From assembly GCA_964422715.1 (NCBI GenBank), contig CAYRCM010000008.1, positions 1,894-65,893 on the forward strand: a stretch of DNA of 64,000 bases, read 5' to 3'. The position numbers were made by a program, and so were the translations under genes. Source of the DNA: an uncultured Myxococcales bacterium. GTDB lineage: Bacteria; Myxococcota_A; UBA9042; PWKZ01; CAYRCM01. Below the pieces are notes generated by a model. The model ran no database searches and was not told the origin of the DNA. It worked only from the letters and a program-made list of their open reading frames with translations. How positions within the stretch are numbered: the stretch's first letter is position 1; each line of letters opens with the position of its first letter. Shown piece by piece: positions 1 to 64,000 of the stretch.

Positions 1-593
1 ACGAAGCCACCCTGAAGGCCGCCCTGGCCGAGGTCGAGGCCAGCCTCCAGGCCGAATTCACGGCCGACGCCGAGGCCTGCCGCGCCGAGGTCGCGGCGCG
101 CCGCGGCTTCGCCCTCGATCTCGCCAGTGCGTTCGCATTCCGCTTTCCGGACGGGGAGTTCGATGCGGGCGAGTTCACCTCGGCGGCCGTGTGGCTGGCG
201 CCGGCCTACCTCTGGCGGCAGTTCAGCGTGGTGGGGCTTGTGCGCTATCGCGCCGACCAGGTCGAGGCCGCCCCGGGCCGGCATGTCCTCGACCTCGGCG
301 CGCGCCTGGTCTACGCCATCGACCGCTTCGGCGTGGCGGCCGAGGGCCTCTACCGGCGGCGGCTCGACGCCCACCGAGGCGAAGAGGCCAACCTCTACCG
401 CGCCGACGTGACGTTCGACGTGGCCATCGGCGATGGCTTCTGGTTTGCGGCGACCTTTGGCCGCGCGTTCGAGGGCAGCGACGCAAGCTCGCTCCTGGCC
501 CTCGCCAACCTCAAATTCGATCTCGGACAGCGCCGCATGCTCGTCGGCGGGGCCCCGTCCGGCGGTTTTCCCTCGAATCCCACCGCACCGTAG
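1..593 (+). CDS. Partial (5'-truncated) hypothetical protein; C-terminal part looks like outer-membrane beta-strands
   Basis: Frame of the 189..593 ORF is open back to position 3 (EATLKAALAEVEASLQAEF...). The C-terminus has alternating hydrophobic/aromatic strands (FWFAATFG, LLALANLKFDLG). Confidence 0.6.
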   Translation, partial: EATLKAALAEVEASLQAEFTADAEACRAEVAARRGFALDLASAFAFRFPDGEFDAGEFTSAAVWLAPAYLWRQFSVVGLVRYRADQVEAAPGRHVLDLGARLVYAIDRFGVAAEGLYRRRLDAHRGEEANLYRADVTFDVAIGDGFWFAATFGRAFEGSDASSLLALANLKFDLGQRRMLVGGAPSGGFPSNPTAP

Positions 594-650
594 CGCGCGC
601 TGCCGCCCCGGGGCGCGGACGCCTGCCGACCGACGCGAGACGCGGCCCGC

Positions 651-890
651 CTACGGTTTCTTGCCGTCGAGCCCGGCCAGATGGTCGGCGCAGGCTTCGG
701 TCGGCAACGATTCGTAGGCCTTGAGCCCTTCTTCGCAGGGAGCGCGCTGGGCTTCGGGCAGCGGGTCGCACAGCCGTACCTTGAGGGTCTGCTTGAGGTC
801 TTCGCAGGCATTGCGGCAGCCGGACAGGCCGGCGAGAACGCCGAGCGACAGGAGCAACGCGAAGACGGCGCAGGTCGTTCGTCGGGTCAC
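651..890 (-). CDS. Small (79 aa) predicted lipoprotein with 4 additional Cys
   Basis: GTG at 890 preceded by AAGGAGG; GTGA overlap with the stop of the upstream gene (887-889). Signal MTRRTTCAVFALLLSLGVLAGLSG-C has a lipobox. Confidence 0.75.
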   Translation of the reverse strand: MTRRTTCAVFALLLSLGVLAGLSGCRNACEDLKQTLKVRLCDPLPEAQRAPCEEGLKAYESLPTEACADHLAGLDGKKP

Positions 891-3652
891 GGGCAGGTCC
901 TCCTTGGTCGGGGTACGGCGCGGCGCCGGGCGCGGCGGCCGTCGGGGCGGTCCTCGGGGAGCGGCGGGGGCGCGGCGCAGTCGGTTGGACAGGCGGCCGG
1001 GCTCTCGCCGCCGGGGGCATCGCAGCGGCCGTCCCCGCAGCCGGCCTCGTCGCACACAGGCGCGCACTCGGGCGCGCGGCATTCCCAGTGGCCGGGGCAA
1101 TCGGCCGTCCAGGTGGCCGGCAGGCAGTCTTCGACAACCTGACACCGAACGAGGCAGTCGGCCGCGCACGACGCGCCCGTCTCACCCTCGTCCGGGTTGC
1201 AGGTGCCGTCGCCGCAGGCCTGGGCGTCGCACACCGCCGCACACAGCGAAGCGGTGCAGGCCCAATGGCCCGCGCACCAGAGCGACCACGGCAGCGCCAG
1301 GCATTCGCGGGGCCCCCCGCAGGCAACGGCGCAGTCGGCCGGACACGAGGCGCTCGTCTCGCCGTAGGCCGTGTCGCAGACCCCGTCGCCGCAGGCGGCC
1401 GGCGTGCAGTGCGGTGTGCAGTAGCCGAGGTCGCACGACCAGGCCCCGCCGCATTCGAGCGGCCACGGCAGGCCGATGCAGTCGGGCGTCCAGACGCAAT
1501 TCGCCGTGCAGTCGGCGGGGCAACTGAGCGGCGCTTCGCCGGCGTCGCTCTGGCAGATGCCGTCGCCGCAGCCCACCACGTCGCACACGGCCTCGCAGTC
1601 GCCCGTCGGGCATGCCCAGCGACCCGTGCACGGCAGCCGCCACGGCTCGCCGAGACAGTCGCCGAGCCCGGCGGGGCACGGGATGCGGCAGTCGGCCGGA
1701 CACGCCGCGGGGGTCTCGCCGGCCGGCTCGTCGCACAGCCCGTCGCCGCAATGGGCAGCGTCGCAGCTCGCGCGGCACTCGCCGTCGCGGCACTGCCAGG
1801 CCCCGTCGCACCCGGCGTACCAGAGGTTGCCGGCACAGTCGGCGGCGCCGGTGCAGGGGGCGGCGCAGTCGGGCGGGCAACTCGCGGCCGTTTCGCCCGC
1901 GGCGGCGTCGCAGTTGCCGTCGCCGCACGCGTCGAGCTCGCAGTGCGCGGCACAGCGAGACGCCGTGCATTCCCAGTGCCCCGGGCAGGCCACACGCCAC
2001 GCCTGGGGCAGGCAGTCGGCGGGCGTTTCGCAGAGGGCGCCGCAGTCGGAGGCGCACGAGGCAACGCTCTCGCCAAGCGCCGCCTCGCAGCGGCCGTTGC
2101 CGCAACTCCCGTCCGTGCAATTGGGCGTGCAGCCGAGCCCGCTCGGGCAGTCCCAACGGCCGCCGCACGACTCGGTCCACGGCAGCAGCAGGCAGTCGCT
2201 CGGCGCGGTGCAGCGGGCGCCGCAGTCGCGCGGGCAGCTGCCGGCCGACTCGCCGGCGGCCCCGGCGCAGGTGCCGTCGCCGCAGTCGTCGAACTCGCAC
2301 AGCGGCACGCAGCCGGCGTCCTCGCAGGCCCAGTGGCCGGTGCAGAACAGCGGCCAGTTGAGCATGACGCAGCCTTCGGGGCCCGTGCACTGCGGCATGC
2401 AGTCGGCCGGGCAACTTTGCAGCGACTCGCCCACCGCCGCCGTGCAGACCCCGTCGCCGCATGCGGCGCTGTCGCAGACCGCGGCGCAGCGCGCGCCCAC
2501 GCACGCGAAGTGTCCGGGGCAGTCGTGGCCCCAGGGCAGGGTGAGGCAGCCGGCCGCGTCGGTCGTGCAGCCGGGGTGACAGTCGCCGGGACAGCTGCCA
2601 CCGTCTTCGCCCGCCGCGGCGGTGCAAACCCCGTCGCCGCAGCCCGGCGCCTTGCACTGCGGCTGGCAGCGCCCGCTCTGGCACTGCCAGGTGCCCTGGC
2701 ACTGGGCGCCCCACGGCAGGCCTGCGCAGTCGCCGGCTTGCGCACACGGCGGCGCGCAGTCGCGCGCGCAGCTCACGGTGGACTCGCCGCCGAGCACGTC
2801 GCAGGTGCCGTCGCCGCAGGCGACGAATTCGCAACTCGGCGTGCACAGGCCGGCGAGGCAAGCCCAACGCCCGCCGCAGCGGACGGGCCACGGGCGGTCG
2901 AGGCAGTCGCTCGGCTCCCGGCACGGGGAGGCGCAGTCGAGCGGACAGCTCATGGCCGTTTCGCCCGCCGCGCACGCGCCGTCGCCGCAAGCCGTGGCGT
3001 CGCAGACCGGGGCGCAGCTGCCGGCCGGGCAGTCCCAATGGCCGCCGCAGGTGAGCGTCCAGGCGTAGCCACCGCAGTCGACGCCGGCGCTGCAGGGCGC
3101 ATTGCAGTCGGCCGCACAGGACGAAGCCGACTCGCCGCCGGGGCCGTCGCACACCCCGTCGCCACAGCCGGCGGGGTTGCACTGGCCGTCGCAGTACCCG
3201 CCGGTGCACGTCCAGAATCCGGGGCAGGCGTCGCCCCACGGCAGCAACGCGCACGCACTCGCCGCGTCGCACTGCGGCGCGCACACGGGGACGCAGACGC
3301 CGGCATCGCACTGCCAGTCGCCGGGACAGGGGGCCACCCACGGCACGGCGGCGCAGTCGAGCGGGGTCGCGCATTGGGGCGCCGGCGTGTCGGTGCCGCC
3401 GGTCGTGTCGGTCGGCGGAGGGGGATTGGGGGTGTCGGTCGGCGGAGGGCGCGGCGTGTCGCCGCCGCCCACCCCATCGCCCGGGGCCGCATCGCCGTCG
3501 GCGAGGCTGATACCGTCGCCCGCGTCGGGCAGCACGCGGCTCTTGCCGCAGCCCACGGACGCAAGCGCCGGCACGAGCGCAAGCCCCAACAAGAGGAGCG
3601 CCGCCCGGCGGCCGGACGCGCCGCGGCCGCGGGCCGGAACGTGCATGCGCAT
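887..3652 (-). CDS. Large Cys-rich tandem-repeat lipoprotein (~921 aa)
   Basis: GGAGG 6 nt before ATG 3652. Hydrophobic signal with lipobox (LASVG-C), Pro/Asp/Thr linker, then 13 units of a 6-Cys Trp-containing module plus a 4-Cys CGDG.C...GE....C..DC module (myxobacterial Cys-rich repeat type). Confidence 0.85.
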   Translation of the reverse strand: MRMHVPARGRGASGRRAALLLLGLALVPALASVGCGKSRVLPDAGDGISLADGDAAPGDGVGGGDTPRPPPTDTPNPPPPTDTTGGTDTPAPQCATPLDCAAVPWVAPCPGDWQCDAGVCVPVCAPQCDAASACALLPWGDACPGFWTCTGGYCDGQCNPAGCGDGVCDGPGGESASSCAADCNAPCSAGVDCGGYAWTLTCGGHWDCPAGSCAPVCDATACGDGACAAGETAMSCPLDCASPCREPSDCLDRPWPVRCGGRWACLAGLCTPSCEFVACGDGTCDVLGGESTVSCARDCAPPCAQAGDCAGLPWGAQCQGTWQCQSGRCQPQCKAPGCGDGVCTAAAGEDGGSCPGDCHPGCTTDAAGCLTLPWGHDCPGHFACVGARCAAVCDSAACGDGVCTAAVGESLQSCPADCMPQCTGPEGCVMLNWPLFCTGHWACEDAGCVPLCEFDDCGDGTCAGAAGESAGSCPRDCGARCTAPSDCLLLPWTESCGGRWDCPSGLGCTPNCTDGSCGNGRCEAALGESVASCASDCGALCETPADCLPQAWRVACPGHWECTASRCAAHCELDACGDGNCDAAAGETAASCPPDCAAPCTGAADCAGNLWYAGCDGAWQCRDGECRASCDAAHCGDGLCDEPAGETPAACPADCRIPCPAGLGDCLGEPWRLPCTGRWACPTGDCEAVCDVVGCGDGICQSDAGEAPLSCPADCTANCVWTPDCIGLPWPLECGGAWSCDLGYCTPHCTPAACGDGVCDTAYGETSASCPADCAVACGGPRECLALPWSLWCAGHWACTASLCAAVCDAQACGDGTCNPDEGETGASCAADCLVRCQVVEDCLPATWTADCPGHWECRAPECAPVCDEAGCGDGRCDAPGGESPAACPTDCAAPPPLPEDRPDGRRARRRAVPRPRRTCP
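977..3373 (-). repeat. Coding tandem repeat, ~59-aa (~177-bp) period, 13 full units plus one extra Trp module
   Basis: Counted 13 CG(D/N)G motifs and 14 C-x5/6-C-xxxxW-xxx-C-xGx(W/F)-x-C modules in the translation. Confidence 0.85.
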
Positions 3653-3702
3653 CGACATCCTCCGCGCGCGGCCGGGGAGCGGAGCGCCGCGCGAACGGCG
3701 GG

Positions 3703-3731
3703 ATTCTAGTGCAGTGTGACGCAATTGGCAC
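3703..3731 (-). promoter_or_regulatory. Candidate promoter(s) for the Cys-rich lipoprotein: sigma70-like -10 TAGAAT (3708-3703), overlapping a sigma54-like element
   Basis: Minus strand reads GTGCCA-N17-TAGAAT. CGGCGTGCCAATTGC (3735-3721) fits GG-N10-GC. Confidence 0.4.
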
Positions 3732-3778
3732 GCCGGCGGCGGTCCCGGCGGCGGCCGACAGGGGGCGCGGCGCCGGGC

Positions 3779-4951
3779 TCACCCGGGGGTGGGCGCCGGC
3801 GGGGCAGGCGGCAGGGCCGCGACGAGCCGGTCGACTTTCGAGAGCGGCAGGGCCGCGAGCTCGGCGGGGGCCACGAAGCGCAGCGCGGGGGCCCCGGCGG
3901 GGGGCGCGCCGGTTGGGGCAGCGAGCACGGCGTCGAAGACGGCCACCGTGGTGCGGAAGTGCGTGTAGGCGTGGCGCACGCTGCCCGCGGGGCGGGGGGC
4001 GGCGAGCACCAGGCCGAGAACCGCCTCGACCGTGCGGGCGAGCGTGGCCCACGGCGGCTCGGCGGGCCCGAGCGGCGCCCCCGCCGGAAATGCCCAGAGC
4101 CCGCCGAGCAGCCCGCGGGCCGGCCGCTGCACGAGCAGCCAGCGGCCCGCGTCGTCGGCGATGCGCACCGCCACGGCCGGCCGGTGCGGCACGGGGCCCG
4201 CGCGCCGCCGCACCGGCACCGCGGCGACGCTGCCGCTTTGAAGCGCCCGGCATGGGCCGGCGAGCGGACAGGCGGGACAGCGCGGGCGGCGCGGCGTGCA
4301 CACCGTCGCGCCGAGGTCCATGACGGCCTGGTTGAGCCGCCCGGGCTCACCGGCCGCCAGCACGAGCGCCGTTGCGCGGGCCACGACGGCGCGCTGGCCG
4401 GCCGGGGCGTCGACGCAGGCGGCGATGGCGTAGACGCGGGCGAGCACGCGCCGCACGTTGCCGTCGACCGCCGGAACGCGCTCGGCGAACGCGATGCTGG
4501 CGATGGCCCCGGCCGTGTACTCGCCGATGCCCGGCACGGCCCGCAGCGCAGCCGCCGTCGCGGGCAACTGCCCGCCGCAGTGCGCCACCACGTGGGCCGC
4601 GCCGCGCCAGAGGTTGCGCGCGCGCGAGTAGTAGCCCAGGTTCTCCCAGGCTTTGAGGACGCTTTCGAGCGGCGCCGCGGCCAGGCTCGCGACGTCGGGA
4701 AACCGCTGCAGAAACCGCTCGTAGTACGGCACCACCGTCTCGACGCGGGTCTGCTGCAGCATGGTTTCGGACACCCAGATGGCGTACGGGTCGCGGGTGC
4801 GCCGCCAAGGCAGCTCGCGGCCGTGCGCGGCGTAGTGCGCCTCGAGGGCGTGCGCGACCTCGGCCGCGGGCGGGCCCGCGGCGGCGCTCACCGCGGGAGG
4901 CGCGGCGCGCGGTCGGCGACGGGACGGCGGCGCGGCGGGGGGAACGGCCAT
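3779..4951 (-). CDS. mutY: A/G-specific adenine glycosylase MutY
   Basis: WVSETMLQQT, LGYYSRARNL, HhH PGIGEYTA, VDGNVRRV, 4Fe-4S CTPRRPRCPACPLAGPC, C-terminal NUDIX-like domain (GGLWAFP, HAYTHF). Confidence 0.95.
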   Translation of the reverse strand: MAVPPAAPPSRRRPRAAPPAVSAAAGPPAAEVAHALEAHYAAHGRELPWRRTRDPYAIWVSETMLQQTRVETVVPYYERFLQRFPDVASLAAAPLESVLKAWENLGYYSRARNLWRGAAHVVAHCGGQLPATAAALRAVPGIGEYTAGAIASIAFAERVPAVDGNVRRVLARVYAIAACVDAPAGQRAVVARATALVLAAGEPGRLNQAVMDLGATVCTPRRPRCPACPLAGPCRALQSGSVAAVPVRRRAGPVPHRPAVAVRIADDAGRWLLVQRPARGLLGGLWAFPAGAPLGPAEPPWATLARTVEAVLGLVLAAPRPAGSVRHAYTHFRTTVAVFDAVLAAPTGAPPAGAPALRFVAPAELAALPLSKVDRLVAALPPAPPAPTPG

Positions 4952-4960
4952 GCGCGACGG

Positions 4961-6592
4961 TCAGGCGCCCTGCATGTGCGGGTAGCGCCAGTCGTGGGGG
5001 GGCGAAAACGTCTCCTTGATGACCCGCGGCGACGTCCAGCGGACGAGATTCAGCACGGAGCCGGCCTTGTCGTTCGTGCCCGACGCGCGCCCGCCGCCAA
5101 ACGGCTGCTGGCCGACGACGGCGCCGGTGGGCTTGTCGTTGATGTAGAAGTTGCCCGCGGCGTGGCGCAGCGCGGCCTCGGCCTGCAAGATGGCCTGCCG
5201 GTCGCGGGCGAAGATGGCGCCCGTGAGCCCGTAGGGCGAGCCCGCGTCGCACAATTGGAGGGCCTCGGCGTACCGCTCGTCGGGGTAGACGAACACCGTC
5301 AGCACGGGGCCGAAGATCTCTTCGACCATGAGCCGTTGCCGCGGGTTGTCGGTCAGGACGAGCGTCGGCGCGATGAAGTAGCCCTGGCCGTCGTCGCAGC
5401 GCCCGCCGGCCAGTATGCGGCAGTCGGGCGCGGCCTTGGCGTGTTCGATGTAGCCGCGGTGGCTCTCGAAGGCGCCGCGGTCGATGACGGCCCCCATGAA
5501 GTGGCGGAAATCGGTCGGGTCGCCCATCGGCAAGGCGCGGATGTCGGCGACGAGCGCGTCTTCGATGCGCCGCCAGAGCGACTGCGGGATGTAGGCGCGC
5601 GAGGCCGCCGAGCACTTCTGCCCCTGGTATTCGAAGGCGCCGCGGACGAGCGCCACACGCAGCGCGTCGGGGTCGGCCGACGGGTGCGCCACGACGAAGT
5701 CCTTGCCGCCGGTCTCGCCGACGAGCCGCGGATAGTTGCGGTAGCGTGCGATGTTCGCCCCGACCGTGGCCCACATGCGCTGGAACACGGCCGTGCTGCC
5801 GGTGAAGTGCACGCCGGCGAGTTCGGGCTCGGCGAGCACGGGGTCGCCGACGGCGCCGCCCGGGCCCGGCACGAAGTTGATGACGCCGGGCGGCAGGCCC
5901 GCCGCTTCGAGCAGTTCGAGGAACACGGCGGCCGGGAGGACGGCCGACGAGGCCGGCTTCCAGACAACCGTGTTGCCGAGCATGGCCGGGGCCGTCGGCA
6001 GGTTGCCGGCGATGGACACGAAGTTGAACGGGGTCACAGCGAAGACGAAGCCGTCGAGCGGCCGGTAGTCGAGGCGGTTCCAGGTGCCCGGAGCGTTCGC
6101 CTCGGGCTGTTCGGCGAAAAGCCGGGTGACGTAGGCGGCATTGAAGCGCAGGAAGTCGGTCAGCTCGCAGGCGGCGTCGATCTCGGCCTGGAACGGCGTC
6201 TTGCTGAGCGCCAGGATGGCGGCGGCATTCAACGTGTCGCGGTAGCGGCCGGCGAGCAGGTCGGCGGCTTTGAGAAACACCGCGAGCCGCGCCGGCCACG
6301 GCATGGCCGCCCACTCGGCGCGGGCTGCCCCGGCCGCCTGCACAGCCGCCGCGGCCTCGGCGGCGCCGGCCTGGTGGTAGTGGGCGAGCACGTGCCGGTG
6401 GTCGTGGGGGCAGACCGCGCGCCCGAGCACGCCGGTGCGCACCGCCTGCCCGCCGATGCGCAGCGGGATCTCGCGCACCTCGCCGCTGAGCCGTTCGATT
6501 TCGCGTTGGAGCGCGGCGGTCTCGGGGCTGCCGGGGGCGTATTGGCGCACGGGTTCGTTCGTCGGGGCGGGAACGCGCACGATGCCATCCAT
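4961..6592 (-). CDS. pruA: L-glutamate gamma-semialdehyde (P5C) dehydrogenase, 543 aa
   Basis: GGAGG before ATG 6592; PTNEPVRQYAPGS, PFNF, FTGST, ETGGKDF, FEYQGQKCSA (catalytic Cys), EEIFGP, GNFYINDKPTGAVVGQQPFGG. Confidence 0.92.
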   Translation of the reverse strand: MDGIVRVPAPTNEPVRQYAPGSPETAALQREIERLSGEVREIPLRIGGQAVRTGVLGRAVCPHDHRHVLAHYHQAGAAEAAAAVQAAGAARAEWAAMPWPARLAVFLKAADLLAGRYRDTLNAAAILALSKTPFQAEIDAACELTDFLRFNAAYVTRLFAEQPEANAPGTWNRLDYRPLDGFVFAVTPFNFVSIAGNLPTAPAMLGNTVVWKPASSAVLPAAVFLELLEAAGLPPGVINFVPGPGGAVGDPVLAEPELAGVHFTGSTAVFQRMWATVGANIARYRNYPRLVGETGGKDFVVAHPSADPDALRVALVRGAFEYQGQKCSAASRAYIPQSLWRRIEDALVADIRALPMGDPTDFRHFMGAVIDRGAFESHRGYIEHAKAAPDCRILAGGRCDDGQGYFIAPTLVLTDNPRQRLMVEEIFGPVLTVFVYPDERYAEALQLCDAGSPYGLTGAIFARDRQAILQAEAALRHAAGNFYINDKPTGAVVGQQPFGGGRASGTNDKAGSVLNLVRWTSPRVIKETFSPPHDWRYPHMQGA

Positions 6593-6722
6593 GCCGAATC
6601 CTCCGGGAAAAAAGGCGCCGGGGCGCACGTGACAGGGCGCAAAAGACGGCCCCACCGTACGCCGCTTCGCCCCGGGAGGCAACCGCGGAGCGCGGCCCGT
6701 GGAAAGGACGGTTTTGCAGCGC

Positions 6723-6751
6723 TTGACACTCAGGAACCGGCGTGCTACGCA
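6723..6751 (+). promoter_or_regulatory. Candidate sigma70 promoter for acs
   Basis: TTGACA(6723-6728)-N17-TACGCA with extended TG; the -10 is imperfect. Confidence 0.45.
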
Positions 6752-6912
6752 AATCCGCCGATTGGCGCGGCGCGTCACAAAGGACGCCCCGCCAAGCCCA
6801 TGCACCGCGCAGAAAAGGTTCCGTTGACTTGGGCGGCCCGCCGTTGCGGCGTGGCCGCCTCGGACCCCTGGCCACGCTTCGTGAGCCCGATTCGGCGCAG
6901 AGGAGATGCAGG

Positions 6913-8904
<1,992 letters not shown>

Positions 8905-9015
8905 TTCGCGCCGGCGCCGGGCCGGGCCCCCGCGGGCTCGGCCCGGGGCTCCGCACCCCGACCCGTCCCCCAAAACCGACGTCCAGCTTGGCGGCGGCGG
9001 CATTTCGACGCGCCG

Positions 9016-9024
9016 TGTTATACT
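9016..9024 (+). promoter_or_regulatory. Extended -10 promoter (TGnTATACT) upstream of the deacetylase gene
   Basis: TGTTATACT, rare in this GC-rich context, 55 bp before ATG 9079. Confidence 0.5.
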
Positions 9025-9078
9025 GCGGCCCGCGCGCGACCGCCGCTCCGGGCGGCCGGCGGCTTTGCGGGAGGGCCC

Positions 9079-10212
9079 ATGGACGGCGCTGCTTTCCTCT
9101 ACTCCGACGAACTCGCGCGCTTCCAGTACGGCGACGACCATCCGTTCAAGCCCATGCGGGCACGCAACACACTCGAACTCTGCACGCGCTACGGGCTCAT
9201 GCACGGACGCGGCATCGCGCAGATCGACCCCCCGCCCGTAGGGAGCGACGTCTTTGCCGAGTTCCACACGCCCGACTACCTCGACGCCCTGCGGCGGGCA
9301 TCGAACGGCGAGCCCGACTTGTCGGTCTTGGGCTTTGGTCTCGGCACCGAAGACTGCCCCATCGTGCCGGGGCTGGTCGGCTTCAACGAGCGCGCCATCG
9401 GCGCCACGTTGCACGGGGTCGAGCTCGTGCTCGCGGGCAAGGTCGGGCGCGCCTTCAACCTCGTTGGCGGCTTCCACCACGCCTTCCGCGACCACGCCGA
9501 GGGCTTCTGCTACATCAACGATGTCGGCATCGCGGTGCAGCGCGTCGTGGCAGCCGGTCTACGGGTGGCGTTCATCGACATCGACGCCCACCACTGCAAC
9601 GGCGTCCAGGACGCGTTCTACGACGACGACCGCGTGCTCGTCGTCTCGCTGCACGAGTCGGGAGCCTCCCTCTATCCGTTCGGCGGCACCGAGAACGAAA
9701 TCGGCCGCGGCCGCGGCCGCGGCTTCAACGTCAACGTGCCGGTGCTCGAACAGACCGACGACGAAGTGTACGTCGACGTCTTCCGGCAGATCGTCCCGCC
9801 GCTGCTCACGGCCTACGCGCCCGACCTCGTCATCGCCGAAATCGGCGCCGACACCATGATTTCCGATCCGCTCACGCACTTGCGGCTCACGAACCGCGGC
9901 TACCATCAGGTGCTGCGCGACCTCTGCGCGCTCGCGCCGCGGCTCGTGTGCGTGGGCGGCGGCGGCTACGACGTCTACCGCACCGCGCGTTGCTGGACGC
10001 TCGCGTGGTCGGCCATGTGCGGCATCGAACCCGAGGACAGCTACGCCGGGCTCGTCGGCGGCATGCTGTACGGCGGCGGCGCCGAAGACCTCTACGACCC
10101 CCCCATCGTCACGCGCGGCGAGGCGAAGGAGCGCGCCCGCAAGCACGCCGAACGCATCGTGGCCGCCGTGCAGAATGCGGTGTTCCCGCTCATCGGAGCG
10201 CGCCGGCCGTGA
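9079..10212 (+). CDS. acuC: Zn-dependent (HDAC class I/AcuC-like) protein deacetylase
   Basis: GGFHHA, GFCYIND, DIDAHH(C)NG, SLHESG, GADTMISDPL, GGGGY catalytic Tyr. Confidence 0.85.
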   Translation: MDGAAFLYSDELARFQYGDDHPFKPMRARNTLELCTRYGLMHGRGIAQIDPPPVGSDVFAEFHTPDYLDALRRASNGEPDLSVLGFGLGTEDCPIVPGLVGFNERAIGATLHGVELVLAGKVGRAFNLVGGFHHAFRDHAEGFCYINDVGIAVQRVVAAGLRVAFIDIDAHHCNGVQDAFYDDDRVLVVSLHESGASLYPFGGTENEIGRGRGRGFNVNVPVLEQTDDEVYVDVFRQIVPPLLTAYAPDLVIAEIGADTMISDPLTHLRLTNRGYHQVLRDLCALAPRLVCVGGGGYDVYRTARCWTLAWSAMCGIEPEDSYAGLVGGMLYGGGAEDLYDPPIVTRGEAKERARKHAERIVAAVQNAVFPLIGARRP

Positions 10213-12179
10213 TCCGTTTCCGCGATCTGCGTCTCCGGGGCAAACTCGGCATCACGTTTCTGGCCGTGGTGTTGCCGTTGCTCGCGGCCGAGCTGCTGGC
10301 CATCGCGCTCGTGGCCACGAGCCTGCGCGACGCCGCCGAAGTCGAACTCACGAACGTCGTGCACCACTTCTATCGGCTGTGCGACGCGCAGCATCTGCGC
10401 CAGGCGAGCCTCGGCCGGGAGCCCCACGGTGGGCCGAGCGCGGGCGACATCGCGTTCATCCGCGACGTCACGCGCTCGCTCAAAGTCGGCCAGACGGGAT
10501 ACGCCTACGCCATGACGCTCTCGGGCGACCTCGTGGTGCATCCGGTGCGCGAGGGCGTCAACATCGCGGACAGCCGCGATACCAAGGGGTTCCACTTCAT
10601 CCGGCACATGACCGCCGTGGCGCCGGCCTTGCCGCCCGGGGCTGTCGGCACCATCCGCTATCCCTGGCAGAACCCCGAGGCCGGCGAGCTGGCACCGCGC
10701 ATGAAGATCCTGAAGTACATGTACTTCAAGCCCTGGGGCTGGGTCATCGCGGCGGGCACCTACGAAGAAGAGGTCTTCGCCGCGGTCGGCCGGCTGTCGT
10801 TCTACACGGCCCCCCTCATCATCATGAGCGTCGTTTTGGTGGTGGTGCTGACCCTCGGGCTGAGCCGGCTCATCACGCGGCCGCTGCGGCGGCTCAGCGA
10901 GGCCGCGGCGCACATGGCGTCGGGCGACCTCCGCCACCGCGTGGCCGTGTCCGACGCGCAGGACGAAATCGCCTCGCTCGGCCGCGTCTTCGACGCCATG
11001 GCCGGCGAAATCGCCGAAAAGACCGCGGAAATGGAACGCCTCATCGACGAGCGCACGCGCGCGCTGCGCGAGTCGCGCGAAAAGTACAAGCGCCTCGTCG
11101 AGAGTTCCATCGACGGCATCGTCACGACCGACCTGAAGGGCATCGTCACGTTCGTCAACGGCAGTTTCGAGACGCTCGTCGGCCTGCCCCGCGAGTCCAT
11201 CCTCGGCCGCCCCATCTCCGAGTTCTACCGCCACGGGCGCGACCAGGCGCGCGCCATCATGCGGGAGTTGCGCCAGTCGGGCAGCATCCGCAGCCTGGAG
11301 ACCGAACTCGTCGCCGAAGGCCGGGTCATCCCCATCCGCACGTCGGCCTCCCTGCTGCGCGACGGTGAGGGCCGGGCCGACGGCACGCTCGGCATCTTCG
11401 CCGACATCACGGCCGAAAAAAAACTCGCCCAGGAGTTGCGCGAGGCCCAGGCCCACCTCGTGCAGAGCATGAAGCTGCGGGCACTCGGCGACCTGGTCTC
11501 GGGGGTGGCGCACGAGATCAACAACCCGCTCATGGCGTCGTCCACGACCCTGCACGTCATGCTCGCCGCGCCCTGCCCGGAAGGCTGCAAGAACCGAGGC
11601 CGCATGGACGTGCTCGTGCGCTGCAACGCGCGCATTGCGAAAATCGTCAACCACCTGCGCGAGTTCTCGCGGCAGGCCCCGCTCGAACACGCCCCGGTCG
11701 ACGTGCGCACGCCGGTCGAGAACGCGCTGCTCATCGTCGGCCAGCAACTGCTCAACCTCAACATCCGCGTCGAATCGGCGCTCGCGGCCGACCTGCCGCT
11801 CGTCCGTGGCGATCCGAACGCGCTCGAACAGGTGCTGCTCGACCTCATCGCCAACGCGCGCGACGCCATGGAGACCACCGTGGGCGAGCGCGTGCTGGCC
11901 GTACGCACGCGCGCGGCCACCCTCGACGGCGCCCCGGCGGTGGCCCTCGAACTCGAAGACAGCGGGCCGGGCATCCCGGCCGACATCCGCGACAAGATCT
12001 TCGAGCCCTTCTTCACGACGAAAGGGGTCGGCAAGGGCACCGGCCTCGGGCTCGCCATCGTGTACGGCATCGTGGCCGCGCACGGCGGCCGCATCGACGT
12101 CGCGAGTCCGCCGGGCAAGGGCGCCCGGTTCACCATCACGCTTCCCGCGGACGCCGCCCCGGCGCCCGCCGCCGCATAG
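10209..12179 (+). CDS. Sensor histidine kinase (TM-Cache-TM-HAMP-PAS-HisKA-HATPase), 656 aa
   Basis: GTGA overlap with acuC stop. Two TM segments, Cache-type GYAYAM..GDLVVHP and WGWVIAAG, HAMP (QDEIASL), PAS (DGIVTTD..G), H-box AHEINNPL, DSGPGI, FEPFFTTK, GTGLGL. Confidence 0.9.
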   Translation: MIRFRDLRLRGKLGITFLAVVLPLLAAELLAIALVATSLRDAAEVELTNVVHHFYRLCDAQHLRQASLGREPHGGPSAGDIAFIRDVTRSLKVGQTGYAYAMTLSGDLVVHPVREGVNIADSRDTKGFHFIRHMTAVAPALPPGAVGTIRYPWQNPEAGELAPRMKILKYMYFKPWGWVIAAGTYEEEVFAAVGRLSFYTAPLIIMSVVLVVVLTLGLSRLITRPLRRLSEAAAHMASGDLRHRVAVSDAQDEIASLGRVFDAMAGEIAEKTAEMERLIDERTRALRESREKYKRLVESSIDGIVTTDLKGIVTFVNGSFETLVGLPRESILGRPISEFYRHGRDQARAIMRELRQSGSIRSLETELVAEGRVIPIRTSASLLRDGEGRADGTLGIFADITAEKKLAQELREAQAHLVQSMKLRALGDLVSGVAHEINNPLMASSTTLHVMLAAPCPEGCKNRGRMDVLVRCNARIAKIVNHLREFSRQAPLEHAPVDVRTPVENALLIVGQQLLNLNIRVESALAADLPLVRGDPNALEQVLLDLIANARDAMETTVGERVLAVRTRAATLDGAPAVALELEDSGPGIPADIRDKIFEPFFTTKGVGKGTGLGLAIVYGIVAAHGGRIDVASPPGKGARFTITLPADAAPAPAAA

Positions 12180-12191
12180 GAGGGCCCGCGC

Positions 12192-12569
12192 ATGGCTCAA
12201 CGCATCTTGCTCATCGACGACGACGAACTCGTGCTGCTCTCGCTCGAAGACCTCCTCACGGCCGAAGGCTTCGCCGTCGACACCGCCAGCCAGGGGGCGG
12301 CCGGCCTCGCGAAAGCGCAGGCCACCCGCTACGACTTGGTGGTGCTCGACGTCATCATGCCCGGCATGTCGGGCTTCGAGGTGTGCCGCGCTCTGCGCGC
12401 CCTGCCCGACTACGCGGGCGTGCCCGTCATCATGCTGACCGCGAAGAGTGGTGAGGCCGACCGTGCCCAGGGCCTGGCGATGGGCGCGAGCCACTTCCTG
12501 CCGAAACCGACCGACCCGTTCCGGCTGCTGAATCTCATCCAGGAAGCGCTGCGCACCCTTCCGGCGTAG
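12192..12569 (+). CDS. Single-domain response regulator (CheY-like)
   Basis: LIDDD, phosphoacceptor LDVIMP, MLTA, FLPKP; GGAG RBS. Confidence 0.92.
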   Translation: MAQRILLIDDDELVLLSLEDLLTAEGFAVDTASQGAAGLAKAQATRYDLVVLDVIMPGMSGFEVCRALRALPDYAGVPVIMLTAKSGEADRAQGLAMGASHFLPKPTDPFRLLNLIQEALRTLPA

Positions 12570-12584
12570 CCCGCCGCCGTGCCA

Positions 12585-13385
12585 TCAGGCGGGGGGCTCT
12601 GCGGGCCACGGCTTGCGGAAGCCGAGGCCCCGGGCCCCGGCCGGCCCGTATCGCACCGATTCGAGGAACAACCCGTGCGCGGGTGCCGTGGGGCCGGCGG
12701 CCGTGCGGTCGCCGGACACGAGCAGCGCGCCGAGACTCTGCGGGCTGCGCCGCCCGCGGCCCACATCGACGAGGGTGCCGACGACGATGCGCACCATGTT
12801 GCGCAAGAACGCGTTGGCCGAGATGCGCACGCGCACGAGGCCCGGTTCGGGTTCGCCCACGCAGAGTTCAGTGACCAGCCGTCGGGTGCTGCGGCTGTCG
12901 CAGTGGGCCGCGCGAAACGCCGAGAAGTCGTGGTCGCCGAGCAGCTCGGCGGCAGCGGCCGCCATGGCCGCGCGGTCGAGCGGGAAGGCCACGTACCAGG
13001 CGGTGCGGGCGCAGAGCGGGGCGCGCACGGGGCCGTTCCAGAGGTCGTAGCGGTACGTCTTGCCGATGGTGTCGGCCCGGGCGTCGAAGGCGAGGTCGAC
13101 CTCGCACGCGTCCTGGACCGCGATGTCGGGGGGCAGGAGGCTGTTCAGACCGGCGCGCAGGCCACGCTCGGGAATGCGCGAATCCGTCATGAAATTGCAG
13201 GGATAGGAGATGGCATGCACGCCAGCGTCGGTGCGGCTCGAACCCGTGAGGCGGGGACGCGGCTCGCCGAGCAGGGTTGCGAGCGCCGCGCGGACCGTGC
13301 CCTGCACCGTGGGATCGTGAGCCTGTTCCTGCCAGCCGTGGTAGGCCGTGCCGTCGAATTGCAGCGTGAGCAGGATGTTGCGCAT
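12585..13385 (-). CDS. truA: tRNA pseudouridine(38-40) synthase TruA
   Basis: FDGTAYHGWQ, SSRTDAGVHA, FDAR, YRY, HDFSAF, NAFLRNMVR, TAPAHGLFL. Confidence 0.95.
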   Translation of the reverse strand: MRNILLTLQFDGTAYHGWQEQAHDPTVQGTVRAALATLLGEPRPRLTGSSRTDAGVHAISYPCNFMTDSRIPERGLRAGLNSLLPPDIAVQDACEVDLAFDARADTIGKTYRYDLWNGPVRAPLCARTAWYVAFPLDRAAMAAAAAELLGDHDFSAFRAAHCDSRSTRRLVTELCVGEPEPGLVRVRISANAFLRNMVRIVVGTLVDVGRGRRSPQSLGALLVSGDRTAAGPTAPAHGLFLESVRYGPAGARGLGFRKPWPAEPPA

Positions 13386-13410
13386 GGTGGGGCCGACGGG
13401 GACACGCTCG

Positions 13411-14202
13411 CTAGAACTCGAAGGCGATGCCGAAGAGGAACGTGCCGTCGGAGAGCCGGATGCTGTTGCCCTGGCCGAAGTCGTCGGCGCCAAGGTAGAC
13501 GTATTCGGCAAACAGGAAGGAGTTGTTGACGCCGACCTCGATGTCGAACGTCGCCGCCATGGTCGGGGCGAAAACGTCGAGCAGGAAGGCCAGGCCGGCC
13601 CCGGCATGCCAGCCCCACACCCCGCCGCGCGCGAGCCGCGTCTTGCCGGAACCGCTGGCCCAGTCGGAGATGTCGCCGTTGTCGTCGGTGGCCCACCACA
13701 CGACGTAGTCGAAGCCGGCCTTGACGTAGGGCACGAGCGGCACCGAGAAGCGTTCGGCCAGGTAGTCGAAGCGATAGACGAGGCTCAGCATGAACGGCAT
13801 GACGTAGAGATCGCTCTCGTCGCTGCCGCGCACCGCGTCGCCCGCGTAGGGATCGTAGGAGGTCAGGCTGTGGCCGGAGACGTTCGAGAACCCCACGCCG
13901 AAGCCAACGGCCAGCGAGCCCACGGCCTGGAAGAACTGCACCTCGAAGCCGAGTTGCGTCATGAGCACGCTGCTGCTGCCGAACACGTCTTTGAAGGGCC
14001 GGGCGCGCTTGAACTCGGAGTCGACCTCGGGCAGGTAGGGCCCGAACTTGACTTCGAGCAGGAAACGGCGCGGGCTCGCGGCATAGTTCTGGGTGGAGTC
14101 GGCCAGGTCGGCGGCCGCGATTTCGTCGGCCCGGAGCGGCGCACGAACGACGAGAAGCGTGCCGACGAGGGCCGCGAGCACGGGAATGCGGCGGGTCTTC
14201 AA
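13411..14202 (-). CDS. Small outer-membrane beta-barrel protein, MXAN_2562-like (263 aa)
   Basis: TTG start overlapping the upstream stop (TTGA), with AGGAGG RBS. Signal peptide, amphipathic strands (EVKFGPYLP, YRFDYL, PYVKAG) and terminal Phe (IAFEF). Family name is from recall. Confidence 0.75.
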   Translation of the reverse strand: MKTRRIPVLAALVGTLLVVRAPLRADEIAAADLADSTQNYAASPRRFLLEVKFGPYLPEVDSEFKRARPFKDVFGSSSVLMTQLGFEVQFFQAVGSLAVGFGVGFSNVSGHSLTSYDPYAGDAVRGSDESDLYVMPFMLSLVYRFDYLAERFSVPLVPYVKAGFDYVVWWATDDNGDISDWASGSGKTRLARGGVWGWHAGAGLAFLLDVFAPTMAATFDIEVGVNNSFLFAEYVYLGADDFGQGNSIRLSDGTFLFGIAFEF

Positions 14203-15440
14203 CGAACCCCTCCTCTGCGGAAGGCCCACGGCAGGGCGGGCAGGGCCAGGCGCCGCCGGCGCCACTGCGTGGCGGCGAGCCAGAAGGCGAGCACGAGCGC
14301 GAGCTGCCCAACCGGCGGCACGTCGACGAGGAACCACGCCCCGACGACGAGCGGCACGAGGGCCACCTGCACGACGAGCCGCAGCAGCGGATGCGTGCGA
14401 ATGAACCGCGCGAGCGGGGGGCTGTTTTCGTAGTACCAGGCCACGAAGTCGCGGCCCCAGGCGCTCTGCATGAGCCAGCCGTCGCGGAACCGGCGCAACG
14501 TATCGACGAAGGGGTGCAGGGGCGTGCCGTAGGCGGCCGTGGCGACGAAGCAGAAGCCGCCCGGCTCGCCGCCGCCGGCGTCCTTGTAGGCTTCGAAGAA
14601 GTCGGTGACGGGCTGCGGCTGCCCCATGACCGGCGTCGAGAGGGCGCTCTCGTTGTCGTTTTCGTCGAAGGTCGTGGCGCGCACGTAGTACCACTGGCCG
14701 TCGCTCAAGCCGGAGATCTTGTAGCTGCTCGTGGAAAACGAGCCGGACGACGAGACGCCGGCATCGTCGGGGCTCGAAAACTCGTTCTGCGCCCAGTGCA
14801 ACTCGTAGCGCACGTCGTCGTCTTCGCCGACCGAATCGGGGTTTTCGAGGGTGACGCGCAGTCCCCCTTCGCCGGCCTCGATCTCGGTGATGAGCGGCGG
14901 GTCGGGCGGCTCGAGGTCGACGGTGAAGGCGATCTGTTCGGAGTAGTAGGTGTCGCCGAGATTGTCGAAGAGCACGATGTAGACGCGCACCGTGTACGAC
15001 GAGCCGAGAGCGCACGTGTCGCCGAGAATGTCCGCCATGTCGATCGTGAAGACGCGATCGGCGGCGACGGTGGCATCGCCGTCGTCGACGAGAATCTGGC
15101 ATTCGCCGGCTTCCCAGTCGTTGGCGCTGCACGTCTTGTCGGGGCCCGAAAGCTTGGCCATGTAGCTGTCGTCGGCCCCGACCGGGATGGTGTACGACCA
15201 GGCCACCTCGATCTGGCCGCCGAGATAGGCCTGGCAGTCGCTCTGGTTGATGATGTGTTCTTCGGCCCCGGCCGTTCGGCCGATGCGGTTGTCGAGGTCG
15301 AGATCGTCGAGCCCCTGGATGGAGTCGACCTGGAAGCCCTCGATGTCGCCCGCCGCCGCGCCCCGGCCTGCAAGCAGGCAGGCGCTCATGAACAGCAGCG
15401 CAAACGCGCGCCGCCCGTACGCAATGCTGACCCCCGACAT
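14199..15440 (-). CDS. Exported acidic protein with FN3-like domain and C-terminal CFI-box-CTERM sorting domain (413 aa)
   Basis: GAGG RBS and signal peptide. FN3-like (ISGLSDGQWYYVRATTFD..NES). C-terminal CFVATAAYG...LRRFRD..L...GR.FVAWYY..SPPLA motif followed by TM and basic tail. Confidence 0.82.
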   Translation of the reverse strand: MSGVSIAYGRRAFALLFMSACLLAGRGAAAGDIEGFQVDSIQGLDDLDLDNRIGRTAGAEEHIINQSDCQAYLGGQIEVAWSYTIPVGADDSYMAKLSGPDKTCSANDWEAGECQILVDDGDATVAADRVFTIDMADILGDTCALGSSYTVRVYIVLFDNLGDTYYSEQIAFTVDLEPPDPPLITEIEAGEGGLRVTLENPDSVGEDDDVRYELHWAQNEFSSPDDAGVSSSGSFSTSSYKISGLSDGQWYYVRATTFDENDNESALSTPVMGQPQPVTDFFEAYKDAGGGEPGGFCFVATAAYGTPLHPFVDTLRRFRDGWLMQSAWGRDFVAWYYENSPPLARFIRTHPLLRLVVQVALVPLVVGAWFLVDVPPVGQLALVLAFWLAATQWRRRRLALPALPWAFRRGGVR

Positions 15441-15677
15441 GCTCACCTCATGGCGACCCGCTGGTCGCAGCCCCCCACCGGAGACTTCGGCGCGCAGAGT
15501 AGCAGGTTTCGTGCCATCGAAAAAGGCCCCGTTGCGCCCTCGTTTGCATCGGGGAGGTCCCCTTCGTCGCGAGGCGGCAGGCCCGGCAACGCTGCCAAAC
15601 GGGCGCGGCGGCGCGCCGCCGGGGAAAAAAACCTGCCAAATTGGCAAAGCCGACCCGCGGTGGGGCGTTCCACTGCA

Positions 15678-16703
15678 CTAGAGACCGCTTGCGACGAGCG
15701 ACTGCGCGGTGGCGAGCGCGTTGAGGGCGCAGAGCCGCAGGTTGTCGTAGCTCGCCACGAGCCAGAAGCCGCGCGCGACGGAGCGGTCGGGCCGCAACCG
15801 GCCGACGAACACCTCGTCTCGCTCGGCGGCGGCGACCGGCGTAGGGTACCCGTCGGCGGCCGGCTCGTCGACCAGTTCGACGCCGGGCGCGGCTTCGAGT
15901 GCGGCCTGCAGTTCGTCGCGGGCGAGCGCGGTGCCGAGCTGCAGCGCCACGACGGCCGTCTGGCCACTGAACATGGGCACGAAGAGCGCCGTGACGTCGA
16001 CCGGCAGCCGCGGCAGTTCGAGCAGCGCCCGCAACTCGTCGCCGCACCGCGCCTCGTAGTCGCTCGGCGCGCCGGTCTGGGCCGCGCCGACGAGCGGCAG
16101 CGTGTTGAAGGCGAGCGGCTGCGTGAATTCCTTCAGCAAATAGGGCCGCCCGTTGAGGATGCCGACGACCTGCGCCGAGAGGTCGGCCATGGCCGCCTGA
16201 CCGCGGGCACTCGCCCCGAGGCAGAGCGTCGCGGCGACCCGTTCGAGCCCGCCGGCCGCGGCGAGGGGGCCGAGCACCCGTGCGAGCGGCCCGGCGGCCG
16301 TGGTCGGCAGCCGGAGCAGCGTCGGCGCCAGGGCCGGCGCCGGACGTCCGAGCAGCCCGAGGGCTGGCGCCCCCGCGGCGCCGAGCCCCGCGGGGGCGGC
16401 GCCGCCGGAAAGGTCGATCACGACGGCCCCGGCCCGCTGCCAGGGCGCGGCGTGCGCCGCTGCAACGTCGGGCGGCGTGCAGAAGAACACGAGGTCGGCC
16501 GCGGGCTGGGCCGGCGGGAACACCTTGACCACGACGCTCTCGTCGTGCACCTGGCGCGTTTCGCCGGCCGAGCGGGCGGAGGCGTAGAGGTCGAGTTGGC
16601 GGAGCGGGAAACGCCGTTCGACGAGCAGGTTCACGAGCTCGCGGCCGATGGCGCCCGTGGCGCCCACGACGGCGACGTGCAGTTCGCGGCCACCGAGTCC
16701 CAT
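15678..16703 (-). CDS. Aspartate-semialdehyde dehydrogenase-like protein (Usg-like), apparently lacking catalytic residues
   Basis: VAVVGATGAIGRE Rossmann motif, ASARSAG, LAFNTLP, VPMFSGQ, YDNLRLCA. The NPNC motif is replaced by LPTT. Confidence 0.8.
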   Translation of the reverse strand: MGLGGRELHVAVVGATGAIGRELVNLLVERRFPLRQLDLYASARSAGETRQVHDESVVVKVFPPAQPAADLVFFCTPPDVAAAHAAPWQRAGAVVIDLSGGAAPAGLGAAGAPALGLLGRPAPALAPTLLRLPTTAAGPLARVLGPLAAAGGLERVAATLCLGASARGQAAMADLSAQVVGILNGRPYLLKEFTQPLAFNTLPLVGAAQTGAPSDYEARCGDELRALLELPRLPVDVTALFVPMFSGQTAVVALQLGTALARDELQAALEAAPGVELVDEPAADGYPTPVAAAERDEVFVGRLRPDRSVARGFWLVASYDNLRLCALNALATAQSLVASGL

Positions 16704-16908
16704 GCTGCACCTCCTTGCGGCTCCCGCGCTGCGGCGGTGCCGGCCGGTCGGGACCGGACCGCGGGGGCCGCGCCCGGCACCGGGCCGCGGATTTGCGCAC
16801 CCCGCATTCGGGGCGGGCGGCGGCGATCATGCCCCAGGGCGCTCCGCCGAAGCAAGCCGCGCGGGCGCGCGCTTTGAAGCCCGGCGTGGCTGTGGTATCG
16901 GTGGGCGC

Positions 16909-19809
16909 ATGGTGAGGCCCGCGCGGCACCGGTTCCTGTGGCTGACGGCGTGGCTCGTGGCGGCCGCCACGGGGCCCGCCGCGGCCATCCAGGACCCGGC
17001 GCTGCGCTGGCAGACGCTCGCCACCCCGCATTTCAACGTGCATTTCCCCGACGGCGGCGAAGCGCTCGCGCGCCGGCTCGCCGGCATTGCCGAGGAGTCG
17101 CACGGGCTGCTCACCCGCGCGCTCGCCACCGAACCGTCCGAGCGCACCGAACTGGTGCTCGTCGACGACGTCGATACCGCCAACGGCTGGACGCGCGCCT
17201 ATCCCTACAACCAAATCCTGCTGTACGCCCACCCGCCCGAGGCCGACAACGAACTCGGGCGCTACGACAACTACCTGCGCGAGCTGTTCATCCACGAATA
17301 CACACACTTGCTGCACCTCGACCAGGTGGCCGGGCTGCCGCGCGGGCTGAACCGCGTGTTCGGCAAGACCTTCCTGCCGAACAACCTCATGCCCGGCTGG
17401 TACATCGAGGGCATCGCGACGCTCGTCGAGACCGAGTTCACGGGCGGCGGGCGCATTGGCAGCGCGCAGTACGACATGCTGCTGCGCACGGCCGTGCTCG
17501 AAGGCACGTTTCTCGACCTCCCGCAGATCACCGACACGCCGCTGACGCGGCCGCGGGGCCAGGTGCCCTACCTCTACGGGTCCTACTTCCTGAAGTACGT
17601 GCGCGACCGCTTCGGCTTCGAGGCGCTCGTCAAGGTGCACCGCGAGTACGCGAAACGGCTCATCCCCTTTGCGGTCAACCTGGTGGCGCGGCGCGCCACG
17701 GGCCATTCGTTCGTGGAACTCTACGCCGACTGGAAGCGCGAACTCACGGCCGAGGTGGGGCGCACGGCCGCCCGGGTGCGCGCGGCCGGCCTCATCGAGG
17801 GACGCCGCCTCACGCGCACGAGCGAAGGGCACGAGAGCCCACGCTACGCGCGCGACGGCCGGCGGGTGCTGTACATCGACTCGACGGGCCGGGCGCGCCA
17901 GAACGTGCGGGTGCTCGATCTTGCCACAGGCCGCGAGACGCCGCTGTTCGCGTGCGAGGGCAGCTGCCAGCGCGTGACCTGGGGCCCGACGGGGGCCGGC
18001 GTCTTCGTGGCCGCGCACGATTTCTTCGGGCGCTACCGCTTCTTTCGCGACCTGTTCGTCTGGACGCCGGGCACCGCGGGCCTCGTCCGCGTCACGGAGG
18101 GAGCGCGGGTGCGCGAGCCCGACCTGGCGCCCGACGGCCGCCAACTCGTCTACGTGACGAACGCCTGGGGCCAGACGCAGCTTGTGCTGCACGACCTGGG
18201 GCTCGGGCGGCAACGCGGGCTGCCGGCCCCCGACAGCGACGTCCAGTACGCCTCACCCCGCTTCTCGCCCGACGGCCGGCAACTCGCCTATTCGGCGTGG
18301 CTGCCCACGACCGGGCAGCGCGACATCTACGTGCGCGACCTCGCAACGGGGGCCGAGCGACGCCTCACGGCCGACGCGGCGCTCGACCTCGACCCGGCCT
18401 GGGCACCCGACGGGAGCACCCTGTTCTTCGCCTCCGACCGGGGCGGCATCTCCAACATCCACGCGCTCCGGCTGGCCGACGGGGCGCGTTTCCAGGTCAC
18501 GAACGTGCTCGGCGGGGCCTTCGAGCCCGACGTGCACCCGGCGGGCGACCGCCTCGTCTACTTGAGCTATCACGCCACGGGCTACGACCTCTACGAACTG
18601 CCGCTCGTGCCGGCCACGTGGCGCCCGGTCGGCCCCGCGGGCGAGCTGGCTGGGGCGCCGCCGCCGGCCCCGTACCTGCCGCCCTCGTACGCCGGCCCGG
18701 CCAAACCCTATCGCGCCTGGCGCAGCGCCTGGCCGCATGCCTGGCGCCCCACCTATCTGTTCAGCGCCGACGGGCTCGCCGAACTCGGTGCCGAAATCCA
18801 GGGCAGCGACGCCCTCGGCCGTCACGCCTACGCCACGGCGGTCTCGTTCGACCTGCCGCGCCAGCGGGTGGGCGTCGCCGCGAGCTACGCGTACGACGCG
18901 CTGCCGGTTGTGCTGTCGACGTCGCTCGCGCACGCCACCTACGACCAGTACGCGTTTTTCAGCGACGAACTGTTCACGTTCGACGAGCAAGCCGTGGCGT
19001 TGGCCCTCGGGCTCAGCCTGCCGCTGCCGCACCCGCGCCGCGCCTTCGCCCTCAGTTCCACCTTCAACGTGCGCTATGCGGTGCAGCGCGGCCGCCCGCG
19101 CGTGCGGCACGACCCGGCCGAGCTCGAGCCCGTCATCCCGCGCTCGGGCTGGCTCGTCGGCGCAAGCTTCGGCTGGGCCTACGACGACACCGAATCGTAC
19201 ACGTACAGCATCTCGCCCGAGCGCGGCCGCTCGCTCTCGATGCGCCTCTCGGTCAACCACCCGGCGCTCGGCAGCCAGTTTCGCACGGTCGCCGCCCGGC
19301 TCGCGTACACCGAGTACGTGCCCATGCCGTGGCCGGGTCAGCACGTGCTCGTGCTCGGGTACAACGGGGGGGTCGCCGCCGGCGATCGGGGCTACCGCCC
19401 GGGCTACGCGCTCGGCGGGCTGCCCGAGCAGGACCTGCTCGTGGCGCTGCTCAACAACGAGGGGCTGAGCGGCCTCTTCCTGCGCGGCTACAGCCCGAAC
19501 CGCTTCGCGGGCCTGCACTTTCACCTCGTCAACGCCGAGTACCGGCTGCCGTTTTTCAACATCTACCGCGGGGTCGACACCTTTCCCCTCTACGCGCGGC
19601 GGCTGACGGCGGCGTTTTTCACCGACGTCGGCACGGCCTACCGGGACCGCTTCGCCTGGGACGCGCTCAAGGTCGGCATCGGCGCCGAACTGCGCCTGCA
19701 GCTCGACCTGTTCTACGGACAGCCGACGCATATCCGCCTCGGCTTCGCGCGGGGCGTCATGGCCGAAGGCGAAACGCAGGTCTACCTGGTCCTCGGCCCG
19801 GCGCCCTGA
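16909..19809 (+). CDS. Omp85-superfamily outer-membrane protein with N-terminal zincin metallopeptidase domain and PD40/TolB-like beta-propeller (966 aa)
   Basis: Signal peptide; HEYTH plus WYIEG; repeated PxxSPDGxxLxY/F motifs; barrel motifs LRGY and FTDVG. Start uncertain (16648-16909). Confidence 0.8.
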   Translation: MVRPARHRFLWLTAWLVAAATGPAAAIQDPALRWQTLATPHFNVHFPDGGEALARRLAGIAEESHGLLTRALATEPSERTELVLVDDVDTANGWTRAYPYNQILLYAHPPEADNELGRYDNYLRELFIHEYTHLLHLDQVAGLPRGLNRVFGKTFLPNNLMPGWYIEGIATLVETEFTGGGRIGSAQYDMLLRTAVLEGTFLDLPQITDTPLTRPRGQVPYLYGSYFLKYVRDRFGFEALVKVHREYAKRLIPFAVNLVARRATGHSFVELYADWKRELTAEVGRTAARVRAAGLIEGRRLTRTSEGHESPRYARDGRRVLYIDSTGRARQNVRVLDLATGRETPLFACEGSCQRVTWGPTGAGVFVAAHDFFGRYRFFRDLFVWTPGTAGLVRVTEGARVREPDLAPDGRQLVYVTNAWGQTQLVLHDLGLGRQRGLPAPDSDVQYASPRFSPDGRQLAYSAWLPTTGQRDIYVRDLATGAERRLTADAALDLDPAWAPDGSTLFFASDRGGISNIHALRLADGARFQVTNVLGGAFEPDVHPAGDRLVYLSYHATGYDLYELPLVPATWRPVGPAGELAGAPPPAPYLPPSYAGPAKPYRAWRSAWPHAWRPTYLFSADGLAELGAEIQGSDALGRHAYATAVSFDLPRQRVGVAASYAYDALPVVLSTSLAHATYDQYAFFSDELFTFDEQAVALALGLSLPLPHPRRAFALSSTFNVRYAVQRGRPRVRHDPAELEPVIPRSGWLVGASFGWAYDDTESYTYSISPERGRSLSMRLSVNHPALGSQFRTVAARLAYTEYVPMPWPGQHVLVLGYNGGVAAGDRGYRPGYALGGLPEQDLLVALLNNEGLSGLFLRGYSPNRFAGLHFHLVNAEYRLPFFNIYRGVDTFPLYARRLTAAFFTDVGTAYRDRFAWDALKVGIGAELRLQLDLFYGQPTHIRLGFARGVMAEGETQVYLVLGPAP

Positions 19810-19814
19810 GCGCC

Positions 19815-19870
19815 GCCCCGCGGGGGACCCTGCCCTCCCGTCCGGCCGCGCGGCCGGACGCGCGCGGGGC
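19815..19870. terminator. GC-rich stem-loop containing a perfect 22-bp palindrome (19839-19860); possible terminator or insulator
   Basis: CGTCCGGCCGCGCGGCCGGACG is self-complementary, and GCCCCGCG/CGCGGGGC pair outside it. No U-tract. Confidence 0.35.
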
Positions 19871-19881
19871 GCTCCGGTCGT

Positions 19882-19908
19882 GGAATAAAGCCCCGTGCCT
19901 GGGGTGTT
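19882..19908 (+). promoter_or_regulatory. Candidate ECF (SigR/SigH-type) autoregulatory promoter
   Basis: GGAAT(19882-86)-N19-GTT(19906-08), 41 bp upstream of the sigma start. SigR/SigH consensus is GGAAY-N18(19)-GTT. Confidence 0.45.
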
Positions 19909-19948
19909 TGGCGGAGCGATTCGTTGGGCCACCGGATGAGGAGCGGCC

Positions 19949-20653
19949 ATGCCATTGCGTCGATCCCGGTCACAACCGGACAGTGTTTTCGAGCAGGAAG
20001 CGCTCGTGCACCTCGGGGCGCTCCACCGCTACGCCGTGCAGCTGTGTCGCGATCCGAGCGAAGCCGAAGACCTCGTTCAGGAAACGCTGCTCAAGGCGTT
20101 TCGCTACTTCGACCGCTACGAGCCGGGCACACGCTGCAAGGCCTGGCTGTTTCGCATCCTGACCAACACGTTCCTGAACAGCCGGCGGGCCCGCGTGCGC
20201 CAGTTCCCGTTGCTCGACAACGTCGATGCAGCCGAACCCGACGCAAGCGAGCTGATCGCGTGGTCCGAGTTCTACGCCGACCCCGAGCGGCGCGCCACGA
20301 GCCGCTCGCTGCGCGACGTGGTCGACGCGGCGCTCGAGGAGTTGCCCGAAGACTTCCGCACGGTCGTGCTGCTCGCCGACCTCGAAGGCTTCGCCTACAA
20401 GGAAATCGCCGACATCATGGAATGCCCGGTCGGCACCGTCATGTCGCGCCTGCACCGGGCGCGCAAAGCGCTCCAGCAGCGCCTCGGCCGCGTTGCCCGC
20501 GCCGAGGGCTGGCTGCCGCGCTCGGCGGCTCCCGCCGACCCCGCGGGCGACGGCTCGGCCGCCGCCGGCCCGGCCTCCCTTGTGGCGTTTCGCGCACAAC
20601 GCCAGGGTGCCCCGCGGCACGCCAACCTGACGAAACGGGATGACGAACGATGA
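19949..20653 (+). CDS. ECF RNA polymerase sigma factor (SigR/SigH, ECF12-like)
   Basis: FEQEAL.HL..L, AEDLVQETLLKA, KAWLFRILTN, region 4 LADLEGFAYKEIADIMECPVGTVMSRLHRAR. GAGGAG RBS. Confidence 0.92.
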   Translation: MPLRRSRSQPDSVFEQEALVHLGALHRYAVQLCRDPSEAEDLVQETLLKAFRYFDRYEPGTRCKAWLFRILTNTFLNSRRARVRQFPLLDNVDAAEPDASELIAWSEFYADPERRATSRSLRDVVDAALEELPEDFRTVVLLADLEGFAYKEIADIMECPVGTVMSRLHRARKALQQRLGRVARAEGWLPRSAAPADPAGDGSAAAGPASLVAFRAQRQGAPRHANLTKRDDER

Positions 20654-21450
20654 GTTGCCAGGACGTACAGAAATTCGTCTACGTGTACCTCGACGGCGAA
20701 TTCGATGCCCGCGAACAGGCCGAATGGGACGCCCATCTGGCCCAGTGCCCGGCCTGCGCGCGGCTCGTCGCGGCCGAGCGCGCCTTCCGCACGCTGCTGC
20801 AGGCCTCGCTGCGCGAGCGCCCGGTGCGCGCCCCGGCCTCGCTCGTGCAGGCCGTGCGGGCGCGGCTCGACGAAGCCGCCGGCGGCGCGCGGCAGCGCAC
20901 ACGCCGGATCTTCGTGTGGGGGCCGGCGCTGGCCGCGGCGGCGGCGCTGACCGTGTTCGTGGCCGTGCGCGCCGCGGGTCCGCGCGCCCCAGACTTCGCC
21001 CCGCCCGAGCTCCGGGCCGACACCGTGGCCCCGCTCGTCGACGGCGCGGCCGAAGTGCATCATCGCGGGCTGCCGGCCGAGGTCGAAGGCCCCGAGACGG
21101 TGCTCGCCTCGAACCTCGGGGCCAAGGTGCCGTTCCGCCCCGTGCCGCCCCTGCCGGCCTCGACGGGCGCGCGGCTGCTCGGCGCCCGCGTGGTCCGGGT
21201 CGACGGCCAACCGGGCATCCAGTTCCTCTACGAGTACCACGGCCGGCGCGTGTCGGTGGTGCAATTGGCCCCCGCGCCGAGCGGGCCCGGCAGCCCGCAA
21301 CTCGCCGGCGCCCCCGTCACGCCGCGGCTCACCGAGTCGCGCGGCTACAACGTGGCGCTGTTCTCCGATCACGGCCTCACGAATTCGGTGGTGTCCGACA
21401 TCGACCAGACCGAACTGCTGCGCATCCTGCCCGCCACCTACCGCCGCTGA
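20650..21450 (+). CDS. Membrane-anchored anti-sigma factor with zinc-binding ZAS (zf-HC2) domain
   Basis: ATGA overlap with the sigma gene. MSCQDV..YLDGE...HLAQCPAC (HxxxCxxC), TM (WGPALAAAAALTVFVAV), then an extracytoplasmic domain. Confidence 0.88.
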   Translation: MSCQDVQKFVYVYLDGEFDAREQAEWDAHLAQCPACARLVAAERAFRTLLQASLRERPVRAPASLVQAVRARLDEAAGGARQRTRRIFVWGPALAAAAALTVFVAVRAAGPRAPDFAPPELRADTVAPLVDGAAEVHHRGLPAEVEGPETVLASNLGAKVPFRPVPPLPASTGARLLGARVVRVDGQPGIQFLYEYHGRRVSVVQLAPAPSGPGSPQLAGAPVTPRLTESRGYNVALFSDHGLTNSVVSDIDQTELLRILPATYRR

Positions 21451-21466
21451 ACGCGCGACCCTCCCA

Positions 21467-22996
21467 TCACGGCGCGGCGCCGATACGCGGCTCGACGACG
21501 AGCGGTGCCGTCGTGAGCGGCACTTCGGCAAAGCCGGCCACGACGTTGACGTCGCCCGTAACGCTCGGGATGCCGGCCCCGTCGGTGACGTAGCTCTCGT
21601 AGTGCGCTCGGCTGGCGTCGCCGACCGGCAGGAAGGCGCTGATGGGGGCCGTACCGGTCGTCCAGGCGACCACGCGGCGCAGGCCGCTGTGCCGGTCGCT
21701 GAACGCGTAGGCGCGCACTTCGGCCGGCAGTTCGGCCACGGGCCCGAGCCAGCGCGCGTGGCGCTCGTCGGTCGTCTGGACGAGCCGCTGCAGGGCGTAG
21801 AACGCCGCGCGCGGCGTGCCGAGCCGCGCGGGATCGGCCCCCGGGCCGGCCCCGTCGTCGATGAGCCCGACGCCGTTCATGGGGCTCTGCGGGTCGCCGC
21901 CGTAGTTGTACCAGTCGACGAGCCCGGCCCAGAGCACGCGGGTGGCCCCGGCGGCGCGGGCCCCGACAAGGCTGCGCACGAGCCAAGCGGCCTGGTCGGC
22001 CTCGGCCCGGACGGCGAGATCGGGACGCGGCTGGCCGGCGTAGGTGGACTGGACCAGCGAATAGAGCGCGGCGGACGAATAGCCATTGCGATCGAGCAGT
22101 TCACGAATGGCAGGGCCCTCGGGCAGGCCCTCGGCGGCGCCGGCGGCGCCGTAATCGGTGACGTGCACGTCGACGGCGTCGAAGGCCCCCTGGTCCTGCA
22201 ACGCGGCCACGACGGCGGACAGGTGGCTGCCCAGGTGGCCGAGCACGACGCGCCCCTGCGGGTCGGCGGCGCGGACAGCGCCCGCGAAAACCGCGACGAG
22301 CTCGGCATAGCGCTGCGGGCTCAACCGGTTCTGGGCGATGGCGTCGGCGGGGGCCTCCATGCACTGCCAGTAGCGCACGCGCACCTCGGGGGCGAGGTCG
22401 TCTTGGCCGTCGCCGTCGTAACGTTCGACCGCGGCGCGCGTGAACGCAGCAAAGCCCTCTTCGAAGCCGTCCGGAAAGACGGGACCCTCGGTGCCGTAGC
22501 GACTCGGGTCGACGATCAGGATGGCGTTGACGGTTTTCTCGGGCGCTGCGCGGAAGACGGCCTGGAGCGTCACGTCGGGGCCGGCGGCCTCGGCAAACGA
22601 TACGGCCGATGTCAGCGTGGGCTGCAGCCGCCCCCAGACGAGCAGGTTGCGCAGCGCCGTCCAGTGCACGTCGAGGGCCACGGCCTGGGTGTCGAGCCAG
22701 GCGCCGAAGGTCTCGTCGGTCAGGCCCAGCTGCTGGCGGAAGTAGGCGAATTCCTGCCCGTAGAGTTGGAACAGCCCGTAGCTCGCCTCTTCTTCGGGCA
22801 GGGGCGGCGGGGTCTCGGGCCCCGCATCGACCGTGTCCGGACCGGTGTCGGGCGGGCCGAGGTCGGGCGCCCCGAGGTCGGGGCCCGTGTCGGGCGCGGC
22901 GGCGTCGGGTGCGCCGGCAGCGCCGCCGCCGCACGCCGTGAGCGAGAGGAGAGCGACTGCGAGCACCGGGACCGCCGTTGCCATCGTCCAGCGCAT
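21467..22996 (-). CDS. Lipoprotein with glycoside-hydrolase clan A (GH39/GH5-like) fold, possibly inactive
   Basis: GGAGG RBS; lipobox LTA-C; PDxG linker; VERYDGDG..D, VRYWQ, VRAADPQGRVVLG, FDAVDVH, GLIDDG...TPRAAFYAL resemble GH39-like barrels. Confidence 0.65.
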   Translation of the reverse strand: MRWTMATAVPVLAVALLSLTACGGGAAGAPDAAAPDTGPDLGAPDLGPPDTGPDTVDAGPETPPPLPEEEASYGLFQLYGQEFAYFRQQLGLTDETFGAWLDTQAVALDVHWTALRNLLVWGRLQPTLTSAVSFAEAAGPDVTLQAVFRAAPEKTVNAILIVDPSRYGTEGPVFPDGFEEGFAAFTRAAVERYDGDGQDDLAPEVRVRYWQCMEAPADAIAQNRLSPQRYAELVAVFAGAVRAADPQGRVVLGHLGSHLSAVVAALQDQGAFDAVDVHVTDYGAAGAAEGLPEGPAIRELLDRNGYSSAALYSLVQSTYAGQPRPDLAVRAEADQAAWLVRSLVGARAAGATRVLWAGLVDWYNYGGDPQSPMNGVGLIDDGAGPGADPARLGTPRAAFYALQRLVQTTDERHARWLGPVAELPAEVRAYAFSDRHSGLRRVVAWTTGTAPISAFLPVGDASRAHYESYVTDGAGIPSVTGDVNVVAGFAEVPLTTAPLVVEPRIGAAP

Positions 22997-23062
22997 GGAA
23001 ACCTCCCTGGGGCACGAAAGGCGCGAGAAGCGTAGCAGCCGGTCGGCCGTCGTCGCAAGGGC

Positions 23063-24034
23063 TCAGGGGACGGCGGGAGGCGCGGCGGGGCCCTCGGCCC
23101 GGCGCGCACGCCAGACGAGCAGCGCGCCGGTCGCGAGCACGATGGGCAGCCCAATCAGCTGCGACGTCGAGAGGACATCGCCAAACCAGAGGCCGCGCGC
23201 GTCGTCGCGCCAGAACTCGACGACGAAGCGCAGCAGCGCGTAGGCCAGCAGCATGCCGAGGAAGAGTTGCCCCGCGGGCCGCGGGCGGCGGCGCAGGAAC
23301 AGCCACAGGCACAGTCCGAAGATGAGCGCCGCGCCGGCCGCCTCGTAGAGCTGCGCCGGGTGCACGGGCAACGAACCCGCGGCGTGCGGCGACAGCAGGC
23401 CGAGCTCGACGTGGTGCTTGAAGGCCGGGCTGTCGAGCGGAAAGCGCAAGGCCCACGGCAAGCGGGTGGGCGCGCCGAAGCAGCACCCGGACAGCACGCA
23501 GCCGATGCGGCCGAACGTGAGCCCCAGCGGCACGCCGACGGCACAGAGATCGGCGAGCGCCCAAAACGAGAAGCGCCGCCAGCGGGCGAGCAGCAGCACG
23601 GCCGGCAAGGCCAGGATGGGTCCGCCGTAGTACGCCAGCCCGCCCTGCCACAGTTTGAACACGCGCAAACAGTCGGCCGCCGGGTAGCACAGCCCCGAGG
23701 CGGCGTCGCAGCGCGCGCCGGCCTTGCCGATGATGCACTGCGCGGCTTCGCGGCACGGCAGCCCGTAGGAGAGCGCGCGGCCCGGCAGCCGCTCCGGCTC
23801 GGTGCACAGATGCACGTAGTCCCAGAAGCCGCCGTCGGCGAGCACGTGCAGCAGCCGGGCGCCCAGGACGCCGAAGACGATCAGGACGAGGGCGGCGTCG
23901 AGGAAGTGGCGCTGGTCGAAGCCCGTACGCCCGGCGAGCCACCAGCCGAGCAGCACGGCCGCCATGAGCCCGAGGGTCAGCAGCGTGAAGTAGGCCGGCA
24001 GCTGCACGATGCCGAGGTCGATGACCGGCGCCAT
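23063..24034 (-). CDS. lgt: Prolipoprotein diacylglyceryl transferase with a 6-Cys insertion
   Basis: GARLLHV, WQGGLAYYGG, GRIGC..SGCCFG, HPAQLYE, YALLRFVVEFWR, STSQLI. Confidence 0.92.
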   Translation of the reverse strand: MAPVIDLGIVQLPAYFTLLTLGLMAAVLLGWWLAGRTGFDQRHFLDAALVLIVFGVLGARLLHVLADGGFWDYVHLCTEPERLPGRALSYGLPCREAAQCIIGKAGARCDAASGLCYPAADCLRVFKLWQGGLAYYGGPILALPAVLLLARWRRFSFWALADLCAVGVPLGLTFGRIGCVLSGCCFGAPTRLPWALRFPLDSPAFKHHVELGLLSPHAAGSLPVHPAQLYEAAGAALIFGLCLWLFLRRRPRPAGQLFLGMLLAYALLRFVVEFWRDDARGLWFGDVLSTSQLIGLPIVLATGALLVWRARRAEGPAAPPAVP

Positions 24035-24035
24035 G

Positions 24036-25070
24036 CTAGGAGGCGCGCTCCACGGACTTGCGCGCGTTGAAGGGGCTGGACTTGACGAAGAGCATCTCGG
24101 CGAGCAGCGCCACGACCCCGAGCGTGATGGCGATGTCGGCGACGTTGTACGTCGGCCAGTGACGGGTCCCGATGTACATGTCGATGTAGTCGATGACCAC
24201 GTGATAGAGCAGCCGGTCGACGAGGTTGCCCATGGCGCCGCCCAGGATGGCGGCAAACGCGATCATCGCCGAGCGGTGCCCGGGTTTGAGGCGCGCGTAG
24301 ATGACGAGGATGACGACGGCCGCAAGCGCCGAGATGAGCGTGAGGATGATGTGGCGGATGGACTCGGGCGCCGTGTTGAGGAACCCCCAAGCCGCACCCG
24401 GGTTTTCGGCGTAGATGAAGCGCAGGAAGCCCGGGATGAGCGTGACCGTGCGGTGCTGCAGCACGAAGAGGTCACCCGGGCGCACCGGCGCGGCGAGGTC
24501 GACGCCGAGCGTGGGCGCGCGGAGCGGGTAGGTGTAGCGCGCGGCCACCTCGACGGCGTCGTCCGGGTCGAGGGCGGGCACCCGTTCGCTCAGGAATTGC
24601 GCGAGCGACTTGCCTTTGTAGTGTTCGAGGACCCGGCTGCGGCGTTCGGCGGCCGACCAGTCGGGCCGGAGGTAGCTGAGCCAACGGTCGACGACGAGCG
24701 GTGTTTCGCGGTGCACGACGCGCGGCGCCAACGTCAGGTCCCGGCGGTGAAACGTGACGTACGCGAAAGCGGAACCGGGGGCAAACGCATCGGCGAACGC
24801 CGGGGCGGCCGGGTCGAGCCCCGGCGGCTCGCGCAGTTGCAGCAGGTTGTCCTTGAGCGCCGCATCGGTCGCGTCGTCGCCCGTGAGCCCGAAGCGCGCG
24901 ATGACCACGTCGCGCAACGGCCGGCCGGCTTCTTCGGGGGTGACGACGAGCGGCTGCGGGTGCTCGGGATTGGCGAGCACGCGGTCGGCCCACACCTTGC
25001 TCAGGAGGTCGGCCGCGACCACCAAGGCCACGGCGGCCACGAGAAACCAGTAGCGGCCAAAGCGCTTCAT
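24036..25070 (-). CDS. lspA: Signal peptidase II with a ~175-aa insertion (344 aa)
   Basis: ATGA overlap with ileS stop; DLLSK in TM1, ENPGAAWG, GAMGNLVDR, VIDYI, YNVAD (both catalytic Asp present). Confidence 0.9.
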   Translation of the reverse strand: MKRFGRYWFLVAAVALVVAADLLSKVWADRVLANPEHPQPLVVTPEEAGRPLRDVVIARFGLTGDDATDAALKDNLLQLREPPGLDPAAPAFADAFAPGSAFAYVTFHRRDLTLAPRVVHRETPLVVDRWLSYLRPDWSAAERRSRVLEHYKGKSLAQFLSERVPALDPDDAVEVAARYTYPLRAPTLGVDLAAPVRPGDLFVLQHRTVTLIPGFLRFIYAENPGAAWGFLNTAPESIRHIILTLISALAAVVILVIYARLKPGHRSAMIAFAAILGGAMGNLVDRLLYHVVIDYIDMYIGTRHWPTYNVADIAITLGVVALLAEMLFVKSSPFNARKSVERAS

Positions 25071-28000
25071 GCGTCCTCCGCGGGCGGTGCCATTTTGGCG
25101 ATGTGCACGGCAATGGCCTCTTTCTGGATGTCGAGCACGGTGAATCCCTCGGCGGCCTCGACCGGCCGGGCCTCGACGGCCAGCAACTCGGCCTGCACGT
25201 AGTCGCGGTGTTCGGCGAGCGCGCCGAGCAGCGTGTCGGAGGCCGTGTGATAGGCGAGCCGGATGCGGTCTTCCACTTCGAGGCCCTGGTCCTTGCGCAG
25301 CATCTGCACGCGCCGCACGAAGTCGCGCACGAGCCCTTCGCGGCGGAGCTCGTTGGTGAGCGTCGTGCGCACGGCGACGCGGCTGCCTGCGTCTTCGGCA
25401 ATGGCGAGGTCGCCCTCGGCCTGCCACGCGATGGCGACGTCGTCCGGCAGAATCTCGACCGGCGTGCCGTCGACGGTGAGCGTCGCGAGCCCGTCTTTGG
25501 CGAGCCGGGCGCGCAGCGACTCCGGGTCGGCGGCCTTGATGGCCGCGGCAACCGCCTGAACGTTCTTTGCAAAACGCGGGCCAAGGCGTTTGAAGTCGGG
25601 CTTGACCGACCAGGTGACGGGCAGCGTTTCGCCGGGTTTCAGCACGGTGACGCGCTTGACGTTGAGTTCGTCCATGAGCAGCGTGGCGAAGCGCTCGGCG
25701 GCGCGGGCCTCGGCGGCGTCGGCCGGTTGCACGAGCAGTTCGGCGAGCGGCTGGCGCACGCGCAGCCCGGCCTGGTTGCGGGCCGCGAGCCCCGCCGAGG
25801 TGAGGCGGATGGCCACCGCCATGTCGTTCATGAGCGCCTCGTCGACGAGGCCGGCCTCGAACGTTGGGAAGTCGCAGTGGTGCACGCTCTCGGGGGCCGT
25901 GCGGTCGTGGGCGCGCACGAGGTTCTGGTAGATGGCCTCGGTCACGTGCGGCACCATGGGCGCCAGCACCTGGACGAGCCCGACCAGGCATTCGTAGAGC
26001 GTCTCGTACGCCTGCACGCTGTCCTGCGATTCGCGACCGCGCCAGAACCGGCGACGGCTGCGCCGCACGTACCAGTTGCTCAGGTCGTCGATGAAGCGTT
26101 CGGCGGCGCGCCCGACCGCCCGGCAGTCGTAGCCGCCGAAGCCCTCGTGGGCCGTGCGGATGAGCTGCTGCAAGTGGCTGAGCGCCCAACGGTCGATGTC
26201 GGGCCGGCTGCCGGCCGGGCTGCGCTCGGCGGCGGGCACGTAGCCGTCGACGCGCGCATAGTTGACGAAGAAGGCGTAGGTATTCCAGAGCGTGTTGATG
26301 ACCTTGCCGCGCACCTCACGGCCGGCCGCGTAGCCGAAGTTGAGGTTGGCCGTGGGGTCCTGGCCGCAATAGATCCAGCGCATGACGTCGGCGCCCATCT
26401 GTTCGACCGCGTCGTCGAACCAGATGGCGTTGCCGAGGCTCTTGTGCATCTCGCGGCCCTGCTCGTCGCGGACGAGCGCGTGGCCGAGCAGCGTGCGGAA
26501 CGGCGCGCGGCCCTCGATCATGGTGCTCATGGCAAGCAGGGCGTAGAACCAGTTGCGGAACTGCCCGGGGAAGCATTCGAGCACGAGATCGGCCGGAAAC
26601 CACTGCTCCCAGTACGCGCGGTCTTCGTGGTAGCCCATGGTCGAGTAGGGCACGATGCCGGCGTCGAGCCAGGGGTTGCCGACGTCTTCGACGCGCCGCA
26701 TGCGGCCGCCGCATTGGGGACAGGCGAGTTCGACGGCGTCGATCCAGGGGCGGTGCGGCGTGTGCCCGGCGAGCGCATCGAGCCCGGCGACGGCGCGGCT
26801 GTCGAGTTCGGCGCGGCTGCCGATGACGTCGAAATGGCCGCAGCCGGACGTACGGCACACCCAGATGGGCAGGGCCAGCCCCCAGTAGCGCTTCTTCGAG
26901 ATCATCCAGTCGCGCATGTTGCGCAGCCAGTCGAGTTCGAGTTCCTTGCCAAACGCCGGAATCCAGCGGATGTGCTCGACGACGTCCATGATTTCCTGTT
27001 TCCAGGGGGCCATGGCGATGAACCACTCGTCGACGAGCCGGAACAGCAGTTCGGAGCCGCAGCGCCAGCAGTGCGGGTAGCTGTGCGGGTAGCGCTCGAC
27101 GTGCACGAGCAGGGCCTTCTTTTCGAGCGCCGCGAGGATGCGGTCGGTGGTCTCGTGCGACTGCGCGTGCTGCGCCACGAGCCAGTCGAAGCCCGCCACG
27201 TAGTGGCCTTCCTCGTCGAGCGGGGCGATGGCGACGAGCCCGTGTTCGCGGCCGAGTTCGTAGTCCTCTTTGCCGCAGCCGGGGGCGATGTGCACGATGC
27301 CGGTGCCTTCGCTGTCGGACACGAGCGCCCAGGGGATGACGCGGTGGCAGGTGGTGCCCTGACGGTCTTTGAGCGTGGCGTCGTACGGCACGCCGCCCGG
27401 CGTCTGCTGGGCCGGCAGATCGTCGAACGGGCCGTCGTACGTCCAGCCCACGAGCTCAGAGCCGAGCACCGTCCCGAGCACTTCGAAGCCCCCGCGGCTT
27501 TTCAGGAATTCGGCGGGACTCTGGAGCGGCGGCACGCCTTCGACCCAGCCACCGCCGGCCACGCCGGCGCGGAAGTCGGCGTCTTTGCGCCGCAGTTCGA
27601 GGGTGCCGGCGGCCAGGTAGTAGACGTCGCCGCCGGCCCGCACGCGGGCGTACACGAGGTCGGGGTGGACGGCCGCGGCCACGTTGGACGTGAACGTCCA
27701 CGGCGTGGTGGTCCACACGAGCAGGAACTCGCGGTCCCGGCCGCGCAGCGGGAAGCGCAGGAAAACGGCCCGATGCGCGGTGAGCTTGTAGCCCTCGTGC
27801 ATCTCCATCTGGGAAAGCCCGACGCCGCAGCGCGCGCACCACGGCATGACGTCGGTGCCGCGGTAGACGAGCCCGCGCTCGTGGCATTTCTTCAGGAAAT
27901 TCCAGATGGCGTAGTTGTTGCCGGGCGACATCGTGTAGTACGAGTCGCTCCAGTCCATCCAGTAGCCAAGCCGCTCCGACTGCTTCGTCTGCACGGCCGA

Positions 28001-28381
28001 GAAGCGCCGCACGCGCTCCATGCACTTCTCGACGAAGGCGCCGATGCCGTAGGCGTCGATGTCGCGCTTGCTGCGGAAGCCGAGTTCCTTCTCGACTTCG
28101 ACTTCGACCCACAGGCCCTGGCAGTCGAAGCCGTTCTGGTAGCGCAACGCATGGCCGGTCATGGCCTGGTAGCGCTGGTAGACGTCCTTGAGCGTGCGGC
28201 CCCAGGCGTGGTGCACGCCCATGGGGTTGTTGGCCGTGATGGGGCCGTCGAGAAACGAGTAGCGCGGCCCGCCGGCGCGCAACGCCCGCAGTTTGTCGAA
28301 GGCCTTCGTTTCGGTCCAGAACGCCTGGATGTCGTGTTCCAGGTGAACGATGTCGAACCACGGATCGACCTTGTGGTACAT
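25067..28381 (-). CDS. ileS: Isoleucine--tRNA ligase, type 2, with non-canonical GVHH and EMHKS motifs
   Basis: DGPITANNPMGVHH, GFDCQGL, editing VWTTTPWT and GTGIVHIAP, HSYPHCWR, DWMISKKRYWG, DLSNWYVRRSR, type-2 C-terminal EGLVRDFVRRVQMLRK; precedes lspA. Confidence 0.95.
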   Translation of the reverse strand: MYHKVDPWFDIVHLEHDIQAFWTETKAFDKLRALRAGGPRYSFLDGPITANNPMGVHHAWGRTLKDVYQRYQAMTGHALRYQNGFDCQGLWVEVEVEKELGFRSKRDIDAYGIGAFVEKCMERVRRFSAVQTKQSERLGYWMDWSDSYYTMSPGNNYAIWNFLKKCHERGLVYRGTDVMPWCARCGVGLSQMEMHEGYKLTAHRAVFLRFPLRGRDREFLLVWTTTPWTFTSNVAAAVHPDLVYARVRAGGDVYYLAAGTLELRRKDADFRAGVAGGGWVEGVPPLQSPAEFLKSRGGFEVLGTVLGSELVGWTYDGPFDDLPAQQTPGGVPYDATLKDRQGTTCHRVIPWALVSDSEGTGIVHIAPGCGKEDYELGREHGLVAIAPLDEEGHYVAGFDWLVAQHAQSHETTDRILAALEKKALLVHVERYPHSYPHCWRCGSELLFRLVDEWFIAMAPWKQEIMDVVEHIRWIPAFGKELELDWLRNMRDWMISKKRYWGLALPIWVCRTSGCGHFDVIGSRAELDSRAVAGLDALAGHTPHRPWIDAVELACPQCGGRMRRVEDVGNPWLDAGIVPYSTMGYHEDRAYWEQWFPADLVLECFPGQFRNWFYALLAMSTMIEGRAPFRTLLGHALVRDEQGREMHKSLGNAIWFDDAVEQMGADVMRWIYCGQDPTANLNFGYAAGREVRGKVINTLWNTYAFFVNYARVDGYVPAAERSPAGSRPDIDRWALSHLQQLIRTAHEGFGGYDCRAVGRAAERFIDDLSNWYVRRSRRRFWRGRESQDSVQAYETLYECLVGLVQVLAPMVPHVTEAIYQNLVRAHDRTAPESVHHCDFPTFEAGLVDEALMNDMAVAIRLTSAGLAARNQAGLRVRQPLAELLVQPADAAEARAAERFATLLMDELNVKRVTVLKPGETLPVTWSVKPDFKRLGPRFAKNVQAVAAAIKAADPESLRARLAKDGLATLTVDGTPVEILPDDVAIAWQAEGDLAIAEDAGSRVAVRTTLTNELRREGLVRDFVRRVQMLRKDQGLEVEDRIRLAYHTASDTLLGALAEHRDYVQAELLAVEARPVEAAEGFTVLDIQKEAIAVHIAKMAPPAEDA

Positions 28382-28491
28382 CGGTGCCTCTCGCCATGGG
28401 TCGTGGGCGCCCGGCCCACCGCGCGGGCGACGCCAGCCCGCCGCGGTTGCCGCCCGCCCCCCGCGGGAACGGCGGCGCGGCGTGGGTGCCT

Positions 28492-28520
28492 CTTAAATGT
28501 CGAATGCCCGCGAATGTCAA
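28492..28520 (-). promoter_or_regulatory. Candidate sigma70 promoter of the ileS-lspA-lgt operon
   Basis: Minus-strand TTGACA (28520-28515) followed 17 nt later by AT-rich TTTAAG; weak -10. Confidence 0.4.
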
Positions 28521-28611
28521 GCCAAAGCGCCAGTTCCGGGCCCGGCTCCGGGGCCCGGCCGTTGGGCCCCGCGCGGGCGCCCCGCAAGGCCCATGCGAAG
28601 GGCTAACATCC

Positions 28612-28640
28612 TTGACTTGCGGGCGGTTCTCTGGTACCCG
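28612..28640 (+). promoter_or_regulatory. Candidate sigma70 promoter for the DUF4398-like/OmpA operon
   Basis: TTGACT-N17-TACCCG with extended TG; the -10 is poor. Confidence 0.3.
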
Positions 28641-28709
28641 AGTCTCGTTTTGCGCGAGGCGTAAGACGGGCCGGCGCCCCGCAAAGGGCACCCGGCAGGA
28701 GCGAATGCC

Positions 28710-29183
28710 ATGCGACCCATCAGCGCTGCGTTGACCCTGGCGCTTTCTCTCTTCGCCATCGGCTGCGGCGCCATCCGCACCTCCACGGCCATCGTCGCGG
28801 CCGACGCGGCCATCGACAAAGCACGGGTGGCCCGCGCCGCCGAATTCAACGAATCGCTCTATCTCTTCCACAAGGCGCAGCTCTACGCCTCGCAGTCGCG
28901 CTTCCGAAACGGGTTTTCCGACTACCAGGTGGCCGAACTCTACGGTCGCAATGGCGAAAAATTCGGCAACGAAGCCAAGCTCGAAGCCGACCGGCAAGTC
29001 CAGCGCAAGCAGGAACGCGACGCCCGCCACGAACGGCTGCGGCTCCTGCGGATGCAGTACCAGCCGCAGGGTGGGGCGCCGGCAACGCCGACCGCCCCAT
29101 CCGCCACGCTCGCGCCGCCCCCCGAGCCGCCGCCGGCCGCCCCGTACGGCGCGCCCCCGGTGGCTCCCGGTCGCTGGCGCTAG
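28710..29183 (+). CDS. Helical lipoprotein, DUF4398-like
   Basis: AGGAG RBS; lipobox AIG-C; Ala-rich helix (A..AA..A, YLFHKAQ..A); Pro-rich tail; upstream of an OmpA gene as is usual for DUF4398. Confidence 0.7.
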   Translation: MRPISAALTLALSLFAIGCGAIRTSTAIVAADAAIDKARVARAAEFNESLYLFHKAQLYASQSRFRNGFSDYQVAELYGRNGEKFGNEAKLEADRQVQRKQERDARHERLRLLRMQYQPQGGAPATPTAPSATLAPPPEPPPAAPYGAPPVAPGRWR

Positions 29184-29217
29184 GATCTGCAAGGCCCCGT
29201 TGTTCGAGGACACCATC

Positions 29218-30336
29218 ATGCGCACGCAGTCCGCACAGCAATCCGCAGCCGCCCGGGTGCCCGACCCGCGGCGGTCGCGCGTCCCCCTCGGTCTGCTCTC
29301 GGTCGGCCTGCTCGCCCTCGCGGCGTCGTGCGTGTCGGCCGGCACGGTGCAAAGCCGCAGCCAGGAGCTCGACACGTTGCTGCTGCGCATCCAGCAGCCG
29401 GCCGCGATCTGCGCCCCACGCGAGCTCGCCACGGCCGAGGCCTTCGTCGAATTCGCGCGCCACGAGAGTTCGGCCGGCCATACGCTCTACGCCAAGATGT
29501 ACCTCGACCGGGCCCACAAGGCCGCGCAAGAGGCGTTCGTCAAGTCCAACTTCGACTACTGCGAGCCCGACACCGACAACGACGAAATCCGCGACTCGCT
29601 CGACCGCTGCCCCAAAGAACAAGAAGACTTCGACCTCATCCAGGACGAAGACGGCTGCCCCGACTTCGACCGCGACAACGACGGCGTCATGGACGATGTC
29701 GACCGCTGCCCCGACATCCAGGAAGACCGCGACGGCTTCCAGGACGAAGACGGCTGCCCCGATCCCGACAACGACCAAGACGGCATTCCCGACGCCCGCG
29801 ACCAGTGTCCGAACGACCCCGAAGACCGCGACGGCTTCCAGGACGAAGACGGCTGTCCCGACGCCGACAACGACCAGGACGGCATCCTCGACACGGCCGA
29901 CGGCTGCCCGAACGAAGCCGAAGACAAGGACGGCGACCGCGACGACGACGGCTGCCCCGACGTCTACCAGAACGTCGTCATCGCCGACGACGAAATCAAG
30001 ATCATGCAGGAAGTGCTCTTCCAGCACGGGCGCTCGCGCATCCTGTCCGAATCGTTCGGGCTGCTCGAAGAAGTGGCCAAGGCCATGCGCGACAACCCGA
30101 CGTTCCGCGTCGAGATTCAAGGCCATACCTCGTCGGTCGGCAGCGACCGCTCCAACCTGGCGCTGTCGCGCAAGCGTGCCAAGGCCGTCTGGTCGCACAT
30201 GACGGGCATCAACCGCATTCCGAAGGCGCGGCTCTCGTGGCAAGGCTACGGCGAATCGCAACTCCTCTGCATCGAAGAGACCGAAGCCTGCCACGCCAAG
30301 AACCGCCGGGTGGTCTTCAAGATCCTCTCGCGGTAG
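29218..30336 (+). CDS. OmpA-family peptidoglycan-binding lipoprotein with TSP type-3 repeats
   Basis: Lipobox LAAS-C; four 33-aa DxDxDG/DGCP repeats; OmpA-C domain (VEIQGHT, NLALSRKRA, GYGESQ, NRRVVF). Confidence 0.9.
   Translation: MRTQSAQQSAAARVPDPRRSRVPLGLLSVGLLALAASCVSAGTVQSRSQELDTLLLRIQQPAAICAPRELATAEAFVEFARHESSAGHTLYAKMYLDRAHKAAQEAFVKSNFDYCEPDTDNDEIRDSLDRCPKEQEDFDLIQDEDGCPDFDRDNDGVMDDVDRCPDIQEDRDGFQDEDGCPDPDNDQDGIPDARDQCPNDPEDRDGFQDEDGCPDADNDQDGILDTADGCPNEAEDKDGDRDDDGCPDVYQNVVIADDEIKIMQEVLFQHGRSRILSESFGLLEEVAKAMRDNPTFRVEIQGHTSSVGSDRSNLALSRKRAKAVWSHMTGINRIPKARLSWQGYGESQLLCIEETEACHAKNRRVVFKILSR
29566..29961 (+). repeat. Four 99-bp coding TSP3 (Ca-binding) repeats
   Basis: PDxDxDxDG..D..DxCP...EDxDGxxDxDGC repeated four times. 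Confidence 0.85.
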
Positions 30337-30408
30337 CCGCACCGCCGCCCCCTCCCATCCACGGCGCCGCCCTGCGCCCTGCCGGGCGCCGGAAAGCTGC
30401 CCTGCCCC

Positions 30409-31260
30409 ATGGCCTTCGCCCTCGTGCTGCTGCTGGCCGTCCTCCAGGGACTCACCGAGTTCCTGCCGGTGTCGAGCGACGGCCATCTGCGCCTCTTGCA
30501 GGCCGTGGCCGGCGTGTCTGCCCCCGCGACCGCCGTCGACGTGGCGCTGCACCTGGGCACGCTCGGCGCCGTCGTGTTCGTGTTGCGGCGCGAACTCGGT
30601 GACGTGCTGCGCGGGGCGCTCGGGCTCTGCGGCGCGCTGCTCCGCGGCGAACCGCGTGCGGCCTGGCGCCGACCCGAGGTGCGGCTTGGGGTGTACCTGT
30701 GCGTGGCGACGGTACCGACGGGCCTCGTCGGGCTGCTTCTCGGACAGATCGCCGCGGGCCCGCTCGGCGGCCCGCTCTGGGTGGCCGGCTGGCTCCTGCT
30801 GAACGGCGGCGTGCTCTGGCTGGCGGGGCCGCTCGGCCGGCGCGCGGCCGCGGCCGGGCCGCCGCGCGAACTCGCCGACCTCCGGCTCCGCGACGCGCTC
30901 GTCATCGGCGCCGTGCAGGGCACCGCCGTGCTGCGCGGGCTGTCGCGCTCCGGCGCCACCATCGTCGCCGGGCTGGCCCTCGGGCTCAGCCGCGATGCCG
31001 CGGCGCGCTTCTCGTTTCTGGCCTCGGTGCCGGCCATCCTGGCGGCGGCCACCTACGAGGGGCTCTTCGCCGCGCCCGAACCGGGCACGCCGGGGCTCGC
31101 GACCCTCGGGCTCGGCGTCGTGCTCGCCGCCGTGGTGGGTTTTGGCGCGCTGCGGCTGCTCCTGCGCATCGTCCGGACCGGTCGGATCGAACGCTTCGCC
31201 TACTACTGTTGGGCGCTTGCCGCCGTCGTGATGGTGGCAGCGCTCGCCGGCTGGATGTAG
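30409..31260 (+). CDS. uppP: Undecaprenyl-diphosphate phosphatase (BacA family)
   Basis: QGLTEFLPVSSDGHL, LHLGTL, GLSRSGATI, AARFSFLAS.P. Confidence 0.93.
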   Translation: MAFALVLLLAVLQGLTEFLPVSSDGHLRLLQAVAGVSAPATAVDVALHLGTLGAVVFVLRRELGDVLRGALGLCGALLRGEPRAAWRRPEVRLGVYLCVATVPTGLVGLLLGQIAAGPLGGPLWVAGWLLLNGGVLWLAGPLGRRAAAAGPPRELADLRLRDALVIGAVQGTAVLRGLSRSGATIVAGLALGLSRDAAARFSFLASVPAILAAATYEGLFAAPEPGTPGLATLGLGVVLAAVVGFGALRLLLRIVRTGRIERFAYYCWALAAVVMVAALAGWM

Positions 31261-31455
31261 CCGCGGCCTCGGCCCGCCGGCGCGCGGCAACCGCAGGGTG
31301 CCGCCGGGCGGCAATGGCGGCGCCGCCGCTCGAACGTCGAACCGAAAGGCGAAGGGGATCGGTCGCTGCGGCGGGCGGTCGTTCGGGAAGCGGATGCGGG
31401 CGCGGCCGGTCGGGGGCGGGCCCGGCGGGCCGCCCGGCCACCCTGAGGCGACGCG

Positions 31456-34095
31456 CTACATGCAGGCGGTGCGGCAGGTGTCGCTCGGCAGGAAGCACCA
31501 GGCGTTCGGGTCGTCGGGGCAGGGCGCGTAGCAGGGCTCGGTGCCTTCGGTCAGCAGCGCGCAGCGCAGGCCCGGCGGGCAGTCGGCGTCGGCGCGGCAG
31601 CCTTCGTAGGCCGGGCTGCACTGGCCATAGCAGCGCTCGTAGCAGACGCCGTTTTCGCACGCGGTGACACAGGTCACTGCGTCGTCGGCCCAGGAGCAGA
31701 AGTAGCCGTCGCGGCAGGTGCTGTCGTCGGTGCAGGCGTCTTCGCCAACGAGCGGCACGCAGACCCCGACGCAGGCCGGCATGTCGCAGTTTTCGCCTTC
31801 GGGGCAATCCCAGCCGCACGTGTCGGGGTCGATCTCGCAAGCCTCACCCGACGCGCAGTCAGCGTCGGCGTAGCAGGGGGTGGGCGGCGGCGTGACGGCA
31901 GTGCAGGTGCCGGGGCAGTATTCGGGCACGCCGCCACCGTCGGGCGGCCAGTAGCCGCAGTTCGGGTCGGGCATGCACACTTCGCCGGCCGGGCAGTCGG
32001 CATCGGCGAAGCAGGCGTTCTCGATGGGCACGCAGTAGCCGCCGCACCAGCTGGGCTCGCTTGGGTCGCTGCCCGGGCACGACCAGGAATCGAACTGGCA
32101 ACGCTCGCCCGGCGCGCACTCGGCGTCGGAGTAGCAGACACCGGAGAGCGGCAGGCACACGCCGGGCTGCGGCAGGAAGTCGGGGTCGGGATTGTCACGC
32201 GGCAGGGCACAGTACTCGCCGGCGGGGCAGTCGGTGTCGCTCCAGCAACCCGGCTCGACCGGCACGCACCAGCCGCCGCACGGCATGGGGTCGCCTTCGG
32301 GGAGGGCCGGGTCGTAGCCCCAGCCGCAGTTCGGGTCGTACTGGCAGAGGGCGCCCGTGCCGCAGTCGGCGTCGGACCAGCATTCGTAGGCCATGGGCAC
32401 GCACACGCCGCCGCAGTAAGCCGGCATGCCGTCGGGGGCGTCGGGGTCGTATTCGGCGCCGCCGCAGTAACTGCCGTCGAACTGACACATCATGCCGGGC
32501 CCGCAATCGGCATCGGAGAAGCACTCGGCCGGACGCGCGACGCAGATCCCGGGGCAGTAGGCGCGGTCGGTCTCGGGCGCGTTCGGGTCGCCGTCGAAGC
32601 CGCCGCAGTAGCTCGTGTCGAACTGGCACATCATGCCGGCGGGGCAGTCGGTATCGGAGAAGCATTCGCGCTGCACGGCCACGCAGAACCCGCCGCAACC
32701 GATGCGCAGGCCCTCTTCGGGCGGTACGGCCGGGTCGTTGTAGCCGCAGTTCGGATCGAGCTGGCACACCATGCCGGCACCGCACTGGTCGTCGCTGTAG
32801 CATTCGTAGGCGATGGGCACGCAGATGCCGCCGCACGCGATATCGGCCTGCGGCGCGCCGGAAGCATCGTCACCCGCGGCCCACGTGCCGCAGTAGGTGG
32901 GGTCGATCTGGCAGTACATGCCGGCGCCGCAGTCGGCGTCGGACCAGCACTGCGGCGTGGTCGGGATGCACACGCCACCGCAGCGGGGCGGTGCGAAGGC
33001 CGCATCGCCCTCGCCCGCCGGAACGGGCTCGGCGCCACAGTTCGCCCAGTCGATGTTGCAGACGGACCCGGCGTTGCAGTCGGCGTCGGACCAGCATTCG
33101 ACCGGACGCACGACGCAGACACCGCCGCAGTAGGCCGGCATCCCGGCCGGGTCGCCCGGGGCGTAGTCGCCCCCCGCGCAGTAGTCGTTCGTGAACTGGC
33201 ACATCATGCCGGGGCCGCAGTCGGCGTCGGACCAACATTCGACCGGCGGCTCGTACGGCACGCACACGCCGCTGCAGGCCACGAACTTGTCGCCGTCCAT
33301 GCCCGGCTCGTTGGGCCATGCACCGCAGTTGGTCTCATCGATCTGGCAGATGGTGCCCGGGCGACAATCGGCGTCGGACCAGCATTCGACCGGCGGCTCA
33401 TAGGGTACGCACACGCCGCCGCAACGCGGCATGGCCTCGCCCGAGCCCTCGCCGGCCGGCGCGAAGTCGCCACAGCGGTCGCCCGAGAACTCGCACACCC
33501 TACCGGGGCCGCAGTCGGCGTCGGACCAGCACTCGACCGGCGGCTCGTAGGGCACGCACACGCCGCCGCAACGCGGCATGGCGTCGCCCGTGCCGTCTTC
33601 GGCCGGCATGTAGCCGCAGCGGTCGCCCGAAAACTCGCACACCATGCCGGGGCCGCAGTCGGCGTCGGACCAGCACGTTTGCGGGAACAGGCACTCGCCG
33701 TTGACGCACTGGCCGCCATCCGGACAGTCGCTGTCGGCGCGGCATTCGACCGGGTCGGCGACGCACTCGCCATAGCAGACGTTGCAGTCGGGACAGTCGG
33801 GAGGCACCTCGCAGGCGCCGTCGGACACGCTGCAGTGCTCGCCGGCGCCGCAGTCGGCGTTGGAGTAGCAGCCGTCGCCCGGCTCGCCGTCGATGCACAG
33901 GCACGCGCCGTTCTCACAGGCCCAACGGCCGTCGCAGGGCCCGGCCGCGGCGCAGTCGGCGTCGCTCACGCAGCCCGGGGCGTCTTCGTCGGGTGCCCCA
34001 CAGGTGGGCCCGGTGTTGCCGGCCACGAAAAGCAGCAGGGCCGCGATACCAAAGCCCTGCCAGAGCCAGCCGCCGATCGTTCGTTTCGTTTGCAT
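31456..34095 (-). CDS. Exported Cys-rich tandem-repeat protein (879 aa, ~19 C-x-SD-x-D-C units)
   Basis: GAGGAGG RBS before ATG 34095; N-terminal hydrophobic segment ending GPT-C (atypical lipobox); repeated CWSDADCGxGxxC...C...CGGVC. Confidence 0.85.
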   Translation of the reverse strand: MQTKRTIGGWLWQGFGIAALLLFVAGNTGPTCGAPDEDAPGCVSDADCAAAGPCDGRWACENGACLCIDGEPGDGCYSNADCGAGEHCSVSDGACEVPPDCPDCNVCYGECVADPVECRADSDCPDGGQCVNGECLFPQTCWSDADCGPGMVCEFSGDRCGYMPAEDGTGDAMPRCGGVCVPYEPPVECWSDADCGPGRVCEFSGDRCGDFAPAGEGSGEAMPRCGGVCVPYEPPVECWSDADCRPGTICQIDETNCGAWPNEPGMDGDKFVACSGVCVPYEPPVECWSDADCGPGMMCQFTNDYCAGGDYAPGDPAGMPAYCGGVCVVRPVECWSDADCNAGSVCNIDWANCGAEPVPAGEGDAAFAPPRCGGVCIPTTPQCWSDADCGAGMYCQIDPTYCGTWAAGDDASGAPQADIACGGICVPIAYECYSDDQCGAGMVCQLDPNCGYNDPAVPPEEGLRIGCGGFCVAVQRECFSDTDCPAGMMCQFDTSYCGGFDGDPNAPETDRAYCPGICVARPAECFSDADCGPGMMCQFDGSYCGGAEYDPDAPDGMPAYCGGVCVPMAYECWSDADCGTGALCQYDPNCGWGYDPALPEGDPMPCGGWCVPVEPGCWSDTDCPAGEYCALPRDNPDPDFLPQPGVCLPLSGVCYSDAECAPGERCQFDSWSCPGSDPSEPSWCGGYCVPIENACFADADCPAGEVCMPDPNCGYWPPDGGGVPEYCPGTCTAVTPPPTPCYADADCASGEACEIDPDTCGWDCPEGENCDMPACVGVCVPLVGEDACTDDSTCRDGYFCSWADDAVTCVTACENGVCYERCYGQCSPAYEGCRADADCPPGLRCALLTEGTEPCYAPCPDDPNAWCFLPSDTCRTACM
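31460..33972 (-). repeat. Coding tandem repeat, ~47-50-aa period; youngest copies have a 147-bp period
   Basis: CGACCGGCGGCTC recurs at 33240, 33387 and 33534; GCAGTCGGCGTCGGACCA recurs several times. Confidence 0.85.
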
Positions 34096-34223
34096 GGTCG
34101 TCCTCCTCGCGGCGCGCCCGCTTCCTGGCTCGGGTCCCCCCGGCTCGGCCGCCGTCGCCGAGCCCTGGTGCAAGCGGCAGGCCAACCGGCCGCGGGCCCA
34201 AAATCCGCGGCCGACCTGTTGCC

Positions 34224-34238
34224 GCAACGCGTGCGCCA
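34224..34238 (-). promoter_or_regulatory. Candidate sigma54 (-24/-12) promoter for the Cys-rich gene
   Basis: Minus strand TGGC-GCACGCG-TTGC matches TGGC-N7-TTGC. Confidence 0.5.
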
Positions 34239-34448
34239 CGCCGGCAGCATACCCGGATCTCGGCAGAATGTGCAAGACCTGCACATGCAACGGGTGCACG
34301 CCACCCGGCGAACCGGGCAGCCCGGGTCCACACGCCCCGAGGCCCGCTCCGGGGCGATCTGGCGCCACCGCATGGCGTGTGGTAGCGTGTCGAACGCCTT
34401 GTGCGGCAGGGCGCCGCGCGGGGCTCGATGACCGCAAGGACGATGACC

Positions 34449-36569
34449 ATGCGTGCGCGTTTCCCCATCGTGGCGACCCTTCTGGCCGGGTGCATGCTGC
34501 TCGGCTGCGAAACCTCTTCGGCCGGCGGCTCGGGCGCGGGCGACACGAGCCCCGACGGCCTGCGCGACACCAACAACGACACGCCCGGATGGGTCTGGGA
34601 CACGGGTGGCGGCGACACCACCACGCCCGGCGGCGACACGACGAAGCCCGGCGACACCCCCGTTCAGCCCGAAATCGGTCCGCGCGACGCGACCCAGACG
34701 GTCGAGACGCGCTGCACGCCGAGCCTCGCCTGGTGCCAAGACGACGTGGCGCACAAGTGCAACTCCGACGGCACGACCGACTACGTGCGCGATTGCAGCC
34801 CGGGCGTGTGCCGCGACGGCGAATGCTACGTGTGCGCGCCGACCGAGGCCTACTGCAACGAGAGCGACCGCAACCTCTATCAGTGCAACGCCGACGGCAC
34901 GGGCGGCACCTTGCTGCAAGAGTGCAACCCGCGCTACGGCTGCTACGAAAACCGCTGCCTCGTCTGCTACCCCGGCATCAAGGACTGCGACGAACAGAAC
35001 CACGTCGTCATCTGCAACGCCGACGGCAGCGGCTGGGACATCTTCGAGGACTGCGGGGCCGCCGGCGCTGCCTGCGCCTCGCCCGGGCTCTGCGTGGGCG
35101 GCTGCGGCACCGAAATCAAGACCGGCACCAACACGGGCTGCGACTTCTGGGCCGTCGACCTCGAAAACGCCCTCGAAGAACAGCTCGGCCAGGTGTGGGA
35201 CGCGCAGCACGCCCAGTTCTCCGTCATCGTCTCCAACACGGCCGAGACGGCGGCGGCCGACATCACCATCACGCGCCCCGACGGCGTCGAGATCACGGGC
35301 TCCGTGGCGCCGGGCGACCTCCAGGTGTTCAACCTCTCCAACTACCCGAGTTGGGACTTCTCGCTCGAAGGCTCCGGCATCACGAACAAAGCGTTCCACA
35401 TCACAACCACGCAGCCGGTCAACGTGTACCAGTTCAACCCGCTGTCGAACGTGGGCGTGTTCTCCAACGACGCCTCGGTGCTGCTGCCGACCCCGGGCCT
35501 CGGCACCGAGTACTACACGGCCACGCTGCCGCAGATCACCGACGGCATCGAACCGGTCTACCGCGGCTACTTCACGGTCATCGCGATCGACGAGGAATCC
35601 ACCACCGTCACCATCACGCCGGCGGGGCCGACGCTCGCGGGCAGCGGCATTCCGGCGCTCACGGCCGGCCAGACGCACTCGGTGACCCTCCAGCGCGGCG
35701 AGGTGCTCAACGTCGAGTCCAACACCGCCGACGAGGTCGATCTCTCGGGCTCGCACATCCTCTCCGACCGTCCCGTGGCCGTGTTTTCGGGCCATGTCGC
35801 GGCCGTCACCGCCCAGGAATGCTGCGCCGACCACCTCGAAGAGCAGATGCCGCCGCTCACGTCCTGGGGCACCCAGTACGTCGCCACGCGCGCCTGGGAA
35901 CGCGGCTACGAGGGCGACTACTGGATGGTCGTCGCCTCCGAAAACGACACCACGGTCACGCTCAACCCCATGGTCGCCACCATTCCGCGCCTCAGCGCGG
36001 GCGGCAAGCACTACTTCAAGGCGTCCCAGAACTTCGTCGCCACGGCCAGCAAGCCCGTGTTGCTCGTGCAGTTCCTGGCATCGTCCTACGAGACCCCCAC
36101 CCCGCCGGGCGGCTGCTCGGCGAGTTGCCCCGAGGGCTTCTCGTGCTTCCTCGGCGACTGCCAGGGCGACTCGTGCTCCGGCAGCGGCCAGTGCTCCGAC
36201 GGCGCCACCTGCACCGAAGGCTACTGCCAGCCCATCGGCGACCCCTCGCTCATCGTGGCGGTGCCCGTCCAGCAATTCCAGGATGGCTACATCTTCCTCA
36301 CCCCCAACTCGTACCACAAAGACTACCTCAACGTCATCGCGCCCACGGGGGCGACCGTCACCCTCGACGGCGTCGACATCCCGCCCGCGAGTTTCACGGC
36401 CGTCATGGGCAGCGGGTTCGGCGTGCATCGGCGCGAGGTGCCCGACGGCACCCACGTCATCCAGAGCGACGTCCCGTTCGGCATCGTCGTGTACGGCTAC
36501 GACAAAGACGTGTCGTACGGCTACCCCGGCGGCCTCGGGCTCGAAGTCATCAACCCCAGCGACGAATGA
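34449..36569 (+). CDS. Lipoprotein with Cys-rich region and IgGFc-binding-protein N-terminal-type domain (706 aa)
   Basis: AAGGA RBS; lipobox LLG-C; GDT-rich linker; Cys-rich repeats; VYQFNPL, SNDASVLLP, SDRPVAVFSGH, DHLEEQMPP, GDPSL, YGYPGG. Confidence 0.82.
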   Translation: MRARFPIVATLLAGCMLLGCETSSAGGSGAGDTSPDGLRDTNNDTPGWVWDTGGGDTTTPGGDTTKPGDTPVQPEIGPRDATQTVETRCTPSLAWCQDDVAHKCNSDGTTDYVRDCSPGVCRDGECYVCAPTEAYCNESDRNLYQCNADGTGGTLLQECNPRYGCYENRCLVCYPGIKDCDEQNHVVICNADGSGWDIFEDCGAAGAACASPGLCVGGCGTEIKTGTNTGCDFWAVDLENALEEQLGQVWDAQHAQFSVIVSNTAETAAADITITRPDGVEITGSVAPGDLQVFNLSNYPSWDFSLEGSGITNKAFHITTTQPVNVYQFNPLSNVGVFSNDASVLLPTPGLGTEYYTATLPQITDGIEPVYRGYFTVIAIDEESTTVTITPAGPTLAGSGIPALTAGQTHSVTLQRGEVLNVESNTADEVDLSGSHILSDRPVAVFSGHVAAVTAQECCADHLEEQMPPLTSWGTQYVATRAWERGYEGDYWMVVASENDTTVTLNPMVATIPRLSAGGKHYFKASQNFVATASKPVLLVQFLASSYETPTPPGGCSASCPEGFSCFLGDCQGDSCSGSGQCSDGATCTEGYCQPIGDPSLIVAVPVQQFQDGYIFLTPNSYHKDYLNVIAPTGATVTLDGVDIPPASFTAVMGSGFGVHRREVPDGTHVIQSDVPFGIVVYGYDKDVSYGYPGGLGLEVINPSDE

Positions 36570-36583
36570 GGGGGCGCCCGCCC

Positions 36584-37000
36584 ATGCAGCCCACCGATCC
36601 GCATCCCGCCGAAGTCTTCGCGCTGCTGCGCCAGAAGTCGCCCGCGACCCGCATCGCGGTCGTCGGGGCCAGCAACGACCCGCAAAAATACGGCCACATC
36701 ATCGTCAACAACCTCCAGGCCAAGGGCTACACCGTGCTGCCCGTCAACCCGCGCGAGGCCACCATCGCGGGGCTCACGGCCTATCCGTCGCTCGCGGCCC
36801 TGCCGCTGCCCGTGCACATCGTCGACGTCGTCACCCCGCCCGCCGTGACGCGCAAGGTGCTCGCCGAAGCCGCCGCTCTCGGGCTGCCGGCCGTCTGGCT
36901 GCAGGACGGCAGCTTCGACGCCGAGGTCCTCGCGTTCGCCGCGACGGCGCCCTTCAAGACGGTCTACAACGCCTGCATCATGGTCGTCAGCAACTACTGA
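36584..37000 (+). CDS. CoA-binding protein (YccU-like)
   Basis: IAVVGASNDPQKYG, GYTVLPVNP, VDVVTPP, VWLQDG, NACIMV. Confidence 0.9.
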   Translation: MQPTDPHPAEVFALLRQKSPATRIAVVGASNDPQKYGHIIVNNLQAKGYTVLPVNPREATIAGLTAYPSLAALPLPVHIVDVVTPPAVTRKVLAEAAALGLPAVWLQDGSFDAEVLAFAATAPFKTVYNACIMVVSNY

Positions 37001-37421
37001 GAGGCCCCTGCTCGTCACCGGCGGCTTCCGGCGCGTCCGGTTCGGCGGCAGCGCGTGCCCGCTCGGCCGCGCGGACCACGTAGGCGGCCCAGCGCTCCGG
37101 GTCGGGCAGGAAACGCAGTTGCGGCGCGCGGCGCAATTGCAGCGCCTCGGCGAGCACGCTGCGGAAGAACCCCGTGGCCGCCTCGAAGAGTTCCTGCGCT
37201 TCACGGACGCCGCCGAGTTCGACCGGGCGATGCGGCGTCGGGCCGAACACGGCGACGAGTCGGCGCAAGCCGCCGTCGGGCAGCACCCGGGTCACGACGA
37301 GCTCCTGGAAACGCGGATCGGCGCAGTCGATGCGTAGTGCGTCGTTGAGGAGGCCCTCGGCCACGCTCAGCAGTTGGTCGGTGCGGGGAACCTGGGCCTG
37401 ACCGTGGTGGCGACGGGTCAT
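36987..37421 (-). CDS. Divergent ribosome-binding factor A (RbfA)-like protein
   Basis: DPRFQELVVTRV, GFFRSVLAEALQLRRAPQLRFLPD resemble the RbfA KH-fold signature; not in an infB/truB context. Confidence 0.65.
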   Translation of the reverse strand: MTRRHHGQAQVPRTDQLLSVAEGLLNDALRIDCADPRFQELVVTRVLPDGGLRRLVAVFGPTPHRPVELGGVREAQELFEAATGFFRSVLAEALQLRRAPQLRFLPDPERWAAYVVRAAERARAAAEPDAPEAAGDEQGPLSSC

Positions 37422-37484
37422 GGGGTTTCTCCAGCAGCGGTCGGCCAGCGGATCCGGGAGGGCGGGCCGGCCGCGCGGCGCTCA

Positions 37485-37667
37485 GAGGCTGTGAAGATAC
37501 CGCAGTTCGTCGCGAGGCGTACCCCTGGCGGAAGGGCTGCAAGGAGCGGGGGTGCCGGAAACCCGGGACGTATCGCGGGATACGGCGCAGGGTTTCGGGG
37601 GTCGCCGTGACGCCGCGGACGTCCGGCAGGGGTCGCCGCAGCAGGACGGAGATTTCTTCTGAGCCTC
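37485..37667. mobile_element. 183-bp MITE-like non-autonomous element
   Basis: Terminal inverted repeats GAGGCTGTGAAGA / TCTTCTGAGCCTC (11/13 match), flanked by TCA direct repeats (37482-84 and 37668-70, the latter being the glgP stop). Confidence 0.55.
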
Positions 37668-40229
37668 TCAGGCCCAGCGGATGAGGCGCGGCTCGAAGGG
37701 GTGGACGAGGTCGGGGTGGCTCGGCAGCACCCGCACGGTGTAGCCGTGTTGCCCCGCGTCGCGGCACTGGGCATCGCCCTCGTACACGTGGCCGCCGTCG
37801 CCGGCGCGCTCGACGAAACGCATGGGCAGCGCACTTGCCTCGCGGAACTGGCCGTCGGCCGTGAGCGGTCCGGAATAGACCTCGACCGCCACGTCGTCGG
37901 GGGTGAGCGGGCCGAGTTGCACGACCGCGCGCACGAGGAGCTTGCTGCCGACGAGGCAGGGCTGCGGGCTGCGCTCTTCGATGGCCGTGATGCGCACTTC
38001 GGGCCAGGCCCCTTCGAGGCGCAGCATCCAGTCGACGAGCGCCCGCGTGCGCCGCAGATCGCCTTCGAGCAGTTCGCGGCGCCGCCGCGCGGCCGGCAGG
38101 TAGCAGCGGTCGAGGTAGCCCTGCACCATGCGGTGCGTGTTGAAGTACGGACACACGGAGCGCATGCAGGCCTTCATGCGCGCGATCCAGCCGCGCGGCA
38201 GCCCGGAGCGCGTGCGCTCGTAGAAGAGCGGTTTGACCTCTTTTTCGAGCAGCGCGTAGAGCGCCGCCGATTCGACGGCGTCCTGTTCGGCGAGCCGGTC
38301 GGCCGGATACTCTTCGCCGCGCCCGATGGCCCAGCCGAGGTTCGGCCGGTAGCCCTCGACCCACCAGCCGTCGAGCACGCTCAGGTTGAGCACGCCGTTG
38401 ACGGCCGCCTTCATGCCGCTCGTGCCGCTCGCTTCGAGTGGCCGGCGCGGCGTGTTGAGCCACACGTCGACGCCCTGCACGAGGTAGCGCGCTATCGCCA
38501 TGTCGTAGTCTTCGAGGAAGAGCACGCGGTTGCGGAGGTCGCCGCCGCGCACGGCGCGCACGATGTCGCGGATGAGGCCCTTGCCGGCCTCGTCCTGCGG
38601 GTGGGCCTTGCCGGCGAAGATGAGTTGCACGGGCCGGTCGCGGTCGAGCAGCAAGTTCGTCAGCCGTTCCATGTCGCGGAACAGCAGCGTCGCACGTTTG
38701 TAGGTCGCGAACCGCCGCGCGAAACCGATCGTGAGGGCCTCGGGGTTGAGCACTTCGTCGGCCACGGCGGCGTCGCGCGCCGACGAACCGCTGCGTTCGA
38801 GCTGCCAGCGCAGCCGCTCGCGCGCAAACCCGACCAGCCGCTCGCGGCGCCGCTCATGCGTGCGCCACAGTTCCTCGTCGGGGATCTGGTCGACGCGGCC
38901 CCAGACCGTGGGGTCCTGCGGCTCGTAGACCCAGCGCTCGCCGAGGTAGCGGTCGAACAGCACGCCGAGGTCGTGAGAAATCCAGGTGCGCGTGTGGATG
39001 CCGTTCGTGATGGAGCGGATGGGGATTTCCTCGGTAGGTACCTCGGGCCAGATGCGCTGCCACATGTGCCGTGACACCTGGCCGTGCAGCTTGGAGACCC
39101 CGTTGACGTGGTCGGACGCCTTGATGGCGAGCACCGTCATGCAAAACGGTTCGTGCGCGTCGTGGCGGTCTTCGCGGCCGAGCGCCAGAAACTCTTCGAA
39201 CGACACCCCGAAGTCGCGCCGATAGGGCTCGAAGTACTTGCGCATGAGGGCCGGCTCGAAGCGGTCGTTGCCCGCGGGCACCGGCGTGTGCGTGGTGAAC
39301 ACGTTCGTGGTCGACGTGGCTTCGTGCGCCTGGCGAAAGCCGATGTTGTGCTTCACCATGGCGTGGCGAATGCGTTCGAGCGCCAGAAACGCCGAATGGC
39401 CCTCGTTCATGTGGAACACGGTGGGCTCGATGCCGAGCGCCCCGAGCACGCGCATGCCGCCGATGCCGAGCAGGATTTCCTGGCGGATGCGCATCTCGTT
39501 GTCGCCGCCGTAGAGCCGTGCCGTGATCTGGCGCTGATCGGGGCGGTTTTCGGCCACGTTCGCGTCCATGACATAGAGCGGCACGCGGCCCACCTGGACG
39601 CGCCACACGCGCACGGACACGGGTCCGTCGGGCAGTTCGACCTGGATGCGCAGTTCGTCGCCGTTCGGCTGCCTGAGCAGCGTGATGGGCAGCGCGTGGA
39701 AGTCGATGTCGGAGTACGTCTCGCGCTGCCAGCCGTCGGCCGTCAGTTGCTGCTGGAAGTAGCCTTCCGAGTAGAGCAGCCCGATGCCGACGAGCGGGAT
39801 GCCCATGTCGCTCGCGGCCTTGAGGTGGTCGCCGGCGAGCACGCCCATGCCCCCCGAGTACATCTGCACGCACTCGGTGAGCGCGTACTCGAACGAGAAG
39901 TAGGCGACGGAGATGTTCTGGTCGCGCGGATAGGTCTTGGCAAACCACGTGGTGTCGTTGACGTACGCGTGTAGCGCACGGCTGCAGCGGTCGAGCTGCG
40001 CGCGGAAACTCTCGTCGTTGGCGAGAAAGCGCAGCCGCTCCTGGCGCACCCGTCCAAGCAGCCGGATGGGGTTGTGGTGCGTTTCTTCCCAGAGTTGGTT
40101 GTCGATGCGGCGGAAGAGGAAGATGCCCTGGTGGTTCCAGCTCCACCACAGGTTGTGGGCCAGTTCGCGCAACGGCTCCAGGGCGGGCGGCAGAGACGGC
40201 ACAACGTTGAAGCGGCGAATATTCTTCAT
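37668..40229 (-). CDS. glgP: Alpha-glucan (glycogen/maltodextrin) phosphorylase, 853 aa
   Basis: YSGGMGVLAGD, HMNEGH, FTTHTPVPAG, GFARRFATYKR, FAGKAHP, PLP-Lys motif EASGTSGMKA. Confidence 0.96.
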   Translation of the reverse strand: MKNIRRFNVVPSLPPALEPLRELAHNLWWSWNHQGIFLFRRIDNQLWEETHHNPIRLLGRVRQERLRFLANDESFRAQLDRCSRALHAYVNDTTWFAKTYPRDQNISVAYFSFEYALTECVQMYSGGMGVLAGDHLKAASDMGIPLVGIGLLYSEGYFQQQLTADGWQRETYSDIDFHALPITLLRQPNGDELRIQVELPDGPVSVRVWRVQVGRVPLYVMDANVAENRPDQRQITARLYGGDNEMRIRQEILLGIGGMRVLGALGIEPTVFHMNEGHSAFLALERIRHAMVKHNIGFRQAHEATSTTNVFTTHTPVPAGNDRFEPALMRKYFEPYRRDFGVSFEEFLALGREDRHDAHEPFCMTVLAIKASDHVNGVSKLHGQVSRHMWQRIWPEVPTEEIPIRSITNGIHTRTWISHDLGVLFDRYLGERWVYEPQDPTVWGRVDQIPDEELWRTHERRRERLVGFARERLRWQLERSGSSARDAAVADEVLNPEALTIGFARRFATYKRATLLFRDMERLTNLLLDRDRPVQLIFAGKAHPQDEAGKGLIRDIVRAVRGGDLRNRVLFLEDYDMAIARYLVQGVDVWLNTPRRPLEASGTSGMKAAVNGVLNLSVLDGWWVEGYRPNLGWAIGRGEEYPADRLAEQDAVESAALYALLEKEVKPLFYERTRSGLPRGWIARMKACMRSVCPYFNTHRMVQGYLDRCYLPAARRRRELLEGDLRRTRALVDWMLRLEGAWPEVRITAIEERSPQPCLVGSKLLVRAVVQLGPLTPDDVAVEVYSGPLTADGQFREASALPMRFVERAGDGGHVYEGDAQCRDAGQHGYTVRVLPSHPDLVHPFEPRLIRWA

Positions 40230-40350
40230 GAACGACCTTTCCTCCAGGCGCTGCACCCGGCACCGTGGGCGCAGCGCGGGGCGATCCTTGCATCGCCCGG
40301 GCCGAAAAAACAAGCCGCGGCGCGCTGCGGGCCGGCCCGCGCCAAGCGGG

Positions 40351-40380
40351 TTGACAGGCCCGGGCCGCCCCCACTATAGA
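40351..40380 (+). promoter_or_regulatory. Candidate sigma70 promoter for the oxidoreductase-GT2-deacetylase operon
   Basis: TTGACA-N18-TATAGA. Confidence 0.55.
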
Positions 40381-40412
40381 GAGCGGTCCGTTTGATGCGG
40401 GGTGGCGCGCGC

Positions 40413-41729
40413 ATGCAGTCGGTCGAAACGGTCATTCTGGGAGCGGGGTTGGCGGGGCTCAGCACGGCCTATCAACTGGGCCGCGACTACCTCCTCATCG
40501 AACGCGAGGCGCGCGTGGGCGGGCTCGCGCGCACCGAGACGGTGGGCGGCTTCGCCTTCGACTGGACCGGCCACTGGCTGCACCTGCGCCACGCCCACAA
40601 CCGCCGCCTCGTCGACGAGCTGCTCGGCGACCGCATGGTCGAGGTGCAGCGCGTCGCGCGCATCTGGTCGCACGGGGTCTTCACCGAGTACCCCTACCAG
40701 GCCAACCTGCACGGCCTGCCGCTGCCGGTCGTCAAGGAATGCCTGATGGGCGCCATCCGGGCGCTCGCCGGACCCGCCGCCGGCGACGTGCCGCGCGACT
40801 TCGCCGACTACGTGCTGCGGCACTTCGGCGCCGGCATCGCGCGGCACTTCATGATCCCCTACAACACGAAACTCTGGGGCTGCCCGCCCGAAGACATCAC
40901 GGCCGCCTGGTGCAGCCGCTTCGTGCCCGTGCCGAGCCTCGAACAGATCGTCGACGGGGCGCTCGGACTGCACCAGTCCATGGGCTACAACGTCGCGTTC
41001 CGCTACCCGCGGGCGGGCGGCATCGAAGCCCTGCCGCAGGCGCTCGCGGCGCACCTCGAGCCGGCGCGCATCCGGCTCGAGACGGCCCCAACCCGCATCG
41101 ATCCCGCCCGCCGCACGCTGCAACTGCCCACGGGCGAAACCCTCGGCTATACGTGGCTCGTATCGAGCATCCCGTTGCCGGCGCTCATCGACCTGCTCGC
41201 CGACGTGCCGGCCCCGGTGCGCGCCGCGCGCGCCACGCTGCGCTACACGACGTTGCGCTTCATGGACGTCGGGCTGCGGAGCGAACGGCCCTTCGACGGC
41301 GCCCACTGGCTGTACTTGCCTGAGCCCGAGCTGCCGTTCTACCGCATCGGGGTGTACTCCAACGCCATCCCCGCCATGGCCCCGGCGGGCCACGCCGCGT
41401 GCTACGTCGAGTGCTCCAACGTCAACCGGCCGCCCGACGCCGTGCTGCAGGCCGAGCTGCGCGCATTGCTCGTCCGGCTCGGCGCCATCGAGCGCCCCGA
41501 CCAGATTGTCGTCGAACGCTTCCGCGAAGTGCCCGTGGCCTACGTCGTCTTCGATCACGCCTACTTCGCCGCGTTGCAGGTCATCCGCGCGTACCTCGAA
41601 GCCCACGGCATCCTGTCCATCGGGCGCTATGGCCGCTGGATCTACGCCGCCATGGACGACGCGCTCGACGACGGCTTCGAGACCGCGGCCCGCATCCGCG
41701 GGCAGGCTCCCGGCAGAAACGAAGGATAG
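40413..41729 (+). CDS. FAD-dependent oxidoreductase (protoporphyrinogen oxidase/UDP-galactopyranose mutase-like, glycan-cluster type)
   Basis: [46 protein letters not shown]. Start may be 40395. Confidence 0.75.
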
Positions 41730-41737
41730 GAGGACCC

Positions 41738-42493
41738 GTGCGCAAATCCGATCGCCGCAACGTTTCCGAGGCGGCTGCCGACAGCGAACGGCCGGTCGTC
41801 AGCATCGTCATCCCGGTCTACAACGAGGAAGGGCTGCTGTTCGCGTCCATCGTCGAACTCGTCGAAAAGATGAAGGCTCTCGACGTTCCGTACGAGATTC
41901 TCATCTGCGAGAACGGCTCCACCGACCGCACGCTCGAAATCGCCTACGAGCTCGAACGCCAGTTTCCGCCCGTGCGCGCCCTCTCGCTCGGCGAGCCGAA
42001 CTACGGCAAGGCCATGCGCCGCGGCATCCTCGAAGCCCGCGGCGACTACGTCATCTGCGACGAGATCGACATCTGCGACACGCGCTTCCATCGCCGCGCC
42101 CTCGACGCGCTCATGGCCGACCAGTGCGACATGGTCGTCGGCTCCAAACTGCACCCCGACGCACGCGACCGCCGGCCGCTCATGCGCCGCACCGCCAGCA
42201 TGGTCATGAACGGGCTGCTGCGCGTGCTGCTCGACTTCAAGGGCACGGACACGCACGGGCTCAAGGCGTTCCACCGCGAACGGCTGCTCGCGGTCGTCAA
42301 CCGCTGTATCGTCGACAAGGACCTGTTCGCCTCCGAGTTCGTCATCCGCGCCGAACGCGGGCAGTTCCGCATCCTCGAGGTCCCGGTCGAAATCGTCGAG
42401 AAGCGGCAGCCCTCCATCAACCTGTTGCGGCGCGTGCCGAACGTGTTGCGCAACCTCGGGCGGCTGTTCGTGGTCATCCGACTCAGGGGCTAG
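41738..42493 (+). CDS. GT2 glycosyltransferase, polyprenol-phosphate glycosyltransferase (DPM1/ArnC-like)
   Basis: AGGAGG plus GTG; [23 protein letters not shown]...[19 protein letters not shown]. Confidence 0.88.
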
Positions 42494-42496
42494 GCG

Positions 42497-43417
42497 ATGG
42501 CGCCGAACCGGCGGCTGCTCATCGGCGTCGACGTCGACGGGCTCGACCAGTACCGTCGCATCCACGGACTGCCGGCGGCCGGCCCCGAACCGGAAGCCTG
42601 GACGGTCGGGGTGCCGCGGTTTCTCGCGCTGTTCGAGCGGCTCGGGCTGCGGGCCACGTTCTTCGCCATCGCCGCCGACCTCGAACACCCCGCCGCGCGG
42701 GCCGTGGCCGAACGGGTGCTCGCCGCGGGCCACGAACTGGCGAGCCACTCGTGGCACCACCCCTACGACCTCGTACGGCTGCCGGCGGCCGCGGCCGAAG
42801 CCGAAATCGTCGAGGCCGATCGCCGGCTGCGCGCGCTCACGGGCGGTCCCATCGCGGGCTACCGCGCGCCCGGCTACGCCCAGAGCCCGGCCGTGCTCGC
42901 GACGCTCGCGCGGCTCGGCTACCGCTACGACTCCTCGGCCTTCCCCTGCCCGCCCTACGTGGCGGCGAAGGCGCTCATCATGGCCGGCATGGCGCTCACC
43001 GGCCGGCCGAGCCGTTCCATCCTGCACCGGCCGCTCCAGGCGTTCGGCGCGCGCACGCCGCACCGCCTGCGGACGGCCGCCGGGCCGCTCTGGAGCCTGC
43101 CCATCTCGGTCCTGCCGGGGCTGCGCTTCCCGCTCATCGGCACGGCGCTGACGGCCCTCGGCCCGCGCGGGGTGGCCGGGCTCGCCCCGCTTGTGGCGCG
43201 CATGCGCTACGTCAACCTCGAATTCCACGCCCTCGATCTGCTCGAGCTTCAGGCCGACGGGCTCGACCCGGTCTTCCGCGTGCAGCCCGACCTGCGGGTG
43301 CCGGTGGCCCACAAAACGGCGCTCTTCGAGGCGTTCCTCGGGCGCGCCGGGCGCGCCGCCGAATCGCGCACGTTGGCCGAATTCGCGGCCGAGTGCGGCC
43401 CACCCGCGGGCGCATAG
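42497..43417 (+). CDS. Polysaccharide deacetylase (CE4/NodB homology)
   Basis: VDVD, ATFF, HELASHSWHH, GYRAPGY, GYRYDSS. Confidence 0.85.
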   Translation: MAPNRRLLIGVDVDGLDQYRRIHGLPAAGPEPEAWTVGVPRFLALFERLGLRATFFAIAADLEHPAARAVAERVLAAGHELASHSWHHPYDLVRLPAAAAEAEIVEADRRLRALTGGPIAGYRAPGYAQSPAVLATLARLGYRYDSSAFPCPPYVAAKALIMAGMALTGRPSRSILHRPLQAFGARTPHRLRTAAGPLWSLPISVLPGLRFPLIGTALTALGPRGVAGLAPLVARMRYVNLEFHALDLLELQADGLDPVFRVQPDLRVPVAHKTALFEAFLGRAGRAAESRTLAEFAAECGPPAGA

Positions 43418-43483
43418 CCGCGCAAGCCGCTGCCGGCCCCGTTCGACCCGCCAGAGAGGGCGCAGGGGATCGCGAAAGGCGCT

Positions 43484-44848
43484 TCAGGGGGCCACGGCTT
43501 CGCGCACGACGCGGAGCGGCGCCCGGCGCGCCACGGCCCGCCGTTCGAGCACGCGCAGCACCTTGAAGTCGTCCTGGCGCGCTTCGGCCATGAGTTGCTG
43601 CGCGCGCCGCAGCGGCGCGAGGTCGACCTCGATGCCGTAGCCCGCGAACAGTTCGCGCAGTTCCGCGTGGCAGATCTCGATGGAGCGACGCGTGGACGCG
43701 AAGCCGTGTTCGGCGGCCTCGGCGCGCTTCCAGAACGCGACCGGGTTGATGGAGAAGAACTGGTGGTCGGTTTCGGCCGGCTCGATGCAGATGATGTCGC
43801 CGTGGAAGTTGGGGTCGCGCGCAAACTGTTCGAGCGACAGGTGCAGCCTGGAGTGCAGCATGGCGCGCACGGACTGGTTGATGAGCGTCGGCAGGCCGAG
43901 ATCGCTCAGGTGCTCGAAGTGCCGCCCCATGGCCGTTTCGCGCGAAAAATGCCAGGGCCGGAACGGGTTGTAGACGATGACCAGGTCGGCGCCTTTCGCG
44001 ACGGCCAGGTGGATGTTGGCGGTTTTCAGCAACCCCGCGTCGAGGTAGTCGTGGCCGGCGATGCGCGGCGGCTTGTAGAAGATGGGCAGCGCCGTCGACG
44101 CCTGCACGGCTTCGGAAATGGAGACGTTGTTGACCTCGTCGGGTCCGAAGATGACCTGTTCGGCGGTATCGGCGTCGGTGGCCAGGATGTACAGGGCCTT
44201 GCTGCGGTCGGTCTGCAACAAGCGGAAATTGTTAGGGACCCGATTGCGTTCGAGGTTGCGTCGCAGGTAGCGCTCGATGCGCTGGTTGTCGAAGATGCCC
44301 GCCGGCAGGTAGCTCGACGCGTACGGCAGGTCGGTCGAATCGAAGATGGCCCGCAGGATGGGCAGCGCCAACAGTTCGAGGTTGAGCATGTTCGGGTGGC
44401 GGACGAGTTCGCCGAGGAACTTCCACACCTCCCGCCGGCTGCGCCGCACGTAGCGCGCCGCCGCCCAGCCCACCTGGGGTCCGAGCGCCACGATGTCCCG
44501 CAACAACTTCGCGGGTTTGCGCGAAAACTCGTCGACGTTCGGATAGTAGAAGTCGCGCATGCGCATGCGCGAGATGCGCGGCGACGTGCCGCTGAGGCTG
44601 CGCAGCAGTTCCTCGGGCGGCACCCCCGAGGCGAGCGGTGCCGCGAGCAGGGCGCCGGCCGACAGGCCCACGTAGATGTCGAAGTCGGTGACCTTGACGT
44701 TCTGGATGTACTGGTTGAGCGCGATGAGCCCGCCGATCTTGAAGGCCCCGCCCGAGATGGCGCCCCCGGAGAGCACCAACGCCAGGCGCGCGTTGCGCCG
44801 GCGCCGACGGGGGCTCGAATTGCGCACGAGCGTGATGCCAACCGACAC
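43484..44848 (-). CDS. Patatin-like phospholipase family protein (454 aa)
   Basis: GGAGG plus GTG 44848; LVLSGGAISGG oxyanion loop, GLSAG nucleophile elbow, ASTALP..Y.P, YLDAG. Confidence 0.85.
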   Translation of the reverse strand: MSVGITLVRNSSPRRRRRNARLALVLSGGAISGGAFKIGGLIALNQYIQNVKVTDFDIYVGLSAGALLAAPLASGVPPEELLRSLSGTSPRISRMRMRDFYYPNVDEFSRKPAKLLRDIVALGPQVGWAAARYVRRSRREVWKFLGELVRHPNMLNLELLALPILRAIFDSTDLPYASSYLPAGIFDNQRIERYLRRNLERNRVPNNFRLLQTDRSKALYILATDADTAEQVIFGPDEVNNVSISEAVQASTALPIFYKPPRIAGHDYLDAGLLKTANIHLAVAKGADLVIVYNPFRPWHFSRETAMGRHFEHLSDLGLPTLINQSVRAMLHSRLHLSLEQFARDPNFHGDIICIEPAETDHQFFSINPVAFWKRAEAAEHGFASTRRSIEICHAELRELFAGYGIEVDLAPLRRAQQLMAEARQDDFKVLRVLERRAVARRAPLRVVREAVAP

Positions 44849-45089
44849 GGTCGCCCTCCCGGCGGGGCCATGGCCCGGCCCTGCTGCGGAGGATAGCGGT
44901 CCCCGTGAGCGCGCACAAGTTCCCGACTCCGCGCGGATTCGCCGCGGCGCGGGGGGCGCCTGGGCCGGGCCTGCGCCGGCGCGCCGACCGCCCGCCGCGG
45001 GCCGACTTTGCGCCGCGCCCGCGTGACAAGCGCGGGCCCTCGGCCTAGAAAGGACGGCGCGCGGCCCGCCCGGCCGCGCGGAGGGTGCC

Positions 45090-46022
45090 ATGGCCCGAAG
45101 CCCGCTCGGCAGACCCGCCCCGCTCGCTCCCGGCGACGAAGTCCGGGTCGTCGCGCCGTCGAGTCCCTTCGAGGCCGACGCGTTCGCGGCGGGCATCGCG
45201 GCTTTGCGGCGCTTCGGCCTCACGGTGCGCTGGCGGCCCGATCTCGAAGCGCGCGACGGCCACCTGGCCGGCAGCGATGCGCGCCGCGCGGCCGAATTCA
45301 ACGAGGCGCTCGGCGACCCGCGGGTGCGCGCCATCTGGGCCGTGCGCGGCGGCTCGGGGGCCCTGCGGCTCCTGCCGGCGCTCGGCCCGCCGCCTGCACG
45401 CCCAGGGCCGCCGCCACTGCTCATCGGGTTCAGCGACGTCACGGCGCTGCTGCGCTGGGCCGAGCGCGCGGCCGGCCTCGTCGCCTGGCACGGGCCGGTC
45501 GTGACCCAACTCGGCCGGCTCGCCCCCGCGGCGCTGCTCGGCGTGTGGCGCCGGCTCCAGGGCCTGGACCTGCCGGCGGAGCCGCTCTTCGCGGGCTTGC
45601 AGGTGCTGCGCGGCGGCTCGGCGCGCGGGGTGCTGCGCGGCGGCAACCTGTCGCTCGTCTCGGCGCTCGCCGGAACCCCGTGGGCCGTGCCGCTCGCCGG
45701 CACCGTGCTCCTGCTCGAAGACACCGGCGAGCCGCTCTATCGGCTCGACCGGCTGTTCACGCAACTCACGTTGCAGCGCGGTTTCGCGGGGCTGCGCGGG
45801 CTCGTGCTCGGCGACTTCGACGGCCTCACGCCGGCCGAGACCGACTGGTTTCGCGGCCGCGTGCTCGCGGCGACGGAAGCCCGTGCCCTGCCCGTGCTGT
45901 GCGGCGCGCCGTTTGGCCACGGCCCGCGTCAGTCGCCCTTCCCGCTCGGCGTTTCGGCACGCATCGACGGCACCGCGGGCCGGGTCGTGCTCGCCGAGTC
46001 GCCGTGGGCGCAACGCCCATGA
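45090..46022 (+). CDS. LD-carboxypeptidase (peptidase S66)
   Basis: VVAPSS, RGGSG, GFSDVT (Ser), GGNLS, LEDTGE (Glu), FGHG (His). Confidence 0.9.
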   Translation: MARSPLGRPAPLAPGDEVRVVAPSSPFEADAFAAGIAALRRFGLTVRWRPDLEARDGHLAGSDARRAAEFNEALGDPRVRAIWAVRGGSGALRLLPALGPPPARPGPPPLLIGFSDVTALLRWAERAAGLVAWHGPVVTQLGRLAPAALLGVWRRLQGLDLPAEPLFAGLQVLRGGSARGVLRGGNLSLVSALAGTPWAVPLAGTVLLLEDTGEPLYRLDRLFTQLTLQRGFAGLRGLVLGDFDGLTPAETDWFRGRVLAATEARALPVLCGAPFGHGPRQSPFPLGVSARIDGTAGRVVLAESPWAQRP

Positions 46023-47164
46023 CCCCGACGCTCCCGCCCGCGCCGGCCGCCGTGACGGCCCTCCTCCGGCAGGGAGTCGCCGACGGCACGTTCCCTTGTG
46101 CCGCCCTGTTTGCAGCCCGGCTGGGCGGTGGGGCGTTTGCGGCCCACGTCGGCCGGCTCACGTACGCGGCCGAGGCGCCACCGCTCACGCCCGCGGCGCG
46201 CTTCGACCTCGCCTCGCTCACGAAACCGCTCGGCGCCGTCACCGTGGCCATGCGCGGGGTGGCCGCCGGCTGGCTCGATCTCCGCACCCCGGTCGCGGCG
46301 GTACTCGCGGATTTCTCGACGCCGCCCTGGCACACCGTGACGCTCGCGCACCTGCTGCAGCACGCCTCGGGGCTGGTCGACTGGCGCCCGTACTTCCGTG
46401 ACTTCCGCACGGCCGCGCCCCCGGCACCGCCGGGCGGAGCCGCAGCCCGCGACTTCTTCCGGCAACGGCTTGCCGCCGAGCCGCTCGTGCGCGTGCCGGG
46501 CAGTTCGTCCCTCTACAGCGACCTCGGCTTCCTCGTGCTCGGCCTCGCACTCGAAGCGCTCGGCGGGCTGCCGCTGCCCGCGCTGGTCGCCCGCGAAGTG
46601 GCCGGGCCCCTCGGTCTCGGCGCGGCCGAGTTCGGCTACCGGGCGACCGCGTCGTGGGCGCCGGAGCAGCCCCCGGAGGCGCCGGAAACCGTCGTCCCGA
46701 CCGAGTGTTGCGCCTGGCGGGGCGGGCTCGTACACGGCGTCGTGCACGACGAGAACGCCCATGCGCTCGGGGGGGTGGCCCCGCACGCGGGCCTGTTCGC
46801 GACCCTCGGGGCGGTGGGGCGCTGGGCGGAGGCGTTGCTCGAAGCGGCCCTCGGCCGGCGCCCCGCGTTCCTGCCGGCCCCCGTGGTCAACGCGTTCTTC
46901 GATGCGGCACCGCTGCCGGGCGCCACCTGGCATCTCGGCTTCGACGGAACGAATCCGGCGGGTTCCGCCGGTGGCCGGCGCCTTTCGCCCGACGCCGTCG
47001 GCCATCTCGGATTCACGGGCACGTCGGTGTGGCTCGATCGGCGCGCCGAGCTCGGGGTCGTGCTGCTGACGAATCGCGTGCATCCGACGCGCGACAATTG
47101 GCGAATCCGCGATTTTCGACCGCGCCTGCACGACGCGGTCGTCGGGGCCCTCCGCGGCGGGTAG
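46019..47164 (+). CDS. Serine hydrolase, beta-lactamase/AmpC-like fold (esterase/peptidase type)
   Basis: ATGA overlap; FDLASLTK (SxxK), LLQHASG, YSDLGF, VHDENA, HAGLF, GHLGFTG, LTNRVHP. Confidence 0.88.
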   Translation: MTPTLPPAPAAVTALLRQGVADGTFPCAALFAARLGGGAFAAHVGRLTYAAEAPPLTPAARFDLASLTKPLGAVTVAMRGVAAGWLDLRTPVAAVLADFSTPPWHTVTLAHLLQHASGLVDWRPYFRDFRTAAPPAPPGGAAARDFFRQRLAAEPLVRVPGSSSLYSDLGFLVLGLALEALGGLPLPALVAREVAGPLGLGAAEFGYRATASWAPEQPPEAPETVVPTECCAWRGGLVHGVVHDENAHALGGVAPHAGLFATLGAVGRWAEALLEAALGRRPAFLPAPVVNAFFDAAPLPGATWHLGFDGTNPAGSAGGRRLSPDAVGHLGFTGTSVWLDRRAELGVVLLTNRVHPTRDNWRIRDFRPRLHDAVVGALRGG

Positions 47165-47228
47165 CCGGACGGCCGCGCCGGGGCGCCGGGGCCCGTCGCA
47201 GGCCGCTTTGCAGGCCCTTGATTTGGCG

Positions 47229-47257
47229 TTGTCAGCCGCGCGGGCGTGTGCTATACG
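47229..47257 (+). promoter_or_regulatory. Candidate sigma70 promoter for the giant TPR gene
   Basis: TTGTCA-N17-TATACG with extended TG. Confidence 0.55.
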
Positions 47258-47317
47258 ACCTCCGGTCGTAATGGTTCGTGCACAAACGCTTTTGTGCGGT
47301 TTTTTTGGGAGCGCTCC

Positions 47318-50300
47318 ATGGACATCAGTCAACTCTTCGAGGCTCTGGACCAGAATCCGACCGATCTCGACACCCTGGACAACCTGCAGACGCAGCTGCT
47401 TGCCGAGGGCGACCAAGACGGACTCGAGCGCGCCTACACCCGGGTGCTGACGGCTTGCGACACGCCGCAGGACGTCGAAAACGTGCTCCGGCGCATCGAA
47501 GCCCGCACACGCACGGTCGACGACCCCGATCTCGCCGCCTGGGTCGGTTTCTACGTCGGCATGATGTACCAGCACCGCGCCGAGAACCCGGTCAAGGCCG
47601 AGATGTTCCTGCGCAAGGTACCGCTCGTGGAGCCGTATCGCGAGTCGCTGGTGCGCTTCTACACGCAGTTCTACGCCGAACGGCGCAATTGGCGCCGCCT
47701 CGAACAGTTCCTCGAAGAGTCCGGGGCGTTCGGGCCCGACGAGGCGACGGCGACCGAGACGCGGCGCACGCTTGCGCGGCTCGCCGAAGAGACCGACCAG
47801 CCCGACAAGGCCATCGCCTACTGGGTGGCCGTCCACCAGTCCGCCCCCGACGACACCGAAGCCGAAGCGCGGCTCAAAGCCCTCTACATCAAGGTCCAGA
47901 AGTGGCACTCGCTCGTCGAACTGCTCAAAGAACAGTTGCAGCGCCTGCCCGAGGCCGACCTTGAAGGCAAGATTCTGGTCCACCTGGAAATGATTGACAT
48001 TTTCCGCGACCAGATCAAATCCGAAACCAAGGTCACCGCCGCCTACCAGGCCATTCTCGAACTCGACCCCGGCAACCAGATGGCGCTCGACGCGCTCATC
48101 GCCCAGTTCGACGCGATGAAGCGCTACCCCGACCTCGTCAAGGTGCTCCAGAAGAAAATCGAGCACACCGCCGACACGGCCGCGGTCATCACGCTCCACC
48201 GCCAGGTGGCGCAGATCATGATCGAGAAGTTCTCGAACAGCACCGAGGCCATCAAGTCCTACGAAGCCATTCTGGCGCTCGACCCGACCGACCGCGACGC
48301 ACTCGTCGTCCTCAAAGACGTCTACGAAAAGCGCAACGACTGGGAACACTTCATCGAGGTCTCGCAGCGCGAAGTCGACTTGCTCGCCGACGCCGCAGAA
48401 CGCCACAAGGGCTACCTCGAACTCGCGCGCATGTCGGCCGACAAGATCCGCAAGCCGGCCGTGGCCATCGCCCTCTGGCGCAAGGTCCTCGAATTCGAAC
48501 CCGAAAACCCGCAGGCGCTCGAAAACCTGCTGCCGCTCTACGAGCGCGAAAAAGACTTCGAAGCGCTCGTCGACGTGCTCGAACGCAAGCTCAACATCAC
48601 CGAGGCCACGGCCGAACGCATCGACCTGCTCGACAAGCTGGGCCTCATCTACGGCGTGCGCCTCGGCAACGCCGAGAAAACCGTCGAAACCTGGAAGCGC
48701 GTGCTGGCCCTCGACCCCACGCACCGCAAAGCCCAGATCGAACTCAAGAAACGCTTCCTCGACGAACGCCAGTGGGACGAACTCGAGTGGTTCTTCCGCA
48801 ACTACGGCGATGTCGCCGAGTTCGTGCGCACCCTCGAAACGCAGGTCAAGACGCTCGAAGAACCGGCCGACCAGATCGCCATCCTCTACAAGACCGCCAA
48901 GATCTGGCGCGAAGAGCTCGACCAGACGCCGCGCGCCGTGCGCGCCCTCGAACGCGTCCTCGAACTCGACCCCGAGCACGTCCAGACCGCCGAAATCCTC
49001 ATTCCCATCTACGAAGAGATGGGCGAATGGGCCAAGCTGCCGCCGGTCTACGAAACGAAGCTGGCCTACACCGAAGACCCGGCCGAACGTCAGCCGCTGC
49101 TCTTGGCGCTCGCCGCCATCCACGAAGAGAAGCTGAACGACGTCAACGCCGCGTTCTTCTGCTACGTCCAGGCATTCAAAGAAGATTGGCGCCACGCCGA
49201 CGTCTACGCGCAGCTCGAACGGCTGGCCGAGAGTTCCGCCAACTGGGATTCGTACGTCGTCGTCCTCGAAGAAACCCTCGAACTCGTCGATCTGGCCGAC
49301 TACCGCGTGCGCTTCCAGCTGCGCCTCGCCCAGCTCTACGAAACCCAGGTCGGCGACCCCGAAAAGGCGCTCGACTACTACTTGCACGTGGTCGGCGAAG
49401 AGCCCAACAACCGCACGGCCATTCTGGCCATCGAACGGCTCTACAAGGCCATGGGCCGTTTCGAAGACCTCATCGGCATCTGTCGCCGCAAGCTCGACCT
49501 CGAAAGCGAGCCCGAAGAACGCAAGGCCATCCTGTTCGAACTCGGCGCCACCTGGCGCGACGCCCTGAGCGAGCCCGAAGAAGCCATCAACGTCTACCGC
49601 GGCATGCTCGAGGAGTTCCCGAGCGAAGTGCGCGTGTACGACGAAATCAGCAAGCTCTACCTGAAGTTGAACGACTTCGGGGCGCTGGGCGACGTGCTGC
49701 AGCGCAAACTCGCGCTGCTCCAGGAACAGGGCGCCTCCGACGCCGTCATCGCCGAACAACTCGGCGATCTCGGCATGCTCGCCTACGGCAACGAAGGCCG
49801 GGTCGGGGCCGCCGTCGACTGGTACGAGCGCGCGCTCGCGCTCGACCCCGACAACCGCCGCGTCGTCGGGCTGCTCGAACAGCTGCTGGCCGACGAAGAC
49901 AGCCGGCCGCGCATCTCCGCCATCCTCGAACCCGTCTACGAGCGCTGGATGGACTGGGCGCGGCTCGCCGACGTCTACGAAATCCAACTCGCGCAACTCG
50001 AACGCGAAGAAGCCGAAGCGCAAAACCGGGTGGCCATGCTCAAGCGGCTCGGCGAGATCTATCGCGAGCCGTTGTCCGACGACGCCCTGGCCTTCCGCAC
50101 GTACTGCCGCGTGTTCAGCATCGATCCGGTCGACCCCGAGGTCCGCAACTACCTCGAACCGCTCGCCGAGAGCCTCGACAGCTGGATCGAACTCGTCGAG
50201 CTGTACGAATCGAAGGTCGCCGACATCGACGACGCGCAGGTCAAGCAGGCCGTGCTGCTCACCATCGCGCAGCTCTACGACGAACGCATCGGCGACGCCG

Positions 50301-53300
50301 CCGCGGCCCAGGGCTTCTACCGCCAGGTGCTCGACATCGACCCGCTGCACCGGCCGAGCCTCGACGCGCTCGAACGCATCTTCCGCAACACCCGCAAGTA
50401 CGAGCCGCTGCTCGGCATCCTCGAGCGCAAAGCCGAACTCGCCGAAGACAACGCGCAGCGCATCCACTACGCGTTCGAGATCAGCAAGGTCTACCGCGAG
50501 CACATGGGCGACACCGACAAGGCCATCGCCGCCGCCCTGCAAGTGCTCGACATCGATCCGCACAACCGCGAGGCGCTCCAGCACCTCGACGCGCTCTACG
50601 TCGAAAGCGAACGCGCGCCCGACCTCGCTGACATCTTGCTTCGGCGCATCGACCTCGCGCAGGACAACGGCGAAATCGTCGACCTCAAGTCGCGGCTCGC
50701 GGTGCTCCAGGAAAGCCGCCTGCAAGACGTAGCGGCCGCCATCCACACCTGGGCCTCCATCGTCGAACTCGAACCCGACCGCCTCGAAGCGGTCGAGGCC
50801 CTCGAACGGCTGTTCGACACTCCCGACTACTCGGGCCTCATCGCACCCATTCTCGAACCCTACTACCAGCGCCGCGGCGACTGGGAACGGCTCGTGCGCG
50901 TCTACACCGTCGAAGAACAGCAAACCGAAGATCCCGAAGAGAAGGTTCTGTTGCTGTTCCAGATCAGCGAGTTGTACGAAACGCAGGGCATGGACCCGCG
51001 CAGCGCGTTCGACCACTACGCGCGGGCCTTCGCGCTTCTGCCCGACAACGGCGAAACGCTCGACGCGCTGCTGCGCCTGTCCGATGCGCTCGTCAATCAT
51101 GAGGAGTTGGTCCTGCTCATCGAGGAGCAGGTCGACAACGTTCTCGAACCGCAGCGCAAGAAAGAAATCCACCGCGTCGCGGCCCAGCTCTTCCGCGACC
51201 AGTGCGAAGACGCCGAGGGCGCCAAACGGCACTTCGCCGCCGTGCTCGACCTCGACCCCGAAGACCTGCCGGCTCTCAACGCGCTCACCGAGCTCTACCG
51301 CGCCAACGAGCAGTGGGAACCGCTCGTGCAGCTGCTGCTGTCCAAGGCCGCGCTCGAACAGGACGTGGCGCTGAAATGCGCCATGCTGCACGAGGCCGGC
51401 GAACTGTCGGCCACAGCACTCGCCGATGCCGAAAAGGCCATCGGCATCTACGAATCCGTGCTGCAGGCAAGCCCCGACGACGACGCGGCGCTCGGCGCCC
51501 TCGAAGGCCTCTACGGGCAAGTCGAAAACTGGGAACGGCTCGGCTGGGTCTACAGCGAACGCATCGCGCGCACGGGCGACCTCGCCGAACGCAAGGTGTT
51601 TGCGCGCAAGAAGGCCGAAATCCAGGAAGAGATGCAGGGCGCTATCGAGGACGCCATCGACACCTACAGCCACATCCTCGAATGGGACGGCGACGACGCC
51701 GACGCGCTCGCGCAGCTCGACCGCCTCTACACGCGCGCCGAAGACTGGGCGAGCCTGCTCAACGTGCTGCAGCGGCGGCTCGGCCAGGCCGACGGCGACG
51801 AAGCGAAAGAACTGCGCTTCCGCGTGGGGCGGCTCTACGAAGAGAAACTCGAAGACGTCTGGCAGGCCATCGAAGCCTACGCGGCGCTGCTCAAGAGTGC
51901 GCCCGACCACGCCAAGACGCTCGCCGCGCTCGAACGCATCGTGCGCGAGCGCGACGAACGGCAGCGGGCCTTCGACGTGCTGCAGCCGGTGCTGACGGGG
52001 CTGCAAGACTTCGAGAAACTCCTCGAACTCTACGGCGTCATCGCGGCCAACTGCGACGATCCGTTCGAGAAAGTGCGCATCCACGCCACCATGGGCGCCA
52101 TCGCCGAAACGCAGCTCGGCGACCCCGAACGCGCCTTCGAATACTACGGCGCGGCGTTCCGGCTCGACGTCGAACGGCCCGAGACCGTCGAGGAACTCGA
52201 GCGGCTGGCGCAAAACTTCGAGCTCTTCGAACACCTGGCCCTGCTCTACGGCGAAGGCGCCGAACAGGCTGCCGACCCCGACGTGCAACTGCGCCTGCGG
52301 CTCAAGCAGGGGCGCATCCTCAAAGACCAGATCGGCGACCAGGAAGCGGCCGTGGCGCACTTCCGCGCCGTCTACGACGACTACCCCGACAACCTGCAAG
52401 TGCTCGAAGCGCTCGACAGCCTCTATGCGGCCAGCGCCAACTGGCCGGCGCTGCTCGACGTGCTGGCGCGCGAAATCGACGCCGTTTCCGAACTGCCGGC
52501 CAAGATCGAGCTCTACTTCCGCCTCGCCGGTGTCGCCGAAGAACACCTCCAGGACCGCACGCGGGCCTTCGAAGCCAACCGCGAAGTGCTCTTCCTCGAC
52601 CAGCAGAACCCGCGGGCCATCCAGAACCTCGAAGGGCTCTTCCTCGAAGGGCACCACCGCCTCGACATCGCCGAGCTGCTCGAACCCATCTACCGCCAGC
52701 GGCAAGACTGGGGCAGCCTGCTCAGCATGTTCGAGATGAAGATCGAAGCGGTCGACGACGCGGTCGACCGGCTCGAACTCATCAAACAGATCGCCGACAT
52801 CAACCTGCAGACGCTCGGCCGCACGCCCGAGGCCATCGGCTGGTACGGCAAGGCCTTCGTGCTCGACCCGCAAGACGACGTGCTGCTCGAACAGCTCGAC
52901 AACCTCGTCGCGGGCACGGGTCAGTGGGCCGACCTCGTCGAAATCCTGCTCCAGGCGGTCGAGGCGAGCGACGACGCTGAACGGCGTGTCGTGCTGTGGC
53001 ACAAGGCCGGCCGCGTGCTCGAAGAGAAGCTCTACGAACGCGAGCGGGCCGAATCCATCTACTTGCGCGTGCTCGACGAAGACAGCGAGAACCTGCCGGC
53101 CCTCCAGCGGCTCGACGGCATCTACAGCGAACTCGAACGCTGGGAAGACTTGCAGGGGGTGCTCGAGCAGGAAATCGGCCTGGCGCCCTACGACGACGAC
53201 AAGGTGCTGCTGCTCATGCGGCTCGCCGAACTGCGCCGCGACCGGCTCGGCCGCTGGGACGACGCCGTGGCGGCGTTCCGCGAAGTGCTCACCATCCTCG

Positions 53301-56300
53301 ACAGCCACCGGCCGGCGCTGCTCGCCTTGTCGGAGATCTACGCCACGCGCAACGACTGGGAACCGCTGTTCGAGGTATGCGGACGCCTGGCCGATGTCGC
53401 CGAGAGCGACGACGAGCGCGTGGGCTACCTGAAGCGGCAGGCCAATCTGGCCGAACTGCGGCTCGACAACGCCCAGAAAGCCATCGAGCTCTGGGAAGAA
53501 ATCCTCACCCTCAGGGCCGACGACGGCGAATCCATCCGCGAGTTGCAGCGGCTGCGCGAGCAGGTTGGCGACTGGGCGGGGCTGCTCGAAGCCTTCGAGC
53601 GCGAACTCAACATGGCCGTGGCCGATTCCGATCGGCGCGTCGAGCTCTTCAAGTCCATGGGCCGCGTCTGGCGCGACCGGCTCGAAGACGGGCTCCAGGC
53701 CCAGGAAGCCTGGCGGCGCGTGCTCGACGAACAGCCCGAAGACCGCGAGGCGCTCGACTCGCTGCGGACTCTCTATCGCGAATCCGAAAACTACGAGTCG
53801 CTGGTCGACATCCTCGAACGCATGAGCGCGGTCGAAGACTACGACAGCGCCGAACGCGTCGAAATCTGGGAAGAACTGGGCCAGCTCAAGACCGACGTCA
53901 TCCTCAAGCCGCAAGAAGCCATCCAGGCCTGGCGGCAGGTCATGGCCCTCGACCCGAACCACCGCCGCGCCATCCTGTCGCTCGAAAAGCTCTACTACGA
54001 CGAGGCCATGTGGGAGCCCTGCGTCGACATCCTCAAGCGGCGGGTGTCCCTCGAAGAGGCGACCGAAGATCAGGTCGAATGCCTCATGAAGGCGGCGCGC
54101 ATCCAGCTCGAAAACCTGGGCGACCCCGATGCCGCGGCCGAAAGCTACGAAGCCGTGCTCGAACGGCAGCCGGCGTTCATGGACGCCTACTACCAGATCG
54201 AGCGCATCTACGAGTCCAAGGGCGACTGGTACCGCCTGGCCGAGGTGCTGAGCCAGAAGGTGGGCCACCTCGAAGACGAGGTCGACCAGGTCTACTCGCT
54301 CCAGAACCTCGCGCGCATCTTCGAAGAACGGCTCGGCATGGCCGACCGTGCCTTCCAGGTGCTCGAGCGGGCGCTCGACATCCAGCCGACCGACGAGCAG
54401 ACGCTGCGCGAAATCGAACGCGTCGCCACTGCGGCCGAGATGTGGGAACCGCTGCTCGACATCATCGAGCGCGTCGTGCCGAAGCTCGCAGAGCCCGACC
54501 AGATCGTCGAGTACCTGCTCAAGGCGGCGCGGCTCCTGCGCGAACGGCTCAACCGGCCCGACGAGGCCGTGCAGTGGCTGCAGCTCGTCGTCGAGCGCGA
54601 TGCCGAAAACGAAGAGGCGTTGCGCGGTCTGGCGGCGCTCTACGAGCGCACCGAGAACTGGGACCGCATGATCGACGCCATGGAGCGGCTCGTCTCCGTG
54701 GTGCTCGACTACCGCGACCGGCTCACCTACCAGACCAAGATCGCCGAAACCCTCGAATACAAGCTGCTGGCGCCCGAGGAGGCCGTCGAAGCCTACCGCA
54801 AGGTGCTCGAAATCGAGGAAGACAACCTGCCCGCCCTGCATCGCCTCGAAGCGCTCTACGGGGCCCAGGATGCGGCGGCCGAGCTCGTCCAGATCTACGA
54901 GCGCCTGGTGCCGCTGCAGCCCGAACGCGAGGCCGAACTCAAACTGCGCATCGGCGAGCTCTACGAGACCAAGCTCGAGCGCGACGAAGACGCCATCGCC
55001 ATCTACCAAGACCTGCTGACCACCAACCCCAACAACCGCGAGGCCCTGGATCGCTTGATGGGGTTGCTGTTCGAAAACAAGGACATCGACCGGCTCACCG
55101 AACTGTTCGAAGCCCGGCTCATGGTGGCCTCGAGCCCGGCCGAAAAAGCCGAGCTGCACCAGCGGCTGGCCGTGCTCTACGCCGACTTCAAGGGCAACCG
55201 CGAACAGGCGGCGCTCCAGTACCGCCAGCTGCTCGACATCGACCCCGACAACCTCGAAGCCTTCCGCGCCATCGAGGGCCTGTACGAGGCCGATGGGCGC
55301 TGGGAAGACCTCCTCGAAGTCCTCGAACGGCACGTCACGTTCGAGCCGAGCGACGACGCCAAGGCCGCCCTGCTGCTCAAGGCGGCGTTCATCTATCGCG
55401 ACAACCTGGCCGACATCGACAACGCCATCCGCATGTTCGAGCGCGTCGTCGGGCAGCAGCCGAGCCATCGCGAAGCCCTCGATGCCCTCGAAGCGCTCTA
55501 CCGCCAGTCCGAGCAGTGGGAACAGGCGGCGGGCACCCTCGACCGCAAGTTGGCCATCGTGGCCGACCCCACCGAGGCGGTGCAGTTGCGCCATCGCCGC
55601 GGCCAGTTGCTGCTCCAGCAAATCGGCGATGCCGGCCGCGCGGTGCTCGAATTCCGCCAGGCCTTCGCGCTCAACCCGAGCTACCTGCCCGCCGCCCACG
55701 ATCTCGTCGAGGCGCTCGGCGCCACGGGCGCGTGGCCCGAGCAGGTCAAGGTGCTCGCCGAGATCGTCAAGCGTTCCGAGCTCGAACGCGACAAGGCGGC
55801 GGCCTACTGCCGCATGGCGACCGTCTACCACAAGCAACTGCGCGACATCGAAGGGGCCGTCGACGCCTATGAACGGGCGCTCGAGATCATCCCCGACTAC
55901 GCCGACGGCGTGCAGGCGCTGGCCCAGCTCTACATCGACGAGGGCCAGTGGGCGCGCGCGATGCCGCTGCTCGACATCCTCAAGAACCAGGTCGACCCGC
56001 ACGCCGAGCCCGAACGGGCCGCCGTGCTCTACCGCCAGATCGCCGTCGTGGCGCAGCGCATGCTCGACGAGGACCGGGCGCTCGCCTTCTACGAGCAGGC
56101 CGACCGCATCCAGCCGAACCAGCTCGTCACGCTGCGCGGCCTCGCCGAGCTCTACTACCGGCTGTCGCGGTTTGCCGATGCCCGCAAGCGCCTCCAGCAG
56201 ATCGTCGACGTTGCCGAATCCGAAATGTCGCCCGACGAGCTGGTCGACACCTACATGCGGCTCGGCGACGTCTGCCTGCGGCTCGGCGCGACCGAAGAGG

Positions 56301-58072
56301 CCGGCGAATTCCTCGAACGCGTGCTGCTCTACCAGCCGAACAACCCGAAGGCCATCGGCGATCTCATCAAGTTCATGGAGCAGCACGAAGACTGGGAAGG
56401 CGCCATCCGCTACAAGCGCGAACTCCAGGCCATCAAAGCCGATCCGCTCGAGAAGTTGGCCATCCACATCGAGATCGGCGACCTCTACAAAGAGAAGCTC
56501 GACGACGTCGACAACGCCATCGCGGCCTATCGCGATGCGCTCACCGTGCGGCCCGACTCGCTCGCGGCGCACATCAAACTGCTCGAAATCTTCATCGCGT
56601 CCAAGCGCTACGACGCGGCGGTCGACACGCTGCACAAGCTGATGGAAATCAGCCCCGACAACGAGAAGAAGGCGTCGTACGCGCTGGCCATCGCGGTCAT
56701 CTACCGCGACGAGCTCGGCGACACCGAAAAGGCGCTCGACTACTTCAACCGCACGCTCGACCTGCACCCCGACCGCGTCGAGGCCTTCAAGTACGTCGAC
56801 GAGATGCTGACGCGCGCCAAGGACTGGAAAAACCAGGCCAAGGCCTACACCCGCATGATCCAGCGCATTCGCGGCCAGAACAAACGCGACCTGGAATTCA
56901 TGCTCTACAAGAACCTCGGCGAGATCTACCGCTCGCGCATCCGTAACGTCGAGTACGCCGTGCCGGCCTACCAACTCGCGGCGCAGCTGCGCCCCGAGGA
57001 CCCCCAGGTCCACGAGATCCTGGCCGAGCTGTACTCGTCGCAGAACAACCTCGACAAGGCCGCCGAGGAACACCGGGCGCTGCTGCGCGTGCAGCCCGAC
57101 CGCGTCGAGTCCTATCGCGCGCTCAAGAGCATGTACCTCGACACCCGCCAGTACGACCGCGCCTGGTGCGTCACCGGCGTGCTCGTCATGCTCAACCAGG
57201 CCGACGAGAGCGAGCGGCAGTTCTTCCACCAGTACCGCGCGCCGTCCATCAAGGTGGCGCGCCGTTCGCTCGACCTGGCCCTCTGGCGCGACAACGTCTA
57301 CGCCGAGGGGCAGGACTTCCTGCTCGGCCAGATCTTCCAGATCATGTACCAGGCGGTGGGCGACCGGCTCGGCGCCAAAGACCTCAAGGACGTGGGCATC
57401 AAGAAGCGCGACGAGCTCAACCTCGCCAAGCAGAAAGACCTGATGTTCGTCAACGTCCTGAAGTCGGTGGCCCGCGTGCTCGGCATTGCCCCGCCGCACG
57501 TGTACCTGTCCGAGCGGGCCGTGGGCGTGCGCATCGAGGGCACCCTGCCGCCCATCATGGTCATCGGCGCCGACATGCTGCAGGGCAAGTCCGAGGCCGA
57601 GATGTCGTTCATCCTCGGCAAGTTCCTCACGTACTTCCATCCGATGCACATGATGGCCGGGGTCTATCCGCTGCTCATGCTGAAGACGCTGCTCATCTGC
57701 GCCCAGAAGTTCTGCTACCCGAACGAACTCATCCCGGGCGAGGGCCCCGAGGTCGACCGGGTGGTGCGCGAGATGGGCCGTGGCCTCTCGCAGCAGTTGC
57801 AGATGCAGCTCGTCAACGCCATGGAACAGTTCCGGCGCACGCGCCGCGACGTCGACCTCAACCAGTGGCTCCAGCAGGTCGAACTCACGGCCGACCGCGC
57901 GGGCTTCGTCTGCTGTGGGGACCTCGAAGTGACGGGACGGCTCCTCAAGATGGACACCGCGGCCTTCTCGACCCTGCAACCGCGCGAGAAGATCAAGGAC
58001 ATCGTGCTCTACGCGGTGTCCGACAAGCACCTCACGCTGCGGGCGCAGCTCGGCCTCACCGTCGGTCAGTAA
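47318..58072 (+). CDS. Giant cytoplasmic TPR-like alpha-solenoid protein (3,584 aa; myxobacterial AgmK/GltI-like size class) with degenerate M48-like C-terminal domain
   Basis: Uninterrupted ORF with strong codon bias. Recurrent AL..L..LY...E.W..L..VL.R and A...Y..AL..DP motifs. No signal peptide. C-terminal ELTADRAG..CGDL. Confidence 0.9.
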   Translation: MDISQLFEALDQNPTDLDTLDNLQTQLLAEGDQDGLERAYTRVLTACDTPQDVENVLRRIEARTRTVDDPDLAAWVGFYVGMMYQHRAENPVKAEMFLRKVPLVEPYRESLVRFYTQFYAERRNWRRLEQFLEESGAFGPDEATATETRRTLARLAEETDQPDKAIAYWVAVHQSAPDDTEAEARLKALYIKVQKWHSLVELLKEQLQRLPEADLEGKILVHLEMIDIFRDQIKSETKVTAAYQAILELDPGNQMALDALIAQFDAMKRYPDLVKVLQKKIEHTADTAAVITLHRQVAQIMIEKFSNSTEAIKSYEAILALDPTDRDALVVLKDVYEKRNDWEHFIEVSQREVDLLADAAERHKGYLELARMSADKIRKPAVAIALWRKVLEFEPENPQALENLLPLYEREKDFEALVDVLERKLNITEATAERIDLLDKLGLIYGVRLGNAEKTVETWKRVLALDPTHRKAQIELKKRFLDERQWDELEWFFRNYGDVAEFVRTLETQVKTLEEPADQIAILYKTAKIWREELDQTPRAVRALERVLELDPEHVQTAEILIPIYEEMGEWAKLPPVYETKLAYTEDPAERQPLLLALAAIHEEKLNDVNAAFFCYVQAFKEDWRHADVYAQLERLAESSANWDSYVVVLEETLELVDLADYRVRFQLRLAQLYETQVGDPEKALDYYLHVVGEEPNNRTAILAIERLYKAMGRFEDLIGICRRKLDLESEPEERKAILFELGATWRDALSEPEEAINVYRGMLEEFPSEVRVYDEISKLYLKLNDFGALGDVLQRKLALLQEQGASDAVIAEQLGDLGMLAYGNEGRVGAAVDWYERALALDPDNRRVVGLLEQLLADEDSRPRISAILEPVYERWMDWARLADVYEIQLAQLEREEAEAQNRVAMLKRLGEIYREPLSDDALAFRTYCRVFSIDPVDPEVRNYLEPLAESLDSWIELVELYESKVADIDDAQVKQAVLLTIAQLYDERIGDAAAAQGFYRQVLDIDPLHRPSLDALERIFRNTRKYEPLLGILERKAELAEDNAQRIHYAFEISKVYREHMGDTDKAIAAALQVLDIDPHNREALQHLDALYVESERAPDLADILLRRIDLAQDNGEIVDLKSRLAVLQESRLQDVAAAIHTWASIVELEPDRLEAVEALERLFDTPDYSGLIAPILEPYYQRRGDWERLVRVYTVEEQQTEDPEEKVLLLFQISELYETQGMDPRSAFDHYARAFALLPDNGETLDALLRLSDALVNHEELVLLIEEQVDNVLEPQRKKEIHRVAAQLFRDQCEDAEGAKRHFAAVLDLDPEDLPALNALTELYRANEQWEPLVQLLLSKAALEQDVALKCAMLHEAGELSATALADAEKAIGIYESVLQASPDDDAALGALEGLYGQVENWERLGWVYSERIARTGDLAERKVFARKKAEIQEEMQGAIEDAIDTYSHILEWDGDDADALAQLDRLYTRAEDWASLLNVLQRRLGQADGDEAKELRFRVGRLYEEKLEDVWQAIEAYAALLKSAPDHAKTLAALERIVRERDERQRAFDVLQPVLTGLQDFEKLLELYGVIAANCDDPFEKVRIHATMGAIAETQLGDPERAFEYYGAAFRLDVERPETVEELERLAQNFELFEHLALLYGEGAEQAADPDVQLRLRLKQGRILKDQIGDQEAAVAHFRAVYDDYPDNLQVLEALDSLYAASANWPALLDVLAREIDAVSELPAKIELYFRLAGVAEEHLQDRTRAFEANREVLFLDQQNPRAIQNLEGLFLEGHHRLDIAELLEPIYRQRQDWGSLLSMFEMKIEAVDDAVDRLELIKQIADINLQTLGRTPEAIGWYGKAFVLDPQDDVLLEQLDNLVAGTGQWADLVEILLQAVEASDDAERRVVLWHKAGRVLEEKLYERERAESIYLRVLDEDSENLPALQRLDGIYSELERWEDLQGVLEQEIGLAPYDDDKVLLLMRLAELRRDRLGRWDDAVAAFREVLTILDSHRPALLALSEIYATRNDWEPLFEVCGRLADVAESDDERVGYLKRQANLAELRLDNAQKAIELWEEILTLRADDGESIRELQRLREQVGDWAGLLEAFERELNMAVADSDRRVELFKSMGRVWRDRLEDGLQAQEAWRRVLDEQPEDREALDSLRTLYRESENYESLVDILERMSAVEDYDSAERVEIWEELGQLKTDVILKPQEAIQAWRQVMALDPNHRRAILSLEKLYYDEAMWEPCVDILKRRVSLEEATEDQVECLMKAARIQLENLGDPDAAAESYEAVLERQPAFMDAYYQIERIYESKGDWYRLAEVLSQKVGHLEDEVDQVYSLQNLARIFEERLGMADRAFQVLERALDIQPTDEQTLREIERVATAAEMWEPLLDIIERVVPKLAEPDQIVEYLLKAARLLRERLNRPDEAVQWLQLVVERDAENEEALRGLAALYERTENWDRMIDAMERLVSVVLDYRDRLTYQTKIAETLEYKLLAPEEAVEAYRKVLEIEEDNLPALHRLEALYGAQDAAAELVQIYERLVPLQPEREAELKLRIGELYETKLERDEDAIAIYQDLLTTNPNNREALDRLMGLLFENKDIDRLTELFEARLMVASSPAEKAELHQRLAVLYADFKGNREQAALQYRQLLDIDPDNLEAFRAIEGLYEADGRWEDLLEVLERHVTFEPSDDAKAALLLKAAFIYRDNLADIDNAIRMFERVVGQQPSHREALDALEALYRQSEQWEQAAGTLDRKLAIVADPTEAVQLRHRRGQLLLQQIGDAGRAVLEFRQAFALNPSYLPAAHDLVEALGATGAWPEQVKVLAEIVKRSELERDKAAAYCRMATVYHKQLRDIEGAVDAYERALEIIPDYADGVQALAQLYIDEGQWARAMPLLDILKNQVDPHAEPERAAVLYRQIAVVAQRMLDEDRALAFYEQADRIQPNQLVTLRGLAELYYRLSRFADARKRLQQIVDVAESEMSPDELVDTYMRLGDVCLRLGATEEAGEFLERVLLYQPNNPKAIGDLIKFMEQHEDWEGAIRYKRELQAIKADPLEKLAIHIEIGDLYKEKLDDVDNAIAAYRDALTVRPDSLAAHIKLLEIFIASKRYDAAVDTLHKLMEISPDNEKKASYALAIAVIYRDELGDTEKALDYFNRTLDLHPDRVEAFKYVDEMLTRAKDWKNQAKAYTRMIQRIRGQNKRDLEFMLYKNLGEIYRSRIRNVEYAVPAYQLAAQLRPEDPQVHEILAELYSSQNNLDKAAEEHRALLRVQPDRVESYRALKSMYLDTRQYDRAWCVTGVLVMLNQADESERQFFHQYRAPSIKVARRSLDLALWRDNVYAEGQDFLLGQIFQIMYQAVGDRLGAKDLKDVGIKKRDELNLAKQKDLMFVNVLKSVARVLGIAPPHVYLSERAVGVRIEGTLPPIMVIGADMLQGKSEAEMSFILGKFLTYFHPMHMMAGVYPLLMLKTLLICAQKFCYPNELIPGEGPEVDRVVREMGRGLSQQLQMQLVNAMEQFRRTRRDVDLNQWLQQVELTADRAGFVCCGDLEVTGRLLKMDTAAFSTLQPREKIKDIVLYAVSDKHLTLRAQLGLTVGQ

Positions 58073-58081
58073 CGGGGCGGC

Positions 58082-58939
58082 ATGGCGCCCACACCAGAGC
58101 CGATGGGCGTCCTGTTCGTCGTCGCGACGCCGATCGGCAATCTCGAAGACATCACCTATCGGGCGGTGCGCGTGCTCCAGGAGGTCGACCTCGTGGCCGC
58201 CGAGGACACACGCCGCACCGGGCAACTGCTGGCCCACCTCGGCATCCGCAAGCCGCTGCTCTCGTTTTTCGAACACAACGAGCGGGCGCGCGCCGGGGCG
58301 CTGGTGCACCGGCTCGCGCGCGGCGAGAACGTGGCCCTCGTCAGCGACGGCGGCACGCCGGCCGTGTCCGACCCGGGCTTCGTGCTCGTGCGCGCTGCCA
58401 TCGAGGCCGGCATCCGGGTCGTCCCGGTGCCGGGGCCGTGCGCGGCCGTGACGGCGCTCGTCGGGTCGGGGCTGCCGACCGATTGCTTCCAGTTCGTCGG
58501 GTTTCCGCCGAAGCGGCCGGGGGCCCGGCGCACGTTCTGGAGCCGGCTCGTCGCCGGGCCCGGCCCGACCGTGGCCTACGTCAACAAGCGCGAGCTCGGC
58601 GAGGCCCTCGACTGGCTCGTCGAGGCGGGGCACGGCGCGCTGCCGGTCGTGATGGCGCGCGAACTTACGAAGACGTTTGAGGAATTTCTGCGCGGGACGG
58701 CGGCCGCCGTGCGCACGCAACTTGTTGCGCGTGAGGAATCGGGCGGGCCGCTCAAGGGCGAGTTCACGCTGCTCGTCGGGGCCGCGCCGCCGGCCACGCT
58801 CTCCGACGAGACCCTCATCGCGGCGTTGCGCCACGCCCGCGCCGACGGCAGTTCGCCGAGCGATGCCGTGCGCCGGGTGCAGGCCGAAAGCGGCGCGAGC
58901 CGCCAGCGGCTCTACGCGCTGCTGCGCGGCCTCGAGTAG
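58082..58939 (+). CDS. rsmI: 16S rRNA (cytidine(1402)-2'-O)-methyltransferase
   Basis: LFVVATPIGNLEDIT.RA, AAEDTRRT, VSDGGTPAVSDPG, PGPCA, RELTKTFEE, KGEFTL. Confidence 0.95.
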   Translation: MAPTPEPMGVLFVVATPIGNLEDITYRAVRVLQEVDLVAAEDTRRTGQLLAHLGIRKPLLSFFEHNERARAGALVHRLARGENVALVSDGGTPAVSDPGFVLVRAAIEAGIRVVPVPGPCAAVTALVGSGLPTDCFQFVGFPPKRPGARRTFWSRLVAGPGPTVAYVNKRELGEALDWLVEAGHGALPVVMARELTKTFEEFLRGTAAAVRTQLVAREESGGPLKGEFTLLVGAAPPATLSDETLIAALRHARADGSSPSDAVRRVQAESGASRQRLYALLRGLE

Positions 58940-59025
58940 GACGGGGCGCACGGCGAACGCCACTCGGGCGGCACGGGGCCGTCGCTCGCGGGTGCCGGGA
59001 CGGGGTGGCCCCGGCGCCGGGGAGA

Positions 59026-59673
59026 ATGCCGTTGGACGGCCTCATCGCCGCAGCCATCGGGCTTGCGTTCGGCTTCATCGGCTCGGCGCCGCCTGCCGGG
59101 CCCATCGCGGTGCTCATCATCGCGCGGGCCATGGACGGGCGCAGCCGCAGCGCCGGCGCCGTCGCCGTGGGGGCCGCGCTGGCCGAACTGCTGTACGCCG
59201 CGCTCGCGTTCTGGGGCTTCAGCGCCTACCTCGCGGAGTACCCGTGGATCGTGCCGGCCACACGCGCGGCGGCAGCCGTCATCCTGCTCGGCCTGGGCAT
59301 CGTGCTCGCGCGACGGCGGCCCGGTGCCGAGGGACCGCCGGCCCCCGACCGGGCGGGCTCCGGCTTCGTCATCGGCTTCGCCATCAGCGGCCTCAACCCG
59401 ACGTTTCTCGCCACTTGGTCGGCCGCCGTGGCCACGCTCTTCGCCACGGGCCTCGTCTCGTTCTCGACAGCGCTTGCGGTGCCCTTCGCGCTCGGGGCCG
59501 GTGTCGGCATCGTGGGCTGGTTCGGTCTCCTCTTGTGGCTCGTGGCGCGCTATCGGCAGCGTTTCCGGCGCGAGACGCTCGATAAGGCCATCCGGGTCAT
59601 GGGCTACGTACTGGTGCTGATCGGGCTCCTCTTTGCCGCCCGGTTCGTATGGGACCTGACCCAGGGGCCGTGA
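59026..59673 (+). CDS. LysE/RhtB-family translocator
   Basis: GFIGSAPPAGPI, six hydrophobic segments, GF....LNP. Confidence 0.8.
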   Translation: MPLDGLIAAAIGLAFGFIGSAPPAGPIAVLIIARAMDGRSRSAGAVAVGAALAELLYAALAFWGFSAYLAEYPWIVPATRAAAAVILLGLGIVLARRRPGAEGPPAPDRAGSGFVIGFAISGLNPTFLATWSAAVATLFATGLVSFSTALAVPFALGAGVGIVGWFGLLLWLVARYRQRFRRETLDKAIRVMGYVLVLIGLLFAARFVWDLTQGP

Positions 59674-59687
59674 GCGACGACCGGCGG

Positions 59688-60758
59688 TCAGACACCGAAG
59701 GCGACGAGCAGAAGACCCAGCGGCAGCGCCAGCGCGAGTTTGAACCCCTTGACGAGCAGGAAGTCGCGGCGCGACTGGCCAAGCAGCGGCAGCATGCCGT
59801 GGCCGTCTTGCACGATGGAATTCGCGACGAGAATGCCGAGCGGCAGCACGCCGTCGGCAAACAGGGTCACGAACACGATGTGCGGGCCCGATTGCGGCAG
59901 CAGCCCCATGGCCAGCGCCACGAACAGCACCACGTAGGCGTTTTCGCGTATGAGTTCGTGCACGTCGACGAGCTCGGCGAGGCCCGCGAGCGCGAGCATG
60001 ACCCCGAACGTCCAGAGGAAGATGCGCGGCAGATGGCGCAGCACGATGTGGTGCCAGACGTGCTCTTCGAGGAAATGGTCGGACGCCGTGACGACCGCCA
60101 GGAGCAGCAGCGCCATGACCGCCGCGATGGTGATGCGCATCCAGAGGCCCTCGTGAGAGCCGATGAGCCCCGCGGCGGCCGCCAGGCCCACGGAAGCGGT
60201 CGCCGTGGCGAGCAGGTAGCGGATGGGGTGGCCGCGCTTCCAGGCCGCCCAGACGCCGTTTGGCGCCCACGGCGACGGGGGTGCGGGGTGGGCGGCCTCG
60301 GCGGCCTCGCCTTCGTGCAGGTCGAAGGCCGAACAGCCCTGCCCGCCGTAGTAGCGCCGCGGGCCGAGCAGCCGGTCGGCGAGCGGGCCCACCGCGGCGC
60401 CGGTGACGGCGAGTGCGGCAAAGAGCCACACGGCCGCCTCGGGCATGCGCGCCAGCATGACGAACGATTCGTCGCCGGTCGTCGCGAGCATGCCGGCGAG
60501 CAGGGCACCGAAACTGACGGTGCGGTGCGTGTACAGCGTCACGAGCACGTAGGAGCCGAGGCAGCCCGGGGCGACGCCCAGGACGGCCCCGGCGAAGTAT
60601 TGGCGCCAACGCCTGTCACGCAACCCGTGACGCCAGCGGCCGCGTGTGAGCACGTTGGCGTACTCGACGAACACCATCATGGCGCCGACGAATGCCGTGA
60701 TGAGGCCGGCCTCGAAGAGCGTTTCGACGAGGTGGAAGCCGTGTTCGGAGTGGTTCAT
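59688..60758 (-). CDS. Multi-pass permease, DUF2899/ArsP_2 (putative manganese or arsenic transporter) type
   Basis: PGCLGS....LY....SFGALLA..LATTGDESFV and GLLPQSGPH.....NSIVQDGHG.LPLL duplicated halves. Confidence 0.75.
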   Translation of the reverse strand: MNHSEHGFHLVETLFEAGLITAFVGAMMVFVEYANVLTRGRWRHGLRDRRWRQYFAGAVLGVAPGCLGSYVLVTLYTHRTVSFGALLAGMLATTGDESFVMLARMPEAAVWLFAALAVTGAAVGPLADRLLGPRRYYGGQGCSAFDLHEGEAAEAAHPAPPSPWAPNGVWAAWKRGHPIRYLLATATASVGLAAAAGLIGSHEGLWMRITIAAVMALLLLAVVTASDHFLEEHVWHHIVLRHLPRIFLWTFGVMLALAGLAELVDVHELIRENAYVVLFVALAMGLLPQSGPHIVFVTLFADGVLPLGILVANSIVQDGHGMLPLLGQSRRDFLLVKGFKLALALPLGLLLVAFGV

Positions 60759-62512
60759 GGGCGGGCTTCCGCGGCGGCGGACGTGCCATGGACGGCGAGG
60801 TCTTTGACGTGCAGTGCGAGACGGCGTTCGCCGCGCCAGGTTTCGAGCTGCGGGCTGAAGACGACGTCGATGAGGCTGCCCTGCGGCGGCGCGGCGGCGG
60901 CGAGGCCGAAGCCGATGGCCGTGTGCGGGCGGGACCCGGGCCGACCGCTCGAAAGCGTGAGGCGCAGGTGGTTCGTGCCCACCGTGCGGGCCGCATCGAC
61001 GTGCGCGTGGCGGGCGAGCAGCAGCGGTTGCGGATTGCCGACCCCGAACGGGCCCAGCCGTTGCAGCTCGGTCGCGAAGGCCTCGTCGACGTCGGCGAGC
61101 GGCACTTCGAGGTCGATGGCGAGCGGGCTCGCGACGCGCCCGGGCGGCAGCATTTCAGCGGCGCTGGCGCACAATCGCTCGCGCAGGGCCGCCACCCGGT
61201 CGCTCGTCACGGTGAGGCCCCCGGCCATGGGGTGGCCGCCGAAGCGCTGCAGCAGGTCGGCCGCCCGGGAAAGGGCCTGGAACACATCGAACCCTTCGAC
61301 GCCGCGGGCGGACCCCTTGGCGGTGTCGCCATCGACGGCCAACAGCACCACCGGCCGCGTGAAGCGCTGCGCGAGCCGGGCGGCCACGATGCCGAGCACG
61401 CCGGGGTGCCAGTCGGGGCTCCCGAGGACGAGCACGCCAGGGTCGGCCCCCGCTTCGCCGGCCTCGTAGCGCCGGCAGGCGTCGGCGAACACCTCGCCCT
61501 CGATCGTGCGGCGCCGCCGGTTCTCGCGGTCGAGCGCCATGGCGACGCCGAGCGCCTCACCGAAGTCGGTCGCCGTCAGGAGCGAGAGGGCCAGGTTGGC
61601 GTTGGCCACCCGGCCCGCGGCGTTGAGGCGCGGTGCGAGTTGGAACGCCACCTCGGACGACGTGACCTCGCCGCCGAGTTGGCCGGCGACGCGGCGCAGA
61701 GCCACGATGCCCGGCCGGCGGGTGTGCGACAGTTCGCCGAGACCGAACCGCGCGAGGATACGGTTTGCGCCTTCGAGCGGCACCATGTCGGCCACGGTGC
61801 CGAGCGCCGTGAGGTCGGTGTAGCGCCGCAGGTCGATGTCGGCGGCGGCCGCGCTCGGGCCGCCAGAGCCGTTGTTGCGCAGCGCGCTGCGCAGCGCCAC
61901 GAGCAGATGGAAGGCAATGCCCGCCGCGGCGAGCGACTTGCAGGGGAAGGCGCAGTCGGGCTGGCGCGGATTGAGAATGGCGTAGGCGTCGGGCAACCGC
62001 TCGGGCAGGCGATGGTGGTCGGCCACGATGACGTCGAGTCCGAGCGCCCGGGCGTGCGCAATGGCGTCGGCGTCGGAAATGCCGCAGTCGAGGGTGATGA
62101 CGAGGGTGGCCCCCTTTGCAGCGGCGCGCCGCAGGATGGACTCGGACAGGCCGTAGCCTTCCTGCAGGCGGTCGGGAATGTAGGTCTGCACCGGCTGGCC
62201 GAGCGCGGCGAAGAACAACTGCACCTGCGCCACCGCCGTGAGCCCGTCGACATCGTAGTCGCCGACGAGGGCCACGGCTTCGCGCGCGTCGATGGCGCGC
62301 CGGACGCGCGCGACGGCCCGGTCCATGTCCTTCATCAGATAGGGGTCGTGGAGGTCGGCCAGCCGCGCCTCGAGGAAGCGTCGCGCCCCTGCGGCCTCGG
62401 AGAACCCCCTTTGGACCAGGATGTCGGCGAGCGGGAGCGAGCAGTCGAGCGAGGCGGCGAGTCGGGCCGCTGCTGCCGAGGAGCGGGCCCGGATGAGCCA
62501 CCGTGCGCTCAA
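60755..62512 (-). CDS. recJ: Single-stranded-DNA-specific exonuclease RecJ
   Basis: GDYDVDG, DCG, ADHH, LGTVADMVPL, PRLNAAGR, HPGVLGIVA, KGSAR, GGHPMAGG; TTGA overlap with secF. Confidence 0.94.
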   Translation of the reverse strand: MSARWLIRARSSAAAARLAASLDCSLPLADILVQRGFSEAAGARRFLEARLADLHDPYLMKDMDRAVARVRRAIDAREAVALVGDYDVDGLTAVAQVQLFFAALGQPVQTYIPDRLQEGYGLSESILRRAAAKGATLVITLDCGISDADAIAHARALGLDVIVADHHRLPERLPDAYAILNPRQPDCAFPCKSLAAAGIAFHLLVALRSALRNNGSGGPSAAAADIDLRRYTDLTALGTVADMVPLEGANRILARFGLGELSHTRRPGIVALRRVAGQLGGEVTSSEVAFQLAPRLNAAGRVANANLALSLLTATDFGEALGVAMALDRENRRRRTIEGEVFADACRRYEAGEAGADPGVLVLGSPDWHPGVLGIVAARLAQRFTRPVVLLAVDGDTAKGSARGVEGFDVFQALSRAADLLQRFGGHPMAGGLTVTSDRVAALRERLCASAAEMLPPGRVASPLAIDLEVPLADVDEAFATELQRLGPFGVGNPQPLLLARHAHVDAARTVGTNHLRLTLSSGRPGSRPHTAIGFGLAAAAPPQGSLIDVVFSPQLETWRGERRLALHVKDLAVHGTSAAAEARP

Positions 62513-63855
62513 GCCGTTGCCTGCACTTTGGCCTTGGACTTGCGCTTCTCGAAGAACTTGTCGAGGTAGAGCACGAACGGGCTCGCGATGAAGATGGAGG
62601 AGTAGGTCCCGATGAGGATGCCGACGAAGAGCGCCAGGGCGAAGTCCTGAATGAGCCCGCCGCCGAGGAAGAGCAACGCCACGACGACGAGCATCGTGGT
62701 ACCCGACGTCAGGATGGTGCGGGACAGCGTTTCGTTGACGCTCTGGTTGATGACGGCATCGAGCGCCTTGCCGCGGTATTTCTCCAGATTTTCGCGGATG
62801 CGGTCGTAGACGACGATGGTGTCATTGATGGAGTAGCCGATGATGGTGAGCAGCGCTGCGATCATGGGCAGCGTGAACTTGATCTGCAGGACCGAGATGA
62901 TGCCGAGCGTGATGACCGAGTCGTGGATGAGGGCAATGACGGCGCCCGGCGAGAACGTGAAGTTGAACCGCAGCGCGATGTACAGCAGGATGCCGATGAT
63001 GGCGTAGAGCATGGCGAGCAGCCCATCGGCAAACAGGCTGGCACCGACCGACGGACTGACGAGCGTGGCGGAATCGACGGCGAGGAACGTGTCTTTGAAG
63101 CGTTCACGCAGCAGATCGGTCATGCGGCCCTGGATTTCGGCCGCGTTGACGGTGAACCGCAGGTCGTCCATTTCCTTGAGGGCGCGTTCTTTGCGCTCCT
63201 CGAAGGCCTGCATGCTGAGCGCTTCGGGGGCGCCCTTGCCGCCGCTCTCGGCGATGGCCAGGTTGAGCTCGCGCACGTACTCGACTTCGAGTTCCTTGGC
63301 CTTGTCGGCGGTGACCTGGATGGCCGCAAACGACAGCGGGGCCTTGGTGAACGTGTCGCGAATCTCGGCGACGCGCTCGGGAATGCGGGCCGCCTTCGGG
63401 AAGGTCAGGAAGAACACGTCGCCGCCCGATTCGGGCAGATCGACGATGAGGTCTTTGCCAAACCGCGCGTTGAGCGTGTCGACCACCTGCTGGCGCTTCT
63501 CGGCCGAGATGAGCGACGTGAGCTCGGTGTAGATCATGTACTTGTGCGCGCCGGTCTCGCCTTCGCCGGTGGTTCCCGGCGAGAAGTCCTGGACTTCGAC
63601 CTGCGACTTCGTGACGCCGAGCTCGCGGGAAACGAGCTCGTCGACGGCTTTCTTGATGGCCCCGCGGTCGACGCTGGTGCCCTCTTTGAAGCTGACGATC
63701 AGCTTCGTGCCGCCCTTGAACTCGATGCCGCGGTCGAGCGACAGGGTCAGGAGCGACACGAGGCTCGCCAGAACCAGCGTGCCCGATAGCGCAAGGAAGA
63801 CCTTGCGCTTGCCCATGAAGTCAAAGTTGGTGCCGGGTTTGATGAATTCGAACAT
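62509..63855 (-). CDS. secF: Protein translocase subunit SecF with enlarged periplasmic domain (448 aa)
   Basis: GIEFKGG, VSPSVG, YIALRF, HDSVIT, LTIIGYSINDTIVVYDRIREN, TLSRTILTS, GTYSSIFIA. Confidence 0.93.
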   Translation of the reverse strand: MFEFIKPGTNFDFMGKRKVFLALSGTLVLASLVSLLTLSLDRGIEFKGGTKLIVSFKEGTSVDRGAIKKAVDELVSRELGVTKSQVEVQDFSPGTTGEGETGAHKYMIYTELTSLISAEKRQQVVDTLNARFGKDLIVDLPESGGDVFFLTFPKAARIPERVAEIRDTFTKAPLSFAAIQVTADKAKELEVEYVRELNLAIAESGGKGAPEALSMQAFEERKERALKEMDDLRFTVNAAEIQGRMTDLLRERFKDTFLAVDSATLVSPSVGASLFADGLLAMLYAIIGILLYIALRFNFTFSPGAVIALIHDSVITLGIISVLQIKFTLPMIAALLTIIGYSINDTIVVYDRIRENLEKYRGKALDAVINQSVNETLSRTILTSGTTMLVVVALLFLGGGLIQDFALALFVGILIGTYSSIFIASPFVLYLDKFFEKRKSKAKVQATA

Positions 63856-63882
63856 CGGATGGCCTCCGAGCGCACGCCGACG

Positions 63883-64000
63883 CTAGATGCTCAGGGTTTC
63901 GGGCGACCGCCTGTCGAGCCACAGCCGGTACACCATGCGCGTGACCACGATGGCCGTGAACATGGAAACCGCGATGCCCGCCAGCAGGGTGACCGCAAAG
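63883..64000 (-). CDS. secD: Protein translocase subunit SecD, C-terminal fragment (runs off window)
   Basis: Translation FAVTLLAGIAVSMFTAIVVTRMVY...TLSI* matches the SecD last TM; directly upstream of secF. Confidence 0.85.
   Translation of the reverse strand, partial: FAVTLLAGIAVSMFTAIVVTRMVYRLWLDRRSPETLSI

Follow-up and report, generated by a model that had tools for sequence, protein, structure and literature searches.

A CFI-box-CTERM protein coupled to an MXAN_2562-family outer-membrane barrel in an uncultured Myxococcales bacterium: a probable counterpart of the SgmI module

On the minus strand of a 64,000-nucleotide stretch of DNA from an uncultured Myxococcales bacterium (hereafter the window), the gene for an exported protein with a CFI-box-CTERM tail runs into the gene for a small β-barrel, which raises the question of why these two proteins are encoded together and what the tail contributes to the partnership. 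A preliminary description of the locus proposed a surface-sorting pair known from Myxococcus that here carries a different C-terminal signal, which would link the CFI-box to outer-membrane display. Both genes lie where that description placed them, and we consider that the pair is probably the orthologue of the Myxococcus xanthus sgmI (MXAN_2561)/MXAN_2562 module, with the CFI-box tail doing the job of MYXO-CTERM, namely to tether the cargo for a time and then, probably, to allow a cysteine-dependent modification and release. All features described below are on the minus strand.

The upstream gene of the pair (14199..15440, stop codon included) encodes the cargo, a 413-aa SgmI-like exported protein identified from its ORF and a match to NF045522, the equivalog model of the MXAN_2561 family; MXAN_2561 had been named as SgmO in the preliminary description, wrongly, as it is SgmI. 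A signal peptide, MSGVSIAYGRRAFALLFMSACLLAGRGAAA, occupies about aa 1–30 (15351..15440; read from the sequence, with a putative cleavage site). The NF045522 match, 82.4 bits for aa 58–301 on profile positions 32–283 of 304, is under the equivalog cut-off of 150 bits, although the model is a narrow one, as seven MYXO-CTERM-type homologues taken from other families reach no more than 46–91 bits. With the alignment ending at position 283, homology between the cargo and MXAN_2561 spans all but the MYXO-CTERM tail, and a search of the cargo with the MYXO-CTERM model TIGR03901 gave no match at E-values up to 1. The FN3 content reported earlier is borderline by profile, the Pfam fn3 hit at aa 188–263 scoring 18.7 bits against a threshold of 25, but gains support from structure: the AF2 model of a natural fusion (see below), 34% identical to the cargo, shows two β-sandwich domains, and a Foldseek search of PDB with this whole model returned FN3 tandems and nothing else. 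On the sub-threshold hit and the homologue model together, an FN3-type domain is predicted at about aa 177–275 (14616..14912).

The tail is preceded by a family-specific linker motif, DFFEAYKDAGGGEPGGF (14553..14603), which is recognisable in the tails of more than 130 loci of both tail types and lies directly before the conserved cysteine. From this invariant Cys297 the CFI-box-CTERM domain extends to aa 365 (14346..14552), matching NF041770 over its full length (profile 1–69 of 69; 91.4 bits, E 2.3e-26, cut-off 40 bits), in agreement with the earlier reading of an exported protein that ends in this domain and a membrane helix. Its signature, CFVATAAYG ... LRRFRD ... YY..SPP.A, contains all the invariant columns of two family alignments (Cys; ATAA.G / R..RD / YY..P..A). 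An AF2 model of aa 291–413 (pLDDT 89 for the whole, 93–96 over the domain) predicts CFI-box helices at aa 298–304, 310–321, 327–349 and 351–373, and the modelled tail found no match in PDB by Foldseek (best E 7.9). The predicted C-terminal transmembrane helix follows at aa 376–398 (14247..14315; helix 86–108 of the modelled fragment), and an Arg cluster at aa 394–397 (14250..14261) would be expected in the cytoplasm; the Arg run of the preliminary description is thus present, with four residues (W-RRRR) and not five.

The barrel gene (13411..14202, stop codon included) encodes 263 aa, and its earlier assignment to the MXAN_2562 family is borne out by NF040596 (MXAN_2562_fam), which aligns with aa 46–263 (13414..14067) over profile positions 1–208 of 208 at 212.1 bits (E 6.6e-63; curated cut-off 100 bits); with the Bd0486-family model NF053801 it scores 48 bits (cut-off 370). 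The hallmarks of an outer-membrane barrel are present: a signal peptide, MKTRRIPVLAALVGTLLVVRAPLRA followed by DE (aa 1–25, 14128..14202, cleavage site putative), and a C-terminal Phe are seen in the sequence, and eight strands are predicted from a homologue, the barrel being 39% identical to residues 415–626 of the modelled fusion, where eight long strands have pLDDT >90. Pfam searches found no domain in the barrel, the OmpA-type cell-wall-binding domain included, for which 263 aa would be too short; family and Pfam profile searches revealed no POTRA or DUF560-type features, and a search of PDB sequences with the barrel profile gave nothing meaningful. Because the barrel is modelled with eight strands, and eight-stranded OmpA/OmpX-type barrels are not known to have a protein-conducting lumen, we infer that it is the docking partner or anchor of the cargo and too small to conduct protein. 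A channel, whether for sorting or for secretion, was rejected on the number of strands.

The genes overlap through a shared TTGA (14199..14202), as had been noted, in which the TTG start of the barrel gene (14202–14200) and the TGA stop of the cargo gene (14201–14199) interlock, an arrangement that points to translational coupling; the Shine-Dalgarno-like sequence AGGAGGGG (14207..14214) falls within the 3′ end of the cargo gene, 6 nt ahead of the barrel TTG. Upstream of the pair is an asd-like (usg-type) gene (15678..16703) and downstream is truA (12585..13385), which starts 25 nt past the barrel stop. Both are conserved neighbours, an asd-like homologue being found upstream on the same strand at 58 of the 85 loci with enough flanking sequence, and truA directly downstream on the same strand at 70 of 126. 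A terminator-like hairpin with a T-run (15632..15648) separates the asd-like and cargo genes, a weak call given that the consensus scan returned three such sites against 2.3 expected; it suggests that transcription of the pair may start from a separate promoter in the spacer of about 190 nt at 15441–15631.

As to how widely this arrangement occurs, of 401 genomes from the phylum 319 carry the barrel family, almost always as a single copy, as in the source genome, and an SgmI-like gene stands directly upstream of the barrel at all 138 testable loci across the phylum, the source locus included, a gene order far above chance. Among the 91 unfused pairs an NTGA overlap is seen in 73 and an overlap of 4 or 1 nt in 80. 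Tabulation of the adjacent-gene tails, the check that the preliminary description had called for, found a short MYXO-CTERM tail at 74 loci and a CFI-box with helix and Arg cluster at 64. Both types begin after one conserved motif, DFWxxYxxGGxxGGxC, and short MYXO-CTERM and CFI-box tails replace each other at its single conserved cysteine. The earlier idea of the same cargo–barrel pair with a different C-terminal signal therefore stands, as do the two points on which it hung, the likeness of the barrel to MXAN_2562 and its conserved pairing with CTERM proteins. The barrel had also been described as dedicated, which is true with respect to the cargo lineage, which it tracks, but not to the CFI-box, since it pairs equally with MYXO-CTERM cargos.

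The short tails consist of the Cys, 6–14 aa, a helix and RRRR, and match NF045522 to its last positions, three of seven reaching TIGR03901 at its cut-off. Tail type is uniform in families (f3, 22/22 short and fused; f5, 17/17 CFI-box; f19, 18/18 short), and on the barrel tree it has switched at least nine times, with at least 15 switches between fusion and fission; the ancestral tail type is equivocal by parsimony, the barrels outside Myxococcota giving no usable outgroup. The source genome itself has MYXO-CTERM proteins, at least 18 of them, and a gene for the myxosortase MrtP (290 bits).

The fused forms are informative about topology. At 45 of the 138 loci cargo and barrel are a single ORF in which the signal peptide of the barrel is kept internally, and 55 fused proteins of about 600–660 aa are found in the public protein collection. 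The AF2 model of one natural fusion (pLDDT 88 overall) runs from two β-sandwich domains through the CFI helices and the membrane helix to a disordered linker holding the Arg residues and signal peptide, and then to the eight-stranded barrel. Passenger and barrel are divided by the membrane helix, the Arg residues and a full second signal peptide within the ORF, so such precursors would be released as two proteins. The Arg cluster of the fused relatives is the n-region of the internal signal peptide of the barrel, and for this reason the cargo tail would be oriented with its own Arg cluster in the cytoplasm. A membrane pass by the penultimate helix of the tail was also considered and rejected, as the Arg cluster would then face outside, contradicting the fused forms.

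The CFI-box itself has a much wider distribution, and a degenerate DNA pattern scan across phyla found it also in Chloroflexi (Dehalococcoidia), Bacillota, CPR (Parcubacteria) and an archaeon, mostly without any barrel and including lineages without an outer membrane. A hydrophobic segment follows it in most homologues, although some forms lack a membrane helix and some sit on proteins in which no signal peptide is visible; the residue before the Cys is Gly in most members (GCFIATAA), with G, P, A, R, K, F and Y all seen at this position. This mostly barrel-free occurrence, the presence in lineages lacking an outer membrane and the helix-less forms together argue that the CFI-box is no general signal for outer-membrane display, and its candidacy as an outer-membrane-specific signal was rejected on its presence in Dehalococcoidia, Bacillota, Parcubacteria and an archaeon. 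What survives of the link drawn in the preliminary description is looser: diderms have CFI-tailed proteins that neighbour, or are fused with, barrels from two different Pfam families (MXAN_2562-like OMP_b-brl and PF13557). Neighbour clustering of 120 CFI-box loci found no conserved CPBP, rhomboid, exosortase or sortase-type partner, and the single occurrence of the CFI-box in the source genome implies no multi-substrate sorting system. Judged from the model, it is a folded four-helix module of many exported proteins in many phyla, not specific to barrels; about 70 residues long, with invariant polar R, R, D and Y, it is unlike short sorting signals and may serve a role other than sorting.

The closest known system is that of M. 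xanthus, where sgmI and MXAN_2562 appear to be co-transcribed, transposon insertions in either gene give the same fitness profile and SgmI is implicated in T4P-dependent motility (bioRxiv 10.64898/2026.08.28.747804). The cargo (Ig/FN3 domains and the DFWxxY..GG..C linker), the barrel family, the gene order and the tight coupling are common to that module and the pair described here, and the asd-like/truA neighbourhood is common to many lineages; the tails differ, SgmI ending in a MYXO-CTERM of about 30 aa, whereas the present cargo has a CFI-box, helix and RRRR, 117 aa after the Cys. Compared with substrates of the MYXO-CTERM/myxosortase system (MrtX, MrtP), the cargo has the same invariant Cys, membrane helix and cytoplasmic Arg cluster, with the swap occurring at the same Cys, but places about 65 folded residues between Cys and helix and lacks the TIGR03901 match. 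As a CFI-box protein (NF041770, uncharacterised) it is typical in its full-length match and, like most members, has a helix and basic residues after the domain, but most of these (S8 proteases, metalloprotease-like proteins) have no barrel partner, whereas this cargo has both a barrel and an orthologous MYXO-CTERM version.

Precedents for such pairs exist in TraA/TraB, whose ORFs overlap, and in MXAN_5598, a fused protein that carries its MYXO-CTERM internally (PMC11980579). They resemble the present pair in joining a Cys-tailed surface protein to an overlapping outer-membrane barrel gene, and in that the two parts also occur fused, with the sorting tag inside the polypeptide, but are unrelated to it in sequence; TraA is a PA14/Cys-rich receptor with MYXO-CTERM, and both TraB and MXAN_5598 contain an OmpA cell-wall-binding domain that is absent from the barrel here. 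In the Bd0486 family (NF053801) of Bdellovibrionota, a CFI-tailed exported protein is encoded directly upstream of a small barrel, a distant relative of MXAN_2562 (loci L204, L221, L226, L264 and L273), although its N-terminal domains differ from those of this cargo. The passenger-to-barrel order of type V autotransporters is matched by the fused relatives, but type V proteins need 12 or more strands and have one signal peptide, in contrast to the eight strands, internal helix, Arg cluster and second signal peptide of these fusions, and on the models the pair is not a member of type V secretion.

In the favoured reading, the cargo is an Ig/FN3 protein of adhesin type, and Sec would take both proteins across the inner membrane, where the C-terminal helix would first retain the cargo, its Arg cluster on the cytoplasmic side; coupling or fusion would supply cargo and barrel in equal amounts and in the same place. 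The barrel would insert in the outer membrane and then dock or anchor the cargo. The CFI-box, helix and Arg tail would act as a temporary membrane tether, as MYXO-CTERM does elsewhere, and a Cys-dependent modification would probably be followed by release of the cargo towards the outer membrane or cell surface. By analogy with the M. xanthus mutants, the pair is likely to function in cell-surface adhesion that aids type IV pilus-dependent motility and aggregation.

Other explanations of the same features have to be weighed. The suggestion that the adjacency is meaningless, two unrelated envelope genes sharing an operon by chance, is already refuted by conservation and fusions: the order is kept at every testable locus, 80 of 91 unfused pairs overlap, the 45 single-ORF fusions come from many families and M. 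xanthus mutants of both genes have a common phenotype profile. An unlikely reading is that the CFI tail is a permanent, uncleaved inner-membrane anchor, the Ig/FN3 part spanning the periplasm to bind periplasmic turns of the barrel and so linking the two membranes. It would suit the bona fide helix and Arg cluster, the folded nature of a domain that is not a short cleavable signal, the helices in two periplasm-side connections of the barrel modelled in the fusion homologue (residues 510–515 and 576–586) and the lack of a processing enzyme tracking the CFI-box in the 120 loci. Yet half of the lineages have MYXO-CTERM on the same cargo, and TraA, the prototype of that tail, is cut by myxosortase and arrives at the cell surface (PMC11980579); a plain anchor would give the invariant junction Cys no role, and two β-sandwich domains are probably short for a span of the periplasm.

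It is highly unlikely that the barrel is a dedicated translocator that takes the CFI-tailed cargo through the outer membrane, or flips it to the other side, in the manner of autotransporters, two-partner secretion or Slam-like systems. Fused forms do run from passenger to barrel as type Va autotransporters do, and in Ratteibacteria one unrelated barrel, also fused, reaches 20.2 bits with Pfam Autotransporter, short of the threshold of 26, but eight strands and about 210 residues put the present barrel in the OmpA/OmpX-type class, the helix, Arg cluster and complete internal signal peptide separate it from its passenger and it has no POTRA or DUF560-type features. There is, finally, a very slim chance that the CFI-box processes itself, its Cys attacking the preceding peptide bond in an N-to-S acyl shift that transfers the C-terminus of the cargo to a lipid or envelope polymer with no sortase. 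Hedgehog undergoes an N-to-S acyl shift at a Gly-Cys-Phe site, and a folded domain with invariant Cys, Arg, Arg, Asp and Tyr, usually preceded by Gly, without a co-located sorting enzyme in 120 loci, occurring singly in this genome and across phyla whose envelopes differ greatly, would fit such chemistry; the idea is purely speculative, the all-helical fold is unlike Hint domains and the residue before the Cys is variable.

Returning to the reading in which the CFI-box does the job of MYXO-CTERM, its significance lies in the tail swap. The CFI-box-CTERM is catalogued by NCBI but mentioned in no paper found in our literature search, and here it replaces MYXO-CTERM, whose pathway, that of myxosortase, has been worked out experimentally. 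The swap sits on a protein with a mutant phenotype in the tractable M. xanthus, and this natural exchange at the conserved Cys of an SgmI-type protein makes CFI-box function testable. A more tentative and rather doubtful extension is that MYXO-CTERM and the CFI-box, interchangeable on one protein, both belong to a single ancient pathway of C-terminal anchoring that depends on the Cys, with Cys lipidation, CPBP/myxosortase-type intramembrane cleavage and surface export as shared steps. If this were true, the CFI-box would be a general surface-anchoring signal across bacteria and archaea, and its diderm substrates would have been handed repeatedly to private outer-membrane barrels, as the fusions to two Pfam barrel families suggest. 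For the Myxococcota, the SgmI/MXAN_2562 module is near-universal and very often takes the form of a single fused precursor that keeps a signal peptide inside, which turns the TraA/TraB and MXAN_5598 pattern from an oddity into a general way of building surface-protein/barrel pairs.

The barrel gene, which opens at the TTG at 14202-14200 on the minus strand and ends at 13411, encodes a 263-aa product that has a signal peptide and Phe as its last residue. This product belongs to the MXAN_2562 family (212 bits, E 6.6e-63, against a cut-off of 100), as the preliminary description had proposed. In this DNA of ~70% G+C, the TTG overlaps the TGA stop (14201-14199) of the cargo gene (14199-15440, minus strand) and is preceded at 6 nt by AGGAGGGG. 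The cargo has 413 aa and starts with a signal peptide. It belongs fully to the CFI-box-CTERM domain family, NF041770 matching full-length on aa 297-365 in the NCBIfam search with 91.4 bits (E 2.3e-26; cut-off 40 bits), so the reported overlap of a CFI-box-CTERM exported protein with a barrel gene was confirmed. The CFI-box is followed by a hydrophobic helix and then by WRRRR, i.e. four arginines rather than the five first counted. In NCBIfam, aa 58-301 also align with positions 32-283 of the 304-position MXAN_2561 family model NF045522 (82 bits), the portion left unaligned being its MYXO-CTERM end; the cargo thus misses two defining features of this equivalog, the score, with a cut-off of 150 bits, and the MYXO-CTERM. 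It is homologous to SgmI and occupies the orthologous position; SgmI is the correct name of MXAN_2561 (bioRxiv 10.64898/2026.08.28.747804), previously given in error as SgmO.

Across the phylum, the barrel family was found in 319 of 401 sampled genomes, nearly always in single copy, and its pairing with the cargo is invariant. About 150 barrel loci were fetched and our own profiles were built for the cargo core, CFI-box and barrel; an SgmI-like cargo core lies directly upstream on the same strand in 138 loci, and the 11 loci where it is missing are contig ends or non-Myxococcota loci with other cargo domains. The extracytoplasmic part of all cargos closes with the linker DFWxxYxxxGGxxxGGxC, and the tail, typed from the sequence beyond the final Cys, is exchanged at that one residue, being short (C, 6-14 aa, helix, RRRR) in 74 loci and composed of a CFI-box, helix and basic cluster in 64. 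Short tails match NF045522 up to the last model positions, and three of the seven tested reach the MYXO-CTERM model cut-off. Tail type is constant inside taxonomic families (short in f3, 22/22, and f19, 18/18; CFI in f5, 17/17), with at least nine changes on the barrel tree. Of 126 loci, 70 have truA as the next gene downstream, and 58 of 85 have an asd-like gene on the upstream side, a neighbourhood that the window shares and that makes CFI-type and MYXO-type loci positional orthologues. The MXAN_2562 barrel therefore goes with SgmI-like cargo irrespective of tail type, and is not dedicated to the CFI-box as had been suggested.

In the window, the run of asd-like (usg-type), cargo, barrel and truA genes spans 12585-16703 (minus strand), and this order is kept across many families of the phylum. 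In Pseudomonas aeruginosa the type IV pilus gene fimV occupies the equivalent spot between the asd-like gene and truA, which, with the tie of SgmI to T4P-dependent motility, forms a possible positional parallel. A T-run hairpin at 15632-15648 (minus strand), of a kind no more frequent than in shuffles, lies between the asd-like and cargo genes and suggests a separate promoter for the cargo–barrel–truA run.

The coupling seen in the window is widespread, an NTGA 4-nt start/stop overlap occurring in 73 of 91 unfused pairs and a 1-nt overlap in 7 of 91, and in 45 of 138 loci cargo and barrel form a single ORF without an intervening stop. Both tail types have such fusions, one of them in L043, the sole sampled genome of the window's order, and the fusions are considered real because they are consistent within families and because 55 such proteins, of ~600-660 aa, are present in a public protein collection. 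Their order is cargo, Cys tail, helix, RRRR, a second hydrophobic stretch with an AxA-like end, and barrel. Since the barrel's internal signal peptide here uses the Arg cluster as its n-region, this cluster must be cytoplasmic, so that the preceding helix runs inwards through the membrane and the CFI-box is located in the periplasm.

An AF2 model of one natural fusion (L178, 626 aa, 55-sequence alignment, mean pLDDT 88), whose cargo and barrel are 34% and 39% identical to those of the window, begins with two beta-sandwich domains, for which the best PDB matches by Foldseek are tandem FN3 (E ~2e-9). The FN3 content claimed for the cargo is thus backed as a fold by this homologue, the Pfam fn3 match itself being sub-threshold. 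There follow the CFI helices (residues 281-356), the membrane helix (360-381), a disordered stretch comprising the Arg cluster and internal signal peptide (384-407) and a barrel of eight long strands (415-625, pLDDT >90). Eight-stranded barrels of ~210 residues belong to the OmpA/OmpX size class, which is not known to have a protein-conducting lumen, so that the barrel should act as a partner or anchor rather than as a translocon; a profile search by sequence matched no solved relative of it. The tail of the window cargo (aa 291-413; AF2 pLDDT 89, and 93-96 across the domain) is modelled as five helices, four in the CFI-box and the fifth as the membrane helix, and Foldseek found no PDB relative of this tail (best E 7.9).

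No mention of CFI-box-CTERM was found in the literature searched. Within Myxococcota the CFI-box occurs in 103 of 401 genomes, in 1-3 copies and three contexts: the SgmI-like cargo with helix and Arg cluster; exported ~600-aa proteins stopping just past the 69-residue domain, without membrane helix; and ~410-aa helical-repeat proteins without visible signal peptide or membrane helix. If the last are cytoplasmic, the CFI-box cannot be an export-side sorting signal only; they are found at L131-L138 and L170, in the window's class and mostly family f5, with the variant RCFIATAAMG. The second context comprises L140-L155, L161 and L163-L168 in Myxococcota, and also L176, L181, L198, L205, L207 and L237. 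Proteins of this ~600-aa family have an N-terminal domain (LEIEFTPT..IAIWIE..GNRPG..WPYGRR) that neither Pfam nor NCBIfam models cover, continue with an FN3-like domain and end in the CFI-box, and two copies stand side by side at L145 and L146.

A degenerate DNA pattern for CF[IV]ATAA[YF]G gave at least 120 genome loci (L171-L290), and the matches listed include Dehalococcoidia, Bacillota, Parcubacteria, a Halobacteriota archaeon, Nitrospirota, Geobacterales, Hydrogenedentota, Bdellovibrionota and Gammaproteobacteria, most having CFI-box, helix and basic tail. Carriers among them are typical exoproteins, most commonly subtilisin-like S8 proteases (at least 20 loci), with HEFHH metalloprotease-like proteins (at least nine) and FN3 adhesin-like proteins. 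Genes for CPBP, rhomboid, exosortase or sortase proteins do not recur beside the carriers listed; among CFI-box-free neighbours, recurrence is confined to the asd-like gene (at least eight loci) and a GspE/PilB-type secretion ATPase (at least seven). The domain is common where an outer membrane is absent and is thus not an outer-membrane signal as such, contrary to the link with outer-membrane display drawn earlier. At least 13 of these at least 120 loci have an MXAN_2562-like barrel, either fused or encoded by the next gene downstream; Bdellovibrionota-type, Nitrospirota and Geomonas loci are among them. Two further loci among those listed, L209 (Nitrospirota) and L219 (Ratteibacteria), encode exported domain, CFI-box, helix, RRR, signal peptide and barrel as single ORFs, the barrel being of a different Pfam family, PF13557 (Phenol_MetA_deg), and the fusion a separate one; CFI-tailed proteins of diderms have become fused with dedicated barrels from two different Pfam families.

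Other arrangements were also observed. At L208 (Syntrophales) the CFI-box tail continues in frame into a further exported part opening with a hydrophobic segment, and an FN3 repeat occurs again after an internal signal peptide. At L190 and L197 (Hydrogenedentota) the next gene encodes an exported protein with its own initial hydrophobic segment and a partial, degenerate CFI-like stretch. The L234 protein (Nitratidesulfovibrio sp.) has a type IV pilin/pseudopilin-like start (prepilin-type N-terminus FTLIEVIVVL) and an internal CFI-box and helix, then a long further region.

The pair itself and both tail types are already catalogued; the interchange of the two tails on a single orthologous protein, how often cargo and barrel are fused across the phylum, and the predicted CFI-box fold, confident but without structural match, appear undescribed in the literature searched. 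Among known systems, the TraA/TraB ORFs overlap, and MXAN_5598 is a fused protein that carries its MYXO-CTERM internally (PMC11980579). In its mode of action the window pair resembles TraA/TraB, but it lacks an OmpA domain and is unrelated in sequence, so it is not part of that system. Type V secretion was also considered, and the pair is not a type V system.

That cargo and barrel form an orthologous complex is very probable; in M. xanthus, sgmI and MXAN_2562 appear co-transcribed and have a mutant fitness profile in common, and SgmI is implicated in T4P-dependent motility (bioRxiv 10.64898/2026.08.28.747804). An adjacency without meaning has negligible probability, being refuted by both conservation and fusion. 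The barrel is very unlikely to translocate its cargo, as its eight strands and the internal signal peptide speak against this, and a self-processing role of the CFI-box is speculative and highly improbable. A CFI tail that permanently tethers the cargo in the inner membrane, forming a bridge to the barrel, is a less remote prospect, though an unlikely one. According to the literature, the tail helix retains MYXO-CTERM proteins in the inner membrane; they are presumably lipidated at the Cys, then cut by myxosortase and carried to the surface by the T2SS. By analogy, the chances that the CFI tail is processed at its Cys in the same way seem evenly balanced.

The organism's own assembly (6.59 Mb, 417 contigs) contains a single CFI-box match and a single MXAN_2562-type barrel, and both belong to the window locus. 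The segments C126:1310-1615(+), C5:30981-31199(+), C43:32852-33109(-) and C1:149840-150109(-) represent a myxosortase MrtP (NF040674; 290 bits, cut-off 250) and three CPBP proteases; the three match archaeomyxosortase MrtA best in NCBIfam, at 59-79 bits, far under the cut-off of 200. At least 18 MYXO-CTERM matches above cut-off and the myxosortase MrtP indicate that the organism runs an ordinary MYXO-CTERM system, though this cargo carries a different tail. We somewhat favour a reading in which the tail of CFI-box, helix and RRRR would stand in for MYXO-CTERM on the SgmI-like cargo, coupled translation would bring cargo and barrel together for joint delivery, and the outer-membrane barrel may anchor or dock the adhesin cargo.

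Follow-up and report, generated by a model that had tools for sequence, protein, structure and literature searches.

The stretch of DNA that we analysed, 64,000 nucleotides from an uncultured Myxococcales bacterium (hereafter the window), contains an ileS-lspA-lgt cluster encoding a type-2 isoleucyl-tRNA synthetase, a lipoprotein signal peptidase II of unusual length and a prolipoprotein diacylglyceryl transferase (Table 1). According to the gene calls, the stop of ileS and the start of lspA overlap by 4 nt and a single nucleotide separates lspA from lgt; the three genes are translationally coupled in the window, which holds one lspA and one lgt over its 64 kb. The same gene order is found in the loci of relatives (L001-L003 and L022). 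The 509-aa lipoprotein encoded just 3′ of lgt had no match in Pfam, NCBIfam or the PDB, and it is not conserved at that place in relatives, where a second lgt is found instead. A scan of the 21-29 kb region for promoters and terminators gave nothing beyond chance, and a search of the 20-30 kb region against Rfam gave no match.

Table 1. Features of the 64-kb window discussed in the text.
Feature	Position	Strand	Description
small lipoprotein	651..890	-	lipobox LSGC; overlaps the stop of the Cys-rich gene
Cys-rich repeat protein	887..3658/3724	-	923-945 aa; 138-140 Cys; lipobox-like SVGC
509-aa orphan lipoprotein	21467..22996	-	lipobox LTAC; 66 nt 3′ of lgt
lgt	23063..24034	-	323 aa; prolipoprotein diacylglyceryl transferase
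Lgt signature motif variant GRIGCVLSGCCFG	23474..23512	-	R143 and G154 kept; N146 and E151 are Cys; from the 5azb alignment
six-Cys module in Lgt arm-2 (TM2-TM3 periplasmic arm)	23666..23812	-	residues 75-123; ~45 aa
lspA	24036..25070	-	344 aa; lipoprotein signal peptidase II, 'long' form
catalytic Asp312 codon of lspA	24135..24137	-	equivalent to P. aeruginosa D143; invariant in the long-LspA alignment (A1); aligned to 5dir
catalytic Asp294 codon of lspA	24189..24191	-	equivalent to P. aeruginosa D124; invariant in the long-LspA alignment (A1); aligned to 5dir
LspA periplasmic insertion domain	24471..24974	-	residues ~33-200; between TM1 and strand 1 of the beta-cradle
C-terminal module copy of the insertion	24483..24632	-	residues 147-196; hhalign
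N-terminal ~50-aa module copy of the insertion	24798..24944	-	residues 43-91; hhalign
ileS	25067..28381	-	1104 aa; type-2 isoleucyl-tRNA synthetase; leads the cluster; Pfam tRNA-synt_1, Anticodon_1, DUF5915
157-aa lipoprotein	28710..29183	+	lipobox AIGC; divergent from ileS
OmpA/TSP_3 lipoprotein	29218..30336	+	lipobox AASC
Cys-rich repeat protein	31456..34095	-	879 aa; 119 Cys; ECWSDADCGPG repeats; Pfam Dickkopf_N, DUF7107
IgGFc_binding-domain lipoprotein	34449..36569	+	lipobox LAGC; 706 aa; 32 Cys
secF	62509..63855	-	448 aa; TIGR00966 298.4 bits (cut-off 160); end of secD upstream
extra ~130-aa segment of SecF, periplasmic P4 domain	63070..63561	-	residues ~99-262; alignment gap

LspA is usually a compact, single-domain protein of ~170 aa (about 150-200 aa). 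The LspA of the window lies outside this range, with ~165 aa beyond the family profile. Peptidase_A8 (PF01252) matched with 118.1 bits (cut-off 25) over residues 207-328 alone, the equivalog TIGR00077 matched with 103.1 bits (cut-off 73.95), and the LspAs in the PDB (5dir, 6ryo and 9emz; 169-188 aa) aligned to residues 205-332 alone. Since the Pfam and PDB matches start only at residues 205-207, the ~165 additional residues are located between TM1 and the beta-cradle. An identical LspA was present on two independently assembled contigs (SRR12133403 and SRR12133404), and the insertion is therefore not an assembly artefact. Compact size is a descriptive, not a defining, feature of the LspA family.

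To judge the enzyme core we relied on the residues that we take to be conserved in LspA, namely D23, K27, N54, G56, N112, R116, D124, N140 and D143 in P. aeruginosa numbering. Their equivalents in the window protein (D21, K25, N223, G225, N282, R286, D294, N309 and D312) show no or almost no variation among 14 long LspAs and align to 5dir, so that the active site is intact. The AF2 model of full-length LspA (pLDDT 89.3, pTM 0.82) contains four TM helices, at residues 5-31, 236-260, 266-289 and 310-328, as well as strands at 201-223 and 292-300, and Foldseek superposed the core of this model on 5dir (E 3e-11) and on 6ryo. Judged from its sequence, the long LspA is best read as a probable catalytically competent signal peptidase II, and we are highly confident that it represents an active LspA carrying an accessory domain that is both real and novel.

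The insertion is built from a duplicated ~50-aa helix-helix-strand module and a beta-hairpin. The duplication was detected with hhalign, which aligned the N-terminal half with the C-terminal half over 49 columns (probability 88%, E 3.1e-6); the insertion of one relative (L015) has two N-type modules. When the insertion domain was modelled alone, AF2 returned a pLDDT of 95.3 and a pTM of 0.88, and this very high confidence points to conserved packing. Pairwise identity among the long LspAs is 24% in the insertion versus 47% in the core, indicating that the fold is kept while the insertion sequence diverges. The GC3 of the insertion is 0.89, similar to that of the core, the domain has an acidic character, with a mean net charge of -4.5, and H37, P38, P116 and R117 are its conserved surface-candidate residues.

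Searches with the insertion did not connect it to a described family. Neither nine insertions nor 32 modules had a Pfam match at E<=10, NCBIfam matched the LspA core only and left the insertion uncovered, and a PDB sequence-profile search gave an unrelated protein as its best match (E 0.88). Foldseek comparison of the insertion with the PDB yielded only non-significant local matches of ~45 residues (best E 0.59, TM<=0.21), and comparison with BFVD yielded nothing significant. A POTRA, LysM or S4 identity of the repeated module, suggested by its pattern, was dropped since Pfam, PDB-profile and Foldseek searches gave no such match. We consider the insertion a candidate for both a new fold and a new Pfam family. 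A thioredoxin- or Dsb-like oxidoreductase was likewise rejected: the only DsbA match in Foldseek was noise (E 6.6, TM 0.14), and the insertion has neither a CxxC motif nor a thioredoxin-like match. The window LspA is free of cysteine, as are the insertions of 68 of the 75 family members. The disulfide-handling role that the initial annotation had suggested is therefore excluded for the LspA insertion.

The insertion is restricted to a single clade of MAGs from uncultured Myxococcota. An alignment-based search of a large protein database recovered ~85 clusters of long LspA at 90% identity, all with full-length coverage and 312-389 aa in length. The insertion was seen solely in LspA-sized proteins and at the same position each time; its length ranges from 128 to 193 aa, and loss was never seen within the clade. 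All long forms fell into one clade in a core-only NJ tree built without bootstrap. The LspAs of L019 and L023 (181-182 aa) and that of L024 are without the insertion. In L020, a DUF4398-like gene occupies the place that the 157-aa lipoprotein has in the window.

Taken together, these results are consistent with an ordinary ileS-lspA-lgt housekeeping cluster in which a lineage-specific ~165-aa domain has been inserted at the TM1/beta-cradle junction of LspA. From chain topology we infer the position of this domain relative to the cradle and the active site: both of its ends would be anchored at the periplasmic face of the membrane, by the beta-cradle, which is the proposed holder of the residues just past the lipobox cysteine (PMC6952399). 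Because both ends are anchored beside the cradle, the insertion would extend the docking surface of LspA for a substrate or partner, and could retain, position or select prolipoproteins by their mature part as it emerges. In this genome, the mature parts of prolipoproteins start with a tether that is long, disordered and rich in Pro, Gly, Asp and Thr. Simple electrostatic capture of acidic tethers is unlikely, because the insertion is itself acidic. An active housekeeping LspA with a lineage-specific docking platform at the beta-cradle is our best explanation overall, and we consider it to have an even chance of being correct; that the platform serves substrate docking or selection in particular is a more tentative proposal. 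A docking role had been put forward in the initial annotation, and the presence of a conserved domain by the substrate-binding cradle keeps it plausible.

A bolder version, in which this unseen periplasmic fold would give LspA a second, regulatory capability (gating or selection, product hand-off, or macrocycle tolerance), is rather unlikely. Somewhat less likely again is that the insertion serves as a protein-protein or envelope docking module, tethering LspA to Lgt, Lnt, Lol components or the cell wall and not to its substrate. This possibility draws on the nature of the insertion, a stand-alone globular domain with conserved surface candidates, and on its recurrence next to an OmpA-family peptidoglycan-binding gene pair in three subclades. 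However, synteny with housekeeping genes carries little weight, Pfam, PDB-profile and Foldseek searches gave no LysM, SPOR, OmpA or POTRA signal in the insertion, and the arm-2 module of Lgt described below occurs without the LspA insertion.

Equally doubtful is a role of the long LspA as a specialised paralogue for some substrates only, with the housekeeping work done by a canonical LspA encoded elsewhere in the genome. Four lspA copies, LspA1-4, are present in Myxococcus xanthus (PMC8689077). The long lspA is located apart from lgt in two subclades (L020 and L021), and in related MAGs a short lspA accompanies lgt-lgt2; this separation leaves room for a specialised paralogue. However, the long form fills the canonical ileS-lspA-lgt slot in the window as well as in L001-L003 and L022, and the 64 kb contain no second lspA.

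Less probable still is a shield or lid that would limit the access of macrocycles (myxovirescin, globomycin-like) to the LspA active site and so confer intrinsic tolerance. Both antibiotics occupy a pocket under and next to the beta-cradle and extracellular loop (PMC6952399), and the insertion would be anchored at the cradle; producers handle LspA inhibition via extra lspA copies (PMC8689077), and the phylum to which the clade belongs is rich in such metabolites, made by myxobacteria and their competitors. On the other hand, no biosynthetic cluster adjoins lspA in the window, and the antibiotics enter from the plane of the membrane, a route that a domain in the periplasm may leave open. Finally, it is very improbable that the insertion is a decoration tolerated without any specific function: while the insertion site is a surface loop and other Polyangia LspAs have unrelated small inserts and disordered tails, the retention of length and fold at only 24% identity, the monophyly of the clade with no loss and the conserved packing implied by AF2 all argue against it.

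The second enlarged protein of the cluster is Lgt. It matched PF01790 with 182.4 bits (cut-off 24.9) and the equivalog TIGR00544 with 107.4 bits, slightly under the cut-off of 118.9, and its residues 119-313 match PDB 5azb (E 4e-24). Gene calls, Pfam and PDB alignment confirmed what the initial annotation had reported, that LspA and Lgt both have extra periplasm-facing sequence, ~165 aa in the former and ~45 aa in the latter. In Lgt this sequence is a module with six cysteines (C77, C94, C100, C109, C116 and C122) located between TM2 and the YGG motif (H103GGL in E. coli), within arm-2 as defined earlier (PMC4728403). Arm-2 guards the substrate entry cleft, and recent evidence indicates that it sets the substrate specificity of Lgt (PMC13251419, PMC4728403). 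There is no CxxC pair among the six arm-2 cysteines, whose most likely role is structural, in disulfides that would stiffen the arm. A 4-Cys or 6-Cys module was found in 85 of 86 Lgt homologues, counting those whose loop a regular expression could delimit, and the Cys-type arm-2 is widespread across Myxococcota.

The residues essential for Lgt are Y26, H103, R143, N146, G154 and R239 in E. coli numbering (PMC13251419). The window Lgt keeps R143, G154 and R239, as well as Y235, E243 and R246, while H103 is replaced by Tyr and N146 by Cys; the alignment begins past Y26. Both replacements occur in natural Lgts, and N146C and E151C/D are known from distant family members (PMC13251419).

SecF, at the far end of the window, had also been described as enlarged, and indeed its 448 aa include ~130 extra residues in the periplasmic domain. 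In alignment with D. radiodurans SecDF, residues 8-98 correspond to 439-526 and residues 263-441 to 558-736, with a gap between them, and residues 126-300 of E. coli SecF (5mg3_F) align to residues 258-432 of the window protein. Enlarged SecF is common in relatives, with homologues of 424-485 aa. Since more than 100 related clusters have it, the enlargement is a lineage trait.

The initial annotation placed these enlargements among giant Cys-rich surface lipoproteins. Reading signal peptides and lipoboxes by eye, we found a signal peptide followed by a Cys at all six of the lipobox starts that it listed (651, 887, 21467, 28710, 29218 and 34449), and its two Cys-rich proteins of ~900 aa do contain 138-140 and 119 Cys, respectively. 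The protein at 887 has the lipobox-like SVGC, and the protein at 31456-34095 has a signal peptide and no clear lipobox (…NTGPTC…), which leaves one plausible lipoprotein among the two giants.

It had further been proposed that LspA, Lgt and SecF, through their add-ons, work together as a co-adapted machinery for chaperoning, docking or oxidising very large lipoproteins rich in disulfides, a reading that we now regard as highly unlikely. In its favour, each of the three enlargements is real and periplasm-facing, Cys-rich proteins often occur close to long lspA (in the window, L002, L003, L016 and L022, the fetched loci giving no usable control group), and the inner four-Cys motif of Lgt arm-2 bears a weak likeness to the repeats of the 31456-34095 protein (10.3 bits versus <=3.3 for shuffled sequences). 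However, Cys-type Lgt adjoins an insertion-free LspA in three loci (L019, L023 and L024), the long lspA stands away from lgt twice, the LspA insertion lacks Cys, CxxC and a thioredoxin-like fold, and a lipobox-like motif is present in just one of the two giant Cys-rich proteins; a Cys-rich ORF is also present in L018, a locus with a 4-Cys Lgt. The enlargements also differ in phylogenetic range. One co-evolved system of LspA, Lgt and SecF is therefore not supported, and the six-Cys module of Lgt and the enlarged SecF are separate, older traits that are widespread in Myxococcota.

LspA is regarded as a minimal, invariant four-helix enzyme, and it is an antibiotic target. That a monophyletic group keeps a well-folded extra domain at the cradle through long divergence shows that LspA is open to elaboration, and the clade offers a natural experiment on the cradle region, be it in substrate selection, hand-off or inhibitor access. 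Similarly, a Cys-stabilised Lgt arm-2 found across Myxococcota bears on arm-2 as the setter of substrate specificity. Should the regulatory reading be true, the LspA of this clade would be a two-function enzyme and not a minimal four-helix protease; should the insertion be inert, a modest annotation note would remain.

Collectively, the window LspA shares with canonical LspAs (family A8; P. aeruginosa 5DIR, S. aureus 6RYO/6RYP) the four TM helices, the beta-cradle, the Asp-Asp dyad and every conserved residue, with 26-36% identity in the core and TM scores of 0.64-0.73 to these targets. Unlike them, it is of double length and has a folded domain of ~165 aa in place of a TM1-cradle linker of 3-5 residues, a domain absent from solved or curated LspAs as compared in Pfam, NCBIfam and the PDB. 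The extra length of the sampled Polyangia LspAs, by contrast, consists of terminal tails and not of an insertion of the window type. In M. xanthus, a member of the same phylum, lspA and lgt make up a co-transcribed pair with a housekeeping role (PMC8689077); unlike that species with its four copies, the 64-kb window holds a single lspA. Compared to E. coli Lgt (5AZB/5AZC), arm-2 has grown from ~20 to ~65 residues, a six-Cys expansion that is not described in PMC4728403 or PMC13251419, while the H103 to Tyr and N146/E151 to Cys replacements have been reported for distant Lgts; Lgts of the N146C type include those of Leptospira interrogans and M. smegmatis (MSMEG_5408). Similarly, the TM core of the window SecF aligns with SecF/SecDF of E. 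coli (5MG3), D. radiodurans (5XAN) and T. thermophilus (3AQP) at E 1e-47 to 1e-64, whereas its P4 domain is ~130 residues longer, giving a protein of 448 aa versus 323 in E. coli.

The window has a G+C content of ~70%, so genes were called by third-position GC. The ileS stop and lspA start overlap by 4 nt and lspA and lgt are separated by 1 nt, and the three genes are therefore very probably co-translated, with LspA occupying its canonical housekeeping slot. The protein passes the TIGR00077 equivalog, while Pfam Peptidase_A8 matches residues 207–328 only (118 bits) and solved LspAs (169–188 aa) align to residues 205–332. In an alignment of 14 LspAs carrying the insertion described below (long LspAs), the family-conserved residues, including the catalytic pair D294 and D312, are invariant or nearly so; judged from its sequence, the enzyme thus looks active. 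The ~165 extra residues (33–200) follow TM1, which ends …DLLSKVWADRVLA, and precede the first strand of the β-cradle. Since the N-terminus of LspA is cytoplasmic, this insertion is periplasmic, which bears out the initial annotation in assigning LspA an extra periplasm-facing domain. The insertion is genuine and not an artefact: two metagenome contigs that were assembled independently encode exactly the same protein, and within the insertion GC3 (0.89) is similar to its value in the remainder of LspA (the core).

AlphaFold2 was run on full-length LspA with 15 sequences as input. The resulting model (pLDDT 89.3, pTM 0.82) contains the four expected TM helices and the cradle strands, and Foldseek recovered with it the LspA core only (5dir, E 3e-11). 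Modelled alone with an alignment of 74 full-length homologues, the insertion folds with pLDDT 95.3 and pTM 0.88 into an α/β structure of five to six strands and six helices. Foldseek matched it to nothing in the PDB (best E 0.59, TM ≤ 0.21) or BFVD, and nine insertions gave no Pfam match at E ≤ 10. It is acidic (mean net charge −4.5), and its best-conserved positions are H37, P38, G49, F107, P116, R117 and G199. The insertion is a conserved autonomous periplasmic domain, and from chain topology both of its ends join LspA at the base of the β-cradle. Comparison of its N and C halves by hhalign revealed an internal duplication (residues 43–91 versus 147–196; probability 88%, E 3e-6). With a profile of 32 modules, neither a PDB sequence (best E 0.88) nor any consistent Pfam family was recovered; S4, LysM and POTRA-like small domains, considered because of the module pattern, were not confirmed and are not claimed. 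In the 309-aa LspA of locus L015 the insertion is made up of two N-type modules, and this doubling suggests that modules are gained and lost.

A complete HMMER search of 1.84 billion representative proteins, queried with just the insertion, returned 15 proteins, all matched at residues ~33–185 of an LspA-sized protein or of a contig-end fragment of one. The domain was found nowhere else and is specific to LspA. A profile search retrieved ~85 clusters (90% identity; 312–389 aa) with full-length coverage, all named 'signal peptidase II' and all from MAGs labelled Myxococcota, Myxococcales, Deltaproteobacteria or Pseudomonadota, with no isolate among them. In long LspAs 180–225 residues separate the TM1 motif from YAENPGAAW, a spacing that by our count is ~30 in P. 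aeruginosa LspA. Other Polyangia LspAs (200–320 aa) differ in that their extra length is disordered terminal tails. In a neighbour-joining tree of 126 core columns, built without bootstrap, the forms with 128–193 inserted residues make up one clade separate from the short forms; compared pairwise, insertions are 24% identical and cores 47%. In the LspAs of L015 and L016 the insertion is shorter, at ~130 aa, and there the lspA–lgt pair lies next to HxsD and radical SAM genes in divergent orientation. Three Polyangiales MAG LspAs (P0219–P0221) have a different, much smaller insertion of ~24 aa with a Cys (…PPPLCAPPPG…) at the TM1/cradle junction, suggesting that this junction accepts insertions repeatedly.

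The β-cradle has been proposed to hold residues C-terminal to the cleavage site, and the binding sites of the antibiotics globomycin and myxovirescin lie below and next to it (PMC6952399). We tentatively favour, as one possibility among several, a role in which the domain would widen the surface on which the mature part of a prolipoprotein can dock as it emerges, or on which a partner protein can, thereby tuning substrate handling. That it instead docks a partner or the envelope seems unlikely. Equally improbable is that long LspA is a specialised paralogue working beside an unseen canonical LspA: the gene sits in the housekeeping slot, and profile searches in all six frames found a single lspA, and a single lgt, in the 64 kb. 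Shielding of LspA from inhibitors, whose binding sites adjoin the cradle, is a still more doubtful role, and a neutral decoration, against which the conservation of the fold speaks, is very unlikely.

Lgt scores 182 bits against PF01790 and falls narrowly below the TIGR00544 equivalog cut-off (107 versus 119). The alignment with E. coli Lgt (5azb) covers residues 119–313, and upstream of the YGG motif (H103GGL in E. coli) Lgt has ~45 more residues than the E. coli protein, with six Cys at 77, 94, 100, 109, 116 and 122. The TM2–TM3 region is the arm-2 of Mao et al., which comprises ~20 residues in E. coli and borders the front cleft on one side (PMC4728403); the six-Cys segment falls in arm-2, and the extra periplasm-facing sequence claimed for Lgt is also real. 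Legood et al. 2026 (PMC13251419) reported that the protein-substrate specificity of Lgt depends on arm-2, H103 and the head domain, that Y, W or F may stand in place of H103, and that distant Lgts have C for N146 and C or D for E151. The window Lgt shows these already published substitutions (Y136; GRIGCVLSGCCFG) and retains R143, G154, Y235, R239, E243 and R246. Among the 120 best Lgt homologues, a regular expression delimited the arm-2 loop in 86, with six Cys in 29 and four in 56; a Cys-stabilised arm-2 is accordingly, on these sequences, a phylum-wide trait not specific to this locus. Polyangiaceae are among the named sources, as are other Myxococcota MAGs. The module lacks CxxC pairs, and we read its Cys as probable structural disulfides in an oxidising periplasm. 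It is common in sequence databases and is not mentioned in PMC4728403 or PMC13251419. Six relatives have a tandem lgt pair, the second copy having a shorter arm-2 with 4–6 Cys; in the window the one lgt is followed by an orphan lipoprotein gene without detectable family.

SecF (448 aa) is enlarged as proposed. E. coli SecF 126–300 align to its residues 258–432, and ~130 residues of the periplasmic part, between ~98 and ~263, are unmatched by D. radiodurans SecDF. The 120 best relatives are 424–485 aa long at 95–100% coverage, which makes the enlargement, too, a lineage trait. The inserted segment has no separate Pfam hit and is common to >100 related clusters.

The initial annotation had joined these enlargements into one machinery for large Cys-rich lipoproteins, a reading we now consider highly improbable, because the three are distributed separately. 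Six-Cys Lgts adjoin short LspAs (181–182 aa) in L019 and L023, a Polyangiaceae five-Cys Lgt adjoins an LspA without the insertion in L024, and in two subclades (L020, L021) long lspA lies away from lgt. This evidence argues that they are not one system. The proposed disulfide handling by the LspA domain fails as well, since the window domain has no Cys, as in 68 of 75 members overall; a redox role is thereby excluded.

The order ileS–lspA(long)–lgt–lgt2 recurs in L001–L003 and L022. In L020 and L021 long lspA neighbours a small DUF4398-like gene, an OmpA/TSP_3 gene and uppP, a trio found in the window on the opposite side of ileS. The DUF4398-like lipoprotein and OmpA/TSP_3 genes adjoin long lspA in three subclades, accompanied by uppP (BacA) in the window and L020. 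In L002, L003 and L022 the ileS–lspA order is that of the window with a type-1 IleS, so that the IleS type has apparently been exchanged at a conserved gene position. Outside the ileS–lspA–lgt region the window is ordinary chromosome, with recJ, secDF, a methyltransferase, a TPR protein, an LD-carboxypeptidase, a patatin, glycogen phosphorylase, rbfA, uppP and an OmpA-family gene.

Both of the ~900-aa Cys-rich proteins noted initially are real, with 138–140 Cys in protein 1 and 119 in protein 2, but a lipobox-like motif is present in the first only. All six listed lipobox starts show, by eye, a hydrophobic signal stretch and then a Cys. The repeat units differ, being ~60 aa (CGDG.C…GE….C..DC) in the first protein and ~45 aa, starting ECWSDADCGPG and with a Dickkopf_N hit, in the second. 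Long lspA often has Cys-rich ORFs nearby, and they are also present in L018, a locus without an assigned LspA type. In Lgt arm-2, the inner motif with four Cys (CxxDADC…LC…C) bears a weak resemblance to the ECWSDADCGPG repeats (10.3 bits versus ≤ 3.3 in 40 shuffles), and a small disulfide-knot building block may be common to both.

Coordinates of features in the window and in related metagenome loci (L numbers)
Feature	Source	Position	Strand	Remarks
Small lipoprotein gene	window	651-890		overlaps stop of Cys-rich protein 1 gene
Cys-rich protein 1	window	887-3724	-	923-945 aa
1073-aa protein	window	16588-19809	+	PD40/beta-propeller repeats, weak Omp85-like C-terminal match; L013 counterpart annotated with Tricorn domains
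ECF sigma/anti-sigma pair	window	19940-21450		between 1073-aa and 509-aa protein genes
509-aa lipoprotein gene	window	21467-22996	-	66 nt beyond lgt
lgt	window	23063-24034	-	323 aa
Lgt arm-2 Cys module	window	23666-23812	-	contains the inner four-Cys motif
lspA	window	24036-25070	-	344 aa
ileS	window	25067-28381	-	1104 aa; long type-2, with DUF5915
DUF4398-like and OmpA/TSP_3 genes	window	28710-31260	+	
DUF4398-like and OmpA/TSP_3 genes	L020	4512-7769		
DUF4398-like and OmpA/TSP_3 genes	L021	9160-10586		
Cys-rich protein 2	window	31456-34095	-	879 aa
TPR protein	window	47222-58072	+	3616 aa; C-terminal third dense with TPR repeats; second-position GC 0.35, unusually low
SecF insertion	window	63070-63561	-	
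lspA, shorter insertion	L015	5062-5991		309 aa
lspA, shorter insertion	L016	5002-5967		321 aa
Tandem lgt pair	L001	2932-3936		
Tandem lgt pair	L002	7932-9068		
Tandem lgt pair	L003	7340-8263		
Tandem lgt pair	L019	6038-6925		
Tandem lgt pair	L022	9997-10908		
Tandem lgt pair	L023	6999-7964		
Type-1 ileS	L002	3155-5986		~930 aa; C-terminal Cys cluster
Type-1 ileS	L003	2607-5414		~930 aa; C-terminal Cys cluster
Type-1 ileS	L022	5219-8008		~930 aa; C-terminal Cys cluster

No description of an LspA with a periplasmic insertion domain was found in Pfam, NCBIfam, the PDB or the searchable literature. Unlike the window protein with its ~165 residues, P. aeruginosa LspA has just a few residues at this position.

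Follow-up and report, generated by a model that had tools for sequence, protein, structure and literature searches.

The window, the whole 64,000-nucleotide stretch of DNA that was analysed, carries on its (-) strand an ileS-lspA-lgt operon whose last gene encodes a paralogue of Lgt with a Cys-rich insertion (Table 1). Lgt, the phosphatidylglycerol:prolipoprotein diacylglyceryl transferase, lipidates lipoproteins; this reaction is the committed step in the maturation of bacterial lipoproteins, and the enzyme is an antibiotic target. The ileS stop codon and the lspA start codon overlap in ATGA, and lspA is joined to lgt by TAG-C-ATG, junctions that indicate translational coupling. The lspA gene beside lgt accounts for the only Peptidase_A8 match in the genome, the assembly of which is about 95% complete.

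Table 1. Position of the lgt operon genes and of the motifs, arm-2 elements and six-Cys module encoded by lgt (window coordinates)
Feature	Position	Strand	Description
lgt paralogue	23063..24034	-	323 aa; seven TM helices; N146C/E151C-type signature; bears the insertion
Lgt signature motif, G175-R-I-G-C179-V-L-S-G-C184-C185-F-G187	23474..23512	-	Equivalent to E. coli G142-R143-L-G-N146-F-I-N-G-E151-L-W-G154
W129-Q-G-G-L-A-Y-Y136-G-G138	23621..23650	-	Equivalent to E. coli W96-D-G98-G99-M-S-F-H103-G-G (residue-by-residue alignment to 5AZB)
Six-Cys module, C77-x16-C94-x5-C100-x8-C109-x6-C116-x5-C122	23669..23806	-	Codons C122 to C77 fill the span exactly
Insertion, residues 79-121	23672..23800	-	43 residues with four internal Cys; periplasmic knob at the tip of arm-2
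Insert core, C94..C116	23687..23755	-	Degenerate in this copy: CREAAQC...GARCDAASGLC
Arm-2 helix alpha1, residues 67-78	23801..23836	-	DGGFWDYVHLCT; ends in C77; AF2 helix 70-78
lspA	24036..25070	-	344 aa; 1 nt upstream of lgt; Pfam Peptidase_A8 5e-34
ileS	25067..28381	-	ORF; first gene of the ileS-lspA-lgt operon

Evidence for the identity of the lgt product includes a match to Pfam LGT (PF01790) at 1.2e-53 and 182.4 bits (cut-off 24.9), which falls into two stretches with the insertion between them. An AF2 model built with 143 homologues as input has a mean pLDDT of 95.7, and its sole significant Foldseek match is E. coli Lgt (5AZB; E 8e-11, TM 0.67/0.75). A phmmer search against PDB sequences aligns residues 119-313 to residues 87-286 of the same structure at 4.4e-24; W129, G131 and G132 correspond to W96, G98 and G99, and Y136 to H103. 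As in E. coli Lgt (5AZB/5AZC; Mao et al. 2016, PMC4728403), the protein has the seven-TM fold with an arm-1 hairpin, an arm-2 and a head domain, an N-out/C-in topology and the W-x-GG...GG motif at the start of TM3, and the equivalents of Y26, R143, G154, Y235, R239, E243 and R246 are conserved. In the 143 sequences, R176 (R143 in E. coli), G187 (G154), R269 (R239) and R276 (R246) are invariant, Y15 (Y26), Y265 (Y235) and E273 (E243) are at least 90% conserved, and conservation is also at least 90% at G132, Y136, G137 and G138. The protein differs from the E. coli enzyme, to which it is about 24% identical, in its shorter head domain and in an arm-2 that has a 43-residue knob with three putative disulfides. 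The NCBIfam equivalog TIGR00544 scores 107.4 bits, below its curated cut-off of 118.9, so that under NCBI rules it would be given a family-level name and not that of an equivalog. That the insert-bearing protein is a genuine Lgt-family enzyme is well supported by its sequence, and catalytic activity is predicted.

Relative to E. coli Lgt, N146 is replaced by C179, E151 by C184 and H103 by Y136. Legood et al. 2026 (PMC13251419) report N146C, E151C and the change of H103 to Tyr as naturally occurring in distant Lgt proteins. The combination of Cys at N146 and an aromatic residue at H103 is shared with Leptospira interrogans Lgt and M. smegmatis MSMEG_5408 (PMC13251419). Like other N146C/E151C-type variants, which often occur as additional paralogues, the window's protein has a second Cys nearby in the signature motif and with it a possible stabilising disulfide (PMC13251419); such a bond has been suggested for the Leptospira N146C Lgt (Legood et al. 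2026, PMC13251419). C179 is invariant in the 143 sequences, and C184 and C185 are at least 90% conserved; together with C164 and C242 these are the Cys residues outside the six-Cys module. In E. coli, N146A and H103A/N/Q/R/Y do not complement (PMC4728403, PMC13251419), and a delta-lgt delta-lpp strain grows partially with H103Q (PMC13251419). With Cys in place of N146 and Tyr in place of H103, the chemistry of the window's Lgt may differ in detail. On Myxococcales, Legood et al. 2026 (PMC13251419) describe only a subgroup without R143 and R239; unlike that subgroup, the window's Lgt keeps both, and unlike the variants of that study, it has a Cys-rich arm-2 insertion, which is not mentioned there.

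An earlier, sequence-only reading of this DNA had placed a six-Cys insertion right before the W.GG motif, and its residues, spacing and coordinates all match the translation of 23063-24034. The Cys lie at residues 77, 94, 100, 109, 116 and 122 with spacings of 16-5-8-6-5, and the W129-Q-G-G132...Y-Y-G-G138 motif begins six residues past C122. The same reading stated that E. coli-type Lgt has no such module, and this agrees with the lengths compared here: between the anchor points the window's paralogue has 81 residues and six Cys, whereas E. coli Lgt has 35 residues and no Cys (the 5AZB alignment confirms residues 87-286 of the E. coli sequence compared).

The position of the insertion within the fold can be read from the E. 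coli enzyme, in which arm-2 comprises ~20 residues between TM2 and TM3 (alpha1 and eta2) and is amphipathic and periplasmic (PMC4728403). The front cleft, which leads to the active-site cavity, runs between arm-1 and arm-2 (PMC4728403). Since the insertion aligns between alpha1, which ends at C77, and eta2, which starts past C122, it falls at the tip of arm-2. The loops TM1-2, TM3-4 and TM5-6 and the C-terminus carry K/R charges of +2 to +4 and almost no acidic residues, so that the positive-inside rule assigns the TM2-TM3 loop to the periplasm, not the cytoplasm, in independent agreement with the homology to E. coli arm-2. In the AF2 model, pLDDT across the insert is 96-98, and the insert folds into a short helix (97-102) that contains C100 and a beta-hairpin (108-110/115-117) that contains C109 and C116. 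The arm-2 fragment modelled alone by AF2 (knob pLDDT 84-90) had no Foldseek match in the PDB.

The insertion is a shared feature of related proteins. The sequence-only reading mentioned similar insertions in some myxobacterial Lgt proteins, and all 120 best database homologues, at 40-52% identity, indeed bear one at the same site; where named, these are labelled Myxococcales, Polyangiaceae or Myxococcota. More than 220 homologues with the insertion were found, all labelled Myxococcota or obviously mis-binned, and the insertion is without counterpart in E. coli-type and most other Lgt. In a representative library, arms without an insert have about 34 residues between the anchor points, compared with 44-55 for arms with two Cys, 72-74 with four and 77-88 with six; a few forms reach 100-130 residues. 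The loop is also strongly conserved in homologue alignments. Mean pairwise identity of the insert among six-Cys proteins is 46%, or 40% when the Cys are left out, beside 43% for the head domain and 49% for TM5-7; the most conserved parts are arm-2 alpha1 (77%) and eta2/W-x-GG (72%).

Arm types were compared in 235 proteins matching a pattern that runs from the end of TM2 (...DG...) to W-x-GG. The arm has six Cys in 126 of these, four in 95, two in 6, none in 4 and an odd number in 4, with an even Cys count recorded for 227 of the 235. The window's spacing is the commonest among the six-Cys homologues (64 of 126); the second gap is 5 throughout, a fourth gap of 6 occurs in 122 and a fifth gap of 5 in 124. 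This modal spacing, together with the even counts, argues that the module is not due to chance.

The reduced forms suggest how the Cys pair. C94 and C109 are both missing from the four-Cys forms, 90 of 95 of which have W at the C109 position, and the C100-C116 distance of 15 residues is kept exactly in them. In the two-Cys forms the equivalents of C77 and C122 alone remain, and C77 is invariant in the homologue alignment. Joint loss of C94 and C109 and the persistence of C77 and C122 as a lone pair imply three nested disulfides, C77-C122, C100-C116 and C94-C109, the exact pairing being deduced from these patterns of co-loss. The four-Cys and two-Cys forms also indicate that the module is in part dispensable. 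A span of 46 residues with six conserved Cys might instead be expected to bind Zn or an Fe-S cluster, but coordination of a metal is hardly credible given the periplasmic location, the lack of a CxxC or His ligand pattern and the strictly paired loss to four or two Cys, which fits disulfides.

The genome has two VKOR homologues, which point to the presence of a periplasmic disulfide-forming system, and no DsbB was found in it. The sequence-only reading had also raised a redox-gated lid, in which reversible Cys oxidation would open and close the cleft and couple lipidation to the redox state of the periplasm. In its favor, the module is periplasmic and adjoins the proposed entry cleft, yet we regard such gating as very unlikely. 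CxxC and other vicinal redox motifs are absent from the insert, the nesting of the pairs, their covariation and their unvarying spacing are characteristic of structural disulfides, and AF2 yields a single compact and confident fold. Moreover, one or two whole pairs are dispensable in relatives. This part of the earlier proposal is therefore unsupported.

The insert-bearing gene is widespread in the phylum and usually present once. Scanning a single genome for each species returned 415 relatives, the best 80 of which are from Myxococcota MAGs, a few of them obviously mislabelled. Exactly one full-length arm-2 match occurs in 48 of 121 evenly sampled Myxococcota genomes, and in the window's own class 21 of 22 sampled genomes have exactly one full-length copy. 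A homology search started from a second family member returned MAG and metagenome proteins only, with no named cultured strain among them. The gene neighborhood is retained as well: of the 74 related loci with enough flanking sequence, 63 have lspA as the immediate upstream neighbor of the insert-type lgt, in the same orientation, and ileS precedes lspA in 15 related loci. Thus far the data describe a constitutive arm-2 extension, periplasmic and stapled by disulfides, in a paralogue that is a genuine member of the Lgt family and is linked to the sole LspA, and this description is well supported.

Other Lgt forms accompany the insert-bearing paralogue. The genome that contains the window has three Lgt paralogues, namely a canonical N146-type, the insert-bearing protein and a GRLGC-type without the insert, and PF01790 match counts indicate putative further paralogues in the sampled genomes. 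One large-genome family has the gene order lspA, lgt(6-Cys), lgt(2-Cys) in tandem. A canonical N146-type lgt was expected in this tandem; three loci show a two-Cys, N146C-type paralogue downstream instead. The tandem means that two paralogues of one operon differ chiefly in arm-2. In a tree of the homologues from which the insert columns were left out, and which is weakly resolved at depth, Cys state is clustered (26 changes versus 70.8 when shuffled). The four-Cys forms fall mostly into one clade among six-Cys lineages, the order of gains and losses not being firm.

The sequence-only reading had further noted that the insert echoes the Cys modules of a neighboring protein (31456-34095), which matches Dickkopf_N at 1.5e-11 and TIGR04201 Myxo_Cys_RPT at 1.5e-38 over 17 stretches. 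For the window's own copy a direct echo is not demonstrable, since an HMM built from the neighbor's repeat units gives the insert -3.0 bits, a value below or inside the range of shuffled controls; Pfam and NCBIfam scans of this insert gave no match. Sub-threshold matches to Dickkopf_N, TIGR04201, EGF_3, CarbpepA_inh and others are found for inserts of homologues, the best of which reaches 1.2e-3 and 18.9 bits against TIGR04201 (cut-off 25), and two of which reach 0.015 and 0.11 (16.1 and 13.3 bits, cut-off 25) against Dickkopf_N.

The resemblance does hold for the family. The consensus of the insert core, C-x-[ST]-D-A-[QD]-C-x(n)-G-x-x-C-x(3)-G-x-C, is Myxo_Cys_RPT-like and agrees with Myxo_Cys_RPT/Dickkopf_N-like repeats in motif and Cys order. 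The first C-x5-C unit reads C-[A]-[TS]-D-A-[QD]-C in the family versus C-[WYF]-S-D-A-D-C in the neighbor; the window's CREAAQC is without the S-D-A-D signature of the repeats. Comparison by hhalign of the six-Cys core profile with the profile of the neighbor's units gives a probability of 95% and a score of 27.8, and the maximum in 200 column permutations that preserve Cys is 20.7. Judged by these profiles, the knob core is at the family level of the same sequence type as the Myxo_Cys_RPT repeats, whether through capture or through convergence. It is unlike those repeats in that it forms a single unit in a membrane enzyme and would be enclosed by an extra outer disulfide.

A functional reading of this likeness is that the knob is a captured Myxo_Cys_RPT unit, of the kind found in TraA-stalk-type surface rods, that docks LspA or Cys-repeat (lipo)protein substrates. 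The core family profile does match the repeat profile of the neighbor beyond Cys spacing, and the inserts that touch TIGR04201 (one) and Dickkopf_N (two) touch families that the neighbor also matches. Co-occurrence across genomes is only suggestive: Myxo_Cys_RPT matches are present in 44 of 48 insert-bearing versus 33 of 73 insert-less genomes (Fisher 8e-8), a difference that is confounded by ancestry and includes weak single matches. Capture for docking is nevertheless improbable, because every HMM match of an insert falls below its curated cut-off, short motifs such as the core converge easily, and an enlarged LspA is found at only a few knob-bearing loci, which means that there is no obligate pairing of LspA and knob. 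A wider proposal builds on capture to suggest that the paralogue is dedicated to Cys-rich or otherwise special exported proteins and that Myxococcota lipoproteomes are split among Lgt forms distinguished by arm-2 (six, four, two or no Cys); we consider it a long shot.

The best explanation of the whole, and one that we hold to be probable, is a constitutive, disulfide-stapled extension of arm-2 in a genuine Lgt that probably tunes substrate access. Arm-2, which lines one side of the front cleft proposed for substrate entry, is enlarged by the 43-residue knob, which the three nested disulfides would hold together. C77-C122 would bridge the end of alpha1 and the beginning of the short helix that precedes W-x-GG, and thereby preserve the canonical arm geometry, and C100-C116 and C94-C109 would link the short helix to the beta-hairpin within the knob. 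These disulfides would be constitutive and structural, formed by the periplasmic oxidative-folding system. The knob would mark out a single lineage of Lgt paralogues, one that occurs widely in Myxococcota, is normally co-transcribed with lspA and co-exists with Lgt paralogues of other arm-2 forms. It would most likely shape access to the front cleft, and in this way help to set which preprolipoproteins are lipidated, or how efficiently.

The functional part of this explanation draws on the E. coli enzyme, in which protein-substrate specificity is set by arm-2, H103 and the head domain together (PMC4728403, PMC13251419). From this arm-2 work we infer that the knob may influence how substrates enter the front cleft or how they are selected there. 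The substrate-recognition lid put forward in the sequence-only reading is plausible on the same grounds: arm-2 borders the front cleft, and with H103 and the head domain it determines specificity.

The main competitor is a knob that, with its disulfides, only rigidifies a lineage-specific loop in an oxidising periplasm, as a stabiliser or neutral decoration that leaves substrate choice unaffected. Swaps of the arms between E. coli and E. faecalis Lgt cost little function (PMC13251419), whole clades drop one Cys pair or two while the gene persists, and the tip of arm-2 is a hot spot of many unrelated insertions. Even so, we give such neutrality a modest chance and consider it on balance unlikely. 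The knob is kept at fixed spacing and in one copy per genome across a large part of the phylum, its non-Cys residues are conserved like the head domain, and arm-2 is precisely where paralogues sharing an operon differ.

Full-text literature searches found no description of an arm-2 Cys insertion; the enzyme is known, and the six-Cys arm-2 knob appears to be undescribed in the literature searched. Myxococcota offer a phylum-wide natural series of Lgt proteins that differ mainly in the arm-2 module, with none, two, four or six Cys, and sometimes with two forms in tandem. Were the knob without effect, the series would still exemplify how a membrane enzyme tolerates a loop insertion with a disulfide-closed base. 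It provides ready-made variants for studying how the arm controls substrate entry, and it bears on the presence of several lgt genes in Myxococcota, organisms with hundreds of lipoproteins.

Within the signature motif, C179 does not vary between the window Lgt and its relatives, and conservation of C184 and C185 reaches at least 90%; this holds for insert-bearing and insert-free relatives alike. These cysteines may form a disulfide in place of the N146–E151 hydrogen-bond pair (E. coli Lgt numbering). The subfamily with signature-motif cysteines is far broader than the set bearing the knob, the six-Cys insertion at the periplasmic tip of arm-2, the element between TM2 and TM3. The same genome encodes two more Lgt paralogues, L001 (G000:C6:242-1015) and L003 (G000:C156:8273-9007), both of which lack the knob. 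One of the pair is of the canonical N146 type, RIGNFLNGEVVG, and the other is of the GRLGCTVAHDHPG type, in which W-S-G-I-S-S-V-G-G replaces W-x-GG..YGG.

The arm-2 tip of Lgt appears to be a general hot spot for insertions. In three homologues (P0141, P0183, and P0155) the knob reaches 100–130 residues by addition of a helical-looking segment between Cys pairs, and P0155 has eight cysteines. Eight other homologues (P0147, P0157, P0160, P0184, P0204, P0219, P0223, and P0226) carry a Cys-free insertion of 100–200 residues at the same site; its long hydrophobic stretches may represent two additional membrane helices.

Features on the reverse strand at and around the window lgt
Feature	Positions	Strand	Remarks
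Lgt signature motif	23474-23512	(-)	sequence GRIGCVLSGCCFG
lspA	24036-25070	(-)	344 aa; Peptidase_A8 core match
Lipobox-protein gene	21467-22996	(-)	66 bp downstream of lgt; MRWTMATAVPVLAVALLSLTAC...

The junctions indicate tight coupling of ileS, lspA, and lgt. In the ATGA at 25067-25070, the start codon of lspA overlaps the stop codon of ileS, and a single base separates the lspA stop codon TAG from the lgt ATG at 24032-24038, a junction at which no Shine-Dalgarno sequence is visible. This lspA is the only Peptidase_A8 gene detected in the whole genome. The Peptidase_A8 match is confined to residues 217–338 of the scanned 354-residue stretch (approximately 207–328 in LspA), and the protein has ∼170 additional residues after TM1. 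Used as a tblastn query, its N-terminal part matched only ∼8 of 80 related loci, the best 80 of 415 relatives.

Tandem lgt genes occur in a large-genome family of Myxococcota, where three loci (L085, L086, and L087; G118:C56, G103:C9, and G073:C407, respectively) have the order lspA, lgt with a six-Cys knob, and lgt with two cysteines, the last encoding a stapled loop, 'YPC...x22...PDC'. At L086, two lspA-like matches lie in succession upstream. Separately, three contigs with Myxococcota-type lspA-lgt (L011, L013, and L015) come from public metagenome-assembled genomes labelled 'uncultured Enterobacteriaceae' or 'Klebsiella pneumoniae' and are probably mislabelled or mis-binned.

The lipobox-protein gene downstream of the window lgt has its own ribosome-binding site, GGGAGG. 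A search of the whole genome for DsbB found none, and two VKOR homologues are present; the many Cys-rich exported proteins of this organism presumably rely on a VKOR-based oxidation pathway.

What the first reader, a model, noticed from the sequence alone, without database searches (positions are those of the whole stretch)
24450..24974. Signal peptidase II (LspA) doubled in size by a ~175-aa insertion after TM1
Seen: between DLLSKVWA and IPGFLRFIYAENPGAAWG there are ~175 extra in-frame residues (344 aa total versus ~160-170 typical), and both catalytic Asp motifs are intact. Established: this is the periplasmic beta-cradle region near the substrate and the globomycin/myxovirescin binding site. 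Weak inference: the insertion ends (VVTPEEAGRPLRD...; APVRPGDLFV) resemble S4-like domain termini. It could change substrate range or antibiotic sensitivity.
Basis: partly seen in the sequence, partly recalled or inferred. Interest (0 to 1): 0.7.

Follow-up and report, generated by a model that had tools for sequence, protein, structure and literature searches.

The report
LspA with periplasmic S4-derived double insert
This is a genuine lipoprotein signal peptidase (LspA) from an uncultured myxobacterium, doubled in size by a conserved, well-folded 171-residue periplasmic insertion that descends from two copies of the normally cytoplasmic, RNA-binding S4 domain; nobody has described this form and its function is untested.

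Summary
Window 24036..25070 (-) encodes a 344-aa LspA lying between ileS and lgt. All catalytic and signature residues are present. There are 171 extra residues (34-204) between TM1 and the first beta-cradle strand.

It is not an assembly artefact. Two sludge metagenome runs each assemble it identically, and a third run holds a ~96% variant whose changes in the insert are mostly synonymous.

About 80 relatives of 311-387 aa carry the same insert. All are from uncultured Myxococcota-type MAGs or metagenomes. An exhaustive profile search of 1.84 billion proteins found the insert only inside LspA (68 clusters).

AlphaFold models it with high confidence (pLDDT ~95). No Pfam family or PDB fold matches the whole insert.

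The insert is two diverged S4-type modules joined by a helical linker. Relatives with a single ~70-aa module link it to bona fide S4 domains: hhalign gives 96.9%, and a PDB sequence search returns almost only uS4, RluD and TyrRS.

The modules are acidic and periplasmic, so RNA binding is unlikely. My best guess is a substrate-side cap on the beta-cradle. Any effect on substrates or antibiotics is untested.

Verdict: a new variant of a known enzyme.

The parts
24036..25070 (-). lspA, 344 codons plus stop; lipoprotein signal peptidase (peptidase family A8), long form
   Evidence: ORF, ATGA overlap with the ileS stop. (PF01252 at 118 bits, TIGR00077 at 103 bits). (PDB LspA structures). (AlphaFold pLDDT 94.9, pTM 0.90).
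24978..25064 (-). TM1 (residues 3-31), carrying the conserved D21 and K25; the N-terminus is positively charged and so cytoplasmic
   Evidence: helix 3-31. (D21 and K25 invariant). (coordinates).
24459..24971 (-). The insertion proper: residues 34-204, 171 aa, periplasmic, acidic (pI 5.6, net charge -4)
   Evidence: the gap relative to the Pfam model and PDB LspA. (insert-only AlphaFold model, pLDDT 95.5). (found only in LspA). (charge).
24711..24962 (-). S4-derived unit 1 (residues 37-120). It has the near-invariant HP motif, a strand, helices 52-60 and 64-75, strand 76-78, a long loop, strands 101-106 and 117-120, and the conserved PPR motif.
   Evidence: single-unit profile against the N unit: Prob 96.9%, P 1.4e-10. 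(N unit against C unit: Prob 81-82%, P 1e-5). (HMMER unit hit at 41-69). (conserved H37, P38, G49, P116, R117). The direct match to S4 seeds is weak (P 0.04-0.09).
24618..24710 (-). Helical linker between the two units (residues 121-151; helices 123-134 and 140-151)
   Evidence: DSSP on the models. No similarity to anything.
24447..24617 (-). S4-derived unit 2 (residues 152-208): helices 156-163 and 169-178, strand 180-184, and the V-x-x-G-D-hydrophobic strand 201-204
   Evidence: against verified S4 seeds: Prob 60%, P 9e-5, score 22.1; 0 of 200 column-shuffled controls reach it, max 14.8. (against single-unit LspA inserts: Prob 97.5%, P 8e-12). (HMMER unit hit at 149-210).
24087..24452 (-). 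Canonical LspA core (residues 207-328): beta-cradle strands, N223/G225, TM2-TM4, and the catalytic D294 (24189..24191) and D312 (24135..24137)
   Evidence: Foldseek to 5dir and 6ryo: E 1e-10 to 4e-8, rmsd 1.8-2.5 A over about 121-126 columns. (coordinates).
25067..28381 (-). ileS (isoleucyl-tRNA synthetase, 1104 aa), upstream gene of the operon
   Evidence: tRNA-synt_1, Anticodon_1, DUF5915. (ileS lies upstream in 9 of 24 related loci).
23063..24034 (-). lgt (prolipoprotein diacylglyceryl transferase, 323 aa), downstream gene of the operon
   Evidence: PF01790, 182 bits. (E. coli Lgt 5azb). (lgt lies directly downstream in 16 of 24 long-form loci).

Best explanation
**What it is**
This is the housekeeping lipoprotein signal peptidase of an uncultured, high-GC Myxococcota-type bacterium from activated sludge. 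It is encoded in an ileS-lspA-lgt operon.

The catalytic machine is a normal LspA: four TM helices, a beta-cradle and an Asp294/Asp312 dyad. It should cleave diacylglyceryl-prolipoproteins in the usual way.

**What is added**
A rigid 171-residue periplasmic domain has been added in the loop that links TM1 to the first beta-cradle strand. The domain is two diverged copies of an S4-type (alpha-L) module joined by two helices.

**How it probably arose (inferred)**
- An ancestral LspA acquired one ~70-aa S4 module at this site. LspAs of 239-276 aa still have that form.
- The module then duplicated in place and was elaborated.

**What the modules do now**
The modules are acidic and lie outside the cytoplasm. 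They have most likely lost RNA binding and been re-used as a protein scaffold.

The function I commit to is inferred, not shown. The domain is a fixed cap that enlarges the beta-cradle platform on the substrate side. It would contact or sort the mature part of incoming prolipoproteins. The closest analogy is the tandem PDZ domains of RseP, which gate access to that intramembrane protease.

**Confidence by step**
- Identity and architecture: about 0.95.
- S4 ancestry: about 0.85.
- Cap or gate function: about 0.35.
For: **Shown: LspA identity and intact active site**
- PF01252 and TIGR00077 score above their cutoffs.
- Alignment to 9emz, 5dir and 6ryo places D294 and D312 on the catalytic Asp residues.
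- The signature residues are conserved in 81 relatives: all invariant except G225, which is near-invariant.
- Foldseek matches the core to 5dir and 6ryo.

**Shown: housekeeping context**
- The gene overlaps the ileS stop, and lgt starts 4 nt downstream.
- lgt is adjacent in 16 of 24 related loci and ileS is upstream in 9 of 24.
- In M. xanthus the lspA copies sharing an operon with lgt are the housekeeping ones (PMC8689077).

**Shown: a real, selected, folded insert**
- Independent assemblies agree, and a variant has 11 synonymous and 3 non-synonymous changes in the insert.
- About 80 relatives at 30-46% identity cover more than 85% of the protein.
- AlphaFold gives pLDDT 94.9 and pTM 0.90 for the whole protein, and 95.5 for the insert alone.

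**Shown: restricted to LspA**
- The insert-only profile was searched against 1.84e9 representatives. It gave 68 hits, all LspA or LspA fragments.

**Shown: S4 ancestry**
- Ten S4 seeds were verified by Pfam.
- The single-unit LspA insert profile matches those seeds: Prob 96.9%, P 2e-10, over 51 of 54 columns. Shuffled controls reach at most 15.9 against an observed 47.7.
- The same profile searched against all PDB sequences returns 38 S4-domain proteins among 40 hits. These include uS4 (3e-4), RluD residues 8-66 (1e-3), TyrRS and YbcJ.
- Both units of the long insert match the single unit at Prob 97%, and match each other at Prob 82%.
- HMMER finds two units in the window protein and in 44 relatives.

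**Shown: acidic**
- The median pI of the inserts is 5.2, against 10.0 for the S4 seeds.

**Inferred**
- Periplasmic location: from the canonical topology, with a positive N-terminus, TM2-TM3 loop and C-terminus.
- Proximity to the substrate site: the beta-cradle is proposed to hold the residues C-terminal to the cleavage site (PMC6952399).
Against: **On function and placement**
- There is no functional data of any kind.
- I could not inspect model coordinates or PAE. How the insert sits relative to the active-site cleft is therefore unknown.

**On S4 ancestry**
- No Pfam S4 hit for the window's own units, even at E <= 10.
- Foldseek of the whole insert against the PDB gives nothing below E ~1. 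RluD (2ist) appears only at E 3.5, prob 0.03.
- The link of unit 1 to S4 is only transitive. Its direct hhalign match is P 0.04-0.09.

**On the housekeeping role**
- Whether the same genome also has a short LspA was not determined.
Confidence: 0.55

Rival explanations
1. The insert is an antibiotic shield. It sits over the beta-cradle and pocket entrance and lowers access of LspA-targeting macrocycles (myxovirescin, globomycin) made by neighbouring myxobacteria or actinomycetes. That would give intrinsic resistance.
For: The lineage is myxobacterial, and myxobacteria make myxovirescin. Producers are known to protect themselves through their lspA genes (PMC8689077). The insertion is next to the beta-cradle, under which the apolar part of myxovirescin binds (PMC6952399).
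Against: The gene sits in the housekeeping ileS-lspA-lgt operon, not in a biosynthetic cluster. The only giant gene nearby is a TPR protein, not a PKS/NRPS. Known self-protection works through extra lspA copies, not added domains. Every conserved residue that contacts the antibiotics is retained. The position of the insert relative to the pocket is unknown.
Confidence: 0.15
2. The insert is a docking module. It holds LspA to another periplasm-facing component of lipoprotein biogenesis (Lgt, Lnt or LolCDE) so that substrates are handed on directly.
For: lspA and lgt are translationally close, and lgt is often duplicated next to long lspA. The Lgt of these lineages carries its own conserved six-Cys periplasmic insertion. 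S4-type modules are generic interaction surfaces (inference).
Against: The Lgt insertion is also present in Myxococcota loci where the window LspA matches only the core (no detectable match to this insert), for example the Haliangium MAG L047. The two insertions are therefore not specifically coupled. There is no interaction data.
Confidence: 0.15
3. The insert is a tolerated passenger domain with no effect on enzyme function. It persists only because it does no harm.
For: No function can be shown here. The canonical core is complete without it.
Against: It is kept across relatives as divergent as 30% identity, with conserved motifs (HP, G49, PPR, V196, G199). A close variant has mostly synonymous changes within it. 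It has a confidently predicted compact fold packed against the core (pTM 0.90). Exporting 171 residues has a cost.
Confidence: 0.1
4. The modules still bind nucleic acid, as cytoplasmic S4 domains do. Either they bind periplasmic or extracellular RNA or DNA, or the topology is inverted.
For: Homology to the S4 RNA-binding domain.
Against: The inserts are acidic (median pI 5.2, net charge -6), whereas the S4 seeds have pI 10. The canonical N-in topology puts them in the periplasm. The basic residues typical of S4 helix 2 are not conserved.
Confidence: 0.03
5. The feature is an assembly chimera or a mis-called ORF.
For: None found.
Against: Two runs give identical contigs at 106x and 22x depth, and a third study has a diverged copy without indels. 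About 80 independent homologues have the same architecture.
Confidence: 0.01

Closest known systems
Canonical LspA (peptidase A8), e.g. P. aeruginosa 5DIR/9EMZ and S. aureus 6RYO/6RYP
   Same: The four-TM core, the beta-cradle strands, 14 of the 15 signature residues checked (D285 is D/E), the Asp dyad, and genomic linkage to ileS and lgt.
   Different: Canonical enzymes are about 155-190 aa, with about 8 residues between the TM1 lysine and strand 1. This protein has 179 residues there, forming a separate folded periplasmic domain.
S4 RNA-binding domain (Pfam PF01479/PF13275), as in uS4, RluD, TyrRS C-terminus, Hsp15 and YbcJ
   Same: The order helix-helix-strand ... G-D-strand. There is significant profile-profile and profile-sequence similarity through the single-unit LspA inserts. 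The best full-length match is the N-terminal S4 of RluD, including its leading strand.
   Different: The modules are periplasmic, acidic, below every Pfam threshold, duplicated in tandem with long loop elaborations and a helical linker, and embedded in a membrane protease. To my knowledge no extracytoplasmic S4 domain has been described. The full-text searches found none linked to LspA.
Single-unit LspA forms (239-276 aa) from metagenomes, e.g. P0176 and P0172
   Same: The same insertion site and the same S4-type module. The HP-type motif after TM1 is frequent but not universal in these forms (A3 shows H at about half, with N, Q, K alternatives). Nearly all are unnamed metagenome proteins; one carries a Myxococcota MAG label.
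   Different: They have one module of about 70 aa instead of two plus a linker. They probably represent the ancestral state (inference; rough tree).
M. xanthus LspA1-4 (housekeeping pair next to lgt; two copies in the myxovirescin cluster)
   Same: Same phylum. The lspA-lgt operon marks the housekeeping role (PMC8689077).
   Different: No added domain is reported for those proteins. Their lengths were not examined here. No cultured myxobacterium appeared among the long forms in the scan of 185,579 species genomes.
RseP (site-2 protease) with tandem periplasmic PDZ domains. This is a functional analogy only, recalled from my own knowledge.
   Same: Two small tandem domains inserted in a periplasmic loop of a membrane-embedded protease, next to the substrate entrance.
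   Different: An unrelated protease family and an unrelated domain fold. A gating role for the LspA insert is speculation.

Membership tests
LspA / signal peptidase II (peptidase family A8) | Sequence match to PF01252 / TIGR00077 above the curated cutoffs | tested here: met
   PF01252 at 118.1 bits (cutoff 25). TIGR00077 at 103.1 bits (cutoff 73.95)..
LspA / signal peptidase II (peptidase family A8) | Catalytic aspartate dyad and the conserved D, K, N, G, G-A-x-G-N-x-x-D-R and F/Y-N-x-A-D residues | tested here: met
   D294 and D312 align with P. aeruginosa D124 and D143. D21, K25, N223, G278, A279, N282, R286, D294, N309, A311 and D312 are invariant in 81 relatives; G225 is near-invariant (90% or more). 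D285 is D or E in 80 of 81.
LspA / signal peptidase II (peptidase family A8) | Four transmembrane helices with a beta-cradle; fold match to solved LspA | tested here: met
   AlphaFold helices at 3-31, 236-260, 266-289 and 310-328. Foldseek to 5dir (E 1.5e-10, rmsd 1.8 A) and 6ryo/6ryp.
LspA / signal peptidase II (peptidase family A8) | Cleaves diacylglyceryl-prolipoproteins; inhibited by globomycin and myxovirescin | not testable with these tools
   Needs an enzyme assay or complementation of an lspA depletion strain.
S4 RNA-binding domain (PF01479 / PF13275) | Sequence match to the Pfam S4 models | tested here: not met
   No S4 hit at E <= 10 for the insert, for its two units, or for 45 family members scanned individually.
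S4 RNA-binding domain (PF01479 / PF13275) | Remote homology detectable by profile methods | tested here: met
   Single-unit LspA insert profile against verified S4 seeds: Prob 96.9%, P 2e-10. The same profile against PDB sequences: 38 of 40 hits are S4 proteins, best E 3.3e-4. The window's unit 2 directly against S4: Prob 60%, P 9e-5, with 0 of 200 shuffles reaching it. Unit 1 is linked only transitively.
S4 RNA-binding domain (PF01479 / PF13275) | Alpha-L fold (two helices packed on a small sheet) confirmed by structural superposition | tested here: inconclusive
   The secondary-structure order in the models fits. Foldseek with the whole 185-residue insert gives only E 3.5 for RluD.
S4 RNA-binding domain (PF01479 / PF13275) | Binds structured RNA through a basic surface | tested here: not met
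   Only the basic surface was tested, not RNA binding itself. The inserts are acidic (median pI 5.2, net charge -6), against pI 10 for the S4 seeds. The predicted location is periplasmic. RNA binding needs an experiment.

The most novel reading that the evidence does not exclude
The tandem S4-derived domain would be the first extracytoplasmic use of the S4 fold. On this reading it acts as a substrate gate on LspA. It would change which prolipoproteins are processed, or how they are handed on. As a side effect it could alter sensitivity to globomycin and myxovirescin-type inhibitors. It would then be a natural example of re-engineering the entrance of an antibiotic target.
Probability: 0.25. 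Interest if true: 0.75.

Novelty: new variant of a known kind. Interest (0 to 1): 0.6.

Why it matters
LspA is an essential enzyme and a validated antibiotic target. Every structure and mechanistic model so far comes from minimal enzymes of about 160-190 aa.

**For LspA biology.** A conserved clade with a large, rigid periplasmic domain grafted beside the substrate and inhibitor cleft is a natural experiment. It tests what the beta-cradle side of the enzyme does. It could also show how substrate selection or inhibitor access can be modulated.

**For domain evolution.** Here a classic cytoplasmic RNA-binding module (S4) has been captured by a membrane protease, exported, duplicated and stripped of its basic character. 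That is an unusually clear case of a domain being re-used for a new purpose.

**Practically.** These proteins are annotated only as 'signal peptidase II', and no database marks the insert.

Tried and rejected
**Searches on the whole insert that found nothing**
- Pfam and NCBIfam on the insert and its sub-segments gave only noise such as Ligase_CoA_2 and HMG_box.
- The PDB sequence search with the long-insert profile gave nothing below E 1.4.
- Foldseek of the full model recovered only the LspA core.
- Foldseek of the insert alone gave no hit below E ~1 against the PDB. It gave none below E 0.67 against viral structures.

**Dead end**
- The word-indexed homologue search with the 70-aa single-unit profile returned nothing, not even its own members.

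**Hypotheses checked and dropped**
- A nearby antibiotic gene cluster: the 3608-aa ORF is a TPR protein, and its antisense 4344-aa ORF has no Pfam hit.
- A second lspA in the window: none found by tblastn.
- Specific coupling of the LspA insert to the Lgt Cys-rich insert: the Lgt insert is wider in Myxococcota.
- One S4 domain split by a nested insertion: rejected in favour of two units. Both halves match a complete single unit and match each other.
- The apparent read 'joints' have 21-letter sides from unrelated contigs and are not real junctions.

**Analyses that gave little**
- Extending the internal repeat into the following strand (TLAP against TLIP) added no score.
- The NJ tree of the core is rough. 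The sample is biased, the alignment is 135 aa and there are no support values. I use it only as weak support for few origins.
Full report
**1. The observation**

The window is about 70% G+C. On the minus strand, 24036..25070 is an ORF of 344 codons. Its ATG overlaps the stop codon of a 1104-aa isoleucyl-tRNA synthetase gene (ATGA). An lgt gene starts 4 nt after its stop.

- Pfam Peptidase_A8 matches residues 207-328 to model positions 24-142 of 142, at 118 bits.
- TIGR00077 (lspA) scores 103 bits against a cutoff of 73.95.
- The solved LspA structures (9emz/5dir from P. aeruginosa, 6ryo from S. aureus) align only to residues 205-332.
- In that alignment D294 and D312 fall on the catalytic D124 and D143.
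- The TM1 residues D21 and K25 correspond to D23 and K27.
- P. aeruginosa has 8 residues between that lysine and the residue aligned to Q205. This protein has 179. The net insertion is therefore 171 residues (34-204; window 24459..24971).

**2. It is real**

- The stretch 23000-26000 lies on a single contig, with no difference and no gap, in each of two sludge-metagenome runs (depth 106x and 22x).
- A wastewater run from another study holds a ~96% identical copy.
- Of the 14 substitutions that copy shows inside the insert, 11 are synonymous and 3 are conservative (L156F, Y151F, N75H). There are no indels.
- The small 'joints' listed have 21-letter sides from unrelated contigs and are noise.

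**3. It is a family**

- The protein search returned about 80 proteins of 311-387 aa. They cover more than 85% of the query at 30-46% identity. All carry PF01252 only, and the names given are 'signal peptidase II' from Myxococcales, Myxococcota or Deltaproteobacteria MAGs.
- In the 81-sequence alignment A1 the LspA signature residues are conserved: all invariant except G225, which is near-invariant (90% or more).
- The insert also has conserved positions: W27, H37, P38, G49, P116, R117, V196 and G199.
- A scan of one genome for each of 185,579 species found the long form in about 24 genomes. All are MAGs (Myxococcota, Myxococcales, 'Bradymonadales', Deltaproteobacteria), and none is a cultured myxobacterium.
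- lgt follows directly in 16 of 24 long-form loci, as two tandem copies in 7 of them. ileS precedes in 9 of 24.
- In M. xanthus the lspA copies that share an operon with lgt are regarded as the housekeeping ones (PMC8689077). I therefore read this gene as the housekeeping enzyme.
- No second lspA lies in the 64-kb window.

**4. The insert as a domain**

- AlphaFold2 with A1 gives pLDDT 94.9 and pTM 0.90 for the whole protein. TM helices are at 3-31, 236-260, 266-289 and 310-328, with a mixed alpha/beta domain between residues about 36 and 208.
- The insert alone (alignment A2) gives pLDDT 95.5.
- Foldseek finds LspA for the core (5dir at E 1.5e-10) but nothing for the insert. The best non-LspA hits are E ~1 in the PDB and E 0.67 in viral structures.
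- No Pfam, NCBIfam or PDB sequence match exists for the long insert.
- An exhaustive HMMER search of 1.84 billion representative proteins with the insert-only profile gave just 68 hits. Almost all are 310-360 aa with the domain at about residues 30-215, or are fragments.
- I checked ten of the weak or short hits with Pfam. Seven are Peptidase_A8 and none matches another family significantly.

The domain therefore appears to live only inside LspA.

**5. Where the domain comes from**

Among the weaker hits were LspAs of about 250 aa with a ~70-residue insert at the same site (P0176, P0172). A search with P0176 found about 25 more of 239-276 aa (alignment A3). Their insert reads like an S4 domain, for example 'FRQLLEQKLPWSEADALDRMVKRDARINGKRAAGAETPVKAGDEILI'. 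I tested this in three ways.

(a) Profile against S4 seeds
All were verified as PF01479 or PF13275.
- hhalign of the single-unit insert profile against them gives Prob 96.9%, P 2e-10 and score 47.7 over 51 of 54 columns.
- 100 column-shuffled controls give a mean of 8.5 and a maximum of 15.9.

(b) Unbiased search of the PDB
- The single-unit profile (A4) searched against all 177,635 PDB sequences returns 40 hits at E <= 10.
- 38 of them are S4-domain proteins. They include uS4 (3.3e-4), RluD residues 8-66 (1e-3, including the leading strand), eS4, the TyrRS C-terminal domain and YbcJ.

(c) The long insert against the single unit
- The single unit matches the C-terminal part of the long insert (residues 148-212) at Prob 97.5%, P 8e-12.
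- It matches the N-terminal part (36-125) at Prob 96.9%, P 1.4e-10.
- The two parts match each other at Prob 81-82%, P 1e-5.
- The C-terminal part matches the S4 seeds directly at Prob 60%, P 9e-5. None of 200 shuffles reaches that score.
- Plain HMMER with the unit model finds two units in the window protein (41-69 and 149-210) and in 44 relatives.

The insert is therefore two S4-derived units (about 37-120 and 152-208) joined by a two-helix linker (121-151).

The secondary structure of the models fits the S4 order for unit 2: helices 156-163 and 169-178, then strands 180-184 and 201-204. It fits for unit 1 as well: helices 52-60 and 64-75, then strands 76-78 and 101-106.

The canonical LspA motif before strand 1 is not part of the S4 match. 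In P0176 'RRRTVEVF' corresponds to E. coli 'LGDTVPLF'. The G-D strand of the S4 unit lies upstream of it (my reading of A3).

**6. What it probably does**

The N-terminus (MKRFGR), the TM2-TM3 loop (RLKPGHR) and the C-terminal tail are positively charged. The canonical N-in topology is therefore kept, and the insert is periplasmic (inference).

- The inserts are acidic: median pI 5.2 and net charge -6, against pI 10 for the S4 seeds. RNA binding is therefore unlikely.
- The beta-cradle is proposed to hold the substrate residues just after the cleavage site. The lipid chains, and part of myxovirescin, lie beneath it (PMC6952399).
- The pTM of 0.90 suggests the insert is packed in a fixed way against the core.

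My best-supported reading is an exapted protein scaffold that enlarges the substrate-side platform of LspA. It would act as a cap or gate for the mature part of prolipoproteins, with a probability of about 0.35. The rivals are:
- an inhibitor shield (0.15);
- a docking site for Lgt, Lnt or Lol (0.15);
- a neutral passenger (0.1);
- retained nucleic-acid binding (0.03);
- an artefact (0.01).

I could not examine coordinates, so the geometry remains the key missing piece.

**7. Comparison and novelty**

- The core is a full member of peptidase family A8; every sequence and fold feature tested is met.
- The insert is a remote homologue of S4. It fails the Pfam thresholds, and it lacks the basic surface that RNA binding would need. 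I call it 'S4-derived', not 'an S4 domain'.
- Full-text searches found no paper linking LspA to S4 or describing such an insertion.
- Databases label these proteins only as signal peptidase II.
- A rough NJ tree of the core groups 97 of 103 insert-less sequences in one clade. It needs 5 gains or losses of the insert. That is compatible with few origins, but it is weak evidence.

The possible origin of the module from the S4 of RluD is speculation. RluD's gene often neighbours lspA in other bacteria (my own knowledge), and it gives the longest S4 alignment.

Verdict: a real, conserved and previously undescribed variant of a known enzyme. Interest 0.6.

Noticed in passing
window 23063..24034 (-), Lgt residues ~77-120; also loci L001-L039, L047, L027, L068: The Lgt encoded just after lspA has a ~45-residue insertion with six cysteines (C-x21-C-x6-C-x9-C-x6-C-x5-C) before the W-GG motif. 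Pfam LGT is split into two stretches, and E. coli Lgt (5azb) aligns only from residue 119. The insertion is conserved in all 18 long-LspA loci that include lgt, and in other Myxococcota loci (a 4-Cys version in two). It is absent from the Nitrospira- and Smithella-type loci.
   Followed up: partly
window 21467..22996 (-): A 509-aa ORF directly downstream of lgt begins with a lipoprotein signal peptide and lipobox (…ALLSLTAC GGG). It has no Pfam match. It is a likely substrate of the operon's own enzymes.
   Followed up: no
window 47246..58072 (+): A 3608-aa protein made largely of TPR repeats. The 4344-aa ORF on the opposite strand (45929..58963) has no Pfam hit and is probably a high-GC shadow ORF.
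   Followed up: partly
loci L001, L002, L009, L010, L014, L016 (and P0002's contig): In 7 of 24 long-form loci, two tandem lgt genes follow lspA. The second copy is only ~30-35% identical to the window's Lgt.
   Followed up: no
window 25067..28381 (-): The IleRS is a long form (1104 aa) with a C-terminal DUF5915 domain. The ileS genes upstream of lspA in related loci are only 25-28% identical to it, so different IleRS types sit at the same position.
   Followed up: no
proteins P0176-P0201, P0222, P0172 (alignment A3): A separate group of metagenomic LspAs of 239-276 aa carries a single ~70-aa S4-type module at the same site. P0198 (389 aa) has two clear units, and P0167 (397 aa) and P0260 (433 aa) are even longer. 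The insert size in this clade therefore varies stepwise.
   Followed up: partly
window 1..64000: There is no tRNA gene and no Rfam family at gathering threshold anywhere in the 64 kb.
   Followed up: yes
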